This document shows, piece by piece, positions 1 to 36,462 of a DNA stretch of 36,462 nucleotides; position 1 is the stretch's first letter; the number at the start of each line of letters is the position of its first letter. The stretch is from an uncultured virus (IMG/VR IMGVR_UViG_3300032282_003039), in the IMG/VR virus record IMGVR_UViG_3300032282_003039, positions 1-36,462 of that record; one strand, 5' to 3'. The position numbers and the translations under genes were made by a program. The notes beneath the pieces were generated by a model, which was not told the origin of the DNA, made no database searches, and saw only the letters and a list, made by a program, of their open reading frames with translations.

Positions 1-347
1 AACTGTGACCCTTGCTCGAGTAGCCATACTAAGTTCTCCAAGTTCACGATGTAGATGTTTGCTGTAGTCTTGATTGCCGTTAAACGCTGCGACGGCGTTC
101 CTAAGATCTTCGCTATCGTCAAGTGCTGCAAATGTTGCCATTTTTTAGTCTCCTGTTCCCATACGGTCTCTGCTACTCGTTTAGGTGCCACAATTAAAGT
201 TGATCCTGCAAACTGTTGCGCAATAATAGTCAAAGTAGTGGCCGTTTTGCCAAGACCGGGGGGTAAAAATAAACCCATGTTTGGTACAGACAGCGCTTTA
301 TCAATAATTCCTAATTGATACGGATGAAGATTGTTTTTACTTAGCAC
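1..347 (-). CDS. SNF2-family (SF2) helicase, N-terminal part, runs off the window
   Basis: Not in the ORF track. Manual translation from GTG at 347 gives MLSKNNLHPYQLGIIDKALSVPNMGLFLPPGLGKTATTL...TLIVAPKRVAETVWEQE, with Q motif (LHPYQ), Walker A (GLGKT) and motif Ia (LIVAP). Confidence 0.88.
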   Translation of the reverse strand, partial: MLSKNNLHPYQLGIIDKALSVPNMGLFLPPGLGKTATTLTIIAQQFAGSTLIVAPKRVAETVWEQETKKWQHLQHLTIAKILGTPSQRLTAIKTTANIYIVNLENLVWLLEQGSQ

Positions 348-750
348 GTCGGTTTCCTTTTGAGGCATTCTCTGGTTTTGTAAGCAGTGTTAAATTCCAC
401 GGCACGTGTAGCCCACAAACGTCTTCACCTTGTAGTGGTTCTATATGATCTACTTCATATGCTTCACCCATAAAAATAGTTGCCAATTTAGCTCTTCTGT
501 ACCAGTTATTTATCTCGGGTTTTAAATGTTCTTTGCCCCATTTTAGCATGCGATTTAATTTAATAATTCGATATCTTGCTTTTTTGGCATTGTTTTTGTC
601 TTTGTTGTTTTGCGCCCAGGTACTGTTGTATTTTCTATCACAAATTTTGCAGTAAGTTCTAAAATTATCTTTTCTATATTTATCCTTGTTAAATTCACTT
701 TTGGGTTTTACTTGTTCGCACTTCGGACATTGTTTGGTTAATAAAGTCAT
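337..750 (-). CDS. HNH endonuclease with N-terminal zinc finger
   Basis: CPKC...CKIC zinc finger; C-terminal VDHIEPLQG..VCGLHVPWNL..L...EN HNH motif. Confidence 0.88.
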   Translation of the reverse strand: MTLLTKQCPKCEQVKPKSEFNKDKYRKDNFRTYCKICDRKYNSTWAQNNKDKNNAKKARYRIIKLNRMLKWGKEHLKPEINNWYRRAKLATIFMGEAYEVDHIEPLQGEDVCGLHVPWNLTLLTKPENASKGNRRAK

Positions 751-1000
751 CTACATCTTCTTTCGATCTTAATATATGTACCGGAAATCCTGCTTCACCC
801 AATTGGTCAAAAACCAGACCTTGTCTCGGACTCACTGTCCCCGTCGGTGTTTTTAGTTCTACGAATATTACTTTTTCGTTTAGTATTACTATCCGATCTG
901 GTACCCCCGTTATCGTGCTCTGCCATTTGAATGAGAGCCCCAATGATTGCCTGATTTTTTTTGTCAAGTAACTTTCTATCTCTTTCTCTAGCACGCTCAC
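695..1000 (-). CDS. VRR-NUC domain (PD-(D/E)xK) nuclease
   Basis: LEKEIE...GVPDRIV...FVELKTPTG.VSPRQ motifs. Start reassigned from 1093 to GTG at 1000, which follows the SD-like GAGGAGG. Lies next to the SNF2 helicase, a common pairing. Confidence 0.85.
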   Translation of the reverse strand: MSVLEKEIESYLTKKIRQSLGLSFKWQSTITGVPDRIVILNEKVIFVELKTPTGTVSPRQGLVFDQLGEAGFPVHILRSKEDVDDFINQTMSEVRTSKTQK

Positions 1001-1400
1001 GTTTGTCCTCCTCGGTGGCATAGGCCGCAAATACTTGTTTAAATAAATACTCAGTAAAATAAGCCCGTGACTCATCGCCAATTTTAGACTCATCTTCGCC
1101 TACGTGCTCAAACACATGAGTCACAGTATGAACCGTTTCATGTACTATAACTCCCATCTTTTCAAGCGATTCCATTTTTTCCATCTCATCCAAATTAAAC
1201 ACAATGGCAATCAACACATTTTGAGTGCCGTCTTGCTGGATATGATGGGACTCAGCCACTCCAAGATCAAGTGCTGAATGTTTGGTTGTGATGTTTGCAT
1301 TTTTAAGCGCTTCTTGAAACGCGGCATCATTAAAGCAGATTTTGACTTTATGTTCAAAATATCCGGTGTCCGCTACGTAATACGGCAGTTTCTTTTTCAT
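807..1400 (-). CDS. hypothetical protein with HExxH (zincin-like) motif
   Basis: VIVHETVHTVTH...DESRAY motif; its C-terminal 194 nt overlap the VRR-NUC gene. Confidence 0.6.
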   Translation of the reverse strand: MKKKLPYYVADTGYFEHKVKICFNDAAFQEALKNANITTKHSALDLGVAESHHIQQDGTQNVLIAIVFNLDEMEKMESLEKMGVIVHETVHTVTHVFEHVGEDESKIGDESRAYFTEYLFKQVFAAYATEEDKRERARERDRKLLDKKNQAIIGALIQMAEHDNGGTRSDSNTKRKSNIRRTKNTDGDSESETRSGF

Positions 1401-1657
1401 ATCATCCTTTTAAACAAACGTTTATACCAAGGTTTGGTTGCGTATTGTTCTGAGATGTGTTGCTTTAATATACTGATTACCCCCAATTCAATTAATTTAC
1501 CTTTGGTGTAGTCGTTCATTTCAACAATACAATTAACCGACCCGTCAGAGTTTTCATCAATCTTTTCGACTGTAAATTGAATTATCTGATCCTCCGGTAC
1601 AGGATCCTTCTTTAAACCAGAGGTTTTGCGCTTCTTTGACATATTCTCTAAGACCAT
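1397..1657 (-). CDS. hypothetical protein
   Basis: 86-aa ORF with an ATGA overlap into the next gene; co-oriented in the operon. Confidence 0.55.
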   Translation of the reverse strand: MVLENMSKKRKTSGLKKDPVPEDQIIQFTVEKIDENSDGSVNCIVEMNDYTKGKLIELGVISILKQHISEQYATKPWYKRLFKRMI

Positions 1658-1733
1658 TTGTTTTTTCCTTTTTAAATATATTATCCCAATTGTTACGATA
1701 CTCGTCAGTTACTTTCTTTTGATTTTCATTCAT
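1557..1733 (-). CDS. small hypothetical protein (58 aa)
   Basis: Manual translation MNENQKKVTDEYRNNWDNIFKKEK...; ATGA-coupled to the 1730..1987 ORF; overlaps 1397..1657 by 101 nt. Confidence 0.45.
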   Translation of the reverse strand: MNENQKKVTDEYRNNWDNIFKKEKTNGLREYVKEAQNLWFKEGSCTGGSDNSIYSRKD

Positions 1734-1987
1734 AGTCTAAACCTTTTTGCTGAGGGTTTTATGCCGTACTTTAACCTTAACTTTGTGGTGGCTAGTCTAG
1801 AGAACGTTTGGTTGCGCCAACCTTGTTGCGATCGTCTAAGTCTTTGCGCTTTAAAAAACTTCTGTGCATAGAACGTCCTATCAAGCGCAAAGTCTCTGAG
1901 ACAACGCCTTTTTCCCATTCCGCCAAACACTGCCGTGAAGTTGTTTCTCTTAATCGTTTTTTTAAATCTAAATTTAGTTTCATTCAA
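1730..1987 (-). CDS. very basic hypothetical protein
   Basis: 85 aa, R/K-rich; ATGA overlap with the primase-helicase stop codon. Confidence 0.55.
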   Translation of the reverse strand: MNETKFRFKKTIKRNNFTAVFGGMGKRRCLRDFALDRTFYAQKFFKAQRLRRSQQGWRNQTFSRLATTKLRLKYGIKPSAKRFRL

Positions 1988-4305
1988 GAAAATACTCCTT
2001 CGTTAAGAGATTCAACGGTGTCAATATAAGCTTTAGCCTCTGCGTTTAACTTTATACCACGGTAAATGTGAGTGCGCGCCCCATTAGTTCTATCAATGTC
2101 TACAAGTATTCTATGTTCTTGAGTTGCAGCTAAGAATCTGCGTTTAAATGCCAGCTCAGTGCCCGGGGGTATGGACTTTTTAAATGCCCACCGTTTGTAG
2201 CAAGCAAATACATCGTCCTTAGACACAAAGCCGGCAATATCAAACTCTAAAGCATCTTCTACAAAAGAGCCGATTGGATTGCCCAATTCCGACATTAGTT
2301 CTAATAACGATCTGCCTGACGATGGTTGAACAAAATGACCACCTCTTGCAAGACGGCGTTTAAGTCCTTCCATAGCCCAGTTAAAAATCCCTGCTAATTC
2401 TTGCTCCAGTTTGTAGTAAAGATCGGTATCTTCATTGTCATAAAATGACTTAGACATCTTTAACACAATCATACGGCCAACCAAAGCGTTGGAATTTTCA
2501 GTAAGTTGTAGCGCCTCGTTGGAGTAAACTACGAGTCTGGTTGGGAGGTATCCCGACCAAGCCTCTTTGTTTTTTCGGTTAACAGTAACTGTATCACCGC
2601 CCACAATGCGTAAAAGCTGAGAAACGACAGCACCGCGATTGCGCTCAGGAGCGCGAGCATCGGTAAAGGATGCGAGAAGCTTGCCAAGCCAAGGTTGTAG
2701 CCCAAATGTATCACAGAGTTCCTCCAGTTGTGGTGCGACCGTATTGTGCTGACCTAAGAGCGCTACCAACACTTTGTTGATGGTGCCCTTACCGCTACGT
2801 CTCGGACCAATGATGTTAAAAAACTTTTGTTGGCGAGTGTCCCCGCTCAAAATGTAACCGAACATTTCCTGCAATGTGTCGATTGACTCTTGATCATCGT
2901 CCCAAATTGAGTGCATAAATTTCATCCACTCTGGGCACTTGGCTTCTTGGTCATACACAAAGGGTAGTGAATTTTGTGTAAAGAAACCTAATGAATGGGG
3001 CAGTATGATGTAGTCCTTCAAATGAAATATGCCGTTCTTTAAGCTAATTAAGTCCGATGCGTCTGGTTTGCTCTGCGCATACGCTTCTAACCAAATCGGC
3101 GGCTTAGTGTTGGCATGGTTTTGTAAATGGACAATCGACTTAATTGCGTCCAAAGCGGCTGAAACGGTAGCTGGCGATGGATTAAAAGGTTGTAGATCCC
3201 CTTTTTTACTTGATTTTTTGCATTTGTCCAGTAAAGCATATAACTTCGACCTAATGGTTGCTTCTTCAATAATTTCGTAGTGTGTTCCTACATACAAATA
3301 AAAGTCATCTGCATAATGCACTAAACGATACCCTTCTTCGCTGGAGTAATGACTGTCTAAAAAGGTACGAGCGTGGTTCATAGCGCCTTGGTCAAGAATA
3401 ATCTCACCTCTCGCCAAGGCTTGCTGCTTTTCCTTGTGGTTTACCTTAAAGATAAGCGACCGTAGTGTGCATCCTGCCTCTTTACGGAACGTTGCCCATT
3501 TTGCATAACATGAATTGGAACCGGTAGTCTGGTACCCTGGTGCGTTACCGTCGTTGTAAGACCACCGATCCCACAAATCACATGCCTCAGGATCGCCCCT
3601 AAACTGATGGTGTAAAGCAAACCCTACCGCCATCCAATCAGAATACCCGCAGTTAGGATCAAGCTTAGACAATATCTCAGTCTCCACTCTGGCTAAGTCG
3701 TAGTCTGGCACTGGCGGGGTGTAATCCTCAAAACTATCGCCTGTTAGGTGAATTGTCCTTTCAGGCACTATGGTCGATATGTTTTGCTCTTCTTGTGGAA
3801 TCGAGCCAGACAAATGACTCCCCGTCACAGTGAAGTACCGCCCCTGTGGATAAATCTCAAGTCCGATGCTATGGTCAACATGAGCCGCTTTTAACGACGC
3901 TCTGGTAAAAATCTTAACCCCTGTACCGCTGGGACTAACTTCCATATAACCGTCTATGGACTCGGCTAATTGCTGCATTGCAGCATTTGTGAAACGCTGA
4001 GTCGCGGAGTCAAAACAGTCGTCTAGGTCGATGCCTATCAAATTGTCCTCATCCGAAAAGACAAAACCCACCCCAGCAAATCGGTCTGGATTGGCTTCGT
4101 AAGCATGTTGGACAGCAAGGAAGTCTGACCAAGTCTGGGAGTTTGTAGATGAGGCTGATAGGTTATTTGCCTGAGTGGGCAGTTTGCTCCACCGTTTGTT
4201 ACCCTCTTCGCCAACCTCTACATATCGCCATAGAACCCAGCGGGGTATTCGTTTTAACTCCATTGGTATGGCGTTAAAATTGACTGGCAGTGTGGTCGGT
4301 TTCAT
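1984..4305 (-). CDS. primase (AEP/PrimPol-type) + PriCT-2 + D5-type SF3 helicase fusion
   Basis: GVGFVF...IGIDLDDC, YMEVSPSGTG and LEIYPQGRYFTVTG primase motifs; GYSDWMAVGFALH..WDRWS (PriCT-2); Walker A GPRRSGKGT. Start placed at ATG 4305 after SD AAGGAG. Confidence 0.92.
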   Translation of the reverse strand: MKPTTLPVNFNAIPMELKRIPRWVLWRYVEVGEEGNKRWSKLPTQANNLSASSTNSQTWSDFLAVQHAYEANPDRFAGVGFVFSDEDNLIGIDLDDCFDSATQRFTNAAMQQLAESIDGYMEVSPSGTGVKIFTRASLKAAHVDHSIGLEIYPQGRYFTVTGSHLSGSIPQEEQNISTIVPERTIHLTGDSFEDYTPPVPDYDLARVETEILSKLDPNCGYSDWMAVGFALHHQFRGDPEACDLWDRWSYNDGNAPGYQTTGSNSCYAKWATFRKEAGCTLRSLIFKVNHKEKQQALARGEIILDQGAMNHARTFLDSHYSSEEGYRLVHYADDFYLYVGTHYEIIEEATIRSKLYALLDKCKKSSKKGDLQPFNPSPATVSAALDAIKSIVHLQNHANTKPPIWLEAYAQSKPDASDLISLKNGIFHLKDYIILPHSLGFFTQNSLPFVYDQEAKCPEWMKFMHSIWDDDQESIDTLQEMFGYILSGDTRQQKFFNIIGPRRSGKGTINKVLVALLGQHNTVAPQLEELCDTFGLQPWLGKLLASFTDARAPERNRGAVVSQLLRIVGGDTVTVNRKNKEAWSGYLPTRLVVYSNEALQLTENSNALVGRMIVLKMSKSFYDNEDTDLYYKLEQELAGIFNWAMEGLKRRLARGGHFVQPSSGRSLLELMSELGNPIGSFVEDALEFDIAGFVSKDDVFACYKRWAFKKSIPPGTELAFKRRFLAATQEHRILVDIDRTNGARTHIYRGIKLNAEAKAYIDTVESLNEGVFS

Positions 4306-4339
4306 TAATTTCTCCTTAATTTCTTGATATCCTACCATA

Positions 4340-4354
4340 TACTAATGCAAACTT
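4340..4354 (-). promoter_or_regulatory. phage-specific promoter -10-like element AAGTTTGCATTAGTA
   Basis: Same GCATTAGT core as the four plus-strand motifs; lacks the GGCGGA upstream element; lies just upstream of the primase-helicase gene. Confidence 0.6.
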
Positions 4355-4406
4355 CATAATATCTTTTAGTTATAAAGGTTGTTTTCTATATAACTAAAAG
4401 TTTGGT

Positions 4407-4526
4407 TTTGTACCAGTAGTACTAGTAGTACCCCTTTATTCTACTTTATTTTTTATTTTTTATTTTTAAATTAAAAAAATATAAAAAGAGTTGAAGTAAG
4501 GGGTACTACTAGTACTACCCATACAA
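4407..4526. repeat. 120-bp element A: inverted repeats around an AT-rich core (origin- or terminus-like)
   Basis: Perfect 21-bp inverted repeat 4416-4436 / 4498-4518 around an almost pure A/T spacer; inverted homologue at 15752-15871. Confidence 0.9.
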
Positions 4527-4623
4527 TTTTATATAGCGGCTTGAATACAGAGCCTAGGAGGCGTTTTCCAAAAAAGTAAGGGGGTAGTAGCACCACCCCC
4601 TTAAAAACGCCGTATAGAGCGTT

Positions 4624-4755
4624 TTAGAGGCAAAAGACCGTTCCTATGGTAGTTACGGTACAGCTTGTTATCTTTCCGTCAGGCATAAAGACAACCTGAG
4701 CTTTTAAAGTTGTAGTCAAAAACAAAATTGCCAGAAATGCTAAAAATCGTTTCAT
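4624..4755 (-). CDS. small exported peptide (signal peptide plus two-Cys mature part)
   Basis: Manual translation MKRFLAFLAILFLTTTLKAQVVFMPDGKITSCTVTTIGTVFCL; SD-like GGAG upstream. Confidence 0.65.
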   Translation of the reverse strand: MKRFLAFLAILFLTTTLKAQVVFMPDGKITSCTVTTIGTVFCL

Positions 4756-4802
4756 AAAAATTTCACTCCTTTTTTTCAAAAAATCTAAACCTATATAAGG
4801 AC

Positions 4803-5003
4803 TTATTGAGGCTCATAGCCCGTTTGTTGAAGGTGCCGGTAAAACCATTTGCGAAAATGTTCCCTGTTTTTAGAGGTTTGCTTGTCGTTTGTGTCCCAAA
4901 CTGCCTGAATCACAAACTCCCCATCTAGGCTATGTGCCTCAATGTGGGTAAGATTACCCTCTTTATCGTATATGTCGGTGCAAATTACTCGCTTATCCAT
5001 CAT
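4803..5003 (-). CDS. hypothetical protein
   Basis: 66-aa ORF, ATGA-coupled to the upstream gene. Confidence 0.65.
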   Translation of the reverse strand: MMDKRVICTDIYDKEGNLTHIEAHSLDGEFVIQAVWDTNDKQTSKNREHFRKWFYRHLQQTGYEPQ

Positions 5004-5308
5004 AATTCCTTGATTTTGCTTGGTTTATCTTCCCATGAATCAACCACTCCATAATCCCCCCTACTTGATCTCATGCGTTCTTTTTCCCTAAATGCGGGTT
5101 CAACTTCTAACCATTCTTTAAATGCTTGTTTAAACTCTGCCCAATCTTCGTTTAAAACAAAAAGCGGGTGATTCATTCCAACAATATCGACTGTTTCGGT
5201 GTAATCTTTAGCGGGTATCCACTTTCCTTTTCCCCCAAAAATCTTGTTTCGTGCCTTAATAAATCTATCGTATGCCCTTTGTTGCTCATGGGTAAACTTA
5301 ATCATCAT
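5000..5308 (-). CDS. hypothetical protein
   Basis: 102-aa ORF overlapping the sigma-factor stop codon; SD GAGGA. Confidence 0.7.
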   Translation of the reverse strand: MMIKFTHEQQRAYDRFIKARNKIFGGKGKWIPAKDYTETVDIVGMNHPLFVLNEDWAEFKQAFKEWLEVEPAFREKERMRSSRGDYGVVDSWEDKPSKIKEL

Positions 5309-5867
5309 TGATATCCTCTAATTTTTCTTGGTTTAAATTGTCGATTGATACAGGTTCACGCATTACATAGCCCTGTAATTGGTTTAACTTAGCAACTGAT
5401 ATACCCATGATTTTTGCTAACTCATGCGGTTTTGGTTTTCTGCCTAGTATTTGGGATAATGCCCTGTCGTTGTAATTCATTTTCTTAACCAATTCCATGA
5501 TGTTAATTGGTAGTCTTATGATGTTGGCGGTGTTGTCTAACTCCCGCCTAACACCTTTTAAAATGAATGATTTTGCGTAGGTTGCAAACTTAGCCCTGTT
5601 TTTGGGTTTCCAACTTCGCCCCGCTAAAAACAGGCACTCATTACCCATAGCAATAATGTCCTCAACAGGCACTTTGCCATGATTCCATGCAGTCATCTTA
5701 CGCACTAAATACACTACAAAGCGTAGGTTGTGGGTGATGAGGGTATTTAATGCCCCATCATCACCCGCTTGTATGCGTTTTGCTAATTCGTGTTCCTGAT
5801 CTATTGTTAGGGGTTCGATTCCATAAAGGGCTTGTAGGTAATTGCTTAATAGGTCGTTTTCTGTCAT
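5298..5867 (-). CDS. sigma70-family RNA polymerase sigma factor (regions 1.2, 2, 3; no region 4)
   Basis: NYLQAL..LT..QE.ELA..IQAGD..A...LI..NLRFVV; GN..L; KFATYA..I; IIRLP; ELAKIMGIS...EPVSID, then a stop codon. Confidence 0.9.
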   Translation of the reverse strand: MTENDLLSNYLQALYGIEPLTIDQEHELAKRIQAGDDGALNTLITHNLRFVVYLVRKMTAWNHGKVPVEDIIAMGNECLFLAGRSWKPKNRAKFATYAKSFILKGVRRELDNTANIIRLPINIMELVKKMNYNDRALSQILGRKPKPHELAKIMGISVAKLNQLQGYVMREPVSIDNLNQEKLEDINDD

Positions 5868-5870
5868 TAA

Positions 5871-5909
5871 ATTTCATAATGTGAAATGGAAAACCCCGAT
5901 TATAACACA
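5871..5909 (-). promoter_or_regulatory. host sigma70 extended -10 promoter plus palindromic operator upstream of the phage sigma gene
   Basis: TGTG-T-TATAAT at 5909-5899 (TRTGn-TATAAT); palindrome ATTTCA-taatg-TGAAAT at 5871-5887. Confidence 0.6.
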
Positions 5910-5911
5910 AC

Positions 5912-6043
5912 TTAAAAATAATGTTTGTATAGCAAATAAAACCCTATTATTGGTATAACTATTAGTGATATCTCTGCTAAATTCTGAATAACCCAAATTA
6001 TTGTAACCAATGGTAAAAATAAAAACCCGCCAATAATGCTCAT
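5912..6043 (-). CDS. small hydrophobic membrane protein (43 aa)
   Basis: Manual translation MSIIGGFLFLPLVTIIWVIQNLAEISLIVIPIIGFYLLYKHYF; ATGA-coupled; SD GGAGAGG. Confidence 0.6.
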   Translation of the reverse strand: MSIIGGFLFLPLVTIIWVIQNLAEISLIVIPIIGFYLLYKHYF

Positions 6044-6228
6044 ATTAAAGCCTCTCCGCAAAGTAATAGTGAAGTTTCGTAAGGTGATGCCTGTTTAGGT
6101 AGTTTTTTTAGCGTTGTTCCCTTTGTTAGATATGGTCTAGCCTCTTGTTCGGTTGCGAATTTGCGTAAGGTGTCCCCAAACTCATCAACTAAAATAAATT
6201 TATACACAGATTGTTTAAACAACTTCAT
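6040..6228 (-). CDS. hypothetical protein
   Basis: 62-aa ORF in a tightly packed operon. Confidence 0.6.
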   Translation of the reverse strand: MKLFKQSVYKFILVDEFGDTLRKFATEQEARPYLTKGTTLKKLPKQASPYETSLLLCGEALI

Positions 6229-6478
6229 TGTCGCAAAATTTTTTGACTAGGTAGTAGTAATCTTTTCCTTCACCATTAAGTAAATGTTCGCCAACCCCTT
6301 CTAATGGTTTATTGTATTCGCAAAGGTTTAAGATACTTATTGCCTCAACAATCCATTGTGGCAATTCAGATACCTTTAGGTGCTTTACTACATCTGCGTA
6401 ATCCCTAGTAAGGTCTAAATCGGTGATGATTGCCTCATCACCGATTATATCCAATCGAAATGTATTGGGATATGTCAA
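6215..6478 (-). CDS. hypothetical protein; possible paralogue of the C-terminus of 6475..7305
   Basis: ELPQWIVEAISILNL...EGVG resembles DLPQDILEKLVILDL...EGLG in the upstream protein. Confidence 0.7.
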   Translation of the reverse strand: MTYPNTFRLDIIGDEAIITDLDLTRDYADVVKHLKVSELPQWIVEAISILNLCEYNKPLEGVGEHLLNGEGKDYYYLVKKFCDNEVV

Positions 6479-7305
6479 GCGAACACCGAATAAAAATCGG
6501 GTTTTTCTTTAACTCCCAACCCCTCATGCACTTCTATATTTTTTATATCCATGAGGTCTAGTATAACAAGTTTTTCTAAAATGTCTTGAGGTAGGTCTTG
6601 TTTAAACTTAACCACTATTTCGTCTGCAATAGGGCTATCTTTTTCAAACAATCTATACACAACTTGCGAGTTTCTTACCCACACATTATAATATTGCGGA
6701 TTATATACAGAAGTTTTAGATTCTTTTTCTTTGTAGGCTACTAAAAATTCAATAGCCTCTTGAAATTCTTTACTTATCGGTTTGTATCCTGTTTCATGCA
6801 ATTTCAGCATATCTGCGTGTAAACTATGCGGTATGTGATTAGTTCCATTATCTAACTCCCATGTATCGGTATTTTGTTTGCCGTAAATATGACTAGACAT
6901 CTGCCTAATATACAATCTGTCTTTATAATCCGACATTGTAGGTATTTTTAAAACCTCTTTAGCGATCTTAATGATATTTTTCATGTATATAGACGAATTA
7001 GCGTTCTCAGGTGAGCCACTCATATATCTACCCTGAGAATAAAAAGCACTACTAACCCACCATGCTTTATTATCTTTATAATATCCAATAGCCCCAACTC
7101 TTAGATCGGGTTCGTGTTTAAAGTAGATTTCGAGATAATTATAGTCGCAAGTTTCCTTACGATTCCATTCATTTTCTTTTGGTTTAAACAAGTAATTGTC
7201 ATTTTGTTTGATTAACTCATCACGCAAAACAATCACTTCGTCATTTAATTCAACATTATCTATTATTGTTTTCATAGTGTTATTCCCAACTCCTGTATTT
7301 ATCAT
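6475..7305 (-). CDS. hypothetical early protein
   Basis: 276-aa ORF; an alternative start at MKTIIDN follows SD AGGAG. Confidence 0.75.
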   Translation of the reverse strand: MINTGVGNNTMKTIIDNVELNDEVIVLRDELIKQNDNYLFKPKENEWNRKETCDYNYLEIYFKHEPDLRVGAIGYYKDNKAWWVSSAFYSQGRYMSGSPENANSSIYMKNIIKIAKEVLKIPTMSDYKDRLYIRQMSSHIYGKQNTDTWELDNGTNHIPHSLHADMLKLHETGYKPISKEFQEAIEFLVAYKEKESKTSVYNPQYYNVWVRNSQVVYRLFEKDSPIADEIVVKFKQDLPQDILEKLVILDLMDIKNIEVHEGLGVKEKPDFYSVFA

Positions 7306-8206
7306 AGACTAATTCACCTATTGGCACTTCAACTAATTTAAAAGGTTTTACTTTACGATATAGATGATTGTAAATGTATTTATTAAGTGATTTTTTATTG
7401 TATTCAATCGTATGCCTACCAAAATTATAGTATTCATTTTTAATCATGCGTTTATATTTTTCCACCAACTCAAACCAAACCTGATCAGCATCATGTTTAA
7501 ACAAGATGTCAATCGGAATATCATCTAGCGGGTTGCCACTATGATATTTGTCTGTTTCAATCAAATCAATCATAGTGTTAGCGTAATCAACAAAGGGCTT
7601 GATGTTTTTCCTTAATTCTTTGGTCTGTTCTTTATCTAACTCCCGAACAATCTCCCTATGCACTTGTAATGGTGAAAAATTGGGTTTATCTGGTTGCTTA
7701 CTAAAAACCAAATCACCCTTTGCCATTGTGTAGTATTTAGTCTTTTCATTAACAGTATGGGCTAAATATTTTTTACCCCTGTGGTTGTGCATACTAAACT
7801 CATGTGGCATTTTGTAATGGTAAAACCATAACATAGATGGGGTATCTAACCATCTAGGCATCAACTGATGGTTGTTCGTTTTGGGGGTATGAATTACGAT
7901 TGTTTCAGTATCATACCTTTTACTAAATGTAATTGCTCGACAATGGTTTTCAAAAACATCTTTAGTTTTGCTTTGAACCCAAGCATACGAATTAGCACTA
8001 ACATAATATTCTGTATCACTAACTTTAAAAACCCTTTCATGCGATCTGCCCCGATCACCAAGCGGTCTAATGTTTAAACTAGCCCTTTTGCCTTGAATTG
8101 GTTTTGTGTTTTCATAAATCTCTTTTACTTTATCAAAAGATAATCTATTTTGGTTGTCTATTTGCACTTGTAGGGGGGTGCGTGTTCCCCATTTTGAATA
8201 TCCCAT
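7280..8206 (-). CDS. hypothetical early protein
   Basis: 308-aa ORF, TAATG-coupled to the VWA gene. Confidence 0.75.
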   Translation of the reverse strand: MGYSKWGTRTPLQVQIDNQNRLSFDKVKEIYENTKPIQGKRASLNIRPLGDRGRSHERVFKVSDTEYYVSANSYAWVQSKTKDVFENHCRAITFSKRYDTETIVIHTPKTNNHQLMPRWLDTPSMLWFYHYKMPHEFSMHNHRGKKYLAHTVNEKTKYYTMAKGDLVFSKQPDKPNFSPLQVHREIVRELDKEQTKELRKNIKPFVDYANTMIDLIETDKYHSGNPLDDIPIDILFKHDADQVWFELVEKYKRMIKNEYYNFGRHTIEYNKKSLNKYIYNHLYRKVKPFKLVEVPIGELVYDKYRSWE

Positions 8207-9396
8207 TACATATCTCCCGAATCAATGTTAATAACTGAACCTACCTTTGGTATAGCGTGTGGATTATCTAAAATACACCATAAAACAGGGCAATTCCACT
8301 CACCACCCCAATCATCACCGACACAACCATCTGTCAAAACAATAGCACATACAGGAGTAATGCTATTCTTTTTCATGTATTTAGTGATACATTTTGGTGA
8401 TGTTCCCCCGCCACCTTTGGGCTTGGTTGATGTAGTCATTTTATCCCACTCACCCAATCCATAAACCTCATGCCCCGCAACTTCTGTATCCCAATAAAGT
8501 AAATCTACCAATTCGGGGTTTACATTTTCCATCATCTTGGAAACTTCACTAATGAATCGGTTTAAAATACGACCACCAATCGACCCTGAAGTATCAATAG
8601 CAACCACTACCCTACCCATTGTTTCGCTATATGTTGATGGCATATACATATCATGTTGCAACCATCTGCGATTAGGTTTTCGCCAAGTGCTATCGTCTTT
8701 TCCACTACATACTGCACTAACATACTCAGCGAGGGCGGTTTTCCAATCGACTTTTGCACTCATCAAATCGGTAAATGATCTATCAACTTTACCCCCAACC
8801 TTACCCGCTAAAATTGCACCCTGACGAATTGCTTGGTCTATCTCTTTTTCCAATTCTGCTTTTTCCTCGTCAGTCATCTCGTCTGCGTTTTCCCAATCAT
8901 GCTCATCTAGTTTAAACACACCATCACCCCCGCCACCATAACCATATTCGTCAGGCAATAATGCAAATACATCTGCGGTGCTTAAACCTTTAAACTTATG
9001 ATTGATTAGCCCACCTTCAGGCACGACACAAAATCGTTCGCCCTTGTTGTCGGTGTGTTCTTTACCCTCGTCATCAATCTCTAAATTGATAACATAATCA
9101 CAAGCCATATTAGTTTTGGTGCGGTTGATCTTGGCTAAGTGTTTCCATGTAAGCAAGTGTCTATACATCTTGTGTTTTGCCTCATGCAAAATCAAACCCC
9201 GCAACTCATTATCTTTTAGACTTTCAACAAAAGCACGACCATATTCAATATCCCGCCCATTGGTTCTAGCGGTGTCTAAATCATCAATCACTTTGGATTC
9301 ACCCACCATAATTAGACTTGTGTATGCCACAAATCCCTTATGCCTCATAATTTCGGTGTGTGCTTTTTCAATGCGTTGTTCTGCGGTTAGTTTCAT
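8206..9396 (-). CDS. HExxH metallopeptidase-like + VWA domain protein (DUF2201-like)
   Basis: TARTNG; LILHEAKH; NMACDYVIN; MIDAS motif AIDTSGS; GGGT; IVLTDG. Start reassigned to MKLTAEQRI at 9396. Confidence 0.88.
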   Translation of the reverse strand: MKLTAEQRIEKAHTEIMRHKGFVAYTSLIMVGESKVIDDLDTARTNGRDIEYGRAFVESLKDNELRGLILHEAKHKMYRHLLTWKHLAKINRTKTNMACDYVINLEIDDEGKEHTDNKGERFCVVPEGGLINHKFKGLSTADVFALLPDEYGYGGGGDGVFKLDEHDWENADEMTDEEKAELEKEIDQAIRQGAILAGKVGGKVDRSFTDLMSAKVDWKTALAEYVSAVCSGKDDSTWRKPNRRWLQHDMYMPSTYSETMGRVVVAIDTSGSIGGRILNRFISEVSKMMENVNPELVDLLYWDTEVAGHEVYGLGEWDKMTTSTKPKGGGGTSPKCITKYMKKNSITPVCAIVLTDGCVGDDWGGEWNCPVLWCILDNPHAIPKVGSVINIDSGDM

Positions 9397-9397
9397 G

Positions 9398-9790
9398 TTA
9401 AACCTTTCCCCAATAGCCATATACCATCTTGTTTGAGCAATCCCAAATATCATTTGGAATACCATCTATTACTGCCACATAATGCCCCGCTTGTTGGGCT
9501 ATTATTGCACCCTTAGGCATATCACTACACCTTGCCTTACGACCTTCAAACTTTGGTGCTGAGTGCCATATCCACCCATACTTTTTCAAAACATCTGAAT
9601 ACACATCTTTATAAATCCCATCTCTTGCGGATTTTTTAAAACCTTTATTTTTATTTGCTTGGGCTAATTCGTTATAAGCGGTTTGATAATCCAAACCTAA
9701 AGCGATTGATAATGCTCTTGCCCCGCAATCCCCCGCCCTACCCTTATAACCCGCTTTAGACCTACCACCATCATTAAATATAAAATTCAT
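9398..9790 (-). CDS. phage protein with possible Cys/His catalytic dyad
   Basis: NDGGR..AG.KG.AGDCGARA...GHYVAVIDG..D.WD; the peptidase-like function is an inference. Confidence 0.65.
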   Translation of the reverse strand: MNFIFNDGGRSKAGYKGRAGDCGARALSIALGLDYQTAYNELAQANKNKGFKKSARDGIYKDVYSDVLKKYGWIWHSAPKFEGRKARCSDMPKGAIIAQQAGHYVAVIDGIPNDIWDCSNKMVYGYWGKV

Positions 9791-9931
9791 AATTGCCTTT
9801 CATTGAATCCATAATATATTTTCGCCCACCTTGCTTGGAAAATATATTAGGGGAAACCCTAGTTTTGATATGGTAATGTTTCACAATATGAAATAGTTTC
9901 ATGTCAATAGGTGTTTACCCTAATATGTAGT

Positions 9932-10108
9932 TTAAACATTCTCCTCATAACTTAGGTATGGTTTATATGGTTTTAATGCTTTACCGAAAGCGTAATACAT
10001 TGGGCTAATTTCGTCAATTAAATTTTGTTTTTCTGCTTTAGTAATTGCCTTAAATAGTTTATGTTGCAAACTGTTTTCATATTCCAATTCAATTCTGCTT
10101 TTAATCAT
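9932..10108 (-). CDS. small hypothetical protein (58 aa)
   Basis: Manual translation MIKSRIELEYENSLQHKLFKAITK...EENV; preceded by GAGGGAGTTTAAACATT. Confidence 0.55.
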   Translation of the reverse strand: MIKSRIELEYENSLQHKLFKAITKAEKQNLIDEISPMYYAFGKALKPYKPYLSYEENV

Positions 10109-10125
10109 AATGTTTAAACTCCCTC

Positions 10126-11202
10126 TTAACTAGCAAACATATAATTATTATCGGTAGCCCACTTAATAAATTCCTTATTCGTGCCTACTATTAACTTTTT
10201 ATTGGTTCGCATAACTGATGTAGCAAATAGCCCTTGTGATTCTTTAGACAATCTAGCCATGTATTTTAACCAAAATGGCATTGTATCTTTTTCTACTTGT
10301 TGGACTGCGGAATAGACTAACATACATACTGCACTTGGGCTTTTAGGAATAGGTGTTTTAATCGGGTCTTTAATGATGCTTTCCCAATCAGGTAATTGAT
10401 CACCTAACTGAACAATACTTAGCGTGTCATATGTTGCTCTATCGCCAATCGTTCCCTTTAATGCGTGTCCTAAAATATCCATGCCTAATGGTTTTGCTTT
10501 TTTAATAATATCTGATGCTTTTTCTAAACTGCGTGGTGTCGTAAAAGATGGGCGGGGTGTGCGAGGGTCATAAATATATTCGTTATCTTTATGGTTGTCG
10601 TAATCTTCAAAAGATGCCAACATCTGCGGAAACTGTTTGACTGTTTGCAATATTTCAGGGGCTATCCCATTGTCAAGAGCATAATTTTCTAACCACTCAT
10701 CTGCGGTTGGTTTACGCACTTTCACTACGCACAATCTGTTTCTAGCGTGTGGCGGTAACATATCACCAATGCCTTCTGTTGCTAGGTTTGTAGTAGCGAA
10801 TACAATACTGCCTTTGGGTAATTCGTAAACCCCTAACTTGCGTTCTAGCATCAATCTTAAACAAGCGTTCATAACTGCTTTTGATGCCTTGCCAATCTCA
10901 TCAAGCATTAAAACAATGGGCTTATCGTGGTGAAAACCAAATTCCTCATTGGGAATAAAACTACAAACTTCGGTGTCGTTTAAACTTCTTATCTTCGGCA
11001 CTAGAAAATCCCCTACATCTTTAGTAGTCATATCACCATAACAGTAATGGTATCTATCGCCTAGTTTATCTCTAAGGGTTTTTAAGATTGATGATTTACC
11101 AATGCCCATTTCGCCCTGTGCTAAAACTGTGGTGTGCGTTCCAACTGCTAAAATAAGGTCTGCGGTTTGTTGAAGTGAAATTGATTTATATAAGTTTGAC
11201 AT
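10126..11202 (-). CDS. MoxR-like AAA+ ATPase
   Basis: Walker A GEMGIGKS; Walker B LMLDE; sensor I ATTN; NR arginine finger; TPRS sensor II; VWA partner gene nearby. Confidence 0.9.
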   Translation of the reverse strand: MSNLYKSISLQQTADLILAVGTHTTVLAQGEMGIGKSSILKTLRDKLGDRYHYCYGDMTTKDVGDFLVPKIRSLNDTEVCSFIPNEEFGFHHDKPIVLMLDEIGKASKAVMNACLRLMLERKLGVYELPKGSIVFATTNLATEGIGDMLPPHARNRLCVVKVRKPTADEWLENYALDNGIAPEILQTVKQFPQMLASFEDYDNHKDNEYIYDPRTPRPSFTTPRSLEKASDIIKKAKPLGMDILGHALKGTIGDRATYDTLSIVQLGDQLPDWESIIKDPIKTPIPKSPSAVCMLVYSAVQQVEKDTMPFWLKYMARLSKESQGLFATSVMRTNKKLIVGTNKEFIKWATDNNYMFAS

Positions 11203-11223
11203 TCTGTTGCCTTTATTGGTTGG

Positions 11224-11322
11224 TTATAAAGATAAAACTACAAATAAGAGTAAACCTAAAAATATAATAAGTAAAGCGGTTAATGCAAAAACTTCAAGGG
11301 TCGATTCGGTTTCATATTGCAT
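11224..11322 (-). CDS. single-pass membrane peptide (32 aa)
   Basis: Manual translation MQYETESTLEVFALTALLIIFLGLLLFVVLSL; preceded by GAGGGGGTTTAAAC. Confidence 0.55.
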   Translation of the reverse strand: MQYETESTLEVFALTALLIIFLGLLLFVVLSL

Positions 11323-11327
11323 AGCGT

Positions 11328-11528
11328 TTAAACCCCCTCTCTAAGTATGTTTAAATAGATTTCATTAACTGCCATTGTGATGCCATCAACTCGATCTTTA
11401 CCATATCGCCTACACATAATCTTATAGGTTCTATAATCGTCATCTTCTGCATTGATGTCGCTAATGATGTTCACAATTTCATAAAACTGTAATTCGGTTA
11501 GCGTTGGTTTTTCGTGGTCTTTAATCAT
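11328..11528 (-). CDS. hypothetical early protein
   Basis: 66 aa; GGGAG-TTTAAAC-ATG start context. Confidence 0.7.
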   Translation of the reverse strand: MIKDHEKPTLTELQFYEIVNIISDINAEDDDYRTYKIMCRRYGKDRVDGITMAVNEIYLNILREGV

Positions 11529-11742
11529 GTTTAAACTCCCTAAAATTAAAATCTTTTATCCATTCAACCCGAACAGTAGCGGGGTCAATCCACTTGGAAA
11601 GCATCTTAAATTCAGGGCTTTCAAGCGGGTAGGATACAAGTAAATGCCCCGCAAATCTAAACCCGCTTTCACCCACTTTGTCTAGTCGGTAAAAATGTGG
11701 TTCAGTTTTGCGGTGGTGATACAACTTTACAACTTTAACCAT
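11521..11742 (-). CDS. hypothetical early protein
   Basis: 73 aa; GTTTAAAC just before the ATG. Confidence 0.65.
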   Translation of the reverse strand: MVKVVKLYHHRKTEPHFYRLDKVGESGFRFAGHLLVSYPLESPEFKMLSKWIDPATVRVEWIKDFNFREFKHD

Positions 11743-11747
11743 ACTGT

Positions 11748-11930
11748 TTAAACTCTGCCATCTAGTAATTCGTTTAACCGAATTTGATACAATTCCTCTA
11801 CCGATTCAAACTCGAATGAATCAGCACCATAAATATAAAAAGTTTCACCCAATAGCGAATGAGCCTCTTTTACACTATCGCATTGTTCTAACTCATATAA
11901 AATTTTATTAAAAGGGTTTGGCATATCCAT
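11748..11930 (-). CDS. acidic hypothetical early protein
   Basis: 60 aa, 13 D/E versus 4 K/R; GAGGGT-GTTTAAAC-ATG start context. Confidence 0.7.
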   Translation of the reverse strand: MDMPNPFNKILYELEQCDSVKEAHSLLGETFYIYGADSFEFESVEELYQIRLNELLDGRV

Positions 11931-11932
11931 GT

Positions 11933-12154
11933 TTAAACACCCTCGCTATAAATTTCGGATTCGTCAGGGTCAATCGTATAGTCGCAACTATCAAGCCAAT
12001 CATTAAACCCGCACCTGTAAGCGGTTGGGTCTAACTCTTTTAATACTCTGCTAGGGTCAAACTCTATCCCCGCTATATTGATCGGGGAATAGAGTTCGTC
12101 TAACATTTCGTCATATAAATCTAAAGCGGTTGATTCGTCTATAAATTCAAGCAT
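11933..12154 (-). CDS. highly acidic early protein (candidate DNA mimic)
   Basis: 73 aa, 20 D/E versus 3 K/R; YDEMLDE...S.VLKE.DPTAYRCGFNDW; SD GAGG. Confidence 0.7.
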   Translation of the reverse strand: MLEFIDESTALDLYDEMLDELYSPINIAGIEFDPSRVLKELDPTAYRCGFNDWLDSCDYTIDPDESEIYSEGV

Positions 12155-12158
12155 AATT

Positions 12159-12276
12159 AGCCTCTTAGGTTGTAATGGTTTACTGCCCCCGCTTGTCTAG
12201 GCGGGTCTGTATTGGTTCACATATTGAGCCTCTTAGGTTGTAATGGTTTACTGCCCCCGCTTTTCTAGGCGGGTTT
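12159..12276. repeat. tandem duplication, 50-bp unit with 68-bp period, containing a hairpin and RBS
   Basis: AGCCTCTTAGGTTGTAATGGTTTACTGCCCCCGCTT(G/T)TCTAGGCGGGT at 12159 and 12227. Confidence 0.9.
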
Positions 12277-12321
12277 ATGGTTCGCTTTTGTGTGGTTGTG
12301 TGTCCTTTCATGGTTCGTGGT

Positions 12322-12495
12322 CTAGGTATTGTTTAAACATTCCCCAACTTTTACTGCGTGAGCCATATTTAGGATATGCTCAAATAATCCATCTAATTTA
12401 GGCGATGCGTAGCCATGTAGTGCAAGGTCTAACAGGGCAATATCATCATTGTATAAGGTTAATGATATGGTGATGGGTGTGTCGTGGTTAATCAT
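12322..12495 (-). CDS. small hypothetical protein (57 aa)
   Basis: Manual translation MINHDTPITISLTLYNDDIALLDLALHGY...; preceded by GGGAGTATTTAAAC. Confidence 0.55.
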   Translation of the reverse strand: MINHDTPITISLTLYNDDIALLDLALHGYASPKLDGLFEHILNMAHAVKVGECLNNT

Positions 12496-12497
12496 GT

Positions 12498-12659
12498 TTA
12501 AATACTCCCTGTTGAAATTAAGCCATTCAAATAATCACCCGCCACTTTTATGTCGTTGTTTTCTTTTCTAAAACTGCCTTCGTAGATTGCTCGGTTTTCG
12601 TCAATCTCAAGCCAATCTAATATCCTACAAAATGCCTCAAATTCCTTTTTGGTCATCAT
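12498..12659 (-). CDS. small hypothetical protein (53 aa)
   Basis: Manual translation MMTKKEFEAFCRILDWLEIDENRAIYEG...; preceded by GAGGGAGTGTTTAAAC. Confidence 0.6.
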   Translation of the reverse strand: MMTKKEFEAFCRILDWLEIDENRAIYEGSFRKENNDIKVAGDYLNGLISTGSI

Positions 12660-12673
12660 GTTTAAACACTCCC

Positions 12674-12901
12674 TCATTTAGTTAATTCGTCAAAAAAATC
12701 TTGGGGCTTTTCTGTTGCCACAACACCATCAAGCCATTTATTTATATGTCGGGTTGTAGTGTTTGACCACTTCATAGCGGTTTTATAATATTCGTTGTCA
12801 TTAAACGAGTGATAAGCAACAGGGGTTTTGTAACTGAATAGCACCTTCCCATTGTTGGTTATGACTTCATTCATGTTTTTAGAGATTGGGTTTAATTGCA
12901 T
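12674..12901 (-). CDS. small early phage protein
   Basis: VLFSYKTPVA...KWSNTTTRHINKWL pattern, recalled from phage early regions; SD AAGGA. Confidence 0.75.
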   Translation of the reverse strand: MQLNPISKNMNEVITNNGKVLFSYKTPVAYHSFNDNEYYKTAMKWSNTTTRHINKWLDGVVATEKPQDFFDELTK

Positions 12902-12913
12902 GATGTTGATTCC

Positions 12914-13114
12914 TTAAAATATGGTTTTAAAAAAGGGTGTTTCGGGTTGTTTTAATTCTACCGAATAACCTAATTGTTTTGCAAGGTTTATTGTGTTCGG
13001 TAATAGGGTTTTAGTGTTGGCTATTTTGGCGAACACTTGGGCGGGTTCATTCACAGGGTAATAAACTGTATTCCCATAAACTTGCCTTTGCTCTATCAAA
13101 ATTGTTTGATTCAT
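12914..13114 (-). CDS. hypothetical early protein
   Basis: VYGN..YYPVN..A..FA.IA.TKTL pattern; SD AAGGA. Confidence 0.7.
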   Translation of the reverse strand: MNQTILIEQRQVYGNTVYYPVNEPAQVFAKIANTKTLLPNTINLAKQLGYSVELKQPETPFFKTIF

Positions 13115-13126
13115 TTTGGTTTTTCC

Positions 13127-13345
13127 TTAATCGTTTAGTGGAATGTTGTTGGCTTCTAAAATCTTACATAATAAATTTTCTATAATCAACACCTTTCGCC
13201 CTGTCGCTGAAATGTCTAATTCATCAGCAATAAAAAACAATTTATTCTGTTCGTTATTGTATTTGATGGCATTGTCAAGGGTTAAAAACTTGTCAAGGTT
13301 TTGGGTTGTGTTGATGGTCTTAATGAATTGGTCTGATGGTTGCAT
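13127..13345 (-). CDS. hypothetical early protein
   Basis: 72-aa ORF; GTTTAAAC before the ATG. Confidence 0.6.
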   Translation of the reverse strand: MQPSDQFIKTINTTQNLDKFLTLDNAIKYNNEQNKLFFIADELDISATGRKVLIIENLLCKILEANNIPLND

Positions 13346-13383
13346 GGTGTTTAAACAATGCGGGGTTTCCCCCGCACCCTTTC

Positions 13384-13584
13384 TTATATGGTTGGTTTGC
13401 CTAGCATTGTGGCTAATTGGTTATAAACTGCGGTTTTATTGCCCTTATATCCCAATTCGCTTTTGATAATAGAGTAAGCGGTTCTACCTCTATTCATGCG
13501 TAGCCCTTTAATTTCAAGTTTTAAACCTGAGAGCAAAGTAAAATAGCGAAATAACTCGATTTTTTCGGGGGTGTCTATCATCAT
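13384..13584 (-). CDS. hypothetical early protein
   Basis: L.SGLKLEIKG.RM.RGRTAY.IIK.ELG.KG pattern; SD AAGGA. Confidence 0.7.
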   Translation of the reverse strand: MMIDTPEKIELFRYFTLLSGLKLEIKGLRMNRGRTAYSIIKSELGYKGNKTAVYNQLATMLGKPTI

Positions 13585-13795
13585 GTTATCTATTCCTTTT
13601 TAGGTTAGTGTTTCAATATATGGCTAATTGCCACAATTAAATTAGATCAAACTGTGAAGATTATGTAAAGGTTTTTTATATATCGAATAGTTATAAAACA
13701 ACTGTTTTTTATACTAAGGGTTTACCCTCGAAAATCGAGATCGTGGTGTTGGTGAGGTAAGGGTAGCCCGAACATAGAAAAGGGCTATAAACCCC
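13585..13795 (-). promoter_or_regulatory. early promoter/leader block, copy 2
   Basis: Shares GGTTAGTGTTTCAATATATGGC..AATTGCCA, GGGTTTACCCT..AAAATCGAGATCG and GGGCTATAAA with 15015-15250. Confidence 0.65.
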
Positions 13796-13888
13796 CTTAA
13801 AACTCGCCCAAATTGATTACGGGTTTATGGGCTTGGAACAAAGGCAATTTTTTGGCGGGGCGGGGCTTGTTTAAACAATGCAAGGGGC

Positions 13889-13915
13889 AAAAAAAATCGG
13901 GGCATAGCCCCGATT
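13889..13915 (-). terminator. Rho-independent terminator
   Basis: Minus strand reads AATCGGGGC-TAT-GCCCCGATT followed by a T run, downstream of 13935..14312. Confidence 0.8.
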
Positions 13916-13934
13916 GGTTTAAACACTTGGTAGG

Positions 13935-14312
13935 TCAGAATGAATCGGGGTTGCAATCCCTGTTGTAATCTGCGAAATATTCCGCATCGCTGACCCAATC
14001 ATTAGCCTCACAAGCCTCACCATTTTTAGCGGGGGTTGATTTGGGTAGTAAAATCACCCATTCCCATATAGGGGCTTCAGTCCCGCATGAAAATTGACCT
14101 ACGCAAAAACAAACAGGGAAGGGGTAATCAAGATTAGGGCGGGAAGTGTTATAACCCGCACTATCAGCAACCCGCCAAGAGGTTGTTCGGGGGTTATGGC
14201 GGGGGAGATTAACTAGCCCCTCAATGGTTGCCCCTTGCGAATGAGGGCGGGGGATATCTTCGACAAACTCGCCCTTTTGTGATCTGCTTACATCATATTT
14301 AAAGACTTTCAT
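13935..14312 (-). CDS. hypothetical early protein
   Basis: 125-aa ORF with SD GGAG, followed by a terminator. Confidence 0.7.
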   Translation of the reverse strand: MKVFKYDVSRSQKGEFVEDIPRPHSQGATIEGLVNLPRHNPRTTSWRVADSAGYNTSRPNLDYPFPVCFCVGQFSCGTEAPIWEWVILLPKSTPAKNGEACEANDWVSDAEYFADYNRDCNPDSF

Positions 14313-14366
14313 TTTAGAATCTCCAATTAGTTTAAACAGGGGGCGGGATTGCCCCCCGCTTGGTTT

Positions 14367-15014
14367 TTATTCCTCGCCCTCGCCATCTTCGGGGGTGTAT
14401 TCACTCCACATTTTGCCATGACCTAGAGGGCATTTGGGAACCGCTATTTTTAACCATTTGCTAGATGTGCGTAAAGCATATCCACACTTTAGACACTTAC
14501 AAGCAAGATTGCGGGTGGTTTGCTTTTTATAGCGGGTTGAAAGGGTGGAGTGTGGATACTCACCCTCTGCCTCTACCCATTGGTTAATAAGGGCTAGTAG
14601 CCACTCACCCGCATTGGTAGAGGTGAGTTTACCCTCTAGTCCTACTGCCCTAGCACAATCACCAAAAACCTTGTTATGCCCCTCTTTATTGCCGACAGTA
14701 GCGTGACATAACTCATGCACTAAAACATCAATAACCCTAGCGGAATCGGCTAGGCTTGGCACAATCATAATTTGAAAGGTGTTATCGCTAGACATAGAGG
14801 GCGAGTAGCACTCGCCAAGTGTGAATCGCTTTTGATGGGCTTTTGTGTGAATCCCGCCACTAGCCAAAGAACAAGAGAGGCGAATATTGGCGGGGATTGT
14901 GTAGCCCTTTGAAGCAAACAAGGGGCGGAGATACTTATTGGTAATGAGGGTTAGCCATGCCTCACGATTGGCATTGGTAGCCGATTGGCTAGGGGTGTAG
15001 GTTAGTAGTAGCAT
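14367..15014 (-). CDS. SprT-like zinc metalloprotease-family protein with C-terminal zinc ribbon
   Basis: LGEC; VLVHELCHA...GHNKVF; C-terminal CLKCGY...CPLGH. Start reassigned to ATG 15014 (SD AGGA; the sequence upstream is the duplicated leader). Confidence 0.8.
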   Translation of the reverse strand: MLLLTYTPSQSATNANREAWLTLITNKYLRPLFASKGYTIPANIRLSCSLASGGIHTKAHQKRFTLGECYSPSMSSDNTFQIMIVPSLADSARVIDVLVHELCHATVGNKEGHNKVFGDCARAVGLEGKLTSTNAGEWLLALINQWVEAEGEYPHSTLSTRYKKQTTRNLACKCLKCGYALRTSSKWLKIAVPKCPLGHGKMWSEYTPEDGEGEE

Positions 15015-15280
15015 TTTTTCTATTCCTAATATGGTTAGTGTTTCAATATATGGCGAAATTGCCATACCTCAAAAATAATAGGAATGTTGTTTAAACTCTA
15101 TTAGGGGAAACCCTTAGTTTCTTTATTCTTTTTAGTTATGGGTTTGGGTTTCTATATACTTAGGGGTTTACCCTTACAAAATCGAGATCGCATAGGGCTT
15201 GATACTAACCCATCAACTGAGGGCAAAATGGCATGGCGGGGCTATAAAGGGCATTGGCGGGGTTTCATATTGTGGAATAG
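15015..15280 (-). promoter_or_regulatory. early promoter/leader block, copy 1, with palindromic operators
   Basis: Homologous to 13585-13795; AGGGGAAACCCT at 15103, AGGGGTTTACCCT at 15162, TTTCATATTGTGGAA at 15263. Confidence 0.65.
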
Positions 15281-15369
15281 CGTTTATTCGGTTTAGTGTT
15301 GTATTTATGCCACATCACCACTCAGGCTCTCGCACCCGCTTAGTTTAAACGCACTCAGCGTATCAGCCA

Positions 15370-15529
15370 TGTTGCACCGCACCATTGTTGCACCGCACAA
15401 AGACCATGATGCCATTGTGGTTATGTTGCACCGCACAAAGACCATGATGCCATTGTGGTTATGTTGCACCGCACCAATCAGCCATGTTGCACCGCACCAT
15501 TGTTGCACCGCACCATTGTTGCACCGCAC
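15370..15529. repeat. array of seven TGTTGCACCGCAC direct repeats
   Basis: Copies start at 15370, 15386, 15424, 15462, 15485, 15501 and 15517; includes an exact 38-bp tandem duplication. Confidence 0.92.
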
Positions 15530-15534
15530 CATCA

Positions 15535-15591
15535 TGCACCAATGTGGTGCATCATGCACCAAATTGGGGAACAATGCACCAATTTGGTGCA
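15535..15591. promoter_or_regulatory. three NtrC-consensus boxes at 20-bp spacing
   Basis: TGCACCA-atg-TGGTGCA (15535), imperfect TGCACCAAATTGGGGAA (15555) and TGCACCA-att-TGGTGCA (15575); established NtrC consensus TGCACCA-N3-TGGTGCA. Confidence 0.65.
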
Positions 15592-15594
15592 TAG

Positions 15595-15626
15595 GGGGTG
15601 TTGTAAAAAAGCAACACCCCTTTTTG
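15595..15626. other. inverted repeat GGGGTGTTG-N8-CAACACCCC followed by a T run (operator or plus-strand terminator)
   Basis: Perfect 9-bp inverted arms seen directly. Confidence 0.5.
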
Positions 15627-15751
15627 AGCCTCTCGACAAGGCTTAGGTCTGGGGGCCCCACAAAGCTCAAGTTTTTATATTTTTTCTGTAATTTTTTTTA
15701 ATTGAGAATTATTCCTATTTAAAGACCAACTATCAAGCACTTAGGCGCGAT

Positions 15752-15871
<120 letters not shown>

Positions 15872-15895
15872 TTTAAAATATATTTTTGGATTTAA

Positions 15896-15925
15896 GGCGC
15901 CAAACATATAAAGTTTGCATTAGTT
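15896..15925 (+). promoter_or_regulatory. putative phage late promoter (variant)
   Basis: GGCGCC-N15-GCATTAGTT, 5 nt before the ATG at 15931. Confidence 0.65.
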
Positions 15926-15930
15926 GATAT

Positions 15931-16239
15931 ATGAACAATTATGTTTACCAAATTGCCGGAGCTTTAGAAAGCGCCCATGGAAAACTTCAAGGTTTTCGGG
16001 TTATGGTATGTAATGTTCTATATTTTGATACGGTAGATGTTCCATCAAGCGTTCTTGATAAAGAAACCATCAAATTCTTAGAGTTCCGTCTCAAATTGAC
16101 CAAAGACGCATTGGATATCCAAAAACTGCCTTACAAAATCCAACGCGCAATCAGAGAGCCGTTAGGGCATTTCTTAGACGATTGGGTCCTTAAAAACTTT
16201 TATGGCGATACTATCAAATCAAAAAGTACTAACTCTTGA
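15931..16239 (+). CDS. hypothetical protein, first gene of the packaging operon
   Basis: 102 aa; ATG lies directly after the promoter with no SD, so possibly leaderless. Small terminase by position only. Confidence 0.65.
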   Translation: MNNYVYQIAGALESAHGKLQGFRVMVCNVLYFDTVDVPSSVLDKETIKFLEFRLKLTKDALDIQKLPYKIQRAIREPLGHFLDDWVLKNFYGDTIKSKSTNS

Positions 16240-17194
16240 TTATTGGAAACCGGCAAGCAATTTAAAGCCAGGAGATTACGTTTTTGACAAAGACGGCAAA
16301 ATAGTCCAAATCAAACTAGTTCAAGAGTACCGCGCCCAAAACTGCTATGAGGTTATGTTTAACGACTACCTGACCATAGCAGGAGATCAGCACTTAGGTT
16401 TCTTGGTAGAAACCCCCAGATGCCGAACCAGACAAGCTACGTACAAAGGCGTTAAAAAATTTAGACGGCCACTACAGTCAAAAACCGTCTCAGCCATTAG
16501 CGACTCCCAGCTAAGGGATAAAAGAAACCGCCTTACTCTATCCGTCCCCACTACAAAACCACTAACTTTCCCAGAGCAAGACCTTCCGGTACCGCCGTTT
16601 TTGTTTGGCTTTTGGTTTTTTAACCAAAGAAAGAACAAAACAATGGCGGCGCCTCCCGGAATGTCAAAAGAAATCTATGAGCAGTTTAAAGATTTTGGTT
16701 ACCAGATAACAGAATCTAAAAAACTTTACTCAGGAGAGCGGGAATTTTCCGTTTTTCCTACGATAGAATCCCATTTACTGCCAAACATTCCAAACAGAAT
16801 CCCAAACAATTACCTTTTAGCGTCAACAGAACAAAGAATTCAGCTTTTGCGCGGAATTTTATACGCAAAATCCAGGCAGTACTCTAAAAGTAAAGACAAA
16901 TTTAGGCTTACAACCAAGCACTACGCCATTATTTTGCAGCTTCAGTGTCTTTTAGAGTCACTTGGCCACAAACTTTTTGTGTTTTACGACACCAATAAAA
17001 AGTACTACACCATTTTCTTTAAATCTAGGTTACAATTGGTAAGTAATCAAACATCTCCTCGAATAAAAGTACACCATACAAGGCGGTATATTAAGAAAAT
17101 TGAACCAATTGCGTCTCAAATGTGCGTTCATATTGAAACAACAGGATCAGACAACACTATTCTCGTAGGAGAAGGATTTATTGCATGCCGTTAA
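16202..17194 (+). CDS. free-standing degenerate intein (Hint + LAGLIDADG-like), no exteins
   Basis: N-terminal Hint block (KVLT..YWK...LKPGDYVFDKDGK...YEV.F.D); LPVPPFLFG and YLLAS.EQR.QLLRGI LAGLIDADG-flanking motifs; C-terminal RYIKKIE...VHIE....LVGEGFI splicing block. Confidence 0.8.
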   Translation: MAILSNQKVLTLDYWKPASNLKPGDYVFDKDGKIVQIKLVQEYRAQNCYEVMFNDYLTIAGDQHLGFLVETPRCRTRQATYKGVKKFRRPLQSKTVSAISDSQLRDKRNRLTLSVPTTKPLTFPEQDLPVPPFLFGFWFFNQRKNKTMAAPPGMSKEIYEQFKDFGYQITESKKLYSGEREFSVFPTIESHLLPNIPNRIPNNYLLASTEQRIQLLRGILYAKSRQYSKSKDKFRLTTKHYAIILQLQCLLESLGHKLFVFYDTNKKYYTIFFKSRLQLVSNQTSPRIKVHHTRRYIKKIEPIASQMCVHIETTGSDNTILVGEGFIACR

Positions 17195-18630
17195 ATGAAA
17201 AACAAATATCCATACTTAAAAAATTTGCAGACGCCAACCAACACTGGCCCAAACAGCAGCTTGAAGCTGCGATATGGCAAGTTAAATGGGCACTACAAGC
17301 GCTTCCTCATCAAAAAGAGCCTGAGGATGGTGAATATGACACTTTTCTTATGTTGGCTGGGCGCGGATCGGGCAAAACGCACACGGCGTCCCATTGGATT
17401 GGGATTCGTGCTTGGAAATATGATAATACTCGGTGGCTTGTTACTGCTCCAACCTCAAATGACATTCGTGCGACCTGTTTTGAAGGAGATTCAGGACTCC
17501 TTAACATTCTCCCACCCAGCATCATCCGCGATTACAATAAGTCCTTATTCGAGATTACTCTTACCAATGGGTCAATTATCCAAGGAATCCCAGGATCGGA
17601 GCCCGAGCGATATCGCGGAAAGCAATATCATGGAGCTTGGTTCGATGAGCTGTGTGCTTTTGACTACATGGACGACGCCTATGATGGCGTCCAGTTTACC
17701 CTGCGTCTTAAAGACCCACGAATACGAAGGGTGCAACAGATTGTCACCACTACCCCTAAACCTAGAGAATTAATTGTAGATTTAGCAGAAGGTAAAATTG
17801 GCGGCGATGTGTACATGGTTAACGCCTCGTCATACGACAACAGATTAAACCTTTCTGAAACGTTTTTTAAACAGCTTGAGACGTACGATGGTACCGACAT
17901 TGGTAGACAGGAAATCTATGGAGAAATCCTTGACCCTGAATCGGCCGGCATTATCAAACGTAAGCAATTCCGCATGTGGCCGGCTAGTAAACCAACTCCT
18001 GTCTTGGAATATGTGATAGCATCATACGACCCAGCCACCAGCGAAAAAACAATGAACGACCCAACAGCGTGTACCGTTTGGGGTGTGTTTGAAAGAGAAG
18101 ACGCTGGGACTTGTGTCATACTGCTAGACAGTTGGGACGCACATCTGTCTTACCCTGAATTGCGCCGCAAAGTAATTGACGACTTTAAAGAGGTAGTCTA
18201 CGGGGCAGACAACGAGTTTGGCAAAGGCCGTAAAGCCGACCTTATTTTGATGGAAGATAAGTCAGCCGGTATTTCTTTGATTCAAGAGTTGCAAGGTTCT
18301 GGAGTGCCGGTCAGGGGCTACAACCCAGGAAGAGCCGACAAAGTACAGCGTTTGAACATTGTGGCTCCGCTGGTAGCTAAGGGCAAAGTCTACATCCCAG
18401 AAGACCCAAAACAAAGAGATACGTTTGCAGACTGGACTAAACGGTTCATACGGCAGGTATGTAGCTTCCCAGAAGCTCAAGGCCATGATGACTACGTTGA
18501 TTCTCTTTCCCAGGCTTTGCGGGTGCTTAGGGACTCAGGATGGCTTCAGCTAGACCCACTACCCGCCCGAGATTATGACTATGCGGACGACGATGTCAGA
18601 AAACGATTTGCTAATCCTTACGCCCAGTAG
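17185..18630 (+). CDS. terL: terminase large subunit
   Basis: Walker A AGRGSGKT; VTAPT; Walker B AWFDE; TTTP coupling motif; nuclease motifs SYDPA..D, EDKSAG and HDDYVDS. Confidence 0.95.
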   Translation: MPLNEKQISILKKFADANQHWPKQQLEAAIWQVKWALQALPHQKEPEDGEYDTFLMLAGRGSGKTHTASHWIGIRAWKYDNTRWLVTAPTSNDIRATCFEGDSGLLNILPPSIIRDYNKSLFEITLTNGSIIQGIPGSEPERYRGKQYHGAWFDELCAFDYMDDAYDGVQFTLRLKDPRIRRVQQIVTTTPKPRELIVDLAEGKIGGDVYMVNASSYDNRLNLSETFFKQLETYDGTDIGRQEIYGEILDPESAGIIKRKQFRMWPASKPTPVLEYVIASYDPATSEKTMNDPTACTVWGVFEREDAGTCVILLDSWDAHLSYPELRRKVIDDFKEVVYGADNEFGKGRKADLILMEDKSAGISLIQELQGSGVPVRGYNPGRADKVQRLNIVAPLVAKGKVYIPEDPKQRDTFADWTKRFIRQVCSFPEAQGHDDYVDSLSQALRVLRDSGWLQLDPLPARDYDYADDDVRKRFANPYAQ

Positions 18631-18660
18631 GGCGGAAATGTCTTATTTTTTGCATTAGTA
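18631..18660 (+). promoter_or_regulatory. putative phage late promoter
   Basis: GGCGGA-N15-GCATTAGTA upstream of the portal gene. Confidence 0.8.
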
Positions 18661-18696
18661 TAAATAGGAATCCAATAACCCCCTTTAGAACATTCT

Positions 18697-21480
18697 ATGG
18701 CCAATCCCCAAATACCCATTCAAGACGGCGCAAATTTGCCTTCTCTTGAACGCGAAGAAACAATTCATACTGCCGAAAAGCAAGATGAAGATTTGGAAGC
18801 GTATGCCGATTCATTAGGCCTTCCCTCAGAAGAATTAGAACAAGAAGTTATTGAACTAGATGATGGTTCAGTAATAGTAAATTTCCAAGAAAAACAAGGT
18901 CCACAAAAAAATCCAGAATTTTATTCTAACCTAGCTGAAGAATTTGATGAAGGAAACCTTCAAAGTTTGGCAGAAGAATATTTGGATTATATTGATGTAG
19001 ACCGCGAATCAAGAAAGCAAAGAGATAAACAATATGAAGAAGGATTACGTAGAACTGGACTTGGTAAAGATGCGCCGGGTGGAGCAACGTTTGACGGTGC
19101 TAGTAAAGTGGTACATCCAGTTATGGCAGAAGCTTGTGTCGATTTTGCGGCCTCTGCTGCAAAAGAGTTACTCCCGCCTGACGGACTTGTTAAGTCTAGT
19201 ATCAAAGGCCAAGCTGACAAAATAAAAGAAAGAACCGCCGATCGTAAAGTTACATTTATGAATTGGCAGTTAACAGAACAAATTCCAGAGTACCGCGATG
19301 AAATGGAACAGTTGTTAACCCAACTACCCCTTGGCGGATCTCAGTTTCTTAAATGGCGCTATGATTCAGAACAATGCCGACCAACATGCGAATGGGTGGC
19401 AATTGACAACATTCTGCTACCATGGGCTTCAACAAATTTTTACACATCCCCGCGTGTAACAGAAGTACAAGACATTACCGAAGATACGTACCAACAGCGT
19501 ATTGAACAAGGTATTTATCGTGATGTTGATTCAGCATACACTTCTGATGCTCCGTTAAACGACCAAACTCAATCCGAAAAAGCCAACGCAAAAATTGAAG
19601 GCAAGGACGAACCATCTAAAAATATCGATGGATTGCGCCGCATTTACGAAATTACTTGTTTTATGCGTTTGGAAGATGACCCAGAAACAGAAGGTCGACG
19701 TGCACCATACATTTTGACAATTGATGAGTCCAGTAGTAAAGTATTGGCTTTATATCGTAACTGGGAGGCTGGTGATGAAAAGCTTGAAAAGATGGACTGG
19801 TATGTGGAGTTCAAATTCATCCCTTGGCGTGGCGCTTACGCTATTGGGTTGCCTCACCTCATTGGTGGGCTTAGTGCTGCTCTTACCGGTTCTCTCCGCG
19901 CTTTGTTGGACGCTGCGCACATTAATAACAGTCAAACGCTTCTTAAACTTAAAGGCGGCCGCATTGGTGGGCAGTCTGACAGGATCGAACCGACCCAAGT
20001 AGTTGAAATTGAAGGGGCGCCCGGAGTAGATGATGTTCGTAAGATTGCTATGGCTATGCCATTCAATCCCCCGTCTTCCGTACTGTTTAATTTACTAGGT
20101 TGGTTAACTGACGCTGCTAAAGGTGTGGTAACTACTGCCGAAGAAAAGATTGGCGAAGCTAACAATCAAATGCCGGTGGGAACTACACAGGCACTTATTG
20201 AACAAGGCGCCAAAGTGTTTTCAAGCATTCATGCTCGCATGCACCGCAGCCAAGCTAAATCGCTTAAAATTATTTCGCGTATCAATCATTGGTATTTGGA
20301 AGAAATGGACAATCAGTCCGGCGAAGAAATTAAAATTCGGGACTTTGCTTCTAACAATGACGTGCGCCCGGTTTCTGACCCCAACATTTTTTCTGAAACA
20401 CAGCGTCTTGCGCAAAATCAAGCACTGTTACAAATGGCGACATCCGCACCACCTGGAATGTTTAACATTCGGGCAGTGTATCAACGCATTTTAGAACAAC
20501 TTAAAATTCCAGCCTTAAATGAAGTGTTACCAAATCCTTTGGGTGCTAGTGAATCTAACCCTGCGCTAGAAAACGTTGCTATGACTATGGGGCGTCCGGC
20601 GGCAGCATATCCTGATCAAGACCACGTAGCCCACATTAAAGTGCATTTGGAATACGCTTTTAATCCGGCGTATGGCGCAAACCCTGTAATTGGCCCATCA
20701 TTTGCCCCGCATGCTTTAGAGCATATTAAACAACATTTAACGCTTCATTATTTACAATCTATGCGAGCTTACGTGGCTCAAGCAGCAGGCGGTAAAGATG
20801 CGTTTGATTTGCATCGTGAAAAACCGTTAGACTTAGAAGCACAACAAGCTTTGGCTATAGCTTCTCAAATGGTTGGTGAAGATGCCAAAAACAATTTAAG
20901 CCAATATGTACAACAAATTCAACAATTGGCTCAAAAAGTACAACAAGCTCAACAACAGCAACAACAAAACCTTGCGGCTCAAGATCCAACAGCTCAAGTC
21001 ATTCTTAAAACTCAAATGGCTGAAACGCAGCGCAAACAAGCTGAAGCCCAAGCTAAAATGCAGTTGGAAAACCAAAAAGATGCTCAAGAACATCAACTTA
21101 GAATTGCTGAACTACAACAAAAAGTTGCAGAATTACAAGCTAAATACACAACCCAAACCAATATTGATAACCAGCGTAATGCTACCGATATTGCAATGGC
21201 CAACATTAATAACGCAGCTAAAGAGCGTATTGCTATGATCCAAGCCAAAGTTGGTTTAGATCAACAACAAACTCAGCTAGAACATGAGCAAAATATATCG
21301 GCAACCGAAGCTATTCGAGCATCTGAACAAGATATTAGACAGCATGGCATTGCGTTAAGAGAAGCGGCTTTTCAGCAACAAGCACAAACAACACAACAAC
21401 AAGCCCAGCAACAGCATGAGGCTGCTTTAGCGCAACAACAAGCAGCAACACAACAACCAACCCCAACAACAGGAGCATAA
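18697..21480 (+). CDS. portal protein with long Gln-rich coiled-coil C-terminus
   Basis: Directly after TerL; FYSNLAE, GAS.VVHP.MAEA, YAIGL.HLIGG and PVSDPNIFS motifs; P22-like length. Confidence 0.88.
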   Translation: MANPQIPIQDGANLPSLEREETIHTAEKQDEDLEAYADSLGLPSEELEQEVIELDDGSVIVNFQEKQGPQKNPEFYSNLAEEFDEGNLQSLAEEYLDYIDVDRESRKQRDKQYEEGLRRTGLGKDAPGGATFDGASKVVHPVMAEACVDFAASAAKELLPPDGLVKSSIKGQADKIKERTADRKVTFMNWQLTEQIPEYRDEMEQLLTQLPLGGSQFLKWRYDSEQCRPTCEWVAIDNILLPWASTNFYTSPRVTEVQDITEDTYQQRIEQGIYRDVDSAYTSDAPLNDQTQSEKANAKIEGKDEPSKNIDGLRRIYEITCFMRLEDDPETEGRRAPYILTIDESSSKVLALYRNWEAGDEKLEKMDWYVEFKFIPWRGAYAIGLPHLIGGLSAALTGSLRALLDAAHINNSQTLLKLKGGRIGGQSDRIEPTQVVEIEGAPGVDDVRKIAMAMPFNPPSSVLFNLLGWLTDAAKGVVTTAEEKIGEANNQMPVGTTQALIEQGAKVFSSIHARMHRSQAKSLKIISRINHWYLEEMDNQSGEEIKIRDFASNNDVRPVSDPNIFSETQRLAQNQALLQMATSAPPGMFNIRAVYQRILEQLKIPALNEVLPNPLGASESNPALENVAMTMGRPAAAYPDQDHVAHIKVHLEYAFNPAYGANPVIGPSFAPHALEHIKQHLTLHYLQSMRAYVAQAAGGKDAFDLHREKPLDLEAQQALAIASQMVGEDAKNNLSQYVQQIQQLAQKVQQAQQQQQQNLAAQDPTAQVILKTQMAETQRKQAEAQAKMQLENQKDAQEHQLRIAELQQKVAELQAKYTTQTNIDNQRNATDIAMANINNAAKERIAMIQAKVGLDQQQTQLEHEQNISATEAIRASEQDIRQHGIALREAAFQQQAQTTQQQAQQQHEAALAQQQAATQQPTPTTGA

Positions 21481-21481
21481 T

Positions 21482-21703
21482 ATGGCCGATAATAATTTAA
21501 AAGGCTTTCGTCAGACATACCAGGAAACTGGTAAATTATCCAGCGGCGGCGGCCCTGGTGAAAAAACCATTGACGCTGGCGCATCAGGCAGCCACCGCGA
21601 CGACAACTGGAAAATTGGCGCAAAACAAGCAAAAATGAAAAATGCCAAGCCAATTGGCCCAGGAAAGAACTTAAAAGACATAAAAGGCGGTAATTTTTAT
21701 TAA
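21482..21703 (+). CDS. small basic/Gly-rich hypothetical protein
   Basis: 73 aa; SD AGGAG. Confidence 0.65.
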   Translation: MADNNLKGFRQTYQETGKLSSGGGPGEKTIDAGASGSHRDDNWKIGAKQAKMKNAKPIGPGKNLKDIKGGNFY

Positions 21704-21708
21704 TTTAG

Positions 21709-21738
21709 GGCGGATTTCTTTGTAATTTTGCATTAGTA
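21709..21738 (+). promoter_or_regulatory. putative phage late promoter
   Basis: GGCGGA-N15-GCATTAGTA, 5 nt before the ATG at 21744. Confidence 0.8.
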
Positions 21739-21743
21739 AGATT

Positions 21744-21935
21744 ATGAAAGACTTTATTTCCGAAATTATTTCTCGAACGAGAGATGAACAAGCAAAACTA
21801 GCGGTTACTCTTACAGCTGGCAGTAATGTAAATTCTTTTGAAGACTACCAAAGATTAGTTGGTAGGTTTGAAGGGTTTAAGCAAACACTGGACATTATTG
21901 ATGAAATTTTAAGAGAGGACGACGAAGAATCGTAA
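21744..21935 (+). CDS. small head-module protein
   Basis: 63 aa with a ..G...SFEDYQRLVG...G motif; immediately precedes the GroES-like gene. Confidence 0.7.
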   Translation: MKDFISEIISRTRDEQAKLAVTLTAGSNVNSFEDYQRLVGRFEGFKQTLDIIDEILREDDEES

Positions 21936-21957
21936 GATTCAAGAAAGGAGTGCCGAT

Positions 21958-22398
21958 ATGGCATTTGATGTATCGCAAAAAGAAGACCTGGATTTACGAA
22001 GTGAGGAAGAATGTTTTCCAAACATAGATCCCGGAATTGAAGTGGCCGGAGACCGTGTTTTAGTTCAACTAAGACGTGAAAAGGCAAAGAGCAAGGGTGG
22101 CATCATTCTCGTAGATGAAACCCGACAAACGTTACGTTTCAATGAAACAGTTGCTAAGGTACGCCAAATTGGTCCTTTAGCATATAAATCGCCGGATAAT
22201 TTAGAATCTTGGCCCGAAGGCCCTTGGTGTAATGAAGGCGATTTAGTCAGAACCATTAAATATGGTGGTGATCGTTTTGTTGTTAATCCAGATGACGATG
22301 GTGCCCCAGTGGTATTCATCACAATCCAGGCCCGTGAAATCATTTCGCGCATTAAGTCGTTTGAATATGCGCAAAAAATGAAAGCGTTTGTAGACTAA
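21958..22398 (+). CDS. groES: GroES/Cpn10 co-chaperonin homologue
   Basis: GDRVLV...KSKGGIIL mobile loop; V..IGP; GDLV...KYGG. Confidence 0.88.
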   Translation: MAFDVSQKEDLDLRSEEECFPNIDPGIEVAGDRVLVQLRREKAKSKGGIILVDETRQTLRFNETVAKVRQIGPLAYKSPDNLESWPEGPWCNEGDLVRTIKYGGDRFVVNPDDDGAPVVFITIQAREIISRIKSFEYAQKMKAFVD

Positions 22399-22413
22399 TT
22401 TTGAAAGAAAATT

Positions 22414-23412
22414 ATGGCAGATAATGAAAAAGAAAAAGACATTCCCGTCAAAGAACAAAACGACGGAAGTGCATTAGTAGCGTATCAAATGGAACCAGAT
22501 CCTCTTGCTGAGTCAGAAGAAGAAGATAAAAAAGAAGCAGCAGAAAGTTCTGACGAAGATCAAGATGACAACGATCACGAAGAATCTGAAGAATCTTCTA
22601 ATGAACAAGATACCGACGAAGATCGCGAAAAAATTCGTGAGGCACGTAGAGAAGAGCGTAGGCTAAAGAAAGAACTAGCCAAGCAACGTGACCAATCCGC
22701 TCGTAACAAAATTACAGCACTTGAACGACGCAATGCAGAATTAGCTGAGCGCTTAGCAAAAGTAGAAAATACCGCAGCATCCTATCAGTTTGCACAACTT
22801 GATAAGTCTATTGAAGACGAAGCAACTCGAGTTGAATACGCAAAAATGAAAATGTTGCAAGCAGCTCAATCTGGCGATGCAGCCGGTCAAATTGAATATT
22901 TAGAGCAATTAACAGACGCCAAACAACGTTTGCAACAAGCTCAGCATTATAAAAAACAACAAGTCGAGCAAGCAAAAGCTCCAAAGCAAAACGTACCAAA
23001 TGAAATAAGCAATGAAGTTCAACGTAACGCAACTGATTGGCTAAAGAAAAACTCTTGGTATGACCCACAAGCTCGAGATACAGATAGTAGAATTGCCAAA
23101 GTAATTGACCAAGAACTCGCCGCCGATGGTTGGGATCCAGCAGATCCTGAGTATTGGGAAGAGTTAGATAATCGTTTACAGTCTCGTTTGCCACATAGAT
23201 ACACCAGCAAAGGTGGAGAAAAAAGAAATCGATCTGCAGGCCCAACCGCCTCAAGTCGAGTAGCAAACACAACATCAGCAAAACCTGGAACCATCACGTT
23301 AAGTCGTGAAAGAGTACAGGCAATTAAAGACGCTGGTGCATGGGATGATGTTAATAAACGAAATAAAATGATCAAAGCTTATGCTGCTTATGATCGTCAA
23401 AATAGAGGATAA
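22414..23412 (+). CDS. probable capsid scaffolding protein
   Basis: Acidic N-terminus and long coiled coil; lies between portal and capsid genes. Confidence 0.65.
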   Translation: MADNEKEKDIPVKEQNDGSALVAYQMEPDPLAESEEEDKKEAAESSDEDQDDNDHEESEESSNEQDTDEDREKIREARREERRLKKELAKQRDQSARNKITALERRNAELAERLAKVENTAASYQFAQLDKSIEDEATRVEYAKMKMLQAAQSGDAAGQIEYLEQLTDAKQRLQQAQHYKKQQVEQAKAPKQNVPNEISNEVQRNATDWLKKNSWYDPQARDTDSRIAKVIDQELAADGWDPADPEYWEELDNRLQSRLPHRYTSKGGEKRNRSAGPTASSRVANTTSAKPGTITLSRERVQAIKDAGAWDDVNKRNKMIKAYAAYDRQNRG

Positions 23413-23417
23413 TTAAA

Positions 23418-23972
23418 ATGGCAAATACAAGAATTAAACGTGACCTAGATGACCGCTTAGCGGATCGGGTACAAGAGACAAAAGAACGGATTGCAGCAGA
23501 AGATCCAGATAATAAATCAAAGCGCGAACGCGCAGAAGCGTTCAGGGATAAGTGGCAAAATAGCGCATTGCCCGACCTTCCGGAAGGTATTATTCCGGGT
23601 ATGCACTTGTGCTGGTTATCCACCACAAATAATTACGACAGTATCGACAAACGTATGGCGTTGGGTTATGAGCCAGTTAAAGCTTCGGAATTAGGTAAAG
23701 GCTTTGAAGGACTAGGTAAAATGAGCTCGGGCAAGTTTGAAGGCTGTGTTAGCTGTAACGAGATGGTTCTCTTTAAGTTACCAGAAGAAATCTATCAAGA
23801 AGTGATGCGCATGATGCACCTCGAGGATCCCCTTGAACATCAACGCAATATCACCGCCAACGTTCGGAGCACTGCTCAAGAAGGTAAGGGCGGAAGATCT
23901 ATTCTTGAAGGTGGAGTCTTGGAAATGGAAAAAGAGGCCGCAAAGGCGAATAGTAATATTCGTTTTCAATAA
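23418..23972 (+). CDS. head-module hypothetical protein
   Basis: 184 aa with SD GAGGA; upstream of the capsid genes. Confidence 0.7.
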   Translation: MANTRIKRDLDDRLADRVQETKERIAAEDPDNKSKRERAEAFRDKWQNSALPDLPEGIIPGMHLCWLSTTNNYDSIDKRMALGYEPVKASELGKGFEGLGKMSSGKFEGCVSCNEMVLFKLPEEIYQEVMRMMHLEDPLEHQRNITANVRSTAQEGKGGRSILEGGVLEMEKEAAKANSNIRFQ

Positions 23973-23999
23973 CATTCTTCAAAAACAAAGGAATTATAA

Positions 24000-24662
24000 A
24001 TGTCTACGACATATTTACCCTTTGGTATGAAGCCGGCTTATCACCCAAGTGGTTTAGACCGTGCGACCCAATTTGTTGGCACCAACAGCTTCCAAGCTGC
24101 TACTGACAACACATACAACGCACCCTATGCCCTTGAAGGAGGTCAGGCTTTTTATCAATATCAACCAGTGTATGTTGATGGGGACGGTGCTTTAGCTCCT
24201 GCTCCAACAACCGCCGCAACAGACCGTGTATTCGGTGTGTTTGATGGCGTTGAGTTTACCGACTCACAAGGTCGTCGTTCCGTAGCTAAGTGGGCTTCTA
24301 AGCTTACTTTAGATGCGTCTACCCAAATCATTTTCTGGATTTTTTCAGATCCTGCTTTGGTATACGAAATCCAAGCTAATGGTAGCGTCGGCACAGACGC
24401 TATTGGCAGAGAATTTAATTTTGATGCCACAAATGATCCTACTGTAGGCTATTCTATTGGTAACGGTGGCGCTGGTTTTTCACAGACAGCCCTTGATCCC
24501 ACCAATGTAACGGCTGGCACGCAAGGTCAAGTTAAAGTAGTCGGTTTAGGCCGTGAAACTGCATTCCCAGCGGGCGAAACAAACGCTTGGGGTGACGATT
24601 ACACGATTGTTCAAGTCCAGATCGCCAATAGCCAGATTGTGGCTCCGTCGATTGCGGTTTAA
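24000..24662 (+). CDS. probable capsid decoration/minor capsid protein
   Basis: PFG.KP...; GVF.GVEFTD..G; DP..VYEIQ; beta-rich composition; directly upstream of the major capsid gene. Confidence 0.6.
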   Translation: MSTTYLPFGMKPAYHPSGLDRATQFVGTNSFQAATDNTYNAPYALEGGQAFYQYQPVYVDGDGALAPAPTTAATDRVFGVFDGVEFTDSQGRRSVAKWASKLTLDASTQIIFWIFSDPALVYEIQANGSVGTDAIGREFNFDATNDPTVGYSIGNGGAGFSQTALDPTNVTAGTQGQVKVVGLGRETAFPAGETNAWGDDYTIVQVQIANSQIVAPSIAV

Positions 24663-24685
24663 TTAACAACGAAAGGAAATAACTC

Positions 24686-25603
24686 ATGGCAACCCCAATG
24701 AGAAGTACAGACTTTCGTGCGGTAGTCGAACCGATTATCAACGAAGTCTTTGATGGCGTTTATGAACAACGCTCTGACGAGTGGAAAGGATTTGTAGAAC
24801 AGATCCAAGGTATTCCACGCAACTACCACGAAGAGGTAATGCTCTTTGGTATGAACGCAGCTCCTGCAATGCCTGACGGCACTCCAGTTAGCTACGATCA
24901 AGGTGGTACGCTGTATATTACCCGTTTCATCTATCAAATCTATGGCTTGGCATATGCTTTGACCAAAGTGTTGATGGAAGACGGCGATCACATCCGTATC
25001 GGCTCAACCTTCGCTAAGCACTTAGCTCAGTCGATGATTGAAACCAAAGAAACATTGTGCGCTAACTTATTAAACTTTGCATTTACCGCTGGCTATACTG
25101 GTGGTGACGGCGTAACTTTAATTAACACGGCTCACCCCATCGCTAACGGCGCAAGCTACAGCAACAAGCTGACTACTCCTGCCTCATTGTCGCAGACTTC
25201 TGTTGAGCAAATGCTCATTCAGATCCGTTCTGCAATCGACAACAACGGTAAGCGTATCCGCCTAAAGGCTGAGCAATTGGTTGTTCCTCCAGCACTCGAG
25301 TTCCAATCAGAAGTAATTCTGAAGTCGGTACTCCGTTCTGGTACGGCCGATAACGATCTAAACCCAATCAAGTCGACTGGCATGCTGCCCAAGGGTACAC
25401 ACGTTGTAACCCGTTTGAGCTCATCCAAGGCATGGTGGGTACAGACCGACGCTGAAAATGGTCTCATGCTCGTAATGCGCCGTCCAATGGAGAAATCCAT
25501 GGAAGGTGACTTCGAGACTGATTCTATGCGTTACAAGGCTACCGAGCGCTATGCGACCGGCTGGCACGACGCACGTAACATTTTTGGTACTCAAGGCGTT
25601 TAA
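24686..25603 (+). CDS. major capsid protein (HK97 fold, Mu gpT-like)
   Basis: GGDGV.L...AHP; LVVPPALEF; EGDFETDSMRYKATERY..GW.D.R.IFG; followed by a strong terminator. Confidence 0.88.
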   Translation: MATPMRSTDFRAVVEPIINEVFDGVYEQRSDEWKGFVEQIQGIPRNYHEEVMLFGMNAAPAMPDGTPVSYDQGGTLYITRFIYQIYGLAYALTKVLMEDGDHIRIGSTFAKHLAQSMIETKETLCANLLNFAFTAGYTGGDGVTLINTAHPIANGASYSNKLTTPASLSQTSVEQMLIQIRSAIDNNGKRIRLKAEQLVVPPALEFQSEVILKSVLRSGTADNDLNPIKSTGMLPKGTHVVTRLSSSKAWWVQTDAENGLMLVMRRPMEKSMEGDFETDSMRYKATERYATGWHDARNIFGTQGV

Positions 25604-25622
25604 GCAATACCTTAGTAGTCCT

Positions 25623-25651
25623 AAAAGCCACCCCACAAGGGTGGCTTTTTT
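25623..25651 (+). terminator. Rho-independent terminator after the capsid gene (possibly bidirectional)
   Basis: AAAAGCCACCC-cacaa-GGGTGGCTTTTTT. Confidence 0.88.
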
Positions 25652-25659
25652 ACTTTTAG

Positions 25660-25689
25660 GGCGGATTTACCTAAATATTTGCATTAGTA
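25660..25689 (+). promoter_or_regulatory. putative phage late promoter
   Basis: GGCGGA-N15-GCATTAGTA immediately after the terminator. Confidence 0.8.
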
Positions 25690-25695
25690 GTATTA

Positions 25696-25770
25696 GGAAG
25701 ATTAATCCCATTCTGATTGCCGTCCCTTCCCGGCACTACGACTCAGAGACAGCTTGGGATACCCACTGAG
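25696..25770 (+). ncRNA. candidate structured 5' leader RNA
   Basis: Nested stems ATCCCA/TGGGAT, TCTGA/TCAGA and TGCCG/CGGCA, plus a possible GGAAG/CTTCC pseudoknot. Confidence 0.4.
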
Positions 25771-25786
25771 ATAAGGAAACAACACA

Positions 25787-26245
25787 ATGTCTAGCACATT
25801 TTCAGCACCAATTCGAGTAAACACTCGTCAAACTACCAGCAACGACGGCACAATTTCAGCCGATAACACTGGTGCAGCAGTATTAACTCAACAAGTTGCT
25901 TTTACTTCTAGCAATACCGCGTCTGTAGTAATCCCCGCTGGTTCAATCATTCATTTCATCCAAGGTTATGTTAATGATGCAGCAACTAGCCGTACCCTCA
26001 GTTTAACTGTAAATGGCGTAACTACATCAATTGGAACATTGTCTACAACCCCTTTAGGATTAAAAAGCGCAACTATTACTCAATCAAATGCTGTAGCTGA
26101 TTTATTAGCAAACGTTGGTCCGTATAATTGCACAGTTAATTTGGGATCTGAAGCTGGTTCCGCTGGCACTTTATCTGTAATGTATACAGCACGCAATGCT
26201 GATGGCACAATTGCTCCTTACGGTTCTGGCTACACAAATAACTAA
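25787..26245 (+). CDS. probable virion structural protein
   Basis: T/S/A/G-rich, 152 aa; follows the capsid gene; SD AAGGA. Confidence 0.7.
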   Translation: MSSTFSAPIRVNTRQTTSNDGTISADNTGAAVLTQQVAFTSSNTASVVIPAGSIIHFIQGYVNDAATSRTLSLTVNGVTTSIGTLSTTPLGLKSATITQSNAVADLLANVGPYNCTVNLGSEAGSAGTLSVMYTARNADGTIAPYGSGYTNN

Positions 26246-26258
26246 TTAGAGGCCTATC

Positions 26259-26576
26259 ATGCGTCAAGTAACAGTGACGGCCGATATTGCTGGGGATGAT
26301 GATAAGTTTAACACTCTTCCAGTAATACTCGACCAGTATATTGCTCCGTTTCAAGTTTCATATTTGTCTAGCGACGATGGCACAGTAGAAGTAACTTTTA
26401 CCGATCCATATCCTGTAGTCAACCAAAATTTTATTGAAGCGACTTATGATTGGATGACTGCTGATACTAACTATCCCAACGCTGGAAATTTTTTAGGACA
26501 GCCAGTTCGTGCAATTCGTTTAAAAAACGCAACCGAAGGTACGACACTTACAGTAATACAAGCCGGAGTTAAGTAA
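26259..26576 (+). CDS. probable virion structural protein
   Basis: 105 aa; PVRAIRL...LTVIQAG C-terminus. Confidence 0.7.
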   Translation: MRQVTVTADIAGDDDKFNTLPVILDQYIAPFQVSYLSSDDGTVEVTFTDPYPVVNQNFIEATYDWMTADTNYPNAGNFLGQPVRAIRLKNATEGTTLTVIQAGVK

Positions 26577-27199
26577 TGTCTGTGTACCTCGACACTCGAG
26601 GTAATTCTGTACTTTCTGTTGCGGTGTGTGATCGCTGCAACAGAAAGTTCCCTTATGTCGACCTCATGCCAGACCCTAATTTTCCTGGCATGCGGGTTTG
26701 CAAGGACGACCTAGATAACTTTGATCCGTGGCGTTTACCAGCACGGCAAACAGAAAACATTGCACTGCGTTTTCCACGACCAGACATATCGATTGCCACG
26801 GGACCTATTGGCGGCAATCAGATTATGACAGAAAATGGTTTTCAAACTGGCAACTCCATGTTTATTGAAGGTGTGTCGCCATTTGAAGGAAACACACAGG
26901 GCGATCTAAATACAAACAGCAACGTGGTACCGTCACCGATGGTATTGAATCCGTATGTTTACACGGTAACGCCAAACACAGGAAGTCAAGCTGGCGGATT
27001 ATCCGTTACTATTATTGGCGCTAACTTTACAAGCGTTACCACCGTTAAATTTGGTGGAGCAATTGCGTCATTCACGTTAGTTGACTCAACCACAATTACC
27101 GCAATAACCCCCGTGTTCCCAGTAACTGGAATTGTGGATGTGTCCGCAATATCTCCGTTTGGTACTGGAACATCGCACGGTGCGTTTACATATACATAA
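26576..27199 (+). CDS. Cys-motif N-terminal domain fused to an IPT/TIG Ig-like domain
   Basis: AVCDRC...RVC..D.D..DP...RP domain; VTPNTG..AGG..VTI.GANFT..T.VKFG...DST.ITA.TP (IPT/TIG). Confidence 0.8.
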   Translation: MSVYLDTRGNSVLSVAVCDRCNRKFPYVDLMPDPNFPGMRVCKDDLDNFDPWRLPARQTENIALRFPRPDISIATGPIGGNQIMTENGFQTGNSMFIEGVSPFEGNTQGDLNTNSNVVPSPMVLNPYVYTVTPNTGSQAGGLSVTIIGANFTSVTTVKFGGAIASFTLVDSTTITAITPVFPVTGIVDVSAISPFGTGTSHGAFTYT

Positions 27200-27202
27200 A
27201 AA

Positions 27203-30200
27203 ATGGCCGATCAATCAATAACACAACTGCCCATTGCCACAGCCCTAACGGGTGATGAGCAAGTTCCAGTTGTACAACATGGTGTAACAAAGCAGGCGTC
27301 TGTATCACAGATCGCCAATGCCGCATCACCTGGAAAACTGATTACCAACATAACATATAATTCAGCAACGGGTTATTTAACAATTTACTATAGTGACGGA
27401 TCCACAGAAGTCGTTGGCCCTGTTTCTGGTTGGTCTGGTTATTCGGGTTTATCTGGCTACAGCGGCATTTCTGGTTTTAGTGGTATATCTGGTTTTAGTG
27501 GTATATCTGGTTTTAGTGGTATATCTGGCTACAGCGGATCGGGTGTGTCAGGCTACAGCGGTTCTGGAAAATCTGGGTTTTCTGGCAAATCTGGTTTCAG
27601 CGGAAAATCTGGTTTTAGTGGATTTTCTGGTGTATCCTCACCAAATGCAGTAACTAATCCTTCAACTTCAACCGATAATGCCATTGCTAGATTTGATGGA
27701 ACCACTGGCAAAATAATTCAAAATTCATTAGTAATAATTGATGATGATGGAAGTGTTAATGTAGGAACTAACTCTGGAACAGGATCAAATTCAAATATTA
27801 ATATTGAAGGTAATGGCACTGGACTTAATTTTGGATACCCGTCTTTATTAAACATAATTCAAAAAGATGATAATCCTTGGGCATTTACAATCCAAAATGA
27901 TTCCGCGCCAGCGGCTACAAAAGGCGGTTTATTTTATGTTGCTAATAATGGTGCTTTTTATTTTTCAGTTGGTAATACTTCAGCACCAAATGATTATTAT
28001 ACAAATTTAAGACTTAATACGGATGGATCATTAACATTAGTTGGTGGCGCAAGTATTAGAAATCCTATAAATTCGGATTCATTTGCTATTGGTAGTGATG
28101 CTGGTCTAATTTCTCAGGGTGATAACGCTGTAGCCATTGGTGCGGGCGCTGGTTATGATAATCAAGGTGATAACGCTGTAGCCATTGGTTATGGTGCTGG
28201 TTATACTAATCAACCAGCCAATTCAATTATTATTAACGCTTTTAATACAATCCTTGACGGAACAAACGCTGGTTTATACATTGAACCAGTTCGTAACGAC
28301 AATGCTAATGTAACCAATGCAATTTTTTACGACACAACCACTAAAGAATTAACCTATGCCGCAATCAGCGGAACATCTGGAGAAAGCGGTTATAGCGGAT
28401 ATTCTGGTTTCTCAGGATTAGGTTTAAGTGGATATTCTGGATTTAGCGGTCAAAATGGTTTGTCAGGCTTTAGTGGGCAAAACGGAGTATCTGGCATATC
28501 AGGATTTTCGGGAAGTGGGATTTCGGGTTACTCAGGTAGTGGAATAAGTGGGTATAGCGGATCAGGCATAAGCGGATATTCAGGCGCACAAGGCACAAGC
28601 GGATATAGCGGAAAAAGCGGTTATTCAGGTCAATCAGGTCAGGCTGGTGCTGGTGGTATTCAAGCATTATGGGGTTCATTTTGGGATACGACTACACAAA
28701 CTGCGGCATCAATTAATACTGCTTATCCAATAACTTTTAATTCCAATGATCCATCTAATTTTGGAGTATCTATTGGATCACCAACATCAAAAATTGTTGT
28801 GGCAAGTGCTGGTGTTTATAATATTCAATTTTCTGCACAAATAGATCACACAAGTGGCGGTGGTTCAGGCGAAACTATTAATTTTTGGTTACGAGTTAAT
28901 GGAACAAATGTTTCTGATTCTAATGGTAGAGTAGTTGTAACTTCTGCAACAAAATATGGGTTGCCAGCATGGAATTATGTATTAACATTAAATACAAACG
29001 ATTACATTGAATTAGTTTGGGATACTAATACAACTGCAATTCAACTTGCTACTTTATCTGCTTCTGGCGCACAACCATTAACTCCAAGTGTTATTTTAAC
29101 TGTTACACAAGTAACCTATACTCAATCGGGTTATAGCGGTGTAAGTGGGTGGTCTGGATTCTCAGGATCAGGAATTAGCGGTTTCTCAGGCATATCAGGT
29201 TATAGCGGATCGGGAATATCAGGCTATTCGGGATCAGGTATTTCAGGCTACTCAGGGATTAGCGGTTACTCTGGGTACAGCGGTGAAACCCCAGCCAGCA
29301 CAACATTTTTAGCGTCATCTATTGCATTAGACCCTAACTACGGTACTTATGTTTCTGGAACGCTATACGGCATTCAAGTGTTTGGTGACTACAGCACCTC
29401 TGCGGGTTATTACGCATGGAACGATACAGCAACCACTCCAGGGTTCATTGCGTATATTGACTTTACAAGCGTAACCCAATTTAATCAAATTCAAATGAAC
29501 GTGTTGTATACCAACACTTCAAACCATACTGTATATGTTGATCTTTACAACAACAATACAGCGGCATGGGATACGTTTGGATTTTATAACGGCTTAAACG
29601 GCTGGACACAATTTAGCTATGAAGTTATTTCTGGGCTACCTTATTTATCTGGCGGCAATGTGCAAGCTCGTTTGTATCATCAAACAAGCGGCAACCCAGC
29701 CCATTTAACTCAGTTAGATTACTTTGTGCTTGTTGATGCTATTGGCGGCGCACAAGGTCCACGGGGACAAAGCGGTTACTCAGGAAAATCTGGATACAGC
29801 GGAATCTCAGGTTTCAGCGGATATTCTGGTTCTGGGATTAGTGGATATAGCGGCTCTGGAATCTCGGGATATAGCGGATCTGGGGTTAGTGGTTACAGCG
29901 GTTCAGGCGTAAGCGGATTTAGCGGCTACTCTGGATCGGGGGTAAGCGGTTACTCTGGTAGCGGTGTCAGCGGATACTCTGGACTTAGCGGGTTCTCTGG
30001 TTACTCTGGAAGTGGAATATCTGGTTATTCTGGAATTTCTGGTTATAGCGGATTTAGTGGATATTCAGGTTCGGGCATTTCTGGTTATAGCGGATCGGGA
30101 ATATCAGGTTATTCTGGATCGGGCATAAGCGGATATAGTGGTTACTCTGGAAGTGGAATATCTGGTTATTCTGGCAGATCGGGTTATTCAGGATCGGGTA

Positions 30201-31231
30201 TCTCTGGATATTCGGGTTCTGGAATTAGCGGTTATTCAGGCTCAGGAATTTCTGGGTATAGTGGATATTCTGGATCAGGTATTTCTGGCTATTCAGGAAG
30301 TGGTATTTCTGGCTATAGTGGCTCTGGAATATCGGGGTATAGTGGTTATTCTGGTTCAGGAATTTCTGGATACTCTGGTGTATCGGGTTATTCAGGTAGC
30401 GGAATATCAGGATATTCAGGTTCTGGTATATCTGGTTATAGTGGGTCTGGCATAAGTGGGTATAGTGGAATAAGTGGTTATTCTGGAAGTGGCATAAGTG
30501 GTTATAGCGGAATTAGCGGCTATTCAGGATCGGGCATCTCTGGTTATAGCGGATCAGGAATTAGTGGTTATTCTGGTAGCGGAATTAGTGGTTACTCTGG
30601 CTATTCTGGATTAGGACTTTCTGGGTATAGCGGTTATTCAGGAAGTGGAATTAGTGGTTATAGCGGAAGCGGAATTTCAGGCTATTCTGGTAGTGGCATA
30701 AGTGGTTACTCTGGCTCAGGAATAAGCGGTTATTCTGGTTCGGGCATATCAGGGTATTCTGGAAGTGGCATAAGCGGCTACTCTGGCATCTCAGGATTTA
30801 GCGGGACAGTAGGCGCAGAAATGTTAGCGGCTAATGCTTACACTAATGCCACAACATCATTTACTGATATTACTGGTTTAACAAAGTCATTAACTGCTGG
30901 CACATATAGTTTTGTAGTTGAATTGGCTGGTCAATCTTCTTCAAATGCTGGCGCACAATTTACAGTAAACTTTTCTGGAACTGCTACTGTTGAATGGATA
31001 CAAACTGCACAGGCTTCTGGAACAACTTTAGTAGCAACTAGCCGACAAACAACTTTAAATAGTATTGGTACTACTTGCTGGACAACAGCCAACACAGAGG
31101 TGTATGCTAGACTATTTGGTGAAATTGTTGTAACTGCTACTGGAACATTTGCAGTAAGAGGTTTAAAAGTAACTAGCGGAACATTAACTGTTCGTGCCTG
31201 TTCATTAGTAATCATTGACCAGACGGCATAA
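27203..31231 (+). CDS. large fibre/surface protein with SG(Y/F/I)SG repeat tracts separating globular modules
   Basis: MAD..ITQLP.AT.LTG.E.VPVVQ anchor; four S/G/aromatic repeat tracts; AVAIG.GAG repeats resembling a YadA head. Confidence 0.8.
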   Translation: MADQSITQLPIATALTGDEQVPVVQHGVTKQASVSQIANAASPGKLITNITYNSATGYLTIYYSDGSTEVVGPVSGWSGYSGLSGYSGISGFSGISGFSGISGFSGISGYSGSGVSGYSGSGKSGFSGKSGFSGKSGFSGFSGVSSPNAVTNPSTSTDNAIARFDGTTGKIIQNSLVIIDDDGSVNVGTNSGTGSNSNINIEGNGTGLNFGYPSLLNIIQKDDNPWAFTIQNDSAPAATKGGLFYVANNGAFYFSVGNTSAPNDYYTNLRLNTDGSLTLVGGASIRNPINSDSFAIGSDAGLISQGDNAVAIGAGAGYDNQGDNAVAIGYGAGYTNQPANSIIINAFNTILDGTNAGLYIEPVRNDNANVTNAIFYDTTTKELTYAAISGTSGESGYSGYSGFSGLGLSGYSGFSGQNGLSGFSGQNGVSGISGFSGSGISGYSGSGISGYSGSGISGYSGAQGTSGYSGKSGYSGQSGQAGAGGIQALWGSFWDTTTQTAASINTAYPITFNSNDPSNFGVSIGSPTSKIVVASAGVYNIQFSAQIDHTSGGGSGETINFWLRVNGTNVSDSNGRVVVTSATKYGLPAWNYVLTLNTNDYIELVWDTNTTAIQLATLSASGAQPLTPSVILTVTQVTYTQSGYSGVSGWSGFSGSGISGFSGISGYSGSGISGYSGSGISGYSGISGYSGYSGETPASTTFLASSIALDPNYGTYVSGTLYGIQVFGDYSTSAGYYAWNDTATTPGFIAYIDFTSVTQFNQIQMNVLYTNTSNHTVYVDLYNNNTAAWDTFGFYNGLNGWTQFSYEVISGLPYLSGGNVQARLYHQTSGNPAHLTQLDYFVLVDAIGGAQGPRGQSGYSGKSGYSGISGFSGYSGSGISGYSGSGISGYSGSGVSGYSGSGVSGFSGYSGSGVSGYSGSGVSGYSGLSGFSGYSGSGISGYSGISGYSGFSGYSGSGISGYSGSGISGYSGSGISGYSGYSGSGISGYSGRSGYSGSGISGYSGSGISGYSGSGISGYSGYSGSGISGYSGSGISGYSGSGISGYSGYSGSGISGYSGVSGYSGSGISGYSGSGISGYSGSGISGYSGISGYSGSGISGYSGISGYSGSGISGYSGSGISGYSGSGISGYSGYSGLGLSGYSGYSGSGISGYSGSGISGYSGSGISGYSGSGISGYSGSGISGYSGSGISGYSGISGFSGTVGAEMLAANAYTNATTSFTDITGLTKSLTAGTYSFVVELAGQSSSNAGAQFTVNFSGTATVEWIQTAQASGTTLVATSRQTTLNSIGTTCWTTANTEVYARLFGEIVVTATGTFAVRGLKVTSGTLTVRACSLVIIDQTA

Positions 31232-31280
31232 TATTTAATCGTAGTATAATATAGGTTTGTATAAACCTTGAAAGGTAGAC

Positions 31281-32558
31281 ATGAAGTACAGCATTGTAAT
31301 ACCAACTTACAATAATTGTGAGGCGTACCTTAAACCGTGCATCGACTCAGTTATTAAGTTTACAGATATGGACGACGTGGAGTTAATTGTATCCGCCAAT
31401 GGGTGCACGGACAACACTAAAGCCTACTTAGATTATTTAAAGACGGCCGTGCCGCACCTTAAAGTAATTTGGCATGACAAGGCACTTGGATACTCCAAGG
31501 CAAACAACGTAGCAATTAAAGAGGCAACGTGCGACAAGATTGTGTTGCTTAATAACGATACAGTTTTACTAGAGCAAAACAAAAACGATTGGGTTAATTT
31601 TTTAAGTAAGCCGTTTGATGATCGACCCAACTGCGGAATTACTTGCATTATTAAAGGACACTCCGAGCCAGCAAACAAAATGTTTGCCGTATTTTTCTGT
31701 GTTATGGTCCACAGAAAAGTATTTGACAAGATTGGCTTGCTAAACGAAGAGTACGGCGTAGGCGGCGGTGAGGACACTGAGTTTTCAATTGAAGCTGAGA
31801 ACGCTGGGTTTGAGGTGGTGGAGGTATTTGAAAAGAACTGGGCTGGTAATCAGTACACTGGCTACTTTCCAATCTACCACAAGGGCGAAGGCACTATGCA
31901 CGACGCCAACTTAGTACAAGGCTGGGATAACATCTTCTTGGTAAACTCATTGAAGTTGGCCAAGAAGTATAACTTTGAATGGTACCGCTGGAGATTATCA
32001 AACTTTTGGGAGCGTGCAGTATTTTTAAAGGGCGACACCGTGTACCCGCGCGAGGTGACAAGATACAACTGGGCAGCACAAAATCTGCTCGGTAAAAAGG
32101 TGTTTGAGTTAGGTTGCACCAACGGATACGGCAGACAGTTTTTTCCCGATGACATTGAGTACACTGGCGTTGACTACGACCCGATTATTATTGATGTGGC
32201 CAAAGAGCAAGGCTGGAACGGCACAAACAATACGTTTATTAGCGCCGACATTAACAAGTTTGAGATGGGTCAGTACGACACCATCGTGGCGTTTGAGGTC
32301 ATTGAGCACCTAGACAACGGATTAGAAATTGTTGAAAAATTTAAAAAGCATTGTAAACGTTTGTTAATTACGGTGCCGATGAACGAGCCACCAGGCTTCT
32401 GGGGCCCACATCATAAGCTGCACGGACTAAACGAGCGTCACTTCCCTGGCTTTGAGTTTAACTACATCAACGAGCACGGACAGATTTCGGATACCCCGCA
32501 GAAAATTGATGAAAGTAACCCTTGCAATTTAATGATCTGTCGGTGGACAAATGAGTAA
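31281..32558 (+). CDS. GT2 glycosyltransferase fused to a class I SAM-dependent methyltransferase
   Basis: YSIVIPTYN, NGCTDNT, LLNNDT and GGEDTEF (GT-A); VFELGC..GYG, YTGVD and YDTIVAFEVIEHL (methyltransferase). Confidence 0.88.
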   Translation: MKYSIVIPTYNNCEAYLKPCIDSVIKFTDMDDVELIVSANGCTDNTKAYLDYLKTAVPHLKVIWHDKALGYSKANNVAIKEATCDKIVLLNNDTVLLEQNKNDWVNFLSKPFDDRPNCGITCIIKGHSEPANKMFAVFFCVMVHRKVFDKIGLLNEEYGVGGGEDTEFSIEAENAGFEVVEVFEKNWAGNQYTGYFPIYHKGEGTMHDANLVQGWDNIFLVNSLKLAKKYNFEWYRWRLSNFWERAVFLKGDTVYPREVTRYNWAAQNLLGKKVFELGCTNGYGRQFFPDDIEYTGVDYDPIIIDVAKEQGWNGTNNTFISADINKFEMGQYDTIVAFEVIEHLDNGLEIVEKFKKHCKRLLITVPMNEPPGFWGPHHKLHGLNERHFPGFEFNYINEHGQISDTPQKIDESNPCNLMICRWTNE

Positions 32559-33519
32559 AGTGCTTTGTTCCGTGGCAACACGGGGCAGGTACTTCACAAC
32601 ACTGCCGCTAGTATTAAACGCCGTCATTAATCAGACACGGCCAGTAGACAAGCTGATCGTGTTTGATGATAACGACGAACCAAAAGACATGCGAAAAGAG
32701 ATGATCTATCAGTACTTTTTTCAGATGTTAGACATTAAGGGCATACCGTGGGAGTGGCAGTTTGCTGAGAAAAAAGGCCAGCACCACATACACCAGCGCG
32801 CTAACTTGATGGGCTATGAGTGGGTGTGGCGAGTTGATGACGACGCAATACCAGAGCCAAATGTTTTAGAGAATTTAGTTAAACAGATTGGCGACGATGT
32901 TGGCGCGGTAGGTGGATCGGTGTTAACACCGCCCTACATGCCAGACACTAGTGATGTCAGTGGCACAATTGACAAAATTAATGACGAACCGAATATCCAG
33001 TGGGGAGTAATTAAAGATGTTAAAAATGTTGAGCATTTACATTGCAGTTTTATTTATCGTGCTGGCGTTTGCGATTACAACCTCGGACTTTCTCGAGTCG
33101 CTCACAGAGAAGAAACTTTGTTCACATGGCACTTGCATCGAAAGGGTTATAAGATAATTGTTGTGCCCAACGCAGTTACGTGGCACATGAAGAACCCCGA
33201 GGGTGGTATTCGTAGCGAGACAAAGAAAGAACTGTACGATCACGACGAGTATATATTTAGAAATACATTAGCATATAAAGATAAGACCGTTGTGGTATTA
33301 AATTCTGGTATGGGCGACCATCTAGTGTTTAGCCACATACTGCCAGAAATCAAAAACGCCGAGTTGTTTACGTGCTACCCAGAGATAGTTCCTGGTAAGT
33401 CAATAGCCGAGGCACAGCACTTGTTTGGTGATATTGAACAGTATAATATCTACGGCAAGATGGATCGGTGGAAGTGGAAGGACAGTTTAGAGAATGCGTA
33501 CAGGAAGTTGTACTTATGA
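32551..33519 (+). CDS. GT2-like glycosyltransferase with a C-terminal GT9-like N-lobe
   Basis: V.TRGRY; IVFDD; DxD motif WRVDDD; HREET; C-terminal VVVLNSGMGDHL. Confidence 0.8.
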   Translation: MSKVLCSVATRGRYFTTLPLVLNAVINQTRPVDKLIVFDDNDEPKDMRKEMIYQYFFQMLDIKGIPWEWQFAEKKGQHHIHQRANLMGYEWVWRVDDDAIPEPNVLENLVKQIGDDVGAVGGSVLTPPYMPDTSDVSGTIDKINDEPNIQWGVIKDVKNVEHLHCSFIYRAGVCDYNLGLSRVAHREETLFTWHLHRKGYKIIVVPNAVTWHMKNPEGGIRSETKKELYDHDEYIFRNTLAYKDKTVVVLNSGMGDHLVFSHILPEIKNAELFTCYPEIVPGKSIAEAQHLFGDIEQYNIYGKMDRWKWKDSLENAYRKLYL

Positions 33520-33944
33520 TTATTATATCTCCATACGCAAAAAAGTTAATTAACGGCAAACAAAACCCAAAGAATTACCCGTACTGGGAAGAGCTGATTA
33601 AGTTAATTGACGAGCCAATTATTCAGGTTGGCATAGCGGGCGAAAAGCAGTTAGTCGAAGACTTTAGACACAATTTGCCAATTAGTGAGTTACGAAAGTT
33701 AATTCGTGAGTGCAGGACGTGGATTGGAGTAGATAGTTTTTTTCAGCACTTGTGCTGGGATGAAGGCAAAAAAGGGATTGTCTTGTGGTCGGTATCAGAC
33801 CCATTAATATACGGGCACCCCGAAAACATAAATTTATTAAAAGATCGATCGTGTTTAGTTGAGAATCAATTTCTCTGGTGGGAATTTGTTGAGCACCGAA
33901 ATGATCGATTTGTAAAACCCAAAGAAGTACTACAATATTTATAA
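33516..33944 (+). CDS. GT9 (heptosyltransferase-like) C-terminal nucleotide-sugar-binding lobe
   Basis: IIISPYA...KNYPYW..L; IQVG; EL..LI..C..WIGVDSFFQHL. Start reassigned to ATG 33516 (ATGA overlap). Confidence 0.75.
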   Translation: MIIISPYAKKLINGKQNPKNYPYWEELIKLIDEPIIQVGIAGEKQLVEDFRHNLPISELRKLIRECRTWIGVDSFFQHLCWDEGKKGIVLWSVSDPLIYGHPENINLLKDRSCLVENQFLWWEFVEHRNDRFVKPKEVLQYL

Positions 33945-33953
33945 GGGATAAAC

Positions 33954-35549
33954 ATGGCAGCATCGGGTTATACACCAATACAGCTATACCATAGCGCTAC
34001 GTCGGGCGTGTTGCCCGTTGCTGGCAATTTAATTGATGGTGAGTTGGCAATCAACATCGCCGACGGCACACTTTACTATAAAAATAGTTCGGGGGTTGTC
34101 ACCATATTGGGCGGTATCTCAGGCTACTCTGGCATCTCTGGGTTTTCTGGTATCTCGGGCTACTCTGGCATCTCTGGGTTTTCTGGTATTAGTGGCTACT
34201 CTGGAAGTGGCGTAAGCGGCTACTCTGGATTTAGTGGCACATCAGGATTTAGTGGCACGTCTGGTTTTAGCGGGACATCAGGATTTAGTGGCTTTAGCGG
34301 CATCAGTGGCTTTAGTGGTGATTCGGGCTTTAGTGGCATCTCTGGTTTTAGTGGCATCTCAGGATACAGCGGCGGCACAGGATCAAACGGCGCCTCTGGA
34401 TTTTCAGGATACAGCGGCGGCACAGGATCAAACGGCGCGTCTGGATTTTCTGGTTACAGCGGCGGCACAGGATCAAACGGCGCCTCTGGATTTTCTGGTT
34501 ACAGTGGATCGGGCGTGTCTGGCTACAGTGGCTACAGCGGACGATCGGGGTACAGTGGTGCAACGGGTGGTGTAGGAACCTCTGGCTTTAGTGGAACTAG
34601 TGGGTACAGTGGTGTAGATGGCATATCTGGTTACAGCGGTATATCTGGATTTTCTGGTTACAGTGGATCGGGCGTGTCTGGCTACAGTGGCTACAGCGGA
34701 CGATCGGGGTACAGCGGATCTGGCACATCAGGATACAGCGGCACATCAGGATACAGCGGCACAAACGTAGCCTACCCAGGCGCTGGTATTCCCGTGTCTA
34801 CGGGAAGTGCGTGGAGCACATCGTTTAATAACTCAAGCAATCCAGTCTCGGTGTTCTACGGCGGTATTGGACTCACGTCGGTATCGGCTGGTCGTGTATT
34901 GTTTGGTAACAACAGCACGGCACTGGGCACCAGTGCAAACTTGTTCTGGGATAATAGTAACGTTAGGTTAGGCGTTGGATACAATGCACCGTCAACCACG
35001 CTCTTTGTGTTAGGTGGCAACTCAACCCAGCTCGCACTTGACAATGCCGGTGAACAAAACACGACGGCGTACTGGCTTAATAACGGCGTAACTAAGGCGT
35101 ACCAGTACTACGACAACACGAACAGTCTGTTTGTCAGTGGCCCCACGGTGGCGTCAACGTACGCATTTATTACCGACAGCACCATCCGCATGCGCATATC
35201 CTCTACGGGCAATGTGTCAATCGGAAGCTCGTCCACACCAATTAAGTTGTTGGTTAACAGCACCGACGCACTGGGAATACCGTCTGGCACGGTAGCGCAA
35301 CGACCCACTGGCGCGACGGGATACATACGCTATAATACGGACTACGCGCAGTTTGAGGGGTACGACGGCTCGATATGGAACGGAATTGGTGGTGCCTCGG
35401 CACAGGGTGCGGTGTATGAAAATACGCAGAGCATTAACGTTAACTACACCATGTCAACAAACAAAAATGGTCAGAGCGTTGGCCCCATTACCGTAGCATC
35501 GGGCGTAACAGTAACTATTCCCAGCGGCAGCCGTTGGGTTGTCTTATAA
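33954..35549 (+). other. second SG(Y/F)SG-repeat fibre protein
   Basis: P....L..GELAIN.ADG.LYYK anchor; long S/G repeat tract; RMRI.S.GNV.IG; GT.AQRP...G.IRYN.....FEGY fibre motifs. Confidence 0.8.
34365..34714 (+). repeat. recent nucleotide-level duplications inside the repeat tract
   Basis: Three near-identical 45-nt units (34365, 34410, 34455) and an exact 71-nt duplication, 34485-34555 / 34644-34714. Confidence 0.85.
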
Positions 35550-35558
35550 GGAAAAAAT

Positions 35559-36170
35559 ATGAGTTCAGTCGTAATTTCAGGTGATACATCAGGAACTATA
35601 ACACTAGCAGCCCCAACCGTAGCAGGTACTAATACTATTACGCTTCCTGCTAATACGGGGACAATGGTGACTACAGCAAGTTCAGCAGTAGTTACTCCCA
35701 CTATGCTTTCCCAACCTTTAACTAGTGGTACTGCACAAGCATCCACTAGCGGTACAAGCATTGACTTTACTAGCATCCCTAGCTGGGTAAAGCGAATTAC
35801 TGTAATGTTAAATGGTGTAAGTACAAATAGCACAAGTTATATTTTAGTTCAAGTAGGTTCAGGTACTATTTCAACTTCAGGGTACGCTGGAACTTGCACT
35901 TCAGGGGCTTCGATAGCAACAAACTCAACTGCTGGTTTTATTATTGTGTATAACATAACAGCGGCAGCATTAACTAGCGGTCAAGTTGTTTTAACTACAT
36001 TAGGAAATAATATTTGGGTTGAATCTGGGGTTACCGCTGCACCAACTCTTGCTGGTAATTATTCTGCTGGTTCAGTAACACTTAGTGGTGCATTAGACCG
36101 AGTTCGCATTACCACAGTCAACGGCACAGACACATTTGATGCTGGCTCAATCAACATCTTGTACGAATAA
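35559..36170 (+). CDS. virion fibre/accessory protein
   Basis: MSSVVISGDTSG.ITL.AP.VAG..T.TLP N-terminus; SIDFT.IPSWVKRITV...FDAGSINILYE C-terminal domain. Confidence 0.75.
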   Translation: MSSVVISGDTSGTITLAAPTVAGTNTITLPANTGTMVTTASSAVVTPTMLSQPLTSGTAQASTSGTSIDFTSIPSWVKRITVMLNGVSTNSTSYILVQVGSGTISTSGYAGTCTSGASIATNSTAGFIIVYNITAAALTSGQVVLTTLGNNIWVESGVTAAPTLAGNYSAGSVTLSGALDRVRITTVNGTDTFDAGSINILYE

Positions 36171-36178
36171 GGAATAAT

Positions 36179-36462
36179 ATGGCATACGGAACAGTAAATG
36201 CCGATGTAATCGGTACAAGCGTAGCAGGAAGTAACTTAGGGGCTGGTAACGCTTCTATTATGAAAAACCGCATTATCAATGGTGCGATGGTTATTGACCA
36301 AAGAAATGCTGGTGCTAGTGTTACTCTTTCGGCAGATACTTATACATTAGATAGATGGATTGGCTACGCTTCAGCGGCTAGTAAAATGTCTATTCAACAA
36401 AATGCTGGTTCAGTAACACCGCCAACTGGGTACACTTATTATTTAGGCGCAACATCTTTAAC
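36179..36462 (+). CDS. virion fibre-type protein, partial
   Basis: Manual translation MAYGTVNADVIG...MKNRIINGAMVIDQRNAGASVT...YTLDRW; SD AAGGA; runs off the window end. Confidence 0.75.
   Translation, partial: MAYGTVNADVIGTSVAGSNLGAGNASIMKNRIINGAMVIDQRNAGASVTLSADTYTLDRWIGYASAASKMSIQQNAGSVTPPTGYTYYLGATSL

Follow-up and report, generated by a model that had tools for sequence, protein, structure and literature searches.

Phages reportedly avoid restriction sites over their whole genomes, as Rusinov et al. are said to have described in 2018 (cited in PMC8594841 and PMC12455610). In phages T5 and BF23, according to the account in PMC10644984, restriction acts only via sites in the first-step-transfer (FST) segment, and the remainder of the genome is rich in sites yet protected by early functions. 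A similar rule is stated in PMC12455610 for Murciavirus (Autographiviridae), where only motifs in the early-injected region lead to restriction, and the same source describes conjugative plasmids' leading region, i.e. the first-entering DNA, as poor in restriction-modification targets and equipped with anti-defence genes. The principle that only the sites of the first-injected segment count is therefore already published, as far as these two papers describe it for T5/BF23 and the Autographiviridae. New in the locus presented here is the extremity of the purge under that known principle.

The window, i.e. the whole stretch analysed, comprises 36,462 nt from an uncultured virus. Between 4836 and 15654 the words ACGT, AGCT, CCGG, CGCG, GCGC, GGCC and GTAC did not occur at all, vs 422 sites in the remaining 25.6 kb (whole-window totals: CCGG 35, GGCC 41, GCGC 80, CGCG 32, AGCT 79, GTAC 95, ACGT 60). 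An earlier sequence-only reading had named these seven words as missing from 4850-15650 and common on both flanks, and counting bore this out, down to the CCGG and the GGCC given as the ends of the gap. The gap measures 10,818 bp; the next-longest distance between neighbouring sites is 1,065 bp (422 sites). In sliding 1-kb windows a step was found near 5 kb and 15 kb, close to the ~4.8 and ~15.65 kb at which that reading had proposed to look for one; AT-only palindromes were unchanged. The purged stretch amounts to 30% of the window and has step-like edges, the avoided words being at normal or raised frequency in the flanks. The loss of Type II palindromic targets is the same as in genome-wide avoidance, but here it is limited to this part.

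Base composition predicted 171 seven-word sites in the gap and a second-order Markov model 127. When synonymous codons were permuted within the 23 genes, 92 ± 8 sites were expected (minimum 67 in 300 runs) and 1 was observed; when the codon usage of the flanks was applied to the segment genes, the expectation was 139 ± 10. The one site of the permutation count stands at the border (CCGG, 4836), and the non-coding part of the segment (1,685 bases) is likewise devoid of seven-word sites. With none found against 92-171 expected, the depletion goes beyond local composition, as the earlier reading had supposed.

The depletion is specific to restriction-type words, and the purge is stronger and covers many more words than had been described. 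Palindromes made of CC, GG, GC or CG halves with 0-2 spacer bases all occurred zero times or once in the segment (CGNNCG 1, GGNNCC 1), and 6-bp palindromes with G or C but none of the seven words inside numbered 12 vs 76 expected. Palindromic recognition sequences were absent in 132 of 182 cases, vs 34 and 59 cases in two control segments of equal length taken from the window, and for sites of effective length ≤5 the segment lacked 56 of 157, vs 0 and 1 in the controls. Among 5-mers, 15/65 known recognition sequences were absent vs 12/411 others (Fisher p = 1e-7). The observed/expected ratio of CCAG/CTGG was 0.04 inside the segment and 2.05 outside. On the other hand, CATG (50 copies), CTAG (38), TGCA (41), CCGC, CCTC and the AT-only palindromes showed no depletion in the segment, so that the purge is no general composition effect. 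GC-rich non-palindromes, called abundant in the earlier reading on the example of GCGGG/CCCGC, were enriched 2.4- to 3.2-fold, figures that apply to the 4-mers GCGG/CCGC, CGGG/CCCG and GGGG/CCCC.

Eight Type IIS words (GGATG, GAGTC, GGATC, GAGAC, GACGC, GCAGC, ACTGG, CACTG) are also absent from the segment, and these, together with ACGGA, form nine asymmetric 5-mers that score 0/0 on the two strands. Since asymmetric words are gone in both orientations although the genes all lie on one strand, selection acts on double-stranded DNA. This, and the enrichment of known recognition sequences among the absent words, speaks against selection on early mRNA (nucleases, structure) or on the DNA structure of palindromes instead of restriction. 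Such selection could account for the systematic absence of S-S palindromes with 0-2 spacers, and the early-specific GTTTAAAC is another sequence-level signal in the segment. However, AT-only palindromes and the 8-bp GTTTAAAC itself are kept, and CATG, CTAG and TGCA are kept as 4-mers, yet stand inside a 6-bp palindrome in only 0/50, 0/38 and 6/41 cases, so that we regard this explanation as extremely improbable.

Among relatives the position of the purge is conserved, and the word sets are lineage-specific. G003 (91% complete) and G004 (100%) have exactly one purged segment each, at the same place. The same seven words as in the window are purged in L009-L014; AGCT is not purged in L015-L019. 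In the group of G004, CCGG and GGCC are purged, plus GTAC or ACGT in some records, and GATC is missing from the whole locus only in three records of this group (L021, L023, L026). The window and L014 show ~24% nucleotide divergence (1,734 aligned positions differ); 7.1% of possible substitutions would make a site, so that ~120 new sites are expected if neutral, and 0 were found in either sequence. Divergence of this extent without any new site implies that the purge is under continuing selection.

It is accordingly very unlikely that the purge was merely inherited, with a module from a lineage or host setting with genome-wide avoidance, and is under no present selection. Modules do swap at this junction, as in L043, which has an 86% identical terminase but a different and unpurged upstream region, and 63% of the segment, no more, can be aligned with the closest relative group. 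The ~120 expected sites are nevertheless absent despite the divergence from L014, each lineage has its own avoided set, and non-homologous inserts within the segment are purged, too.

All 23 genes of the segment lie on the minus strand, many of them tiny, in an operon that adjoins and diverges from the terminase arm. With a sigma factor gene and a terminator-like hairpin towards its distal end and a promoter-like site at the proximal one, the segment is best read, from its gene content, as an early-type (host-takeover) operon. When its proteins were scanned (20 against PHROG, 19 against Pfam), only SprT-like, AAA_5, DUF2201 and sigma-70 families and families of unknown function were obtained; Pfam gave no match for 10 ORFs within 11328-13584 nor for the 125-aa ORF 13935-14312. 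Some of the small ORFs encode very acidic products, e.g. 11933-12154 and 11748-11930 (pI 4.1 each). The anti-defence genes that the earlier reading had expected among the small ORFs did not emerge as matches to a known anti-restriction family in PHROG or Pfam, nor did any early protein match such a family in these or in a PDB sequence search. The DUF2201/VWA-like protein, the usual partner of the MoxR/dynein-type ATPase, has its nearest named relatives in N4-like phages (tblastn: Presley, KpCHEMY26, CB4, 27-30% identity). An N4-type virion polymerase was ruled out, since there is no ORF of at least 2000 aa in G003 or G004. The primase-helicase gene, the first past the inner twin element, has a normal restriction-site density.

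The product of the first early gene, 215 aa from its likely true start, has 298 homologues and matches PF10263 over residues 81-142 (26.3 bits vs a cut-off of 25.6). An HExxH motif and a Cys-rich zinc-binding part are present, and across 35 homologues there is little or no variation at H100, E101, H104 and C172/C174/C177/C195. Its AF2 model (pLDDT 83) found human SPRTN (6mdx/6mdw) as best PDB folds, with a weak E = 0.02; by sequence search against PDB there was no match. The plasmid anti-restriction protein ArdC shares the SprT-type metalloprotease fold class. An ArdC identity was rejected, the ArdcN N-terminal domain being absent (Pfam) and ArdC not being among the fold matches.

The purged segment, the early operon and a pair of twin border elements coincide (Table 1). 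The earlier reading had matched the borders roughly with the twins, which indeed lie beyond the purge edges, the inner one by 309 nt and the outer one by 97 nt. In L014 and L018, as in the window, the stretch enclosed by the twins is about 11.3 kb long. The outer twin stands upstream of the plus-strand terminase/structural arm and folds as a long hairpin (z = -5.3; inner twin hairpin z = -9.5), and when the two ~330-nt intergenic stretches were aligned in outward orientation, mean column identity was 74%. The two 18-nt leader copies are 94% complementary, and in L018 a similar TGCATTAGTA pair lies beside its twins. L014 and L018 carry their own versions of the inner twin palindrome; no twins turned up in the distant group of G004, and the inner twin is absent in L020. 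The inner twin is a candidate injection-stop or middle-promoter element. At 4658 and 4699, within the final 260 nt that belong to the early unit, restriction words occur as well.

Table 1 Features of the window (positions counted from its first letter)
Feature	Position	Strand	Description
Restriction-word-free segment	4840..15653	.	10,814 bp; 0 sites of the seven words
Outer twin element	15750..15875	.	~125-nt imperfect palindrome, GTACTAGTAGTAC-type arms, poly-T centre
Inner twin element	4407..4531	.	Mirror copy of outer twin, upstream of minus-strand primase operon
Outer-edge motif core GGGGCCCC	15652..15659	.	Within AAACTTG[A/C]GCTTTGTGGGGCCCCC on minus strand
18-nt leader TATAAAGTTTGCATTAGT	15907..15924	+	Directly upstream of first plus-strand ORF
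Inverted copy of 18-nt leader	4341..4358	-	Upstream of primase start codon at 4338
Repeat array	15362..15590	.	TTGCACCGCAC-type 16-mers (7 copies) and a CATCATGCACCAA.. 20-mer (3 copies)
Best sigma-70-like promoter match of scanned stretch	15708..15736	-	TTGATA-17-AATAAT, points into early operon
Strong intrinsic-terminator-like hairpin	4577..4603	-	12 pairs and T run; ends early unit just before inner twin
8-bp palindrome GTTTAAAC	5128..15350	.	22 copies, 0 elsewhere in window
First early gene, SprT/Spartan-like zinc metalloprotease	14367..15065	-	Pfam PF10263 E = 7e-6; phrog_6361
11 small early ORFs	11328..14312	-	57-125 aa; PHROG matches of unknown function only
MoxR/dynein-type AAA+ ATPase	10126..11202	-	PF07728; phrog_1297 E = 1e-49
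DUF2201 metallopeptidase + VWA-like protein	8206..9465	-	PF13203, PF09967; phrog_1314
Short sigma-70-family factor (regions 1.2, 2, 3)	5298..5867	-	PF00140, PF04539, PF04542; phrog_351 E = 9e-28
Primase-helicase (PriCT-2 / D5_N / DUF5906)	1984..4338	-	First gene past inner twin
Large terminase (Terminase_6N/6C)	17185..18630	+	Arm diverging from early operon
VRR-NUC nuclease gene	695-1093		Just beyond segment
SNF2-like helicase gene	3-368		Just beyond segment

The motif AAACTTG[A/C]GCTTTGTGGGGCCCCC has a single copy, which invariably marks the outer edge, in each of these records: the window, L009-L015, L018, L044 and L045. It is a candidate signal for a genome end, for packaging or for an early leader. 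Two relatives have contigs that stop at or close to this border, in G001 24 nt beyond the motif; both contig ends may be mere assembly breaks at tandem repeats or poly-T. The repeat array, inside the outer edge and ahead of the first early gene, occurs at the same border in L009-L015, L017-L019, G001 and G003, and the two ORFs that run through it (15305-15670, 15369-15701) are probably not genuine. Between the outer edge and the outer twin, restriction words occur as GGCC 15654, AGCT 15664 and the GTACs of the twin. The promoter match beyond these is a match to the consensus only, sigma-70-like matches numbering 35 vs 39.8 in shuffles; if it is a real promoter, a cut at 15654 or 15664 would detach it from the operon. 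No enrichment of DnaA boxes was found.

Altogether, restriction selection on first-exposed DNA probably explains the purged early operon of this ~66-kb uncultivated freshwater tailed phage. The segment would lie at the last-packaged and first-ejected end of a linear virion genome, adjoining the terminase genes, and would meet the host cytoplasm before any phage counter-defence. Host RNA polymerase would transcribe it inward from that end, and its products, among them a putative broad anti-restriction function and the sigma factor that serves the following stage of transcription, would be active before the site-rich rest of the genome becomes vulnerable, thereby shielding it. The rest would enter late, held up by a mechanical stop of the T5 kind close to the inner twin palindrome or because its entry depends on transcription, as in T7. 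The terminase has its nearest named relative in Caulobacter phage GB2A (42% identity), in whose record direct terminal repeats of 2.9 kb are annotated next to the terminase genes. Together with the single-copy motif that marks the outer edge and the two contig ends close to it, these repeats make fixed genome ends plausible. Some observations tell against the reading: the relative with a complete genome, G004, was assembled as a circle whose 123-bp end repeat lies within the terminase gene, restriction words stand just outside the outer edge and in the last part of the early unit, twins are missing from the group of G004, and no match to a known anti-restriction family was obtained.

If instead the whole genome entered together, only the early operon would have to survive until expressed, and the cut rest would be rescued afterwards by ligation, by recombination or by early products that inactivate nucleases before sites are found. 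The purge does match a transcription unit, from promoter-like site to terminator, a VRR-NUC nuclease and an SNF2-like helicase are encoded just beyond it, and for T5 relatives the BASEL paper (PMC8594841) suggests that ligation aids restriction resistance. However, with 422 seven-word sites in the 25.6-kb flanks, a lone genome would be cut many times without a template for reassembly, and the sharp outer edge at a conserved motif is easier to square with a physical boundary than with a kinetic one. Entry of this kind is therefore unlikely.

Quite unlikely, too, is that assemblies have collapsed a long direct terminal repeat made up of the segment between the twins, or that this segment is the sole stretch of the virion DNA without protective modification; in both cases avoidance in the sequence would be needed here only. 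The FST of T5 lies within a 10.2-kb repeat, GB2A has its 2.9-kb repeats, the twins bracket a block of about 11.3 kb in three records, and collapsed repeats yield circular assemblies such as G004; the twins, however, are inverted and not direct, and a long terminal repeat would be compatible with selection on first-exposed DNA rather than opposed to it. As for modification, we know of no precedent for a region-specific form in virions. No DNA methyltransferase, thymidylate-synthase-like or TGT family (PF00145, PF01555, PF02086, PF00303, PF01702) was detected in any of five records, three of them at least 91% complete, so that self-modification by the phage is not indicated.

Compared with the FST of T5/BF23 as described, the segment is likewise an early block of ~10 kb next to a site-rich remainder (pre-early genes, exposed first, in T5), and targets are absent from it and present elsewhere. 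The FST border is described as non-coding and rich in repeats and palindromes (PMC10644984, T5 record), and the inner twin occupies the matching place. In contrast to the segment with its many absent short specificities, the T5 FST is not purged of 4-bp palindromes (ACGT 28, GCGC 55 in 10.2 kb), and it lies inside a terminal repeat by record annotation, whereas the segment is known from assembled contigs. Twin inverted border elements and a sigma factor also set this phage apart from T5, and homologues of T5 A1, A2 and dmp were not matched among the 20 segment proteins (PHROG) or the 19 scanned with Pfam. The proposal of the earlier reading, a first-step-transfer segment, thus gains from the restriction specificity, the action on double-stranded DNA, the early operon by the terminase, the conserved place and the selection, but the likeness to T5 is looser than it implied. 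Neither the GB2A terminal repeat nor MW202545 is purged; like the T5 FST, they indicate that staged entry alone does not predict so extreme a footprint.

With T7-like phages the locus may share the outline given in PMC12455610, i.e. restriction selection on only the first-injected part of the genome, early genes read inward from the leading end, a terminator and then a switch of transcription specificity. Here a sigma factor would bring about the switch in place of a phage RNA polymerase, and a SprT-like gene comes first instead of one of Ocr type or for a SAM hydrolase. In Autographiviridae the target that counts is one Type I motif, and inhibitors of the Ocr kind are known; the footprint in this locus extends to dozens of Type II/IIS words, and no Ocr-like family was detected in the segment (Pfam, PHROG). 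The plasmid leading region differs in that this is a phage, with DNA entering double-stranded.

A bolder and rather doubtful possibility is that the early operon encodes a sequence-independent disarming of Type II restriction and that the twins are lineage-specific gates holding back the remainder. For example, nucleases might be stripped off incoming DNA by the SprT/Spartan-like protease, a DNA-dependent enzyme, working by itself or jointly with the pair of MoxR ATPase and VWA-metallopeptidase, and the twin palindromes, with a co-evolving protein of the virion or the early set bound to them, might hold the remainder back until disarming. If true, disarming would explain how the site-crowded genome survives once the segment is expressed, and with the gates the purged word set would be a sequence-only read-out of the first-entering DNA and of the pooled restriction repertoire of the host population.

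Regarding the palindrome GTTTAAAC, some copies abut start codons and others lie within genes in differing frames. Its copies cluster likewise in the purged segments of G001, G003, L014, L015, L019, L044 and L045.

The seven 4-bp palindromes ACGT, AGCT, CCGG, CGCG, GCGC, GGCC and GTAC had been reported by the sequence-only reading as missing from positions 4850 to 15650. Counting of all sixteen 4-bp palindromes across the window confirmed this, as none of the 422 combined sites (ACGT 60, AGCT 79, CCGG 35, CGCG 32, GCGC 80, GGCC 41, GTAC 95) falls there. The borders read by eye also held: the largest gap between sites extends from the CCGG at 4836 to the GGCC at 15654 (10,818 bp), and the second largest is 1,065 bp. 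Base composition predicts 171 sites in the gap, and a second-order Markov model, which already takes up part of the depletion, predicts 127. When synonymous codons were permuted within the 23 genes, with protein sequence and per-gene codon counts held fixed, 92 ± 8 sites were expected (minimum 67 in 300 runs) versus one observed, the border CCGG itself; a model built on flank-gene codon usage gave 139 ± 10. The non-coding part of the purged segment, 1,685 bases, likewise contains no site. GC content is 0.386 in the segment and 0.429 outside, a difference that cannot account for the purge. The proposed sliding-window comparison of observed with expected counts (O/E) gave values of 0-0.1 for G/C-containing 6-bp palindromes in eight of the nine 1-kb windows from 6 to 15 kb, the exception being the 10-kb window (0.37), versus about 1 for AT-only palindromes across the segment. 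A second, weaker low-palindrome stretch (4-bp O/E 0.28-0.47), which contains the 1,065-bp gap, corresponds to a collagen-like tail-fibre gene of strong GC skew; its low counts probably stem from composition or repeats and not from the phenomenon seen in the purged segment.

The purge turned out to be much wider than these seven words. S-S palindromes with spacings of 0, 1 and 2 were found 0, 0 and 0 times for CC..GG and GC..GC and 0, 0 and 1 times for CG..CG and GG..CC, and from a spacing of at least 3 their counts were normal or higher. ACSGT, CASTG, GASTC, CCWGG, GGWCC, GCWGC and CGWCG were all at zero, and GTNAC occurred 4 times versus 37 expected. The 6-bp palindromes with two G/C letters and none of the seven words inside numbered 12 (62 expected), and those with four numbered 0 (13.8 expected); ATTAAT was missing as well (8.7 expected), and none of the 50 CATG, 38 CTAG and 18 TCGA sites lies in a 6-bp palindrome context. 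Asymmetric words of the Type IIS kind (GGATG, GAGTC, GGATC, GAGAC, GACGC, GCAGC, ACTGG, CACTG) were at zero in both orientations. CCAG and CTGG occurred 0 and 2 times versus 47 expected, and outside the segment they were over-represented (O/E 2.05); ACGG and CCGT occurred once each versus 48 expected. Since the asymmetric words are gone on both strands and the genes all lie on one strand, selection acted on duplex DNA, not on mRNA.

Absences were next scored against 617 distinct REBASE-derived recognition sequences from Biopython, using two segments of equal length from the same window as controls. From the 10.8 kb, 132 of the 182 palindromic recognition sequences were absent (controls 34 and 59), and so were 56 of the 157 with an effective length of up to 5 (controls 0 and 1). 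For 5-mers without the seven words and with at least 9 expected occurrences, 15 of the 65 that are known recognition sequences were at zero versus 12 of 411 others (Fisher p = 1e-7); outside the segment the same test gave 0 of 485. CATG (50), CTAG (38), TGCA (41), TCGA (18), GATC (16), CCGC, CCTC, GGTGA, CCATC and every AT-only palindrome were retained. Because these kept words are equally specific, the avoided set is restriction-like and does not comprise palindromes as a class. CATG is enriched in the segment, with 50 sites compared to 48 in the 2.4-fold longer flanks, and GGGG/CCCC, GCGG/CCGC and GGGT/ACCC reach O/E values of 2.6-3.2; the segment seems to hold its G/C content in 'safe' words.

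All plausible genes between 15.65 and 4.6 kb are encoded on the minus strand, in a linear record with a CheckV completeness of 56%. Gene order, strand and the flanking replication and packaging arms together identify the purged DNA as a predicted early, host-takeover-type operon diverging from the packaging genes.

Annotated features of the purged segment, its surroundings and its borders, with early genes in the direction of transcription
Feature	Position	Strand	Remarks
Best sigma-70-like match of the scanned stretch	15736-15708		points into early operon; consensus match only
SprT-like zinc metalloprotease	14367-15065	-	PF10263, phrog_6361
About 12 ORFs of 57-125 aa	after SprT-like gene	-	several very acidic; without known family
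MoxR-type AAA+ ATPase	10126-11202	-	
130-aa protein	between MoxR-type ATPase and DUF2201-VWA genes	-	
DUF2201 metallopeptidase-VWA protein	8206-9465	-	nearest named relatives in N4-like phages, 27-30% identity
Two proteins, 308 and 276 aa	between DUF2201-VWA and sigma-factor genes	-	no assigned function
Short sigma-70-family factor	5298-5867	-	
Three further small ORFs	distal to sigma factor	-	
Strong terminator-like hairpin	4603-4577	-	closes early unit
Primase-helicase	1984-4338	-	past inner end, with other replication genes on same strand
330-aa ORF	16202-17194	+	overlaps terminase start
Large terminase	17185-18630	+	past outer end; arm also with portal, capsid and tail-fibre genes
Collagen-like tail fibre, 1342 aa	27203-31231	+	low-palindrome stretch
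Two family-2 glycosyltransferase genes	31281-33519	+	among tail-fibre genes; one fused to SAM methyltransferase domain
55-nt direct repeat	12152-12206 / 12220-12274		95% identical; intergenic gap of early operon
46-nt repeat	13582-13627 / 15012-15057		85% identical
Inner and outer twin	4407-4531 and 15750-15875		imperfect palindromes of ~125 nt each
Outer edge motif GGGGCCCC	15652-15659		
TTGCACCGCAC-type repeat array	15362-15590		just inside edge motif
L014 twins	5773-5993 and 17347-17568		TTGTCCGAC units; one arm pair 93% complementary
L018 twins	6278-6502 and 17482-17706		TTGTCAGGGT units

The AlphaFold model of the SprT-like protein (pLDDT 83) found its best PDB folds in human SPRTN (E = 0.02), and an ArdC-like identity of this first early gene was unsupported by domain, PDB sequence and fold searches. 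For the small early ORFs, the only matches were to PHROGs without assigned function, and Pfam yielded none; ESM Atlas look-ups with the 308-aa and 276-aa proteins brought up nothing usable, and Pfam and PHROG scans of the early proteins found no known anti-restriction family. Each copy of the 55-nt repeat ends with a CCCGC..GCGGG hairpin, and the pair could represent attenuators or small-RNA-like elements. The 46-nt repeat has its copies directly at, or shortly before, the start codons of the SprT-like gene and of ORF 13384-13584; its role may be that of a promoter or leader of early genes that is present twice. The 330-aa ORF beside the terminase has no Pfam match, and its PHROG matches are confined to the N-terminal insert part of terminase families (phrog_15, 83-315 of 1330); possibly it is a Hint or homing-endonuclease-like gene standing on its own.

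Relatives were gathered by the ATPase (18 IMG/VR loci, 73-87% identity) and by the terminase (three contigs, one MAG bin). Six of the loci (L009-L014) show the identical seven-word purge, which covers 10,424 bp where both edges are present, and in L015-L019 AGCT is outside the purged set. In the loci with 73-76% ATPase identity (L020-L026), CCGG and GGCC are purged, CGCG, GTAC and ACGT in some records, and AGCT is not. Two further relatives (L044, L045) are purged as well. The longer relatives G003 (59 kb, 91% complete) and G004 (66 kb, 100%) contain exactly one purged segment each, directly upstream of the terminase. The window and L014 share 75.8% identity over 7,168 aligned bases (1,734 mismatches). 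With 2,290 of the 32,442 possible single substitutions in the segment creating a seven-word site, about 120 new sites would be expected under neutral substitution, and none was observed in either sequence; the purge is therefore actively maintained, and its content follows the lineage, in keeping with a set of words that reflects the restriction repertoires of the hosts.

Another relative, the MAG contig L043 (1-9900), has an 86% identical terminase and a different, unpurged, lower-GC upstream region with a single GTTTAAAC; the early module appears exchangeable at the terminase junction. The purged segment was absent in the more distant terminase relatives GB2A, a Caulobacter phage (42% identity), and MW202545 (53%), the latter value also being the terminase identity of the nearest named phage in the searched collection. 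A near-identity DNA search of this collection with 4500-16000 gave no match. As to the host, no tRNA genes were found as a clue, and the sole one is that the three related contigs are binned in an 'uncultured beta proteobacterium' MAG, binning being weak evidence. GATC, with 16 copies inside the purged segment of the window, is at zero over the whole locus in L021, L023 and L026 (13-21 kb) and occurs once in the 18-kb locus L020 of G004, the rest of which has 1-4 per 2 kb (0-22 kb). The loss in L021, L023 and L026 suggests a defence that the early functions there fail to neutralise.

The twin elements that the sequence-only reading had placed near both borders are real. Their arms are made of GTACTAGTAGTAC around a centre of AT or poly-T, these two are the only copies in the window, and they fold as long hairpins (z = -9.5 for the inner, -5.3 for the outer). 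The ~330-nt intergenic stretches with the twins, aligned outward, have a mean column identity of 74%, and outward of each twin the same 18-nt leader stands ahead of an outward-reading operon's first gene. Relatives have kept this architecture and not its sequence: the twins of L014 and L018 flank the purge ~11.3 kb apart, and none were found in the distant relative L020. This conserved layout with changing sequence points to a binding partner particular to each lineage, or to gene conversion of one twin by the other.

A conserved motif, AAACTTG[A/C]GCTTTGTGGGGCCCCC on the early-gene strand, coincides with the outer edge to the nucleotide; each record has one copy, always at the edge (also in L009-L015, L018, L044 and L045). 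The repeat array is kept at this border in many relatives. The G001 contig stops 24 nt outside the edge motif and that of L017 within the array, which may reflect physical ends or mere assembly breaks. The stretch from the outer edge to the outer twin contains restriction words. The inner edge is softer, with sites at 4836, 4699 and 4658 before the inner twin; the inner side of L014 has a single AGCT, at 16498, and its next site follows at 17269, 80 nt from the twin. The idea that the 309-nt offset between inner twin and purge edge gives the length of tail-shielded DNA was dropped, as the offset differs in L014 and L018. DnaA boxes like those at the T5 stop were not enriched (11 matches, 11.1 expected).

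We consider it rather probable that the purge reflects restriction selection on an early segment that is exposed first during staged entry. A site-free early operon would be useful only if the remaining genome were less exposed at that time. Packaging signals and genome ends are commonly located by terminase genes, and the purged segment adjoins these genes; it would then be the DNA packaged last and ejected first. The early operon would be read inward from the terminase side, the early unit would end at the terminator and large palindrome, and the sigma factor of the segment could start the next transcription stage. The terminase relative GB2A has defined 2.9-kb terminal repeats beside its terminase genes, which fits this proposal. 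Confidence is kept moderate because termini and staged entry are inferred, the early genes matched no known anti-restriction family, the outer edge and outer twin have restriction words between them, and T5 itself has no 4-bp purge. Self-methylation or hypermodification as an explanation found no support, as none of five common Pfam families of DNA-modification genes was detected in five records. As for the mode of staged entry, the purge spans the full 10.8 kb without fading away from the promoter, and for this reason we judge a T5-like fast entry with a subsequent pause more likely than a T7-like entry paced by transcription alone. A giant virion RNA polymerase of the N4 type was ruled out, since neither G003 nor G004 contains an ORF of at least 2000 aa.

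The published cases of position-dependent restriction sensitivity are staged-entry phages: T5 and BF23 are restricted solely through sites in first-step-transfer DNA (PMC10644984), and in Murciaviruses the only motif that confers restriction is a Type I motif of the region injected early (PMC12455610). Such avoidance is regarded as senseless under headful packaging (PMC12455610), and in T5 the site-rich rest of the genome is described as protected by early functions not pinned down so far (PMC10644984). The principle is already known: experiments on T5 relatives and T7 relatives showed that in some phages it is chiefly the DNA injected first on which restriction acts. Here this logic takes the form of a clean genomic footprint in an uncultivated phage clade; unlike the window, T5 has no 4-bp purge, and none of its pre-early functions is shared by the clade of the window. 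New are this clade without close named relative, the extent of the purge, with dozens of specificities of 4-6 bp lacking any site in 10.8 kb and with step edges, and the lineage-specific word sets, twin border palindromes, edge motif and early-only 8-mer GTTTAAAC. A search of the freely accessible literature, main texts only, turned up the T5, BF23, Murciavirus and BASEL papers and no account of a like footprint, so that an earlier description elsewhere is possible.

Altogether, the data suggest that sequence alone suffices to predict which segment of a phage genome leads, and with it non-permuted packaging, that the avoided word set is a record of restriction specificities used by the host population, and that a broad anti-restriction function must be encoded among the 23 early genes. 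The lineage-specific word sets offer a natural experiment on the speed with which avoidance tracks host defences.

The 8-bp palindrome GTTTAAAC occurs 22 times within the purged segment (5128-15350) and nowhere else in the window. In relatives, 34 of the 44 copies in G003 and 23 of the 33 in G001 fall into the purged segment; it was also noted in L014, L015, L019, L044 and L045, whereas G004, L022, L024 and L026 lack it. Seven copies or more lie 0-3 nt from the start codon of ORFs of at least 32 aa, some of them behind a GGGAG-type Shine-Dalgarno, and other copies are intragenic in differing frames. Possible roles of the palindrome are those of a binding site or of a signal in early mRNA.

Follow-up and report, generated by a model that had tools for sequence, protein, structure and literature searches.

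An exact 8-bp palindrome labels a mosaic, exchangeable early-gene module in an uncultivated phage family

Introduction

Why should a single segment of a phage genome be studded with one short word that the rest of the genome lacks? This question is raised by the 36,462-nucleotide window analyzed here, which spans the whole of an uncultured virus record (IMG/VR IMGVR_UViG_3300032282_003039). The original prediction, made from the sequence of this window, described the palindrome GTTTAAAC as a dispersed binding site that acts at the DNA level and coats the early region. We consider here how far the word departs from chance, which unit it marks, how it is placed relative to genes, and what kind of molecule might read it.

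Results

An exact-word scan of the 36,462 bases recovered 22 perfect copies of GTTTAAAC, an exact 8-base palindrome; every one lies between 5128 and 15350, at the 22 positions originally listed (5128 to 15343), and the rest of the window holds none, as had been claimed. The description of the copies as often extended holds for seven of the 22 and not for the remainder, the extended form TGTTTAAACA being found seven times, each within the region. The enrichment is neither a composition nor a codon effect: Markov models of orders 0 to 4 predict 0.98-3.7 copies, dinucleotide-preserving shuffles (n=100) gave a mean of 1.27 and a maximum of 5 (0/100 reached 22), and the excess survives the codon-aware null model that had been named as a possible refutation, with 10 copies in coding sequence against 1.52 expected from synonymous shuffling per gene (0/1000 reached 10) and 1.39 expected when codons are redrawn with late-gene usage (0/500). 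One-mismatch variants are not enriched in the region, where 11 such neighbors (about 18 expected) accompany the 22 exact copies. The copies are also evenly spaced; the coefficient of variation (CV) of the gaps in the window is 0.60 versus 0.96 for random placement (P=0.008), with a longest gap of 1085 bp versus 1776 bp (P=0.017).

Comparison with relatives shows that GTTTAAAC labels a mosaic, exchangeable module of approximately 10 kb in an uncultivated phage family; gene order and content suggest that its genes are early. In the window, this module (5868..15350, minus strand) carries 21 of the 22 copies and extends from a divergent intergenic region to the gap upstream of a phage sigma-70-family gene (5298..5867, minus strand), and all its genes are co-oriented on one strand. 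The marked unit was thought to be the whole early region; it is in fact this module, ending just upstream of the sigma gene, and not the entire leftward transcription unit, which ends at a strong terminator-like hairpin with a T run (4577..4603, minus strand). The sigma factor, a protein of 189 aa with regions 1.2, 2 and 3 only and without region 4, is encoded by a motif-free gene common to the motif-bearing phage and motif-free relatives, and homology to the latter starts just 42-300 bp upstream of it; across 14 genomes this gene is nearly free of the word (one site in 1/14). Upstream of sigma, relatives carry either 1.6-3.4 copies per kb (17 loci) or at most 0.12 per kb (42 loci), and presence or absence is independent of sigma phylogeny. 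Between complete genomes, a motif-bearing one has 25 copies, whereas a relative with an 84% identical sigma has three, equal to the count for the control word. Some relatives show slightly more copies than expected outside the module, as in genome G001, with 11 in about 50 kb. Scanning the genomes of 185,579 species for three spaced copies returned CRISPR arrays and tandem or hairpin repeats at the loci inspected, and none of these loci belonged to a genome peppered with the word.

Two gene families track the motif across relatives. One encodes a SprT-like zinc metalloprotease with a C-terminal zinc ribbon (14367..15065, minus strand; Pfam PF10263 and alignment), the first gene of the module, which is present in 16/17 motif-bearing and 0/42 motif-free loci and is absent from group B; the other encodes a 75-aa DUF8033 protein (12674..12901, minus strand). 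A sub-module (6475..11202, minus strand) comprising a MoxR-like AAA gene (10126-11202), a DUF2201/VWA gene (8206-9465) and genes for 308-aa and 276-aa proteins occurs also in a second phage group, there without GTTTAAAC. Beside the module lies an iteron block (15370..15592, unstranded) of seven TGTTGCACCGCAC repeats and ATGCACCAATGTGGTGCAT-type palindromes that is conserved in G001. A regulatory element containing GTACTACTAGTACTACTGGTAC and other sequences is found upstream of the primase operon (copy A, 4340..4560, minus strand) and again upstream of the late operon (copy B, 15740..15935, plus strand), and neither copy contains GTTTAAAC.

The position of the block, which abuts the intergenic region adjoining the terminase genes, is consistent with the originally suggested role in first-injected DNA, in which the copies would shield the leading DNA from nuclease in a Chi-like manner or ratchet it into the cell. 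Like Chi, the word is an exact 8-mer in many copies, and the first module gene belongs to the SprT-like family of DNA-dependent proteases. We nevertheless regard this explanation as very unlikely: the only terminal repeats reported are on assembled contigs, such as that of G011, with the motif block in mid-contig, Chi and other translocase signals are polar and not palindromic, and motif-free relatives, which probably have similar hosts since they possess the same replication and sigma genes, do without the word.

Orthologous comparisons, which had been proposed as a check on the intragenic copies, conserved GTTTAAAC in 796 of 1671 cases (48%), compared with 9.9% for other 8-mers, although many sites are lineage-specific; the word is thus under purifying selection, with turnover. 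A clear example is copy 10 (10978..10985) within the MoxR-like AAA gene, where AGT TTA AAC encodes Ser-Leu-Asn: it is unchanged in 12/12 motif-bearing genomes, the residues at this position are Thr-Ile-Asp or Asp-Ile-Asn in relatives without the motif, and the word, which arose by amino-acid-changing substitutions, is invariant although neighboring synonymous sites vary. Among dereplicated copies, 59/156 (38%) lie deep within genes, 28 of them in one permissible frame and 31 in the other. The gap CV is 0.43-0.66 across lineages and falls below random at P<=0.025 in 11/13, showing that selection acts on coverage of the module by the word. The proposal that the signal acts at the DNA level is therefore upheld in that selection operates below the protein level; since the module genes are all on one strand, the palindrome itself cannot separate a DNA reading from an RNA reading.

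Many exact copies alongside one-mismatch neighbors at or below expectation could also result from non-adaptive drive, in which biased repair or gene conversion tied to a sequence-specific enzyme would turn near-matches into a word that is functionless of itself, as proposed for the cyanobacterial palindrome HIP1, which shows a similar pattern and whose function is still debated in the available sections of the literature (PMC5861425; PMC4390886). The mild excess outside the module, as in G001, would fit such a process. It would hardly produce even spacing or a limit so sharp that the adjoining sigma gene has one site in 1/14 genomes, and neither an N6/N4 nor a D12-class methyltransferase was found in the motif-bearing genomes; we consider it highly improbable.

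The copies (numbered 1 to 22, unstranded) occur both within genes and at or between gene ends, as originally described; that description overlooked a stereotyped arrangement of Shine-Dalgarno (SD) sequence, stop and start at approximately 60% of copies, those at gene junctions, and cassette swaps that break there. Copy 22 (15343..15350), in the divergent intergenic region, is 20 bp from the first iteron. Three copies follow a GC hairpin: copy 21 (15089..15096) directly, with a 23-nt leader containing GAGG before the ATG of the SprT-like gene; copy 20 (14330..14337) after CT, with a 17-nt leader containing GGAG before the ATG of a 125-aa ORF, an arrangement kept in other lineages; and copy 17 (13349..13356) after ATT, with ACC before the ATG of a 72-aa ORF. 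Copies 19 (13917..13924) and 18 (13869..13876) are intergenic, the former just ahead of a terminator-like hairpin (13915-13895, minus strand) and the latter past its T run. Copy 16 (12660..12667) stands between GAGGGAGT and an ATG at the junction following the DUF8033 gene, copy 12 (11529..11536) between AGGGA and the ATG of a 66-aa ORF while also falling within the 3' coding end of the upstream ORF that overlaps there, and copy 9 (10112..10119) between AGAGGGA and ATT followed by the ATG of a 58-aa ORF. The TAA of the word is the stop of a 73-aa ORF in copy 14 (11931..11938; the next ORF's ATG abuts the motif), of a 60-aa ORF in copy 13 (11746..11753; next ATG 3 nt downstream), of a 66-aa ORF in copy 11 (11326..11333; GAGGGG in front), of a 58-aa ORF in copy 8 (9930..9937) and of an 87-aa ORF in copy 2 (6213..6220; overlapping the start region of a 62-aa ORF). 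Besides copy 10, intragenic copies are found at the 3' end of a 57-aa ORF (copy 15, 12331..12338), in the DUF2201/VWA gene (copy 7, 8910..8917), in the 308-aa gene (copies 6 and 5, 8072..8079 and 7495..7502), in the 276-aa gene (copies 4 and 3, 7182..7189 and 6600..6607) and, beyond the mosaic module, in a 102-aa gene that lies downstream of sigma (copy 1, 5128..5135).

Across lineages, the junction word occupies the spacer between SD and ATG, its TAA often serves as the upstream ORF's stop, and it is extended symmetrically (T at -1 in 61/97, A at +1 in 79/97). Upstream ORFs terminate in Gly/Ser-Val-stop, which allows 17 nt to hold SD, stop, spacer and start. The commonest placement, between SD and start with the word ending 0-1 nt before ATG, accounts for 58/273 dereplicated copies, and a further 41/273 sit 17-32 nt upstream of ATG. 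A strictly detected hairpin adjoins 20/273 copies, 12 of the 20 lying 15-60 nt upstream; in these hairpin-motif-leader units the motif, its G preceded by T, ends 17-32 nt before ATG with an SD between. We found no second conserved element within 25 nt of the word and no excess of sigma-70-like promoters.

This anatomy would also suit an RNA-level signal, in which a specific endoribonuclease or RNA-binding repressor would recognize GUUUAAAC in early mRNA, on the model of T4 RegB or RegA; transcripts would be processed beside protective hairpins and ribosome-binding sites inactivated, giving rapid early-gene shut-off. The copies are on the sense strand of a single co-oriented gene block, the two favored placements (58 and 41 of 273) are at or near the start codon, the mostly 15-60-nt upstream position of hairpin-associated copies means that a GC hairpin would end the upstream RNA fragment, and even spacing would put a site in every stretch of mRNA. 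A single-stranded RNA target would not be expected to be a perfect palindrome with symmetric flanks, however, and in predicted mRNA folds the word is no more accessible than composition-matched words (intragenic copies 0.55 versus 0.52, p=0.16; junction copies lower, 0.48 versus 0.545, p=0.013). The copy at 15343, in the divergent intergenic region, is possibly upstream of the transcript, and no nuclease candidate was found. On balance, an RNA target seems distinctly unlikely.

The hairpin-motif-leader geometry (17-32 nt to ATG, SD between, T before G) is promoter-like, and TGTTTAAAC might be a -10-only promoter that gives each cassette its own start, used by a modified host polymerase or by one carrying the phage sigma, whose regions 1.2, 2 and 3 alone would be compatible with such an element; T4 late promoters likewise consist of a bare 8-mer. 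Yet from the commonest placement, past the SD and 0-1 nt before ATG, transcripts would start inside the gene, and the element is symmetric, with nothing within 25 nt to give it a direction. In complete relatives whose sigma is 84-87% identical, the word occurs only at chance level, the conserved element upstream of the primase and late operons lacks it, and the late region has none. A promoter function is accordingly very improbable.

Cassette-swap breakpoints coincide with GTTTAAAC junctions. In six contigs that are 95-99% identical (L001-L006), a 124-bp mini-ORF cassette lies between direct repeats of GGGAGTGTTTAAACATG, alternative ORFs stand between repeated hairpin-motif-leader units, and in a 175-bp versus 1152-bp replacement the left divergence begins right after the motif and the right-side match resumes at the ATG following a motif copy, either intact or lacking one base. 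Between lineages, the small ORFs are rapidly replaced while the junction persists. These swaps raise the possibility of a recombination linker like the T4 PeSLs (promoter-early stem-loops), in which the word, SD, ATG and often a G-run/C-run hairpin form a shared cassette junction and small early-gene cassettes would be exchanged, inserted and deleted by short-homology recombination or a site-specific enzyme; the Gly/Ser-Val-stop ends and 17-nt packing would agree with this, and PeSLs, as described in the available text, share such stem-loops, flank ORFans and act as crossover points (PMC2839356; PMC4122927). But 38% of dereplicated copies are deep within genes, some of them conserved, where recombination would delete gene parts, and some events fall off the motif (one 73-bp event 203-276 bp away; one junction 10 nt downstream, in the leader). 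Survival of recombinants would in any case favor breakpoints at gene ends, a stretch of only eight bases falls short of what homologous recombination needs, and no motif-tied recombinase and no tyrosine integrase were seen. We therefore view a linker as the primary function as unlikely.

Discussion

We favor, with a probability of roughly 40%, the interpretation that GTTTAAAC is bound as duplex DNA by a symmetric protein of high specificity whose action extends over the whole module. Perfect 8-bp symmetry, all-or-none exactness, independence from the protein level, conservation, even spacing and restriction to one module support this interpretation. A two-fold symmetric, presumably dimeric protein would read the word as double-stranded DNA with very high specificity and, bound every 300-500 bp, would allow the module to be handled as a unit; its most plausible effect would be to block or shut off transcription of the module, in the manner of a roadblock repressor, once the sigma-factor programme starts. 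The word sits where its cost is lowest, in the 8-nt SD-ATG spacer with TAA often doubling as a stop, and in long genes it forms part of the coding sequence. It is also the place at which gain, loss and replacement of cassettes break, being the sole sequence common to cassette junctions.

The dispersed binding site originally envisaged thus ranks first on symmetry, selection, even spacing and confinement to one segment, but no DNA-binding protein was recognized among the module gene products. The reader could be an unrecognized module product or a host protein. Pfam and PHROGs gave no matches for the small ORFs of the module, GntR, HTH_3 and ParB domains were not found in the motif-bearing genomes (one of them complete), the DUF8033 fold had no significant match in the PDB, and a basic 66-aa protein yielded only a low-confidence helical model. 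A regulator site also has no obvious need for an exact SD-ATG position, which together with the hairpin-motif-leader units suits an RNA-level signal equally well, and transcription-factor sites are usually more degenerate than GTTTAAAC.

Several known systems resemble the GTTTAAAC array in part. Chi, KOPS and uptake sequences, which DNA machines read, are over-represented as exact words of 8 to 12 bases, and like GTTTAAAC they are short words in high copy number in coding and non-coding sequence; unlike it, they belong to the host chromosome and are asymmetric and polar. Another case is HIP1 (GCGATCGC), one of the highly iterated palindromes of cyanobacterial chromosomes: in the available sections of its literature, where the word "phage" does not occur, it is likewise an exact 8-bp palindrome, tens-fold over-represented in coding and non-coding DNA, and its conservation exceeds what codon usage explains; selection appears to act on its distribution and not on single sites (PMC5861425; PMC4390886). 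HIP1 is, however, chromosome-wide in a cellular phylum and linked there to cognate orphan methyltransferases, whereas GTTTAAAC is confined to a phage module of about 10 kb, is concentrated at gene junctions and occurs in phages in which no methyltransferase of two common families was found.

The PeSL cassettes of T4-type phages, as far as the accessible text describes them, are likewise short conserved intergenic elements with G-run/C-run hairpins, SD and ATG that flank small ORFan genes in plastic early regions and serve insertion, deletion and replacement crossovers; they span about 100 bp with strong sigma-70-like -35 and -10 boxes (PMC2839356; PMC4122927). In GTTTAAAC units, by contrast, the constant part is only 8-10 bp long, a sigma-70-like promoter is lacking, a strict hairpin accompanies only 20/273 copies and 38% of copies are within genes. 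Operators of the GntR family (NyGT-Nx-ACNy; GTMTAKAC in the HutC subfamily), palindromes read by a winged-helix dimer according to the portion of the source available, share with GTTTAAAC GT and AC 4 nt apart, a central TA and an A/T-rich palindromic core, although its third and sixth bases are T and A and not M and K (PMC4494728). This likeness is one of pattern only, the motif-bearing phage genomes encoding no GntR domain.

A precedent for the duplex-DNA site that we favor is provided by the stoperators of cluster A mycobacteriophages (L5 type), many repressor sites in one phage genome: in the available text, there are more than 20 near-identical short sites per genome, many in short intergenic spaces, at which one phage protein binds and blocks transcription (PMC9283540). 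No tyrosine integrase or recognizable repressor was found in the GTTTAAAC phages, and the two arrays differ in design; stoperators are described as asymmetric, orientation-dependent 13-mers distributed genome-wide and bound by the monomeric immunity repressor of a temperate phage, whereas GTTTAAAC is palindromic, also intragenic and limited to a single module.

Genome organization and setting of the palindrome

The window is the entire record for this virus and, because the SNF2-family helicase gene at its left end (3-368, minus strand) is cut by the record edge, it is a fragment (CheckV completeness, 56%). Genes run leftward from 1 to ~15,300 and rightward from ~15,900. The rightward arm carries the large terminase and other long ORFs, including one of 927 aa that Pfam did not match and a repeat-rich 1342-aa ORF that, judged by its length and position, is taken to be a candidate tail protein. 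The leftward arm opens with a gene for a SprT-like zinc protease (14367-15065), followed by about a dozen ORFs of 50-75 aa and then by the MoxR sub-module (6475-11202, minus strand), which comprises a MoxR-like AAA ATPase, a DUF2201/VWA protein, and 308-aa and 276-aa proteins. Beyond a 170-bp gap lies the gene for a sigma-70-family factor of 189 aa with regions 1.2, 2 and 3 (5298-5867, minus strand); two small genes follow, then a strong terminator-like hairpin (4577-4603), behind which stand a D5-type primase-helicase, an HNH gene and the truncated SNF2 helicase. G001, a nearly complete 59-kb genome of a related phage, also encodes a family A DNA polymerase, a class II ribonucleotide reductase, an Enc34-type ssDNA-binding protein and a DUF2800 nuclease. 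Beside the class II ribonucleotide reductase, its replication arm holds a beta-ketoacyl-synthase-like gene (contig L020, 13612-14721, minus strand), an unusual auxiliary gene in a phage of ~60 kb.

Megablast of positions 5000-15500 against GenBank phages gave no match, and protein searches with the window reached distant isolates only. Because no tyrosine integrase was matched in the genomes that bear the palindrome, including the complete genome G011, the phage is probably lytic, with a sigma-factor switch. We infer from the genome layout that the block upstream of the sigma gene (5868-15350, minus strand), hereafter the module, is early. The divergent intergenic region between the two arms contains a dense iteron block (15370-15625), conserved in G001, with seven copies of TGTTGCACCGCAC (15370, 15386, 15424, 15462, 15485, 15501 and 15517) and 19-bp palindromes of the ATGCACCAATGTGGTGCAT type, followed by a hairpin with a T run; possible roles for this block include replication origin, packaging site and operator array.

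Abundance and spacing of GTTTAAAC in the window

The original prediction had counted by hand 22 perfect copies of the 8-bp palindrome GTTTAAAC in the early region and none elsewhere. A pattern search of all 36,462 bases returned the same 22 copies at exactly the same positions and 0 elsewhere, so that 22/22 are confined to 10.2 kb out of 36.5 kb; the extended form TGTTTAAACA has 7 copies, every one within this region. Dinucleotide-preserving shuffles contained a mean of 1.27 copies (maximum 5; at least 22 in 0/100), which puts the enrichment at ~17-fold, and Markov backgrounds of orders 0 to 4 gave 0.98-3.7 expected copies. The word is found both in coding and in non-coding DNA, as had been claimed, and its abundance in coding sequence also held against two codon-aware null models: the 10 coding copies compare with 1.52 after synonymous shuffling within genes (at least 10 in 0/1000) and with 1.39 when codons were redrawn from late-gene usage (at least 10 in 0/500). 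The enrichment is due neither to chance nor to composition nor to codon usage. In related loci, the runner-up 8-bp palindrome reaches at most 5-6 copies. The other over-represented 8-mers of the window are TCTGG/AGCGG-type words from extended tracts of coding repeats with units of 9, 18 and 24 nt (27434-30786 and 34113-34763) in late proteins of 1342 and 531 aa.

One-mismatch neighbours of GTTTAAAC are not enriched in the region (11 observed versus 17.9 ± 3.9 expected from an order-3 model trained on the region itself; 22 in the remaining 26 kb), and recognition therefore appears to be all-or-none. The copies are also spaced more evenly than chance: the coefficient of variation (CV) of the gaps is 0.60 in the window versus 0.96 for random placement (P=0.008), and the widest gap is 1085 bp versus 1776 bp expected (P=0.017). 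Across 13 lineages the mean gap ranges from 273 to 509 bp and its CV from 0.43 to 0.80, lying below random (P≤0.025) in 11 of the 13.

Several familiar identities of the word were considered and rejected. GTTTAAAC is the PmeI specificity, a type II restriction-modification target; the sites are enriched and not avoided, and N6/N4 or D12-class methyltransferases (PF01555, PF02086) had no match in four motif-bearing records. As a CRISPR repeat end it would call for a regular array, which the window lacks (flanks unrelated among copies, spacing 48-1085 bp), and as a mimic of the type III crRNA tag a single copy would shield only abutting protospacers. To look for a host genome rich in the word, genome contigs were scanned for three GTTTAAAC at spacings of 180-210 nt. 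Of the 104 stretches that matched, 80 loci were retained; the loci inspected were CRISPR arrays with repeats ending in GTTTAAAC, tandem repeats and hairpin repeats, and none of them encoded relatives of the module. The CRISPR repeats ending in the word occur in cyanobacteria, Thiorhodospira, Propionivibrio and a nanoarchaeote, with GTTTAAAC adjoining each spacer in L046, L049, L053, L062, L072, L075, L106 and other loci, and are probably unrelated to the phage word. A 3.4-kb contig of a Burkholderiaceae MAG (L037), which has no protein similarity to the window's phage, contains seven copies within ~400 bp (1313-1729) of apparently non-coding DNA, several of them as GTTTAAACGCATCCCCACGA, with a DnaA-box-like TTATCCACA alongside.

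Presence and absence of the motif among related phages

Two sets of relatives were compared. In the first, 18 IMG/VR loci found via the AAA protein, 11 loci carry 12-40 copies of GTTTAAAC and the other seven carry none. Whole motif-bearing records have 44, 33, 31, 36 and 40 copies (0-3 of the reversed word), and five records of the other group have 0, 2, 0, 2 and 0; one of these five, 66 kb long with terminal repeats, has zero. In G001, 33 of the 44 copies fall within 9 kb of the 59 kb. The motif-free group of this set has only the MoxR/VWA/308/276 sub-module in common with the window. For the second set, six sigma orthologues were aligned and yielded 192 relatives, of which 80 loci, some of them overlapping views of a single contig, were kept. 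Among these 80 and the window, 59 loci extend at least 4 kb upstream of sigma, and their motif density is bimodal, with 1.6-3.4 copies/kb in 17/59 and at most 0.12 in 42/59; the 22 short-flank loci left out of this count include two of high density.

The motif does not follow the sigma phylogeny. On a tree of 49 distinct sigma rows (14 motif-bearing, 35 motif-free), six label changes are needed, at least three of which are forced by well-supported branches, and one motif-free phage nests, at 100/97 support, in a clade with the window and the motif-bearing phage nearest to it. Of two complete genomes, the motif-bearing G011 (66 kb) contains 25 copies, and G015 (68 kb), whose sigma is 84% identical, contains three, no more than of a control word. 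When motif-bearing relatives are compared with motif-free ones, homology starts 42-300 bp upstream of sigma, and the sigma gene itself contains a single GTTTAAAC site, in 1/14 genomes. These comparisons therefore mark out GTTTAAAC as the signature of an exchangeable module of ~9-10 kb, and not of the leftward transcription unit as a whole or of the sigma regulon. The pattern is real and robust, and it is conserved over many independent metagenomic contigs.

These comparisons bear on the possibility that GTTTAAAC is a promoter element. A conserved element of ~150-200 bp, made up of GTACTACTAGTACTACTGGTAC and A/T-rich stretches, stands upstream of the primase (4340-4560, minus strand) and late operons (15740-15935, plus strand) of the window and at the equivalent places in G001 (contig L021); it contains no GTTTAAAC and may itself serve the phage sigma factor as a middle/late promoter or regulator site. 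Relatives with 84-87% identical sigma are motif-free. A promoter recognized by the sigma factor is rejected, as the word is neither in this conserved element nor co-inherited with sigma, and a promoter role of any kind is very unlikely. The late-operon copy of the GTACTACTAGTACTACTGGTAC element includes a run of 27 T (15799-15825), and G001-type genomes have ACCCATACTACCCTGACAA in place of GTACTACTAGTACTACTGGTAC, ~13-15 times per locus. In three motif-free sigma relatives (L150, L152 and L154), an extended ribosome-binding word of the GAATAGGAGAA type occurs in 12-13 copies per locus in the early regions, which points to a uniform junction sequence that is specific to each lineage.

Selection on individual sites

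The original prediction proposed that conservation of intragenic copies be examined, and these copies proved to be conserved. In alignments of seven module genes from 13-14 lineages, a GTTTAAAC site was matched at the aligned position in 796/1671 ordered comparisons (48%), versus 9.9% for other 8-mers from the same alignments. The codon alignment of the AAA gene has AGT TTA AAC (Ser-Leu-Asn) at one site in 12/12 motif-bearing genomes, where seven motif-free genomes encode Thr-Ile-Asp or Asp-Ile-Asn; the eight bases are constant and adjacent synonymous positions are variable. Amino-acid changes made two more sites in this gene in sub-lineages. Sites also turn over: many are found in one lineage only, and the alignment of the 276-aa gene has 12 different site columns. 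Iteration of the word by a non-adaptive drive is very unlikely and ranks lowest among the explanations considered.

Gene junctions and cassette exchange

Dereplication left 156 copies: 97 (62%) lie at gene ends or close to them, and the other 59 are deep in ORFs. The junction copies are symmetric beyond the 8 bp, with T at -1 in 61/97 and A at +1 in 79/97; at intragenic copies this extension is weak (20/59 and 25/59). No second conserved element was found within 25 nt, except for an upstream purine-rich Shine-Dalgarno (SD) and downstream start-codon positions. U_UUA_AAC is a slippery heptamer for -1 frameshifting in the X_XXY_YYZ frame; such a role for GTTTAAAC was rejected as a general explanation, since the deep copies occupy the two frames that avoid the stop almost equally (28 and 31) and most copies are at gene ends.

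A larger set comprised 14 loci and 273 dereplicated copies. Here the spacing between the motif and the first ATG of an ORF is bimodal: 58 copies stand 0-1 nt and 41 copies 17-32 nt away, and 133 lack an ORF start within 60 nt. The first class has the arrangement SD-GTTTAAAC-ATG. The TAA within the motif often terminates the gene upstream, as it does five times in the window, and proteins upstream of these junctions end in Gly/Ser-Val. There is a simple cost explanation for this placement: the 8-nt SD-ATG spacer is the sole place in a tight operon where an 8-mer can stand without touching protein, and since the SD has to remain close enough to the ATG, the distance would then be held to 0-1 nt. 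The second class consists of a GC hairpin (for example GGCGGGG-N4-CCCCCGCC), 2-3 bases, the motif and a leader with AGGA or GGAG. Most of the listed lineages keep this hairpin-motif-leader unit behind the gene for the SprT-like protease, and by a strict perfect-stem test a G-run/C-run hairpin stands at 20/273 copies, a conserved subset.

Three haplotypes that are 95-99% identical (L001, L003 and L006) differ by small cassettes. A 124-bp mini-ORF is bracketed by direct repeats of GGGAGTGTTTAAACATG, and a 175-bp segment is swapped for one of 1152 bp, with divergence directly after a motif and rejoining at the ATG behind the next motif; one haplotype has this second motif with a single base deleted. 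Between repeated hairpin-motif-leader units stand alternative small ORFs. Breakpoints are at the motif in most events, not all; one lies 203-276 bp from a motif and another in the leader, 10 nt downstream. As the main function of GTTTAAAC, a recombination linker serving as junction for cassette exchange is possible, if rather unlikely; it may well act as a linker alongside a role as a duplex-DNA site.

In junction anatomy and recombination, the closest known system by analogy would be the promoter-early stem-loops (PeSLs) of T4-type phages, described in the accessible parts of two reports as G-run/C-run hairpins that flank ORFans, serve as crossover points and carry strong sigma-70-like promoters (PMC2839356; PMC4122927). 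PeSL cassettes likewise flank ORFans and form breakpoints for indels and replacements, whereas their strong -35/-10 promoter is not present at GTTTAAAC copies; promoter-like sites show no excess (35 versus 39.5 in shuffles).

DNA or RNA as the level of action

Because the module genes all lie on one strand, a palindrome does not by its strand tell action on DNA from action on RNA. We tentatively favour, at a probability of roughly 0.4, the reading that GTTTAAAC is a site in duplex DNA through which a symmetric factor of high specificity acts on the entire module. Its perfect two-fold symmetry, the symmetric flanks and the copy in the divergent intergenic region (15343) argue for this candidate. 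A signal read in early mRNA would account for the stereotyped position of the motif between SD and ATG and beside hairpins, a position that the cost explanation above also accounts for. Predicted local mRNA folds, however, do not make the motif more accessible than composition-matched words: the values are 0.55 versus 0.52 at intragenic copies (p=0.16) and 0.48 versus 0.545 at junction copies, which are less accessible (p=0.013). As far as such folds go, the missing excess favours the DNA reading, and an RNA-level signal seems unlikely.

Candidate readers of the site

The small ORFs of the module received no function from Pfam or PHROGs. GntR (PF00392) had no match in five motif-bearing records, nor had HTH_3 or ParB_N in motif-bearing genomes, the complete G011 included. 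In a presence/absence comparison of 2,788 ORFs, six families occur in 16-17 of 17 motif-bearing and 0/42 motif-free loci. Four of the six form the MoxR sub-module; because this is also present without the motif, in the motif-free group of the first set, the SprT-like protease and a 75-aa protein of the DUF8033 family remain, and over ~70 related loci these two are the only families that track GTTTAAAC. Their association with the motif is linkage in one block, and they are leads only. The SprT-like protease, from a family of DNA-dependent proteases, is the product of the module's first gene and has a zinc ribbon. The model of the DUF8033 protein (pLDDT 91.7) matched nothing significantly in the PDB (best E=0.47) and only other DUF8033 proteins among viral models; the family is widespread in phages and therefore not specific to GTTTAAAC. 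A basic, helical 66-aa protein (13384-13584), with a low-confidence model (pLDDT 61.7), is missing in some motif-bearing haplotypes.

We also entertain, as a doubtful proposal, that the iterated palindrome is a phage-borne address label along which a reader encoded by the module is recruited to module DNA. In a bold version, the palindrome would tether or activate the SprT-like protease on early DNA, stripping host silencers or defence proteins; in another, a new small dimeric protein would coat the module and later silence it. If true, both versions would amount to a self-contained system of site and reader, passed as one unit from phage to phage.

Comparison with known systems

No part of phage genomes is less well understood than the early regions, whose cis-acting signals are known for only a few model phages. 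The signal described here is clean and strongly selected, an exact palindrome in 20-40 evenly spaced copies that is written into protein sequences and is present or absent as a block over many uncultivated phages. It gives a tractable way into the questions of how an early-gene module is controlled or protected as a unit and how small early-gene cassettes are exchanged. A literature search, with supplementary files outside its scope, found no report on GTTTAAAC or on a comparable module-restricted phage palindrome.

The original prediction had envisaged a site that coats the segment, for example to protect or pull in first-injected DNA. We give such a role in DNA entry as little chance as a promoter function; the T5 injection-stop region, with its clustered non-coding repeats and DnaA boxes, differs in anatomy from the GTTTAAAC module. 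The word fits the GntR operator pattern GT-N4-AC with central TA, although it does not match the HutC core GTMTAKAC, having T and A at the M and K positions; both the pattern and the core are taken from extracts of one report (PMC4494728).

For the proposed action, the closest analogue would be the stoperators of cluster A mycobacteriophages, which the accessible portion of one paper describes as asymmetric sites to which a temperate phage's immunity repressor binds (PMC9283540). Stoperators are oriented with transcription, whereas GTTTAAAC is a perfect palindrome; they lie in short intergenic spaces, and GTTTAAAC copies fall partly at or near gene ends (97/156) and partly deep in genes (59/156); and they belong to temperate phages with a cognate repressor, whereas the motif-bearing genomes yielded neither HTH_3 nor tyrosine integrase matches.

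In kind, the closest known system would be HIP1, the highly iterated palindrome of cyanobacteria. The available parts of two studies describe it as an exact 8-bp palindrome in coding and non-coding DNA, conserved beyond codon usage, apparently selected on its distribution, chromosome-wide and tied to methyltransferases (PMC5861425; PMC4390886). GTTTAAAC is likewise an exact, strongly over-represented 8-bp palindrome that occurs within and outside coding sequence and is conserved more than codon usage would explain, but it is restricted to 10.2 kb of the 36.5-kb window, whereas HIP1 extends over the chromosome. Why highly iterated palindromes such as HIP1 exist is a further question opened by this comparison, and it could be approached far more simply in a phage module of 10 kb, clearly present in some and absent from other close relatives, than in the chromosome of a cyanobacterium.

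Follow-up and report, generated by a model that had tools for sequence, protein, structure and literature searches.

A repeat array in an uncultured freshwater phage family as a predicted site cluster for the host regulators NtrC and PhaR

Introduction

Clusters of binding sites for a host regulator have been described in alphaproteobacterial phages. According to Mascolo et al. 2022, CtrA sites are clustered in gaps of about 1 kb between divergent gene blocks, and both binding and regulation were shown experimentally (PMC9437464). The same source places the clusters in gap regions or DTRs and describes the outcome as "lytic deferment".

Two other regulators are relevant to the locus analyzed here. 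The published NtrC consensus is the 17-bp dyad TGCACCAnnnTGGTGCA (PMC8743547). For PhaR (AniA/PhbF), one source gives the palindrome YTKNTGCRNYGCANMAR as the consensus of Ralstonia (R.) eutropha (PMC12849132), and the core in Sinorhizobium (S.) meliloti is YGC-RNY-GCR (PMC12542648). We found no report of PhaR or NtrC sites in phage genomes in open-access full texts.

Phage genomes also contain repeat arrays that are bound by phage proteins. P4 ori/crr, lambda cosB and SPP1 pac serve here as comparison arrays, and the P4 alpha protein binds TGTTCACC iterons. Operator sites present in multiple copies can titrate regulators, as used in the Fur titration assay.

Results

A repeat array lies in the gap between two divergent gene blocks

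The window, that is, the whole stretch of DNA analyzed, is a 36,462-bp contig of an incomplete phage genome (~56%). An early/replication block on the - strand, whose first gene ends at 15065, lies to the left of an intergenic gap (Table 1). To the right lies a packaging/structural block on the + strand, with its first ORF starting at 15931. The array spans positions 15369-15625, 1.6-1.8 kb upstream of TerL, and consists of seven TGTTGCACCGCAC units, three dyad boxes, and a hairpin. Next to it, the DNA is AT-rich (GC 0.305) and contains inverted arms of 25 nt, a T27 run, and an IHF-consensus site. We regard this T27/inverted-repeat zone as a candidate location of ori and pac.

A sequence-only reading had described this composition (repeats, boxes spaced by 20 bp, and a final pair of sequences separated by N8) and had placed the array at the start of the early region. 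Exact motif counts bore out the former. The latter agrees with the ORF map, in which the array heads the leftward early/replication block. The accompanying idea of a leading DNA end is unsupported: contigs of relatives break at the T27 homopolymer, and these look like assembly breaks. A genome terminus at the array was rejected as unsupported. The break in the 68-kb "linear" relative is located ~1391 nt upstream of TerL, at the equivalent of the T27 run, and contigs of one public run also stop there.

The public-run contigs showed 0 differences to the window over 14800-15786 and 15845-16300. Since they cross the repeats only in short pieces, they confirm the sequence, not the copy number of the tandem units. 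The array contains two exact 38-bp copies in tandem (15386-15461), and a stretch of 37 nt at 15362-15398 recurs exactly at 15477-15513.

For comparison, blastn of 14000-17500 against the phage collection gave 0 matches. Caulobacter phage RW and Manatee Spring siphovirus were considered as cultured or annotated comparators and were discarded, because neither has a homologous gap. In the latter, an apparent unannotated stretch of 1.4 kb reads as coding sequence.

Table 1. Coordinates of the array and of its flanking elements in the window
Feature	Position	Strand	Remarks
Gap between divergent blocks	15066..15930 (865 bp)	.	ORF map and family matches
C-rich border motif CTCTCGCACCCGC	15327..15341	.	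Left edge of the variable repeat zone
PhaR-type unit 1, ATGTTGCACCGCACCAT, core TTGC-ACC-GCA	15369..15385	+	2 mismatches to YTKNTGCRNYGCANMAR; exact 13-mer copy
PhaR-type unit 2, TTGTTGCACCGCACAAA	15385..15401	+	0 mismatches to published PhaR consensus
PhaR-type unit 3	15423..15439	+	1 mismatch; inside second exact 38-bp tandem copy
PhaR-type unit 4	15461..15477	+	1 mismatch
PhaR-type unit 5	15484..15500	+	2 mismatches
PhaR-type unit 6	15500..15516	+	1 mismatch
PhaR-type unit 7, 2 bp before NtrC-type box 1 (core to core ATCA)	15516..15532	+	1 mismatch
NtrC-type box 1, perfect TGCACCA-ATG-TGGTGCA	15535..15551	.	Equals NtrC consensus
NtrC-type box 2, degenerate	15555..15571	.	Left half perfect; right half TGGGGAA, 2 mismatches
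NtrC-type box 3, perfect TGCACCA-ATT-TGGTGCA	15575..15591	.	Equals NtrC consensus
Intrinsic-terminator-like hairpin and T5	15593..15625	+	12-bp stem; closes array for rightward transcription
Family-conserved element GGGGGCCCC-ACAAAGCTCAAGTTTTTATATT	15651..15681	+	Right of array; putative promoter

The units resemble PhaR operators, and the boxes match the NtrC consensus

The unit TGTTGCACCGCAC occurs exactly seven times, always on the + strand, starting at 15370, 15386, 15424, 15462, 15485, 15501, and 15517. No further match was found in the 36,462-bp window, even when 2 mismatches were allowed. In a shuffle test, 0 of 100 shuffles reached seven copies (mean 0.87). Compared with YTKNTGCRNYGCANMAR, the units showed 0, 1, 1, 1, 1, 2, and 2 mismatches (15-17 of 17 positions), the consensus being that of R. 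eutropha. They also fit the S. meliloti core YGC-RNY-GCR (PMC12542648). As PhaR-type operators, the units have the dyad TTGC-ACC-GCA. Because all seven arose recently by duplication of a single sequence, they amount within the window to roughly one independent observation.

The units thus share with PhaR operators the dyad TGC-RNY-GCA and its T-rich and A-rich flanks. They differ from them in location, on a phage, and in number, with seven tandem copies as opposed to one to three at host promoters. Furthermore, a PhaR operator would be expected to overlap the -35, the -10, or the transcription start of the regulated promoter, and no overlap with a recognizable -35/-10 was detected at the array. 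A promoter scan revealed no sigma-70-like promoter inside or abutting the array, and the PhaR-type sites could not be placed over any convincing -35/-10 element. The lone sigma-70-like match is directed leftward and lies outside the array (15736-15708).

The three boxes are spaced by exactly 20 bp, or about two helical turns, which would place them on roughly one face of the DNA. Counted loosely, three boxes at ≤3 mismatches were reached in 23 of 100 shuffles, and this number alone is not above chance. Our argument for the boxes, which is made from sequence, rests on the two perfect 14-base dyads, on their adjacency, and on the relatives. Within 223 bp, the window contains both of its perfect NtrC-type boxes and 7 of its 14 PhaR-type matches.

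The boxes resemble the NtrC enhancers of the glnAp2 type in the identical dyad and in the presence of several copies at whole helical turns. They differ from them in that they are located on a phage, that three sites are spaced by 20 bp, and that the window contains no sigma-54 -24/-12 promoter within reach. The lack of such a promoter, already noticed in the sequence-only reading, was confirmed for 14900-16100, where no sigma-54 promoter was detected with GG-N10-GC fixed and ≤3 other mismatches. The repeat junction CCGCAC-N5-TTGCA was dismissed as a sigma-54 site, because the invariant GG is missing. With no sigma-54 promoter near the boxes, classical enhancer action is impossible here.

The hairpin GGGGTGTTG-N8-CAACACCCC (15595-15620) is followed by T5; on the + strand its folding energy is -20.1 kcal/mol (z -4.8), whereas the - strand gives a weaker fold that lacks the T-run. 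The hairpin was absent from the output of the promoter/terminator scan and was folded separately.

The sites are concentrated at one locus across the phage family

The family is represented in IMG/VR by at least 430 related contigs. For a census, we used 45 TerL-anchored relatives with enough upstream DNA, corresponding to 36 distinct regions; these loci all come from a single phage family, and phylogenetically they are not independent of each other. NtrC-type boxes were found in 29 of the 36 distinct relatives, with 71 sites within the 1.25-kb homologous zone, as compared with 2 in the 329 kb beyond it. PhaR-type sites free of overlap with NtrC-type boxes were found in 20 of 36 (41 sites inside the zone versus 47 outside, density ratio ~6.4). 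Both site types were missing in 3 of 36. As in CtrA-type clusters, the distribution is skewed, with a strong concentration of sites in the intergenic gap between divergent blocks.

In the box logo (n=96), for which the search pattern left positions 7-11 free, A7 and T11 were each present in 91 of 96 sites, showing that the canonical 7-3-7 form of NtrC sites prevails. The center triplets of PhaR-type sites were ACC, ATT, and AAC in the inspected relatives, all of which fit R-N-Y. In the census, with either strand considered, 38 of 41 centers were of the R-N-Y type, including ACC in 23; the exceptions were GGC (2) and ATG (1).

The order, number, and spacing of the elements vary among relatives, and the DNA dyads are kept. 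Site numbers range from 0 up to 6-7 per relative. Four complete relatives have 6, 4, 1, and 0 boxes per genome, confined to the homologous locus. The prevailing distances between boxes in relatives are 40-42 and 49-50 bp. Unit and box are separated by 4-5 bp in many relatives. A fixed unit-then-box module recurs, as does the arrangement of unit 7 beside its box.

The homologous zone of relatives also contains Fur-type boxes, sigma-54 promoter dyads, and an IHF site. Consensus-grade sigma-54-like sites were present in 8 of 45 relatives and are interleaved with the boxes at non-classical distances. A further cassette type, GTTAGT-N4-ACTAAC, alternates with the boxes.

The border motif CTCTCGCACCCGC stands directly before the arrays in the window and in many relatives. 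A hairpin with a T-run is found at the equivalent place in relatives, with different stem sequences. The GGGGGCCCC-ACAAAGCTCAAGTTTTTATATT element, a putative promoter, is kept in ~40 of 48 distinct relatives (alignment on GGCCCCA). In 6 of these 48, an NtrC-type box follows it directly.

Similar sites precede nitrogen and PHB genes in a candidate host

Among the GTDB species genomes, a single 3.1-Mb bin, "uncultured beta proteobacterium", contained TerL genes of the family, which lay on 3 contigs. The link between bin and phage consists of metagenomic co-binning and similar GC (0.38-0.43 versus 0.416 in the phage). The phage host is probably a low-GC freshwater betaproteobacterium. A blastn comparison of 16001-36000 with 401 genomes from the order of the bin gave no CRISPR spacer match; its output consisted of the three phage contigs in the bin plus three matches that were short, weak, and without arrays.

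The bin encodes ntrC (602 bits, above cut-off) and PhaR. The NtrC pattern matched 16 sites in the bin versus 1 for the reversed control. One site lies 84 nt upstream of glnA, within a glnA-ntrBC cluster; further ones precede a porin-PII operon and adjoin a cobA/cysG gene (a nitrate-assimilation-type locus). The earlier assignment of the boxes to NtrC is thus upheld by their identity to the consensus (PMC8743547) and by the same box before these genes.

Sites resembling the phage units precede a PHB depolymerase gene (by ~60-65 nt) and a phasin gene, which has two of them (~60 nt upstream). An exact 14-mer was found upstream of PEPCK, and a related genome has its 13-bp core conserved in the same intergenic position. 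Overall, the unit pattern was not enriched in the bin (25 strand matches, 6 of them on phage contigs, versus 16 for the control). The association with PHB genes concerns 2 of 18 distinct bacterial sites (6 inspected) and the second nearby phasin site. The resemblance to PhaR sites, which the first reading had offered more tentatively, holds, with 0-2 mismatches to YTKNTGCRNYGCANMAR and near-identical sites before these phaZ- and phasin-type genes. GTTAGT-N4-ACTAAC was not enriched in the bin (5 versus 26 for the control), indicating that not every repeat in the zone is a host-type site.

Discussion

The sites are present, match the consensuses, and are concentrated at one locus across the family; in the candidate host, the cognate regulons carry the same motifs. 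Our preferred reading, to which we assign a probability of about 0.4, is that the array is a predicted site cluster for two host global regulators, by which nutrient status would be coupled to phage control. The array would lie in the variable part of a divergent control region in a lytic-type tailed phage, with seven PhaR-type operators and three NtrC-type sites closed by a + strand terminator. Free PhaR would be available at times when no PHB granules are being formed, and nitrogen limitation would supply phosphorylated NtrC. Both regulators would then occupy the array and act in cis on neighboring phage promoters by repression, roadblock, or architectural activation. In this way, early and late phage transcription would be coupled to the carbon-storage and nitrogen status of the host, following the logic of the CtrA-site clusters behind lytic deferment. 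From the motifs and their setting, we infer binding by the host proteins, the promoters affected, and the direction of the effect.

The likeness to the CtrA clusters is manifold. Many high-scoring sites for a host regulator lie in a single non-coding gap of ~1 kb between divergent blocks, and relatives differ through gain and loss of sites. In one CtrA case, direct repeats were the form in which the sites first appeared. A host signal pathway times phage development there, and is proposed to do so here. The systems differ in the regulators, which respond to nutrient status (NtrC and PhaR) as opposed to the cell cycle (CtrA). Moreover, the window has a combination of two site classes, and in relatives the number rises to as many as four or five. 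A betaproteobacterium is the probable host here, and binding and regulation are experimental for CtrA and predicted here.

If host NtrC and PhaR bind, an abundant family of uncultured freshwater phages would couple its development or host metabolism to nitrogen limitation and carbon storage, and in lakes it is these two factors, nitrogen and carbon status, that chiefly govern bacterial physiology. The idea of lytic deferment would then reach beyond a cell-cycle regulator to nutrient regulators, and PhaR, which senses PHB granules, would for the first time be known to be used by a phage. Since the array is compact, well delimited, and portable, the claim is directly testable.

A different reading, which we consider rather doubtful, is that the repeats are sites for one or more phage-encoded proteins, and that their likeness to NtrC and PhaR sites is coincidence or mimicry. 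Iterons for a P4/D5-like primase-helicase, pac/cosB sites of a small terminase, or operators of an unrecognized phage repressor could be envisaged. The position upstream of TerL, beside the AT-rich zone with its T27 run, inverted arms, and IHF-consensus site, is typical for such sites. As in iteron origins and pac/cosB arrays, short direct repeats are combined with inverted copies that share the core TGCACC, like iterons plus operator half-sites. The recurring unit-then-box module and the many small early ORFs of unassigned function are also consistent with this reading.

However, the sites are dispensable and do not track primase, terminase, or neighboring ORFs, and, unlike in iteron or pac/cosB arrays, their sequences match host-regulator consensuses. 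Primase identity in the four complete relatives was 55, 86, 68, and 71% (6, 4, 1, and 0 boxes, respectively). Box number thus does not follow it, with 0 boxes at 71% and 6 boxes at 55%. Together with the lack of enrichment of DnaA boxes (ratio 2.5 versus 7.5 for the reversed control), this speaks against replication-origin iterons. Against terminase pac/cosB repeats, the relatives without both site types (3 of 36) have a TerL that is 85-90% identical. Two of them (L059 and L061) also retain the 102-aa and 330-aa ORFs adjoining the array, and L073 has the same neighboring ORFs and TerL without boxes.

No protein for this role was recognized among the phage products searched. HTH_8 and the PhaR N-terminal domain were not found in the five phage records (the window and the four complete relatives), and a Pfam search of 24 small or unassigned ORFs, at E up to 1, gave no credible DNA-binding domain. 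The model of the 102-aa ORF (pLDDT 83.6) shows a domain of three strands and two helices, without an HTH and without a significant match in the PDB. This confident model lends no support to a small terminase or an HTH protein. Neither the 102-aa nor the 330-aa ORF showed similarity to the annotated terminase subunits of Caulobacter phage RW.

It is unlikely, in our view, that the sites act mainly in trans as decoys. Once replicated, near-perfect PhaR and NtrC sites (in relatives, also those of Fur and sigma-54) would draw the regulators away from host promoters by titration; for example, a derepressed PHB depolymerase and phasins could fuel phage production. The sites are indeed perfect or near-perfect, and the phage boxes are better than those of the candidate host. 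Their copy number is high and changes fast by exact tandem duplication (0 to 6-7 per relative), and they show no fixed geometry to any promoter, with no sigma-54 promoter in the window and sigma-54-like sites interleaved with boxes at non-classical distances in relatives. Against decoys, a box directly after the promoter-like element, as in 6 of 48 distinct relatives, occupies the position of a cis-operator. The confinement to a single control region beside promoter-like elements and a terminator also suggests action in cis, and complete genomes with 0-1 boxes would gain little from titration.

A broader form of titration, also unlikely, would make the variable zone a modular "regulator sponge" of interchangeable, near-perfect cassettes for several host global factors: PhaR and NtrC in the window, and Fur-type sites, sigma-54 dyads, and IHF in relatives. 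Tandem duplication and, subsequently, replication of the phage DNA would multiply such cassettes, which would thereby titrate the regulators. The carbon-storage, nitrogen, and iron regulons of the host would be rewired, e.g., by unlocking PHB depolymerase, which would supply phage production in nutrient-poor lakes.

Function of the array as RNA is very improbable. A short rightward transcript, containing the repeats and three hairpins and ending at the terminator, would serve as an sRNA or protein sponge. The strong + strand terminator directly after the array and the 7-bp hairpins that the palindromic boxes would form fit this idea. However, the promoter scan identified no rightward promoter upstream, and the Rfam search of 14900-16100 matched no family, giving only sub-threshold noise from miRNA models. 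In addition, relatives keep the DNA dyads and not the order, number, or spacing of the elements, whereas a conserved RNA structure would lead one to expect the reverse. That the array is a functionless, recently expanded set of tandem duplications in a recombination-prone intergenic region, as its exact 38-bp and 37-nt duplications and the rapid turnover among close relatives could suggest, is hardly probable given two dyad types with conserved positions, kept in 29 and 20 of 36 distinct relatives and found almost nowhere else in the genomes.

The units and the boxes have the hexamer TGCACC in common, and 12 of its 27 copies in the window lie inside 15373-15591. This shared hexamer and the adjacency of 4-5 bp would also fit a single phage protein or complex.

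An array of PhaR-type and NtrC-type sites lies between divergent gene blocks

The 36,462-bp window is the entire record, a single contig with a CheckV completeness of ~56%; complete relatives are 63-68 kb. The array sits within the 865-bp gap separating two divergent blocks. No small terminase was recognisable at 15931-17194 (+) ahead of the large terminase gene (TerL), where the 330-aa ORF showed weak matches to large-terminase PHROGs. Among cultured phages, TerL was closest to Caulobacter phages (42% identity), and that of an uncultured spring siphovirus was 53% identical. At least 430 IMG/VR contigs encode a related TerL, the best 80 of these being 85-90% identical. Two fibre genes (27203-31231 and 33954-35549, +) are very repetitive and collagen-like, with GYSG-type repeats. 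Between them lie two family-2 glycosyltransferase genes, one with a fused methyltransferase domain.

Features of the phage genome and of its control region
Feature	Position	Strand	Remarks
Leftward block	1-15065	-	Replication and early functions
P4/D5-like primase-helicase	1984-4338	-	Leftward block
Sigma-70-family protein	5298-5867	-	189 aa; matches regions 1.2, 2 and 3 only
AAA ATPase; DUF2201/VWA protein	within 1-15065	-	Leftward block
SprT-like protein	ends 15065	-	Leftward block
C-rich motif CTCTCGCACCCGC	15327-15341		Left border of variable repeat zone
PhaR-type units TGTTGCACCGCAC	15370-15529		Seven exact units
NtrC-type boxes TGCACCA-N3-TGGTGCA	15535, 15555, 15575		First and third perfect
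Hairpin	15593-15625		12 bp plus T5 tail; -20.1 kcal/mol, z -4.8
Promoter-like element GGGGCCCC...CAAGTTTTTATA(A/T)	15651-15681		Family-conserved
Fur-box-like remnant	15702-15718		3 mismatches
Sigma-70-like promoter, predicted	15736-15708	leftward
IHF-consensus site TATCAAGCACTTA	15731-15743		Kept across relatives
T27 homopolymer	15799-15825		Flanked by 25-nt inverted arms of GTAGTACTA-type units; GC 0.31 zone 15750-15872
Rightward block	15931-36460	+	Packaging/structural: terminase, portal, capsid, collagen-like fibre proteins
102-aa and 330-aa ORFs	15931-17194	+	Upstream of TerL; 102-aa ORF conserved
TerL	17185-18630	+	Complete

Counting and folding of the window confirmed the seven repeats, the three boxes (two perfect) and the N8-spaced pair of the sequence-only reading; the pair folds as a hairpin. 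The unit had no further match in the window at ≤2 mismatches (0/100 shuffles), and the hairpin is a good rightward terminator. Exact duplications of 38 bp and 37 nt occur within the array, whose GC content is 0.50, with flanks of 0.42 and 0.31. Contigs from a public run reproduced the array with 0 differences, though they span the repeats only as short pieces; thus, the number of copies is taken from the original assembly. Nearly identical stretches of 15318-15453 and 15523-15673 were present in two runs from other studies that carry a freshwater label. The C-rich motif to the left is kept in many relatives.

The array boxes equal the NtrC consensus TGCACCAnnnTGGTGCA as given in an excerpt of a published study (PMC8743547), which supports their putative assignment to NtrC. 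The earlier suggestion that the units resemble PhaR sites gained weight from motif comparison: the seven units and their flanks differ by 0, 1, 1, 1, 1, 2 and 2 mismatches from YTKNTGCRNYGCANMAR, the palindromic Ralstonia eutropha PhaR motif deduced in the excerpted text of PMC12849132. They also agree with the Sinorhizobium PhaR core, YGC-RNY-GCR (PMC12542648). Each unit is itself a dyad, and relatives have GTTGC-ACC-GCAAC, a perfect 5-3-5 palindrome. Centre triplets read from individual relatives (ACC, ATT and AAC) follow R-N-Y. Since ATT-centre units are without TGCACC, the units are more than NtrC half-sites.

The motifs are kept across the phage family while site number is fluid

A census was performed on 45 of 80 fetched TerL-anchored loci with ≥2.5 kb upstream, comparing the homologous 1.25-kb zone with the remainder of each locus. 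All loci belong to one phage family and are not independent events. Near-duplicates were merged into 36 distinct regions, and PhaR-type hits overlapping boxes were left out. NtrC-type boxes were present in 29/36 regions; 71 of them fell within the zone and 2 in the 329 kb beyond it. PhaR-type sites, found in 20/36, numbered 41 inside and 47 outside (~6.4-fold denser inside), and 38/41 had an R-N-Y-type centre on either strand. Both types occurred in 16 regions and neither in three. Across 96 boxes from 36 distinct arrangements including the window, the unconstrained positions were A (91/96) and T (91/96); the logo is exactly the canonical 7-3-7 form. The usual distances between neighbouring boxes were 40-42 bp and 49-50 bp; 25 bp was less frequent. 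Four complete relatives have 6, 4, 1 and 0 boxes, every one at the array locus. Two classes of host-regulator-type sites are thus concentrated at one control locus, and their number, order and spacing vary even between closest relatives.

Similar sites accompany nitrogen and carbon-storage genes in a candidate host

When one genome per GTDB species was searched, the only TerL genes of the family were on three contigs, all from a 3.1-Mb metagenomic bin titled 'uncultured beta proteobacterium'. GC content at the bacterial loci sampled from it is 0.38-0.43 (phage, 0.416). This co-binning weakly suggests a host, and no spacer-like link to the phage was found in 401 genomes of the bin's order. The bin, being of a plausible clade, was used to test for the motifs. 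It encodes NtrC (above the curated cut-off) and PhaR. The NtrC pattern (≤1 mismatch) gave 16 sites, six of them on phage contigs, versus 1 for the reversed control. Of the bacterial sites, one lies 84 nt upstream of glnA in a glnA-ntrBC cluster; others are upstream of a porin-PII operon and beside cobA/cysG. A perfect box inside the ntrC coding region (G001:C53:62507-62523) is possibly due to chance.

The phage unit (≤2 mismatches) was not enriched overall in the bin (25 strand matches versus 16 for the control). Six of 18 distinct bacterial sites were inspected. One is ~60-65 nt upstream of a PHB depolymerase gene, and another ~60 nt upstream of a phasin gene, with a second similar site 51 bp off. 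An exact 14-mer lies upstream of PEPCK; its 13-bp core is kept in the same mnmE-PEPCK spacer of a related genome, where the flanks differ.

Proposed nutrient-dependent control in cis and its alternatives

We favor, at a probability of about 0.4, a model in which nutrient status controls the early/late switch in cis through the array, whose sites host PhaR and NtrC would bind. The sequence-only reading had seen no sigma-54 -24/-12 promoter nearby and had doubted a normal enhancer. None was found in the window, which excludes a classical enhancer there. The boxes lie ~105-145 bp left of the promoter-like element. In 6/48 distinct relatives a box directly follows this element, in what would be an operator position. 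Speculatively, the element might be a promoter for the phage sigma-70-family protein, from which region 4 is apparently missing according to family matches. Transcription from the predicted leftward promoter would run across the full array to reach the early genes, so the sites may be roadblocks.

The closest known system is that of CtrA-site clusters, dense in ~1-kb gaps or terminal repeats of alphaproteobacterial phages; the excerpted text of PMC9437464 shows binding and regulation and proposes 'lytic deferment'. By that text, architecture and evolutionary fluidity are alike, whereas the regulators (here putatively NtrC and PhaR), the combination of several site classes and the host clade differ. 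Open-access and bioRxiv literature yielded nothing comparable on NtrC/PhaR sites or host-factor decoys in phages.

Second in rank, and rather unlikely, is that the sites serve an unrecognised phage protein. This alternative, in the form of an accessory phage regulator, stays alive because units and boxes share a TGCACC core and the unit-then-box module recurs in relatives. However, no Fis/NtrC-type HTH or PhaR N-terminal domain is encoded in the window or four complete relatives, and a Pfam search of 24 ORFs (small or unknown) found none with a DNA-binding domain. The confident model of the 102-aa ORF (3 strands, 2 helices) had no HTH and no significant structural match. Box number does not track primase identity (6 boxes at 55%, none at 71%), and TerL and the 102-aa and 330-aa ORFs are retained in relatives without either site type. 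DnaA boxes were not enriched. Contig ends near the region fall on the T27 run, where public-run contigs stop too, and were read as assembly breaks. An obligatory role as origin or pac site, close to the pac/iteron alternative raised earlier, is therefore unlikely; the sites are dispensable in relatives. A decoy role in trans is doubtful and ranks third.

Other elements share the control zone

Fur-box-like dyads (ATGAGAAT-N-ATTCTCAT) occurred in 31/45 relatives (L002, L009, L016, L026, L037, L043 and other TerL-anchored loci), and all 50 of their sites lay within the zone; the remnant in the window overlaps the -10 of the leftward promoter. In the bin, such dyads include a double site upstream of a cupredoxin-domain gene. 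Consensus-grade sigma-54 promoter sequences (TGGCACG-N4-TTGCW) were present in 8/45 relatives (L010, L016, L030, L033, L043, L047, L064 and L065), frequently in palindromic pairs arranged back to back, and intermixed with boxes at non-classical distances. The IHF consensus was 13-fold enriched in the zone (39 sites inside versus 21 outside, 38 loci). L040 and L049 show boxes in alternation with GTTAGT-N4-ACTAAC palindromes at 40-42 bp; the palindrome was unenriched in the bin (5 versus 26 for the control). In place of the T27 zone, relatives have other phage-specific 8-9-nt units (e.g., GTTGGACAA, GTCAGGGTT and GTTGGGTCT) that form inverted arrays on both sides of an AT-rich centre. The T27/inverted-arm zone resembles a specificity element, either as an origin or as an operator for a phage protein.
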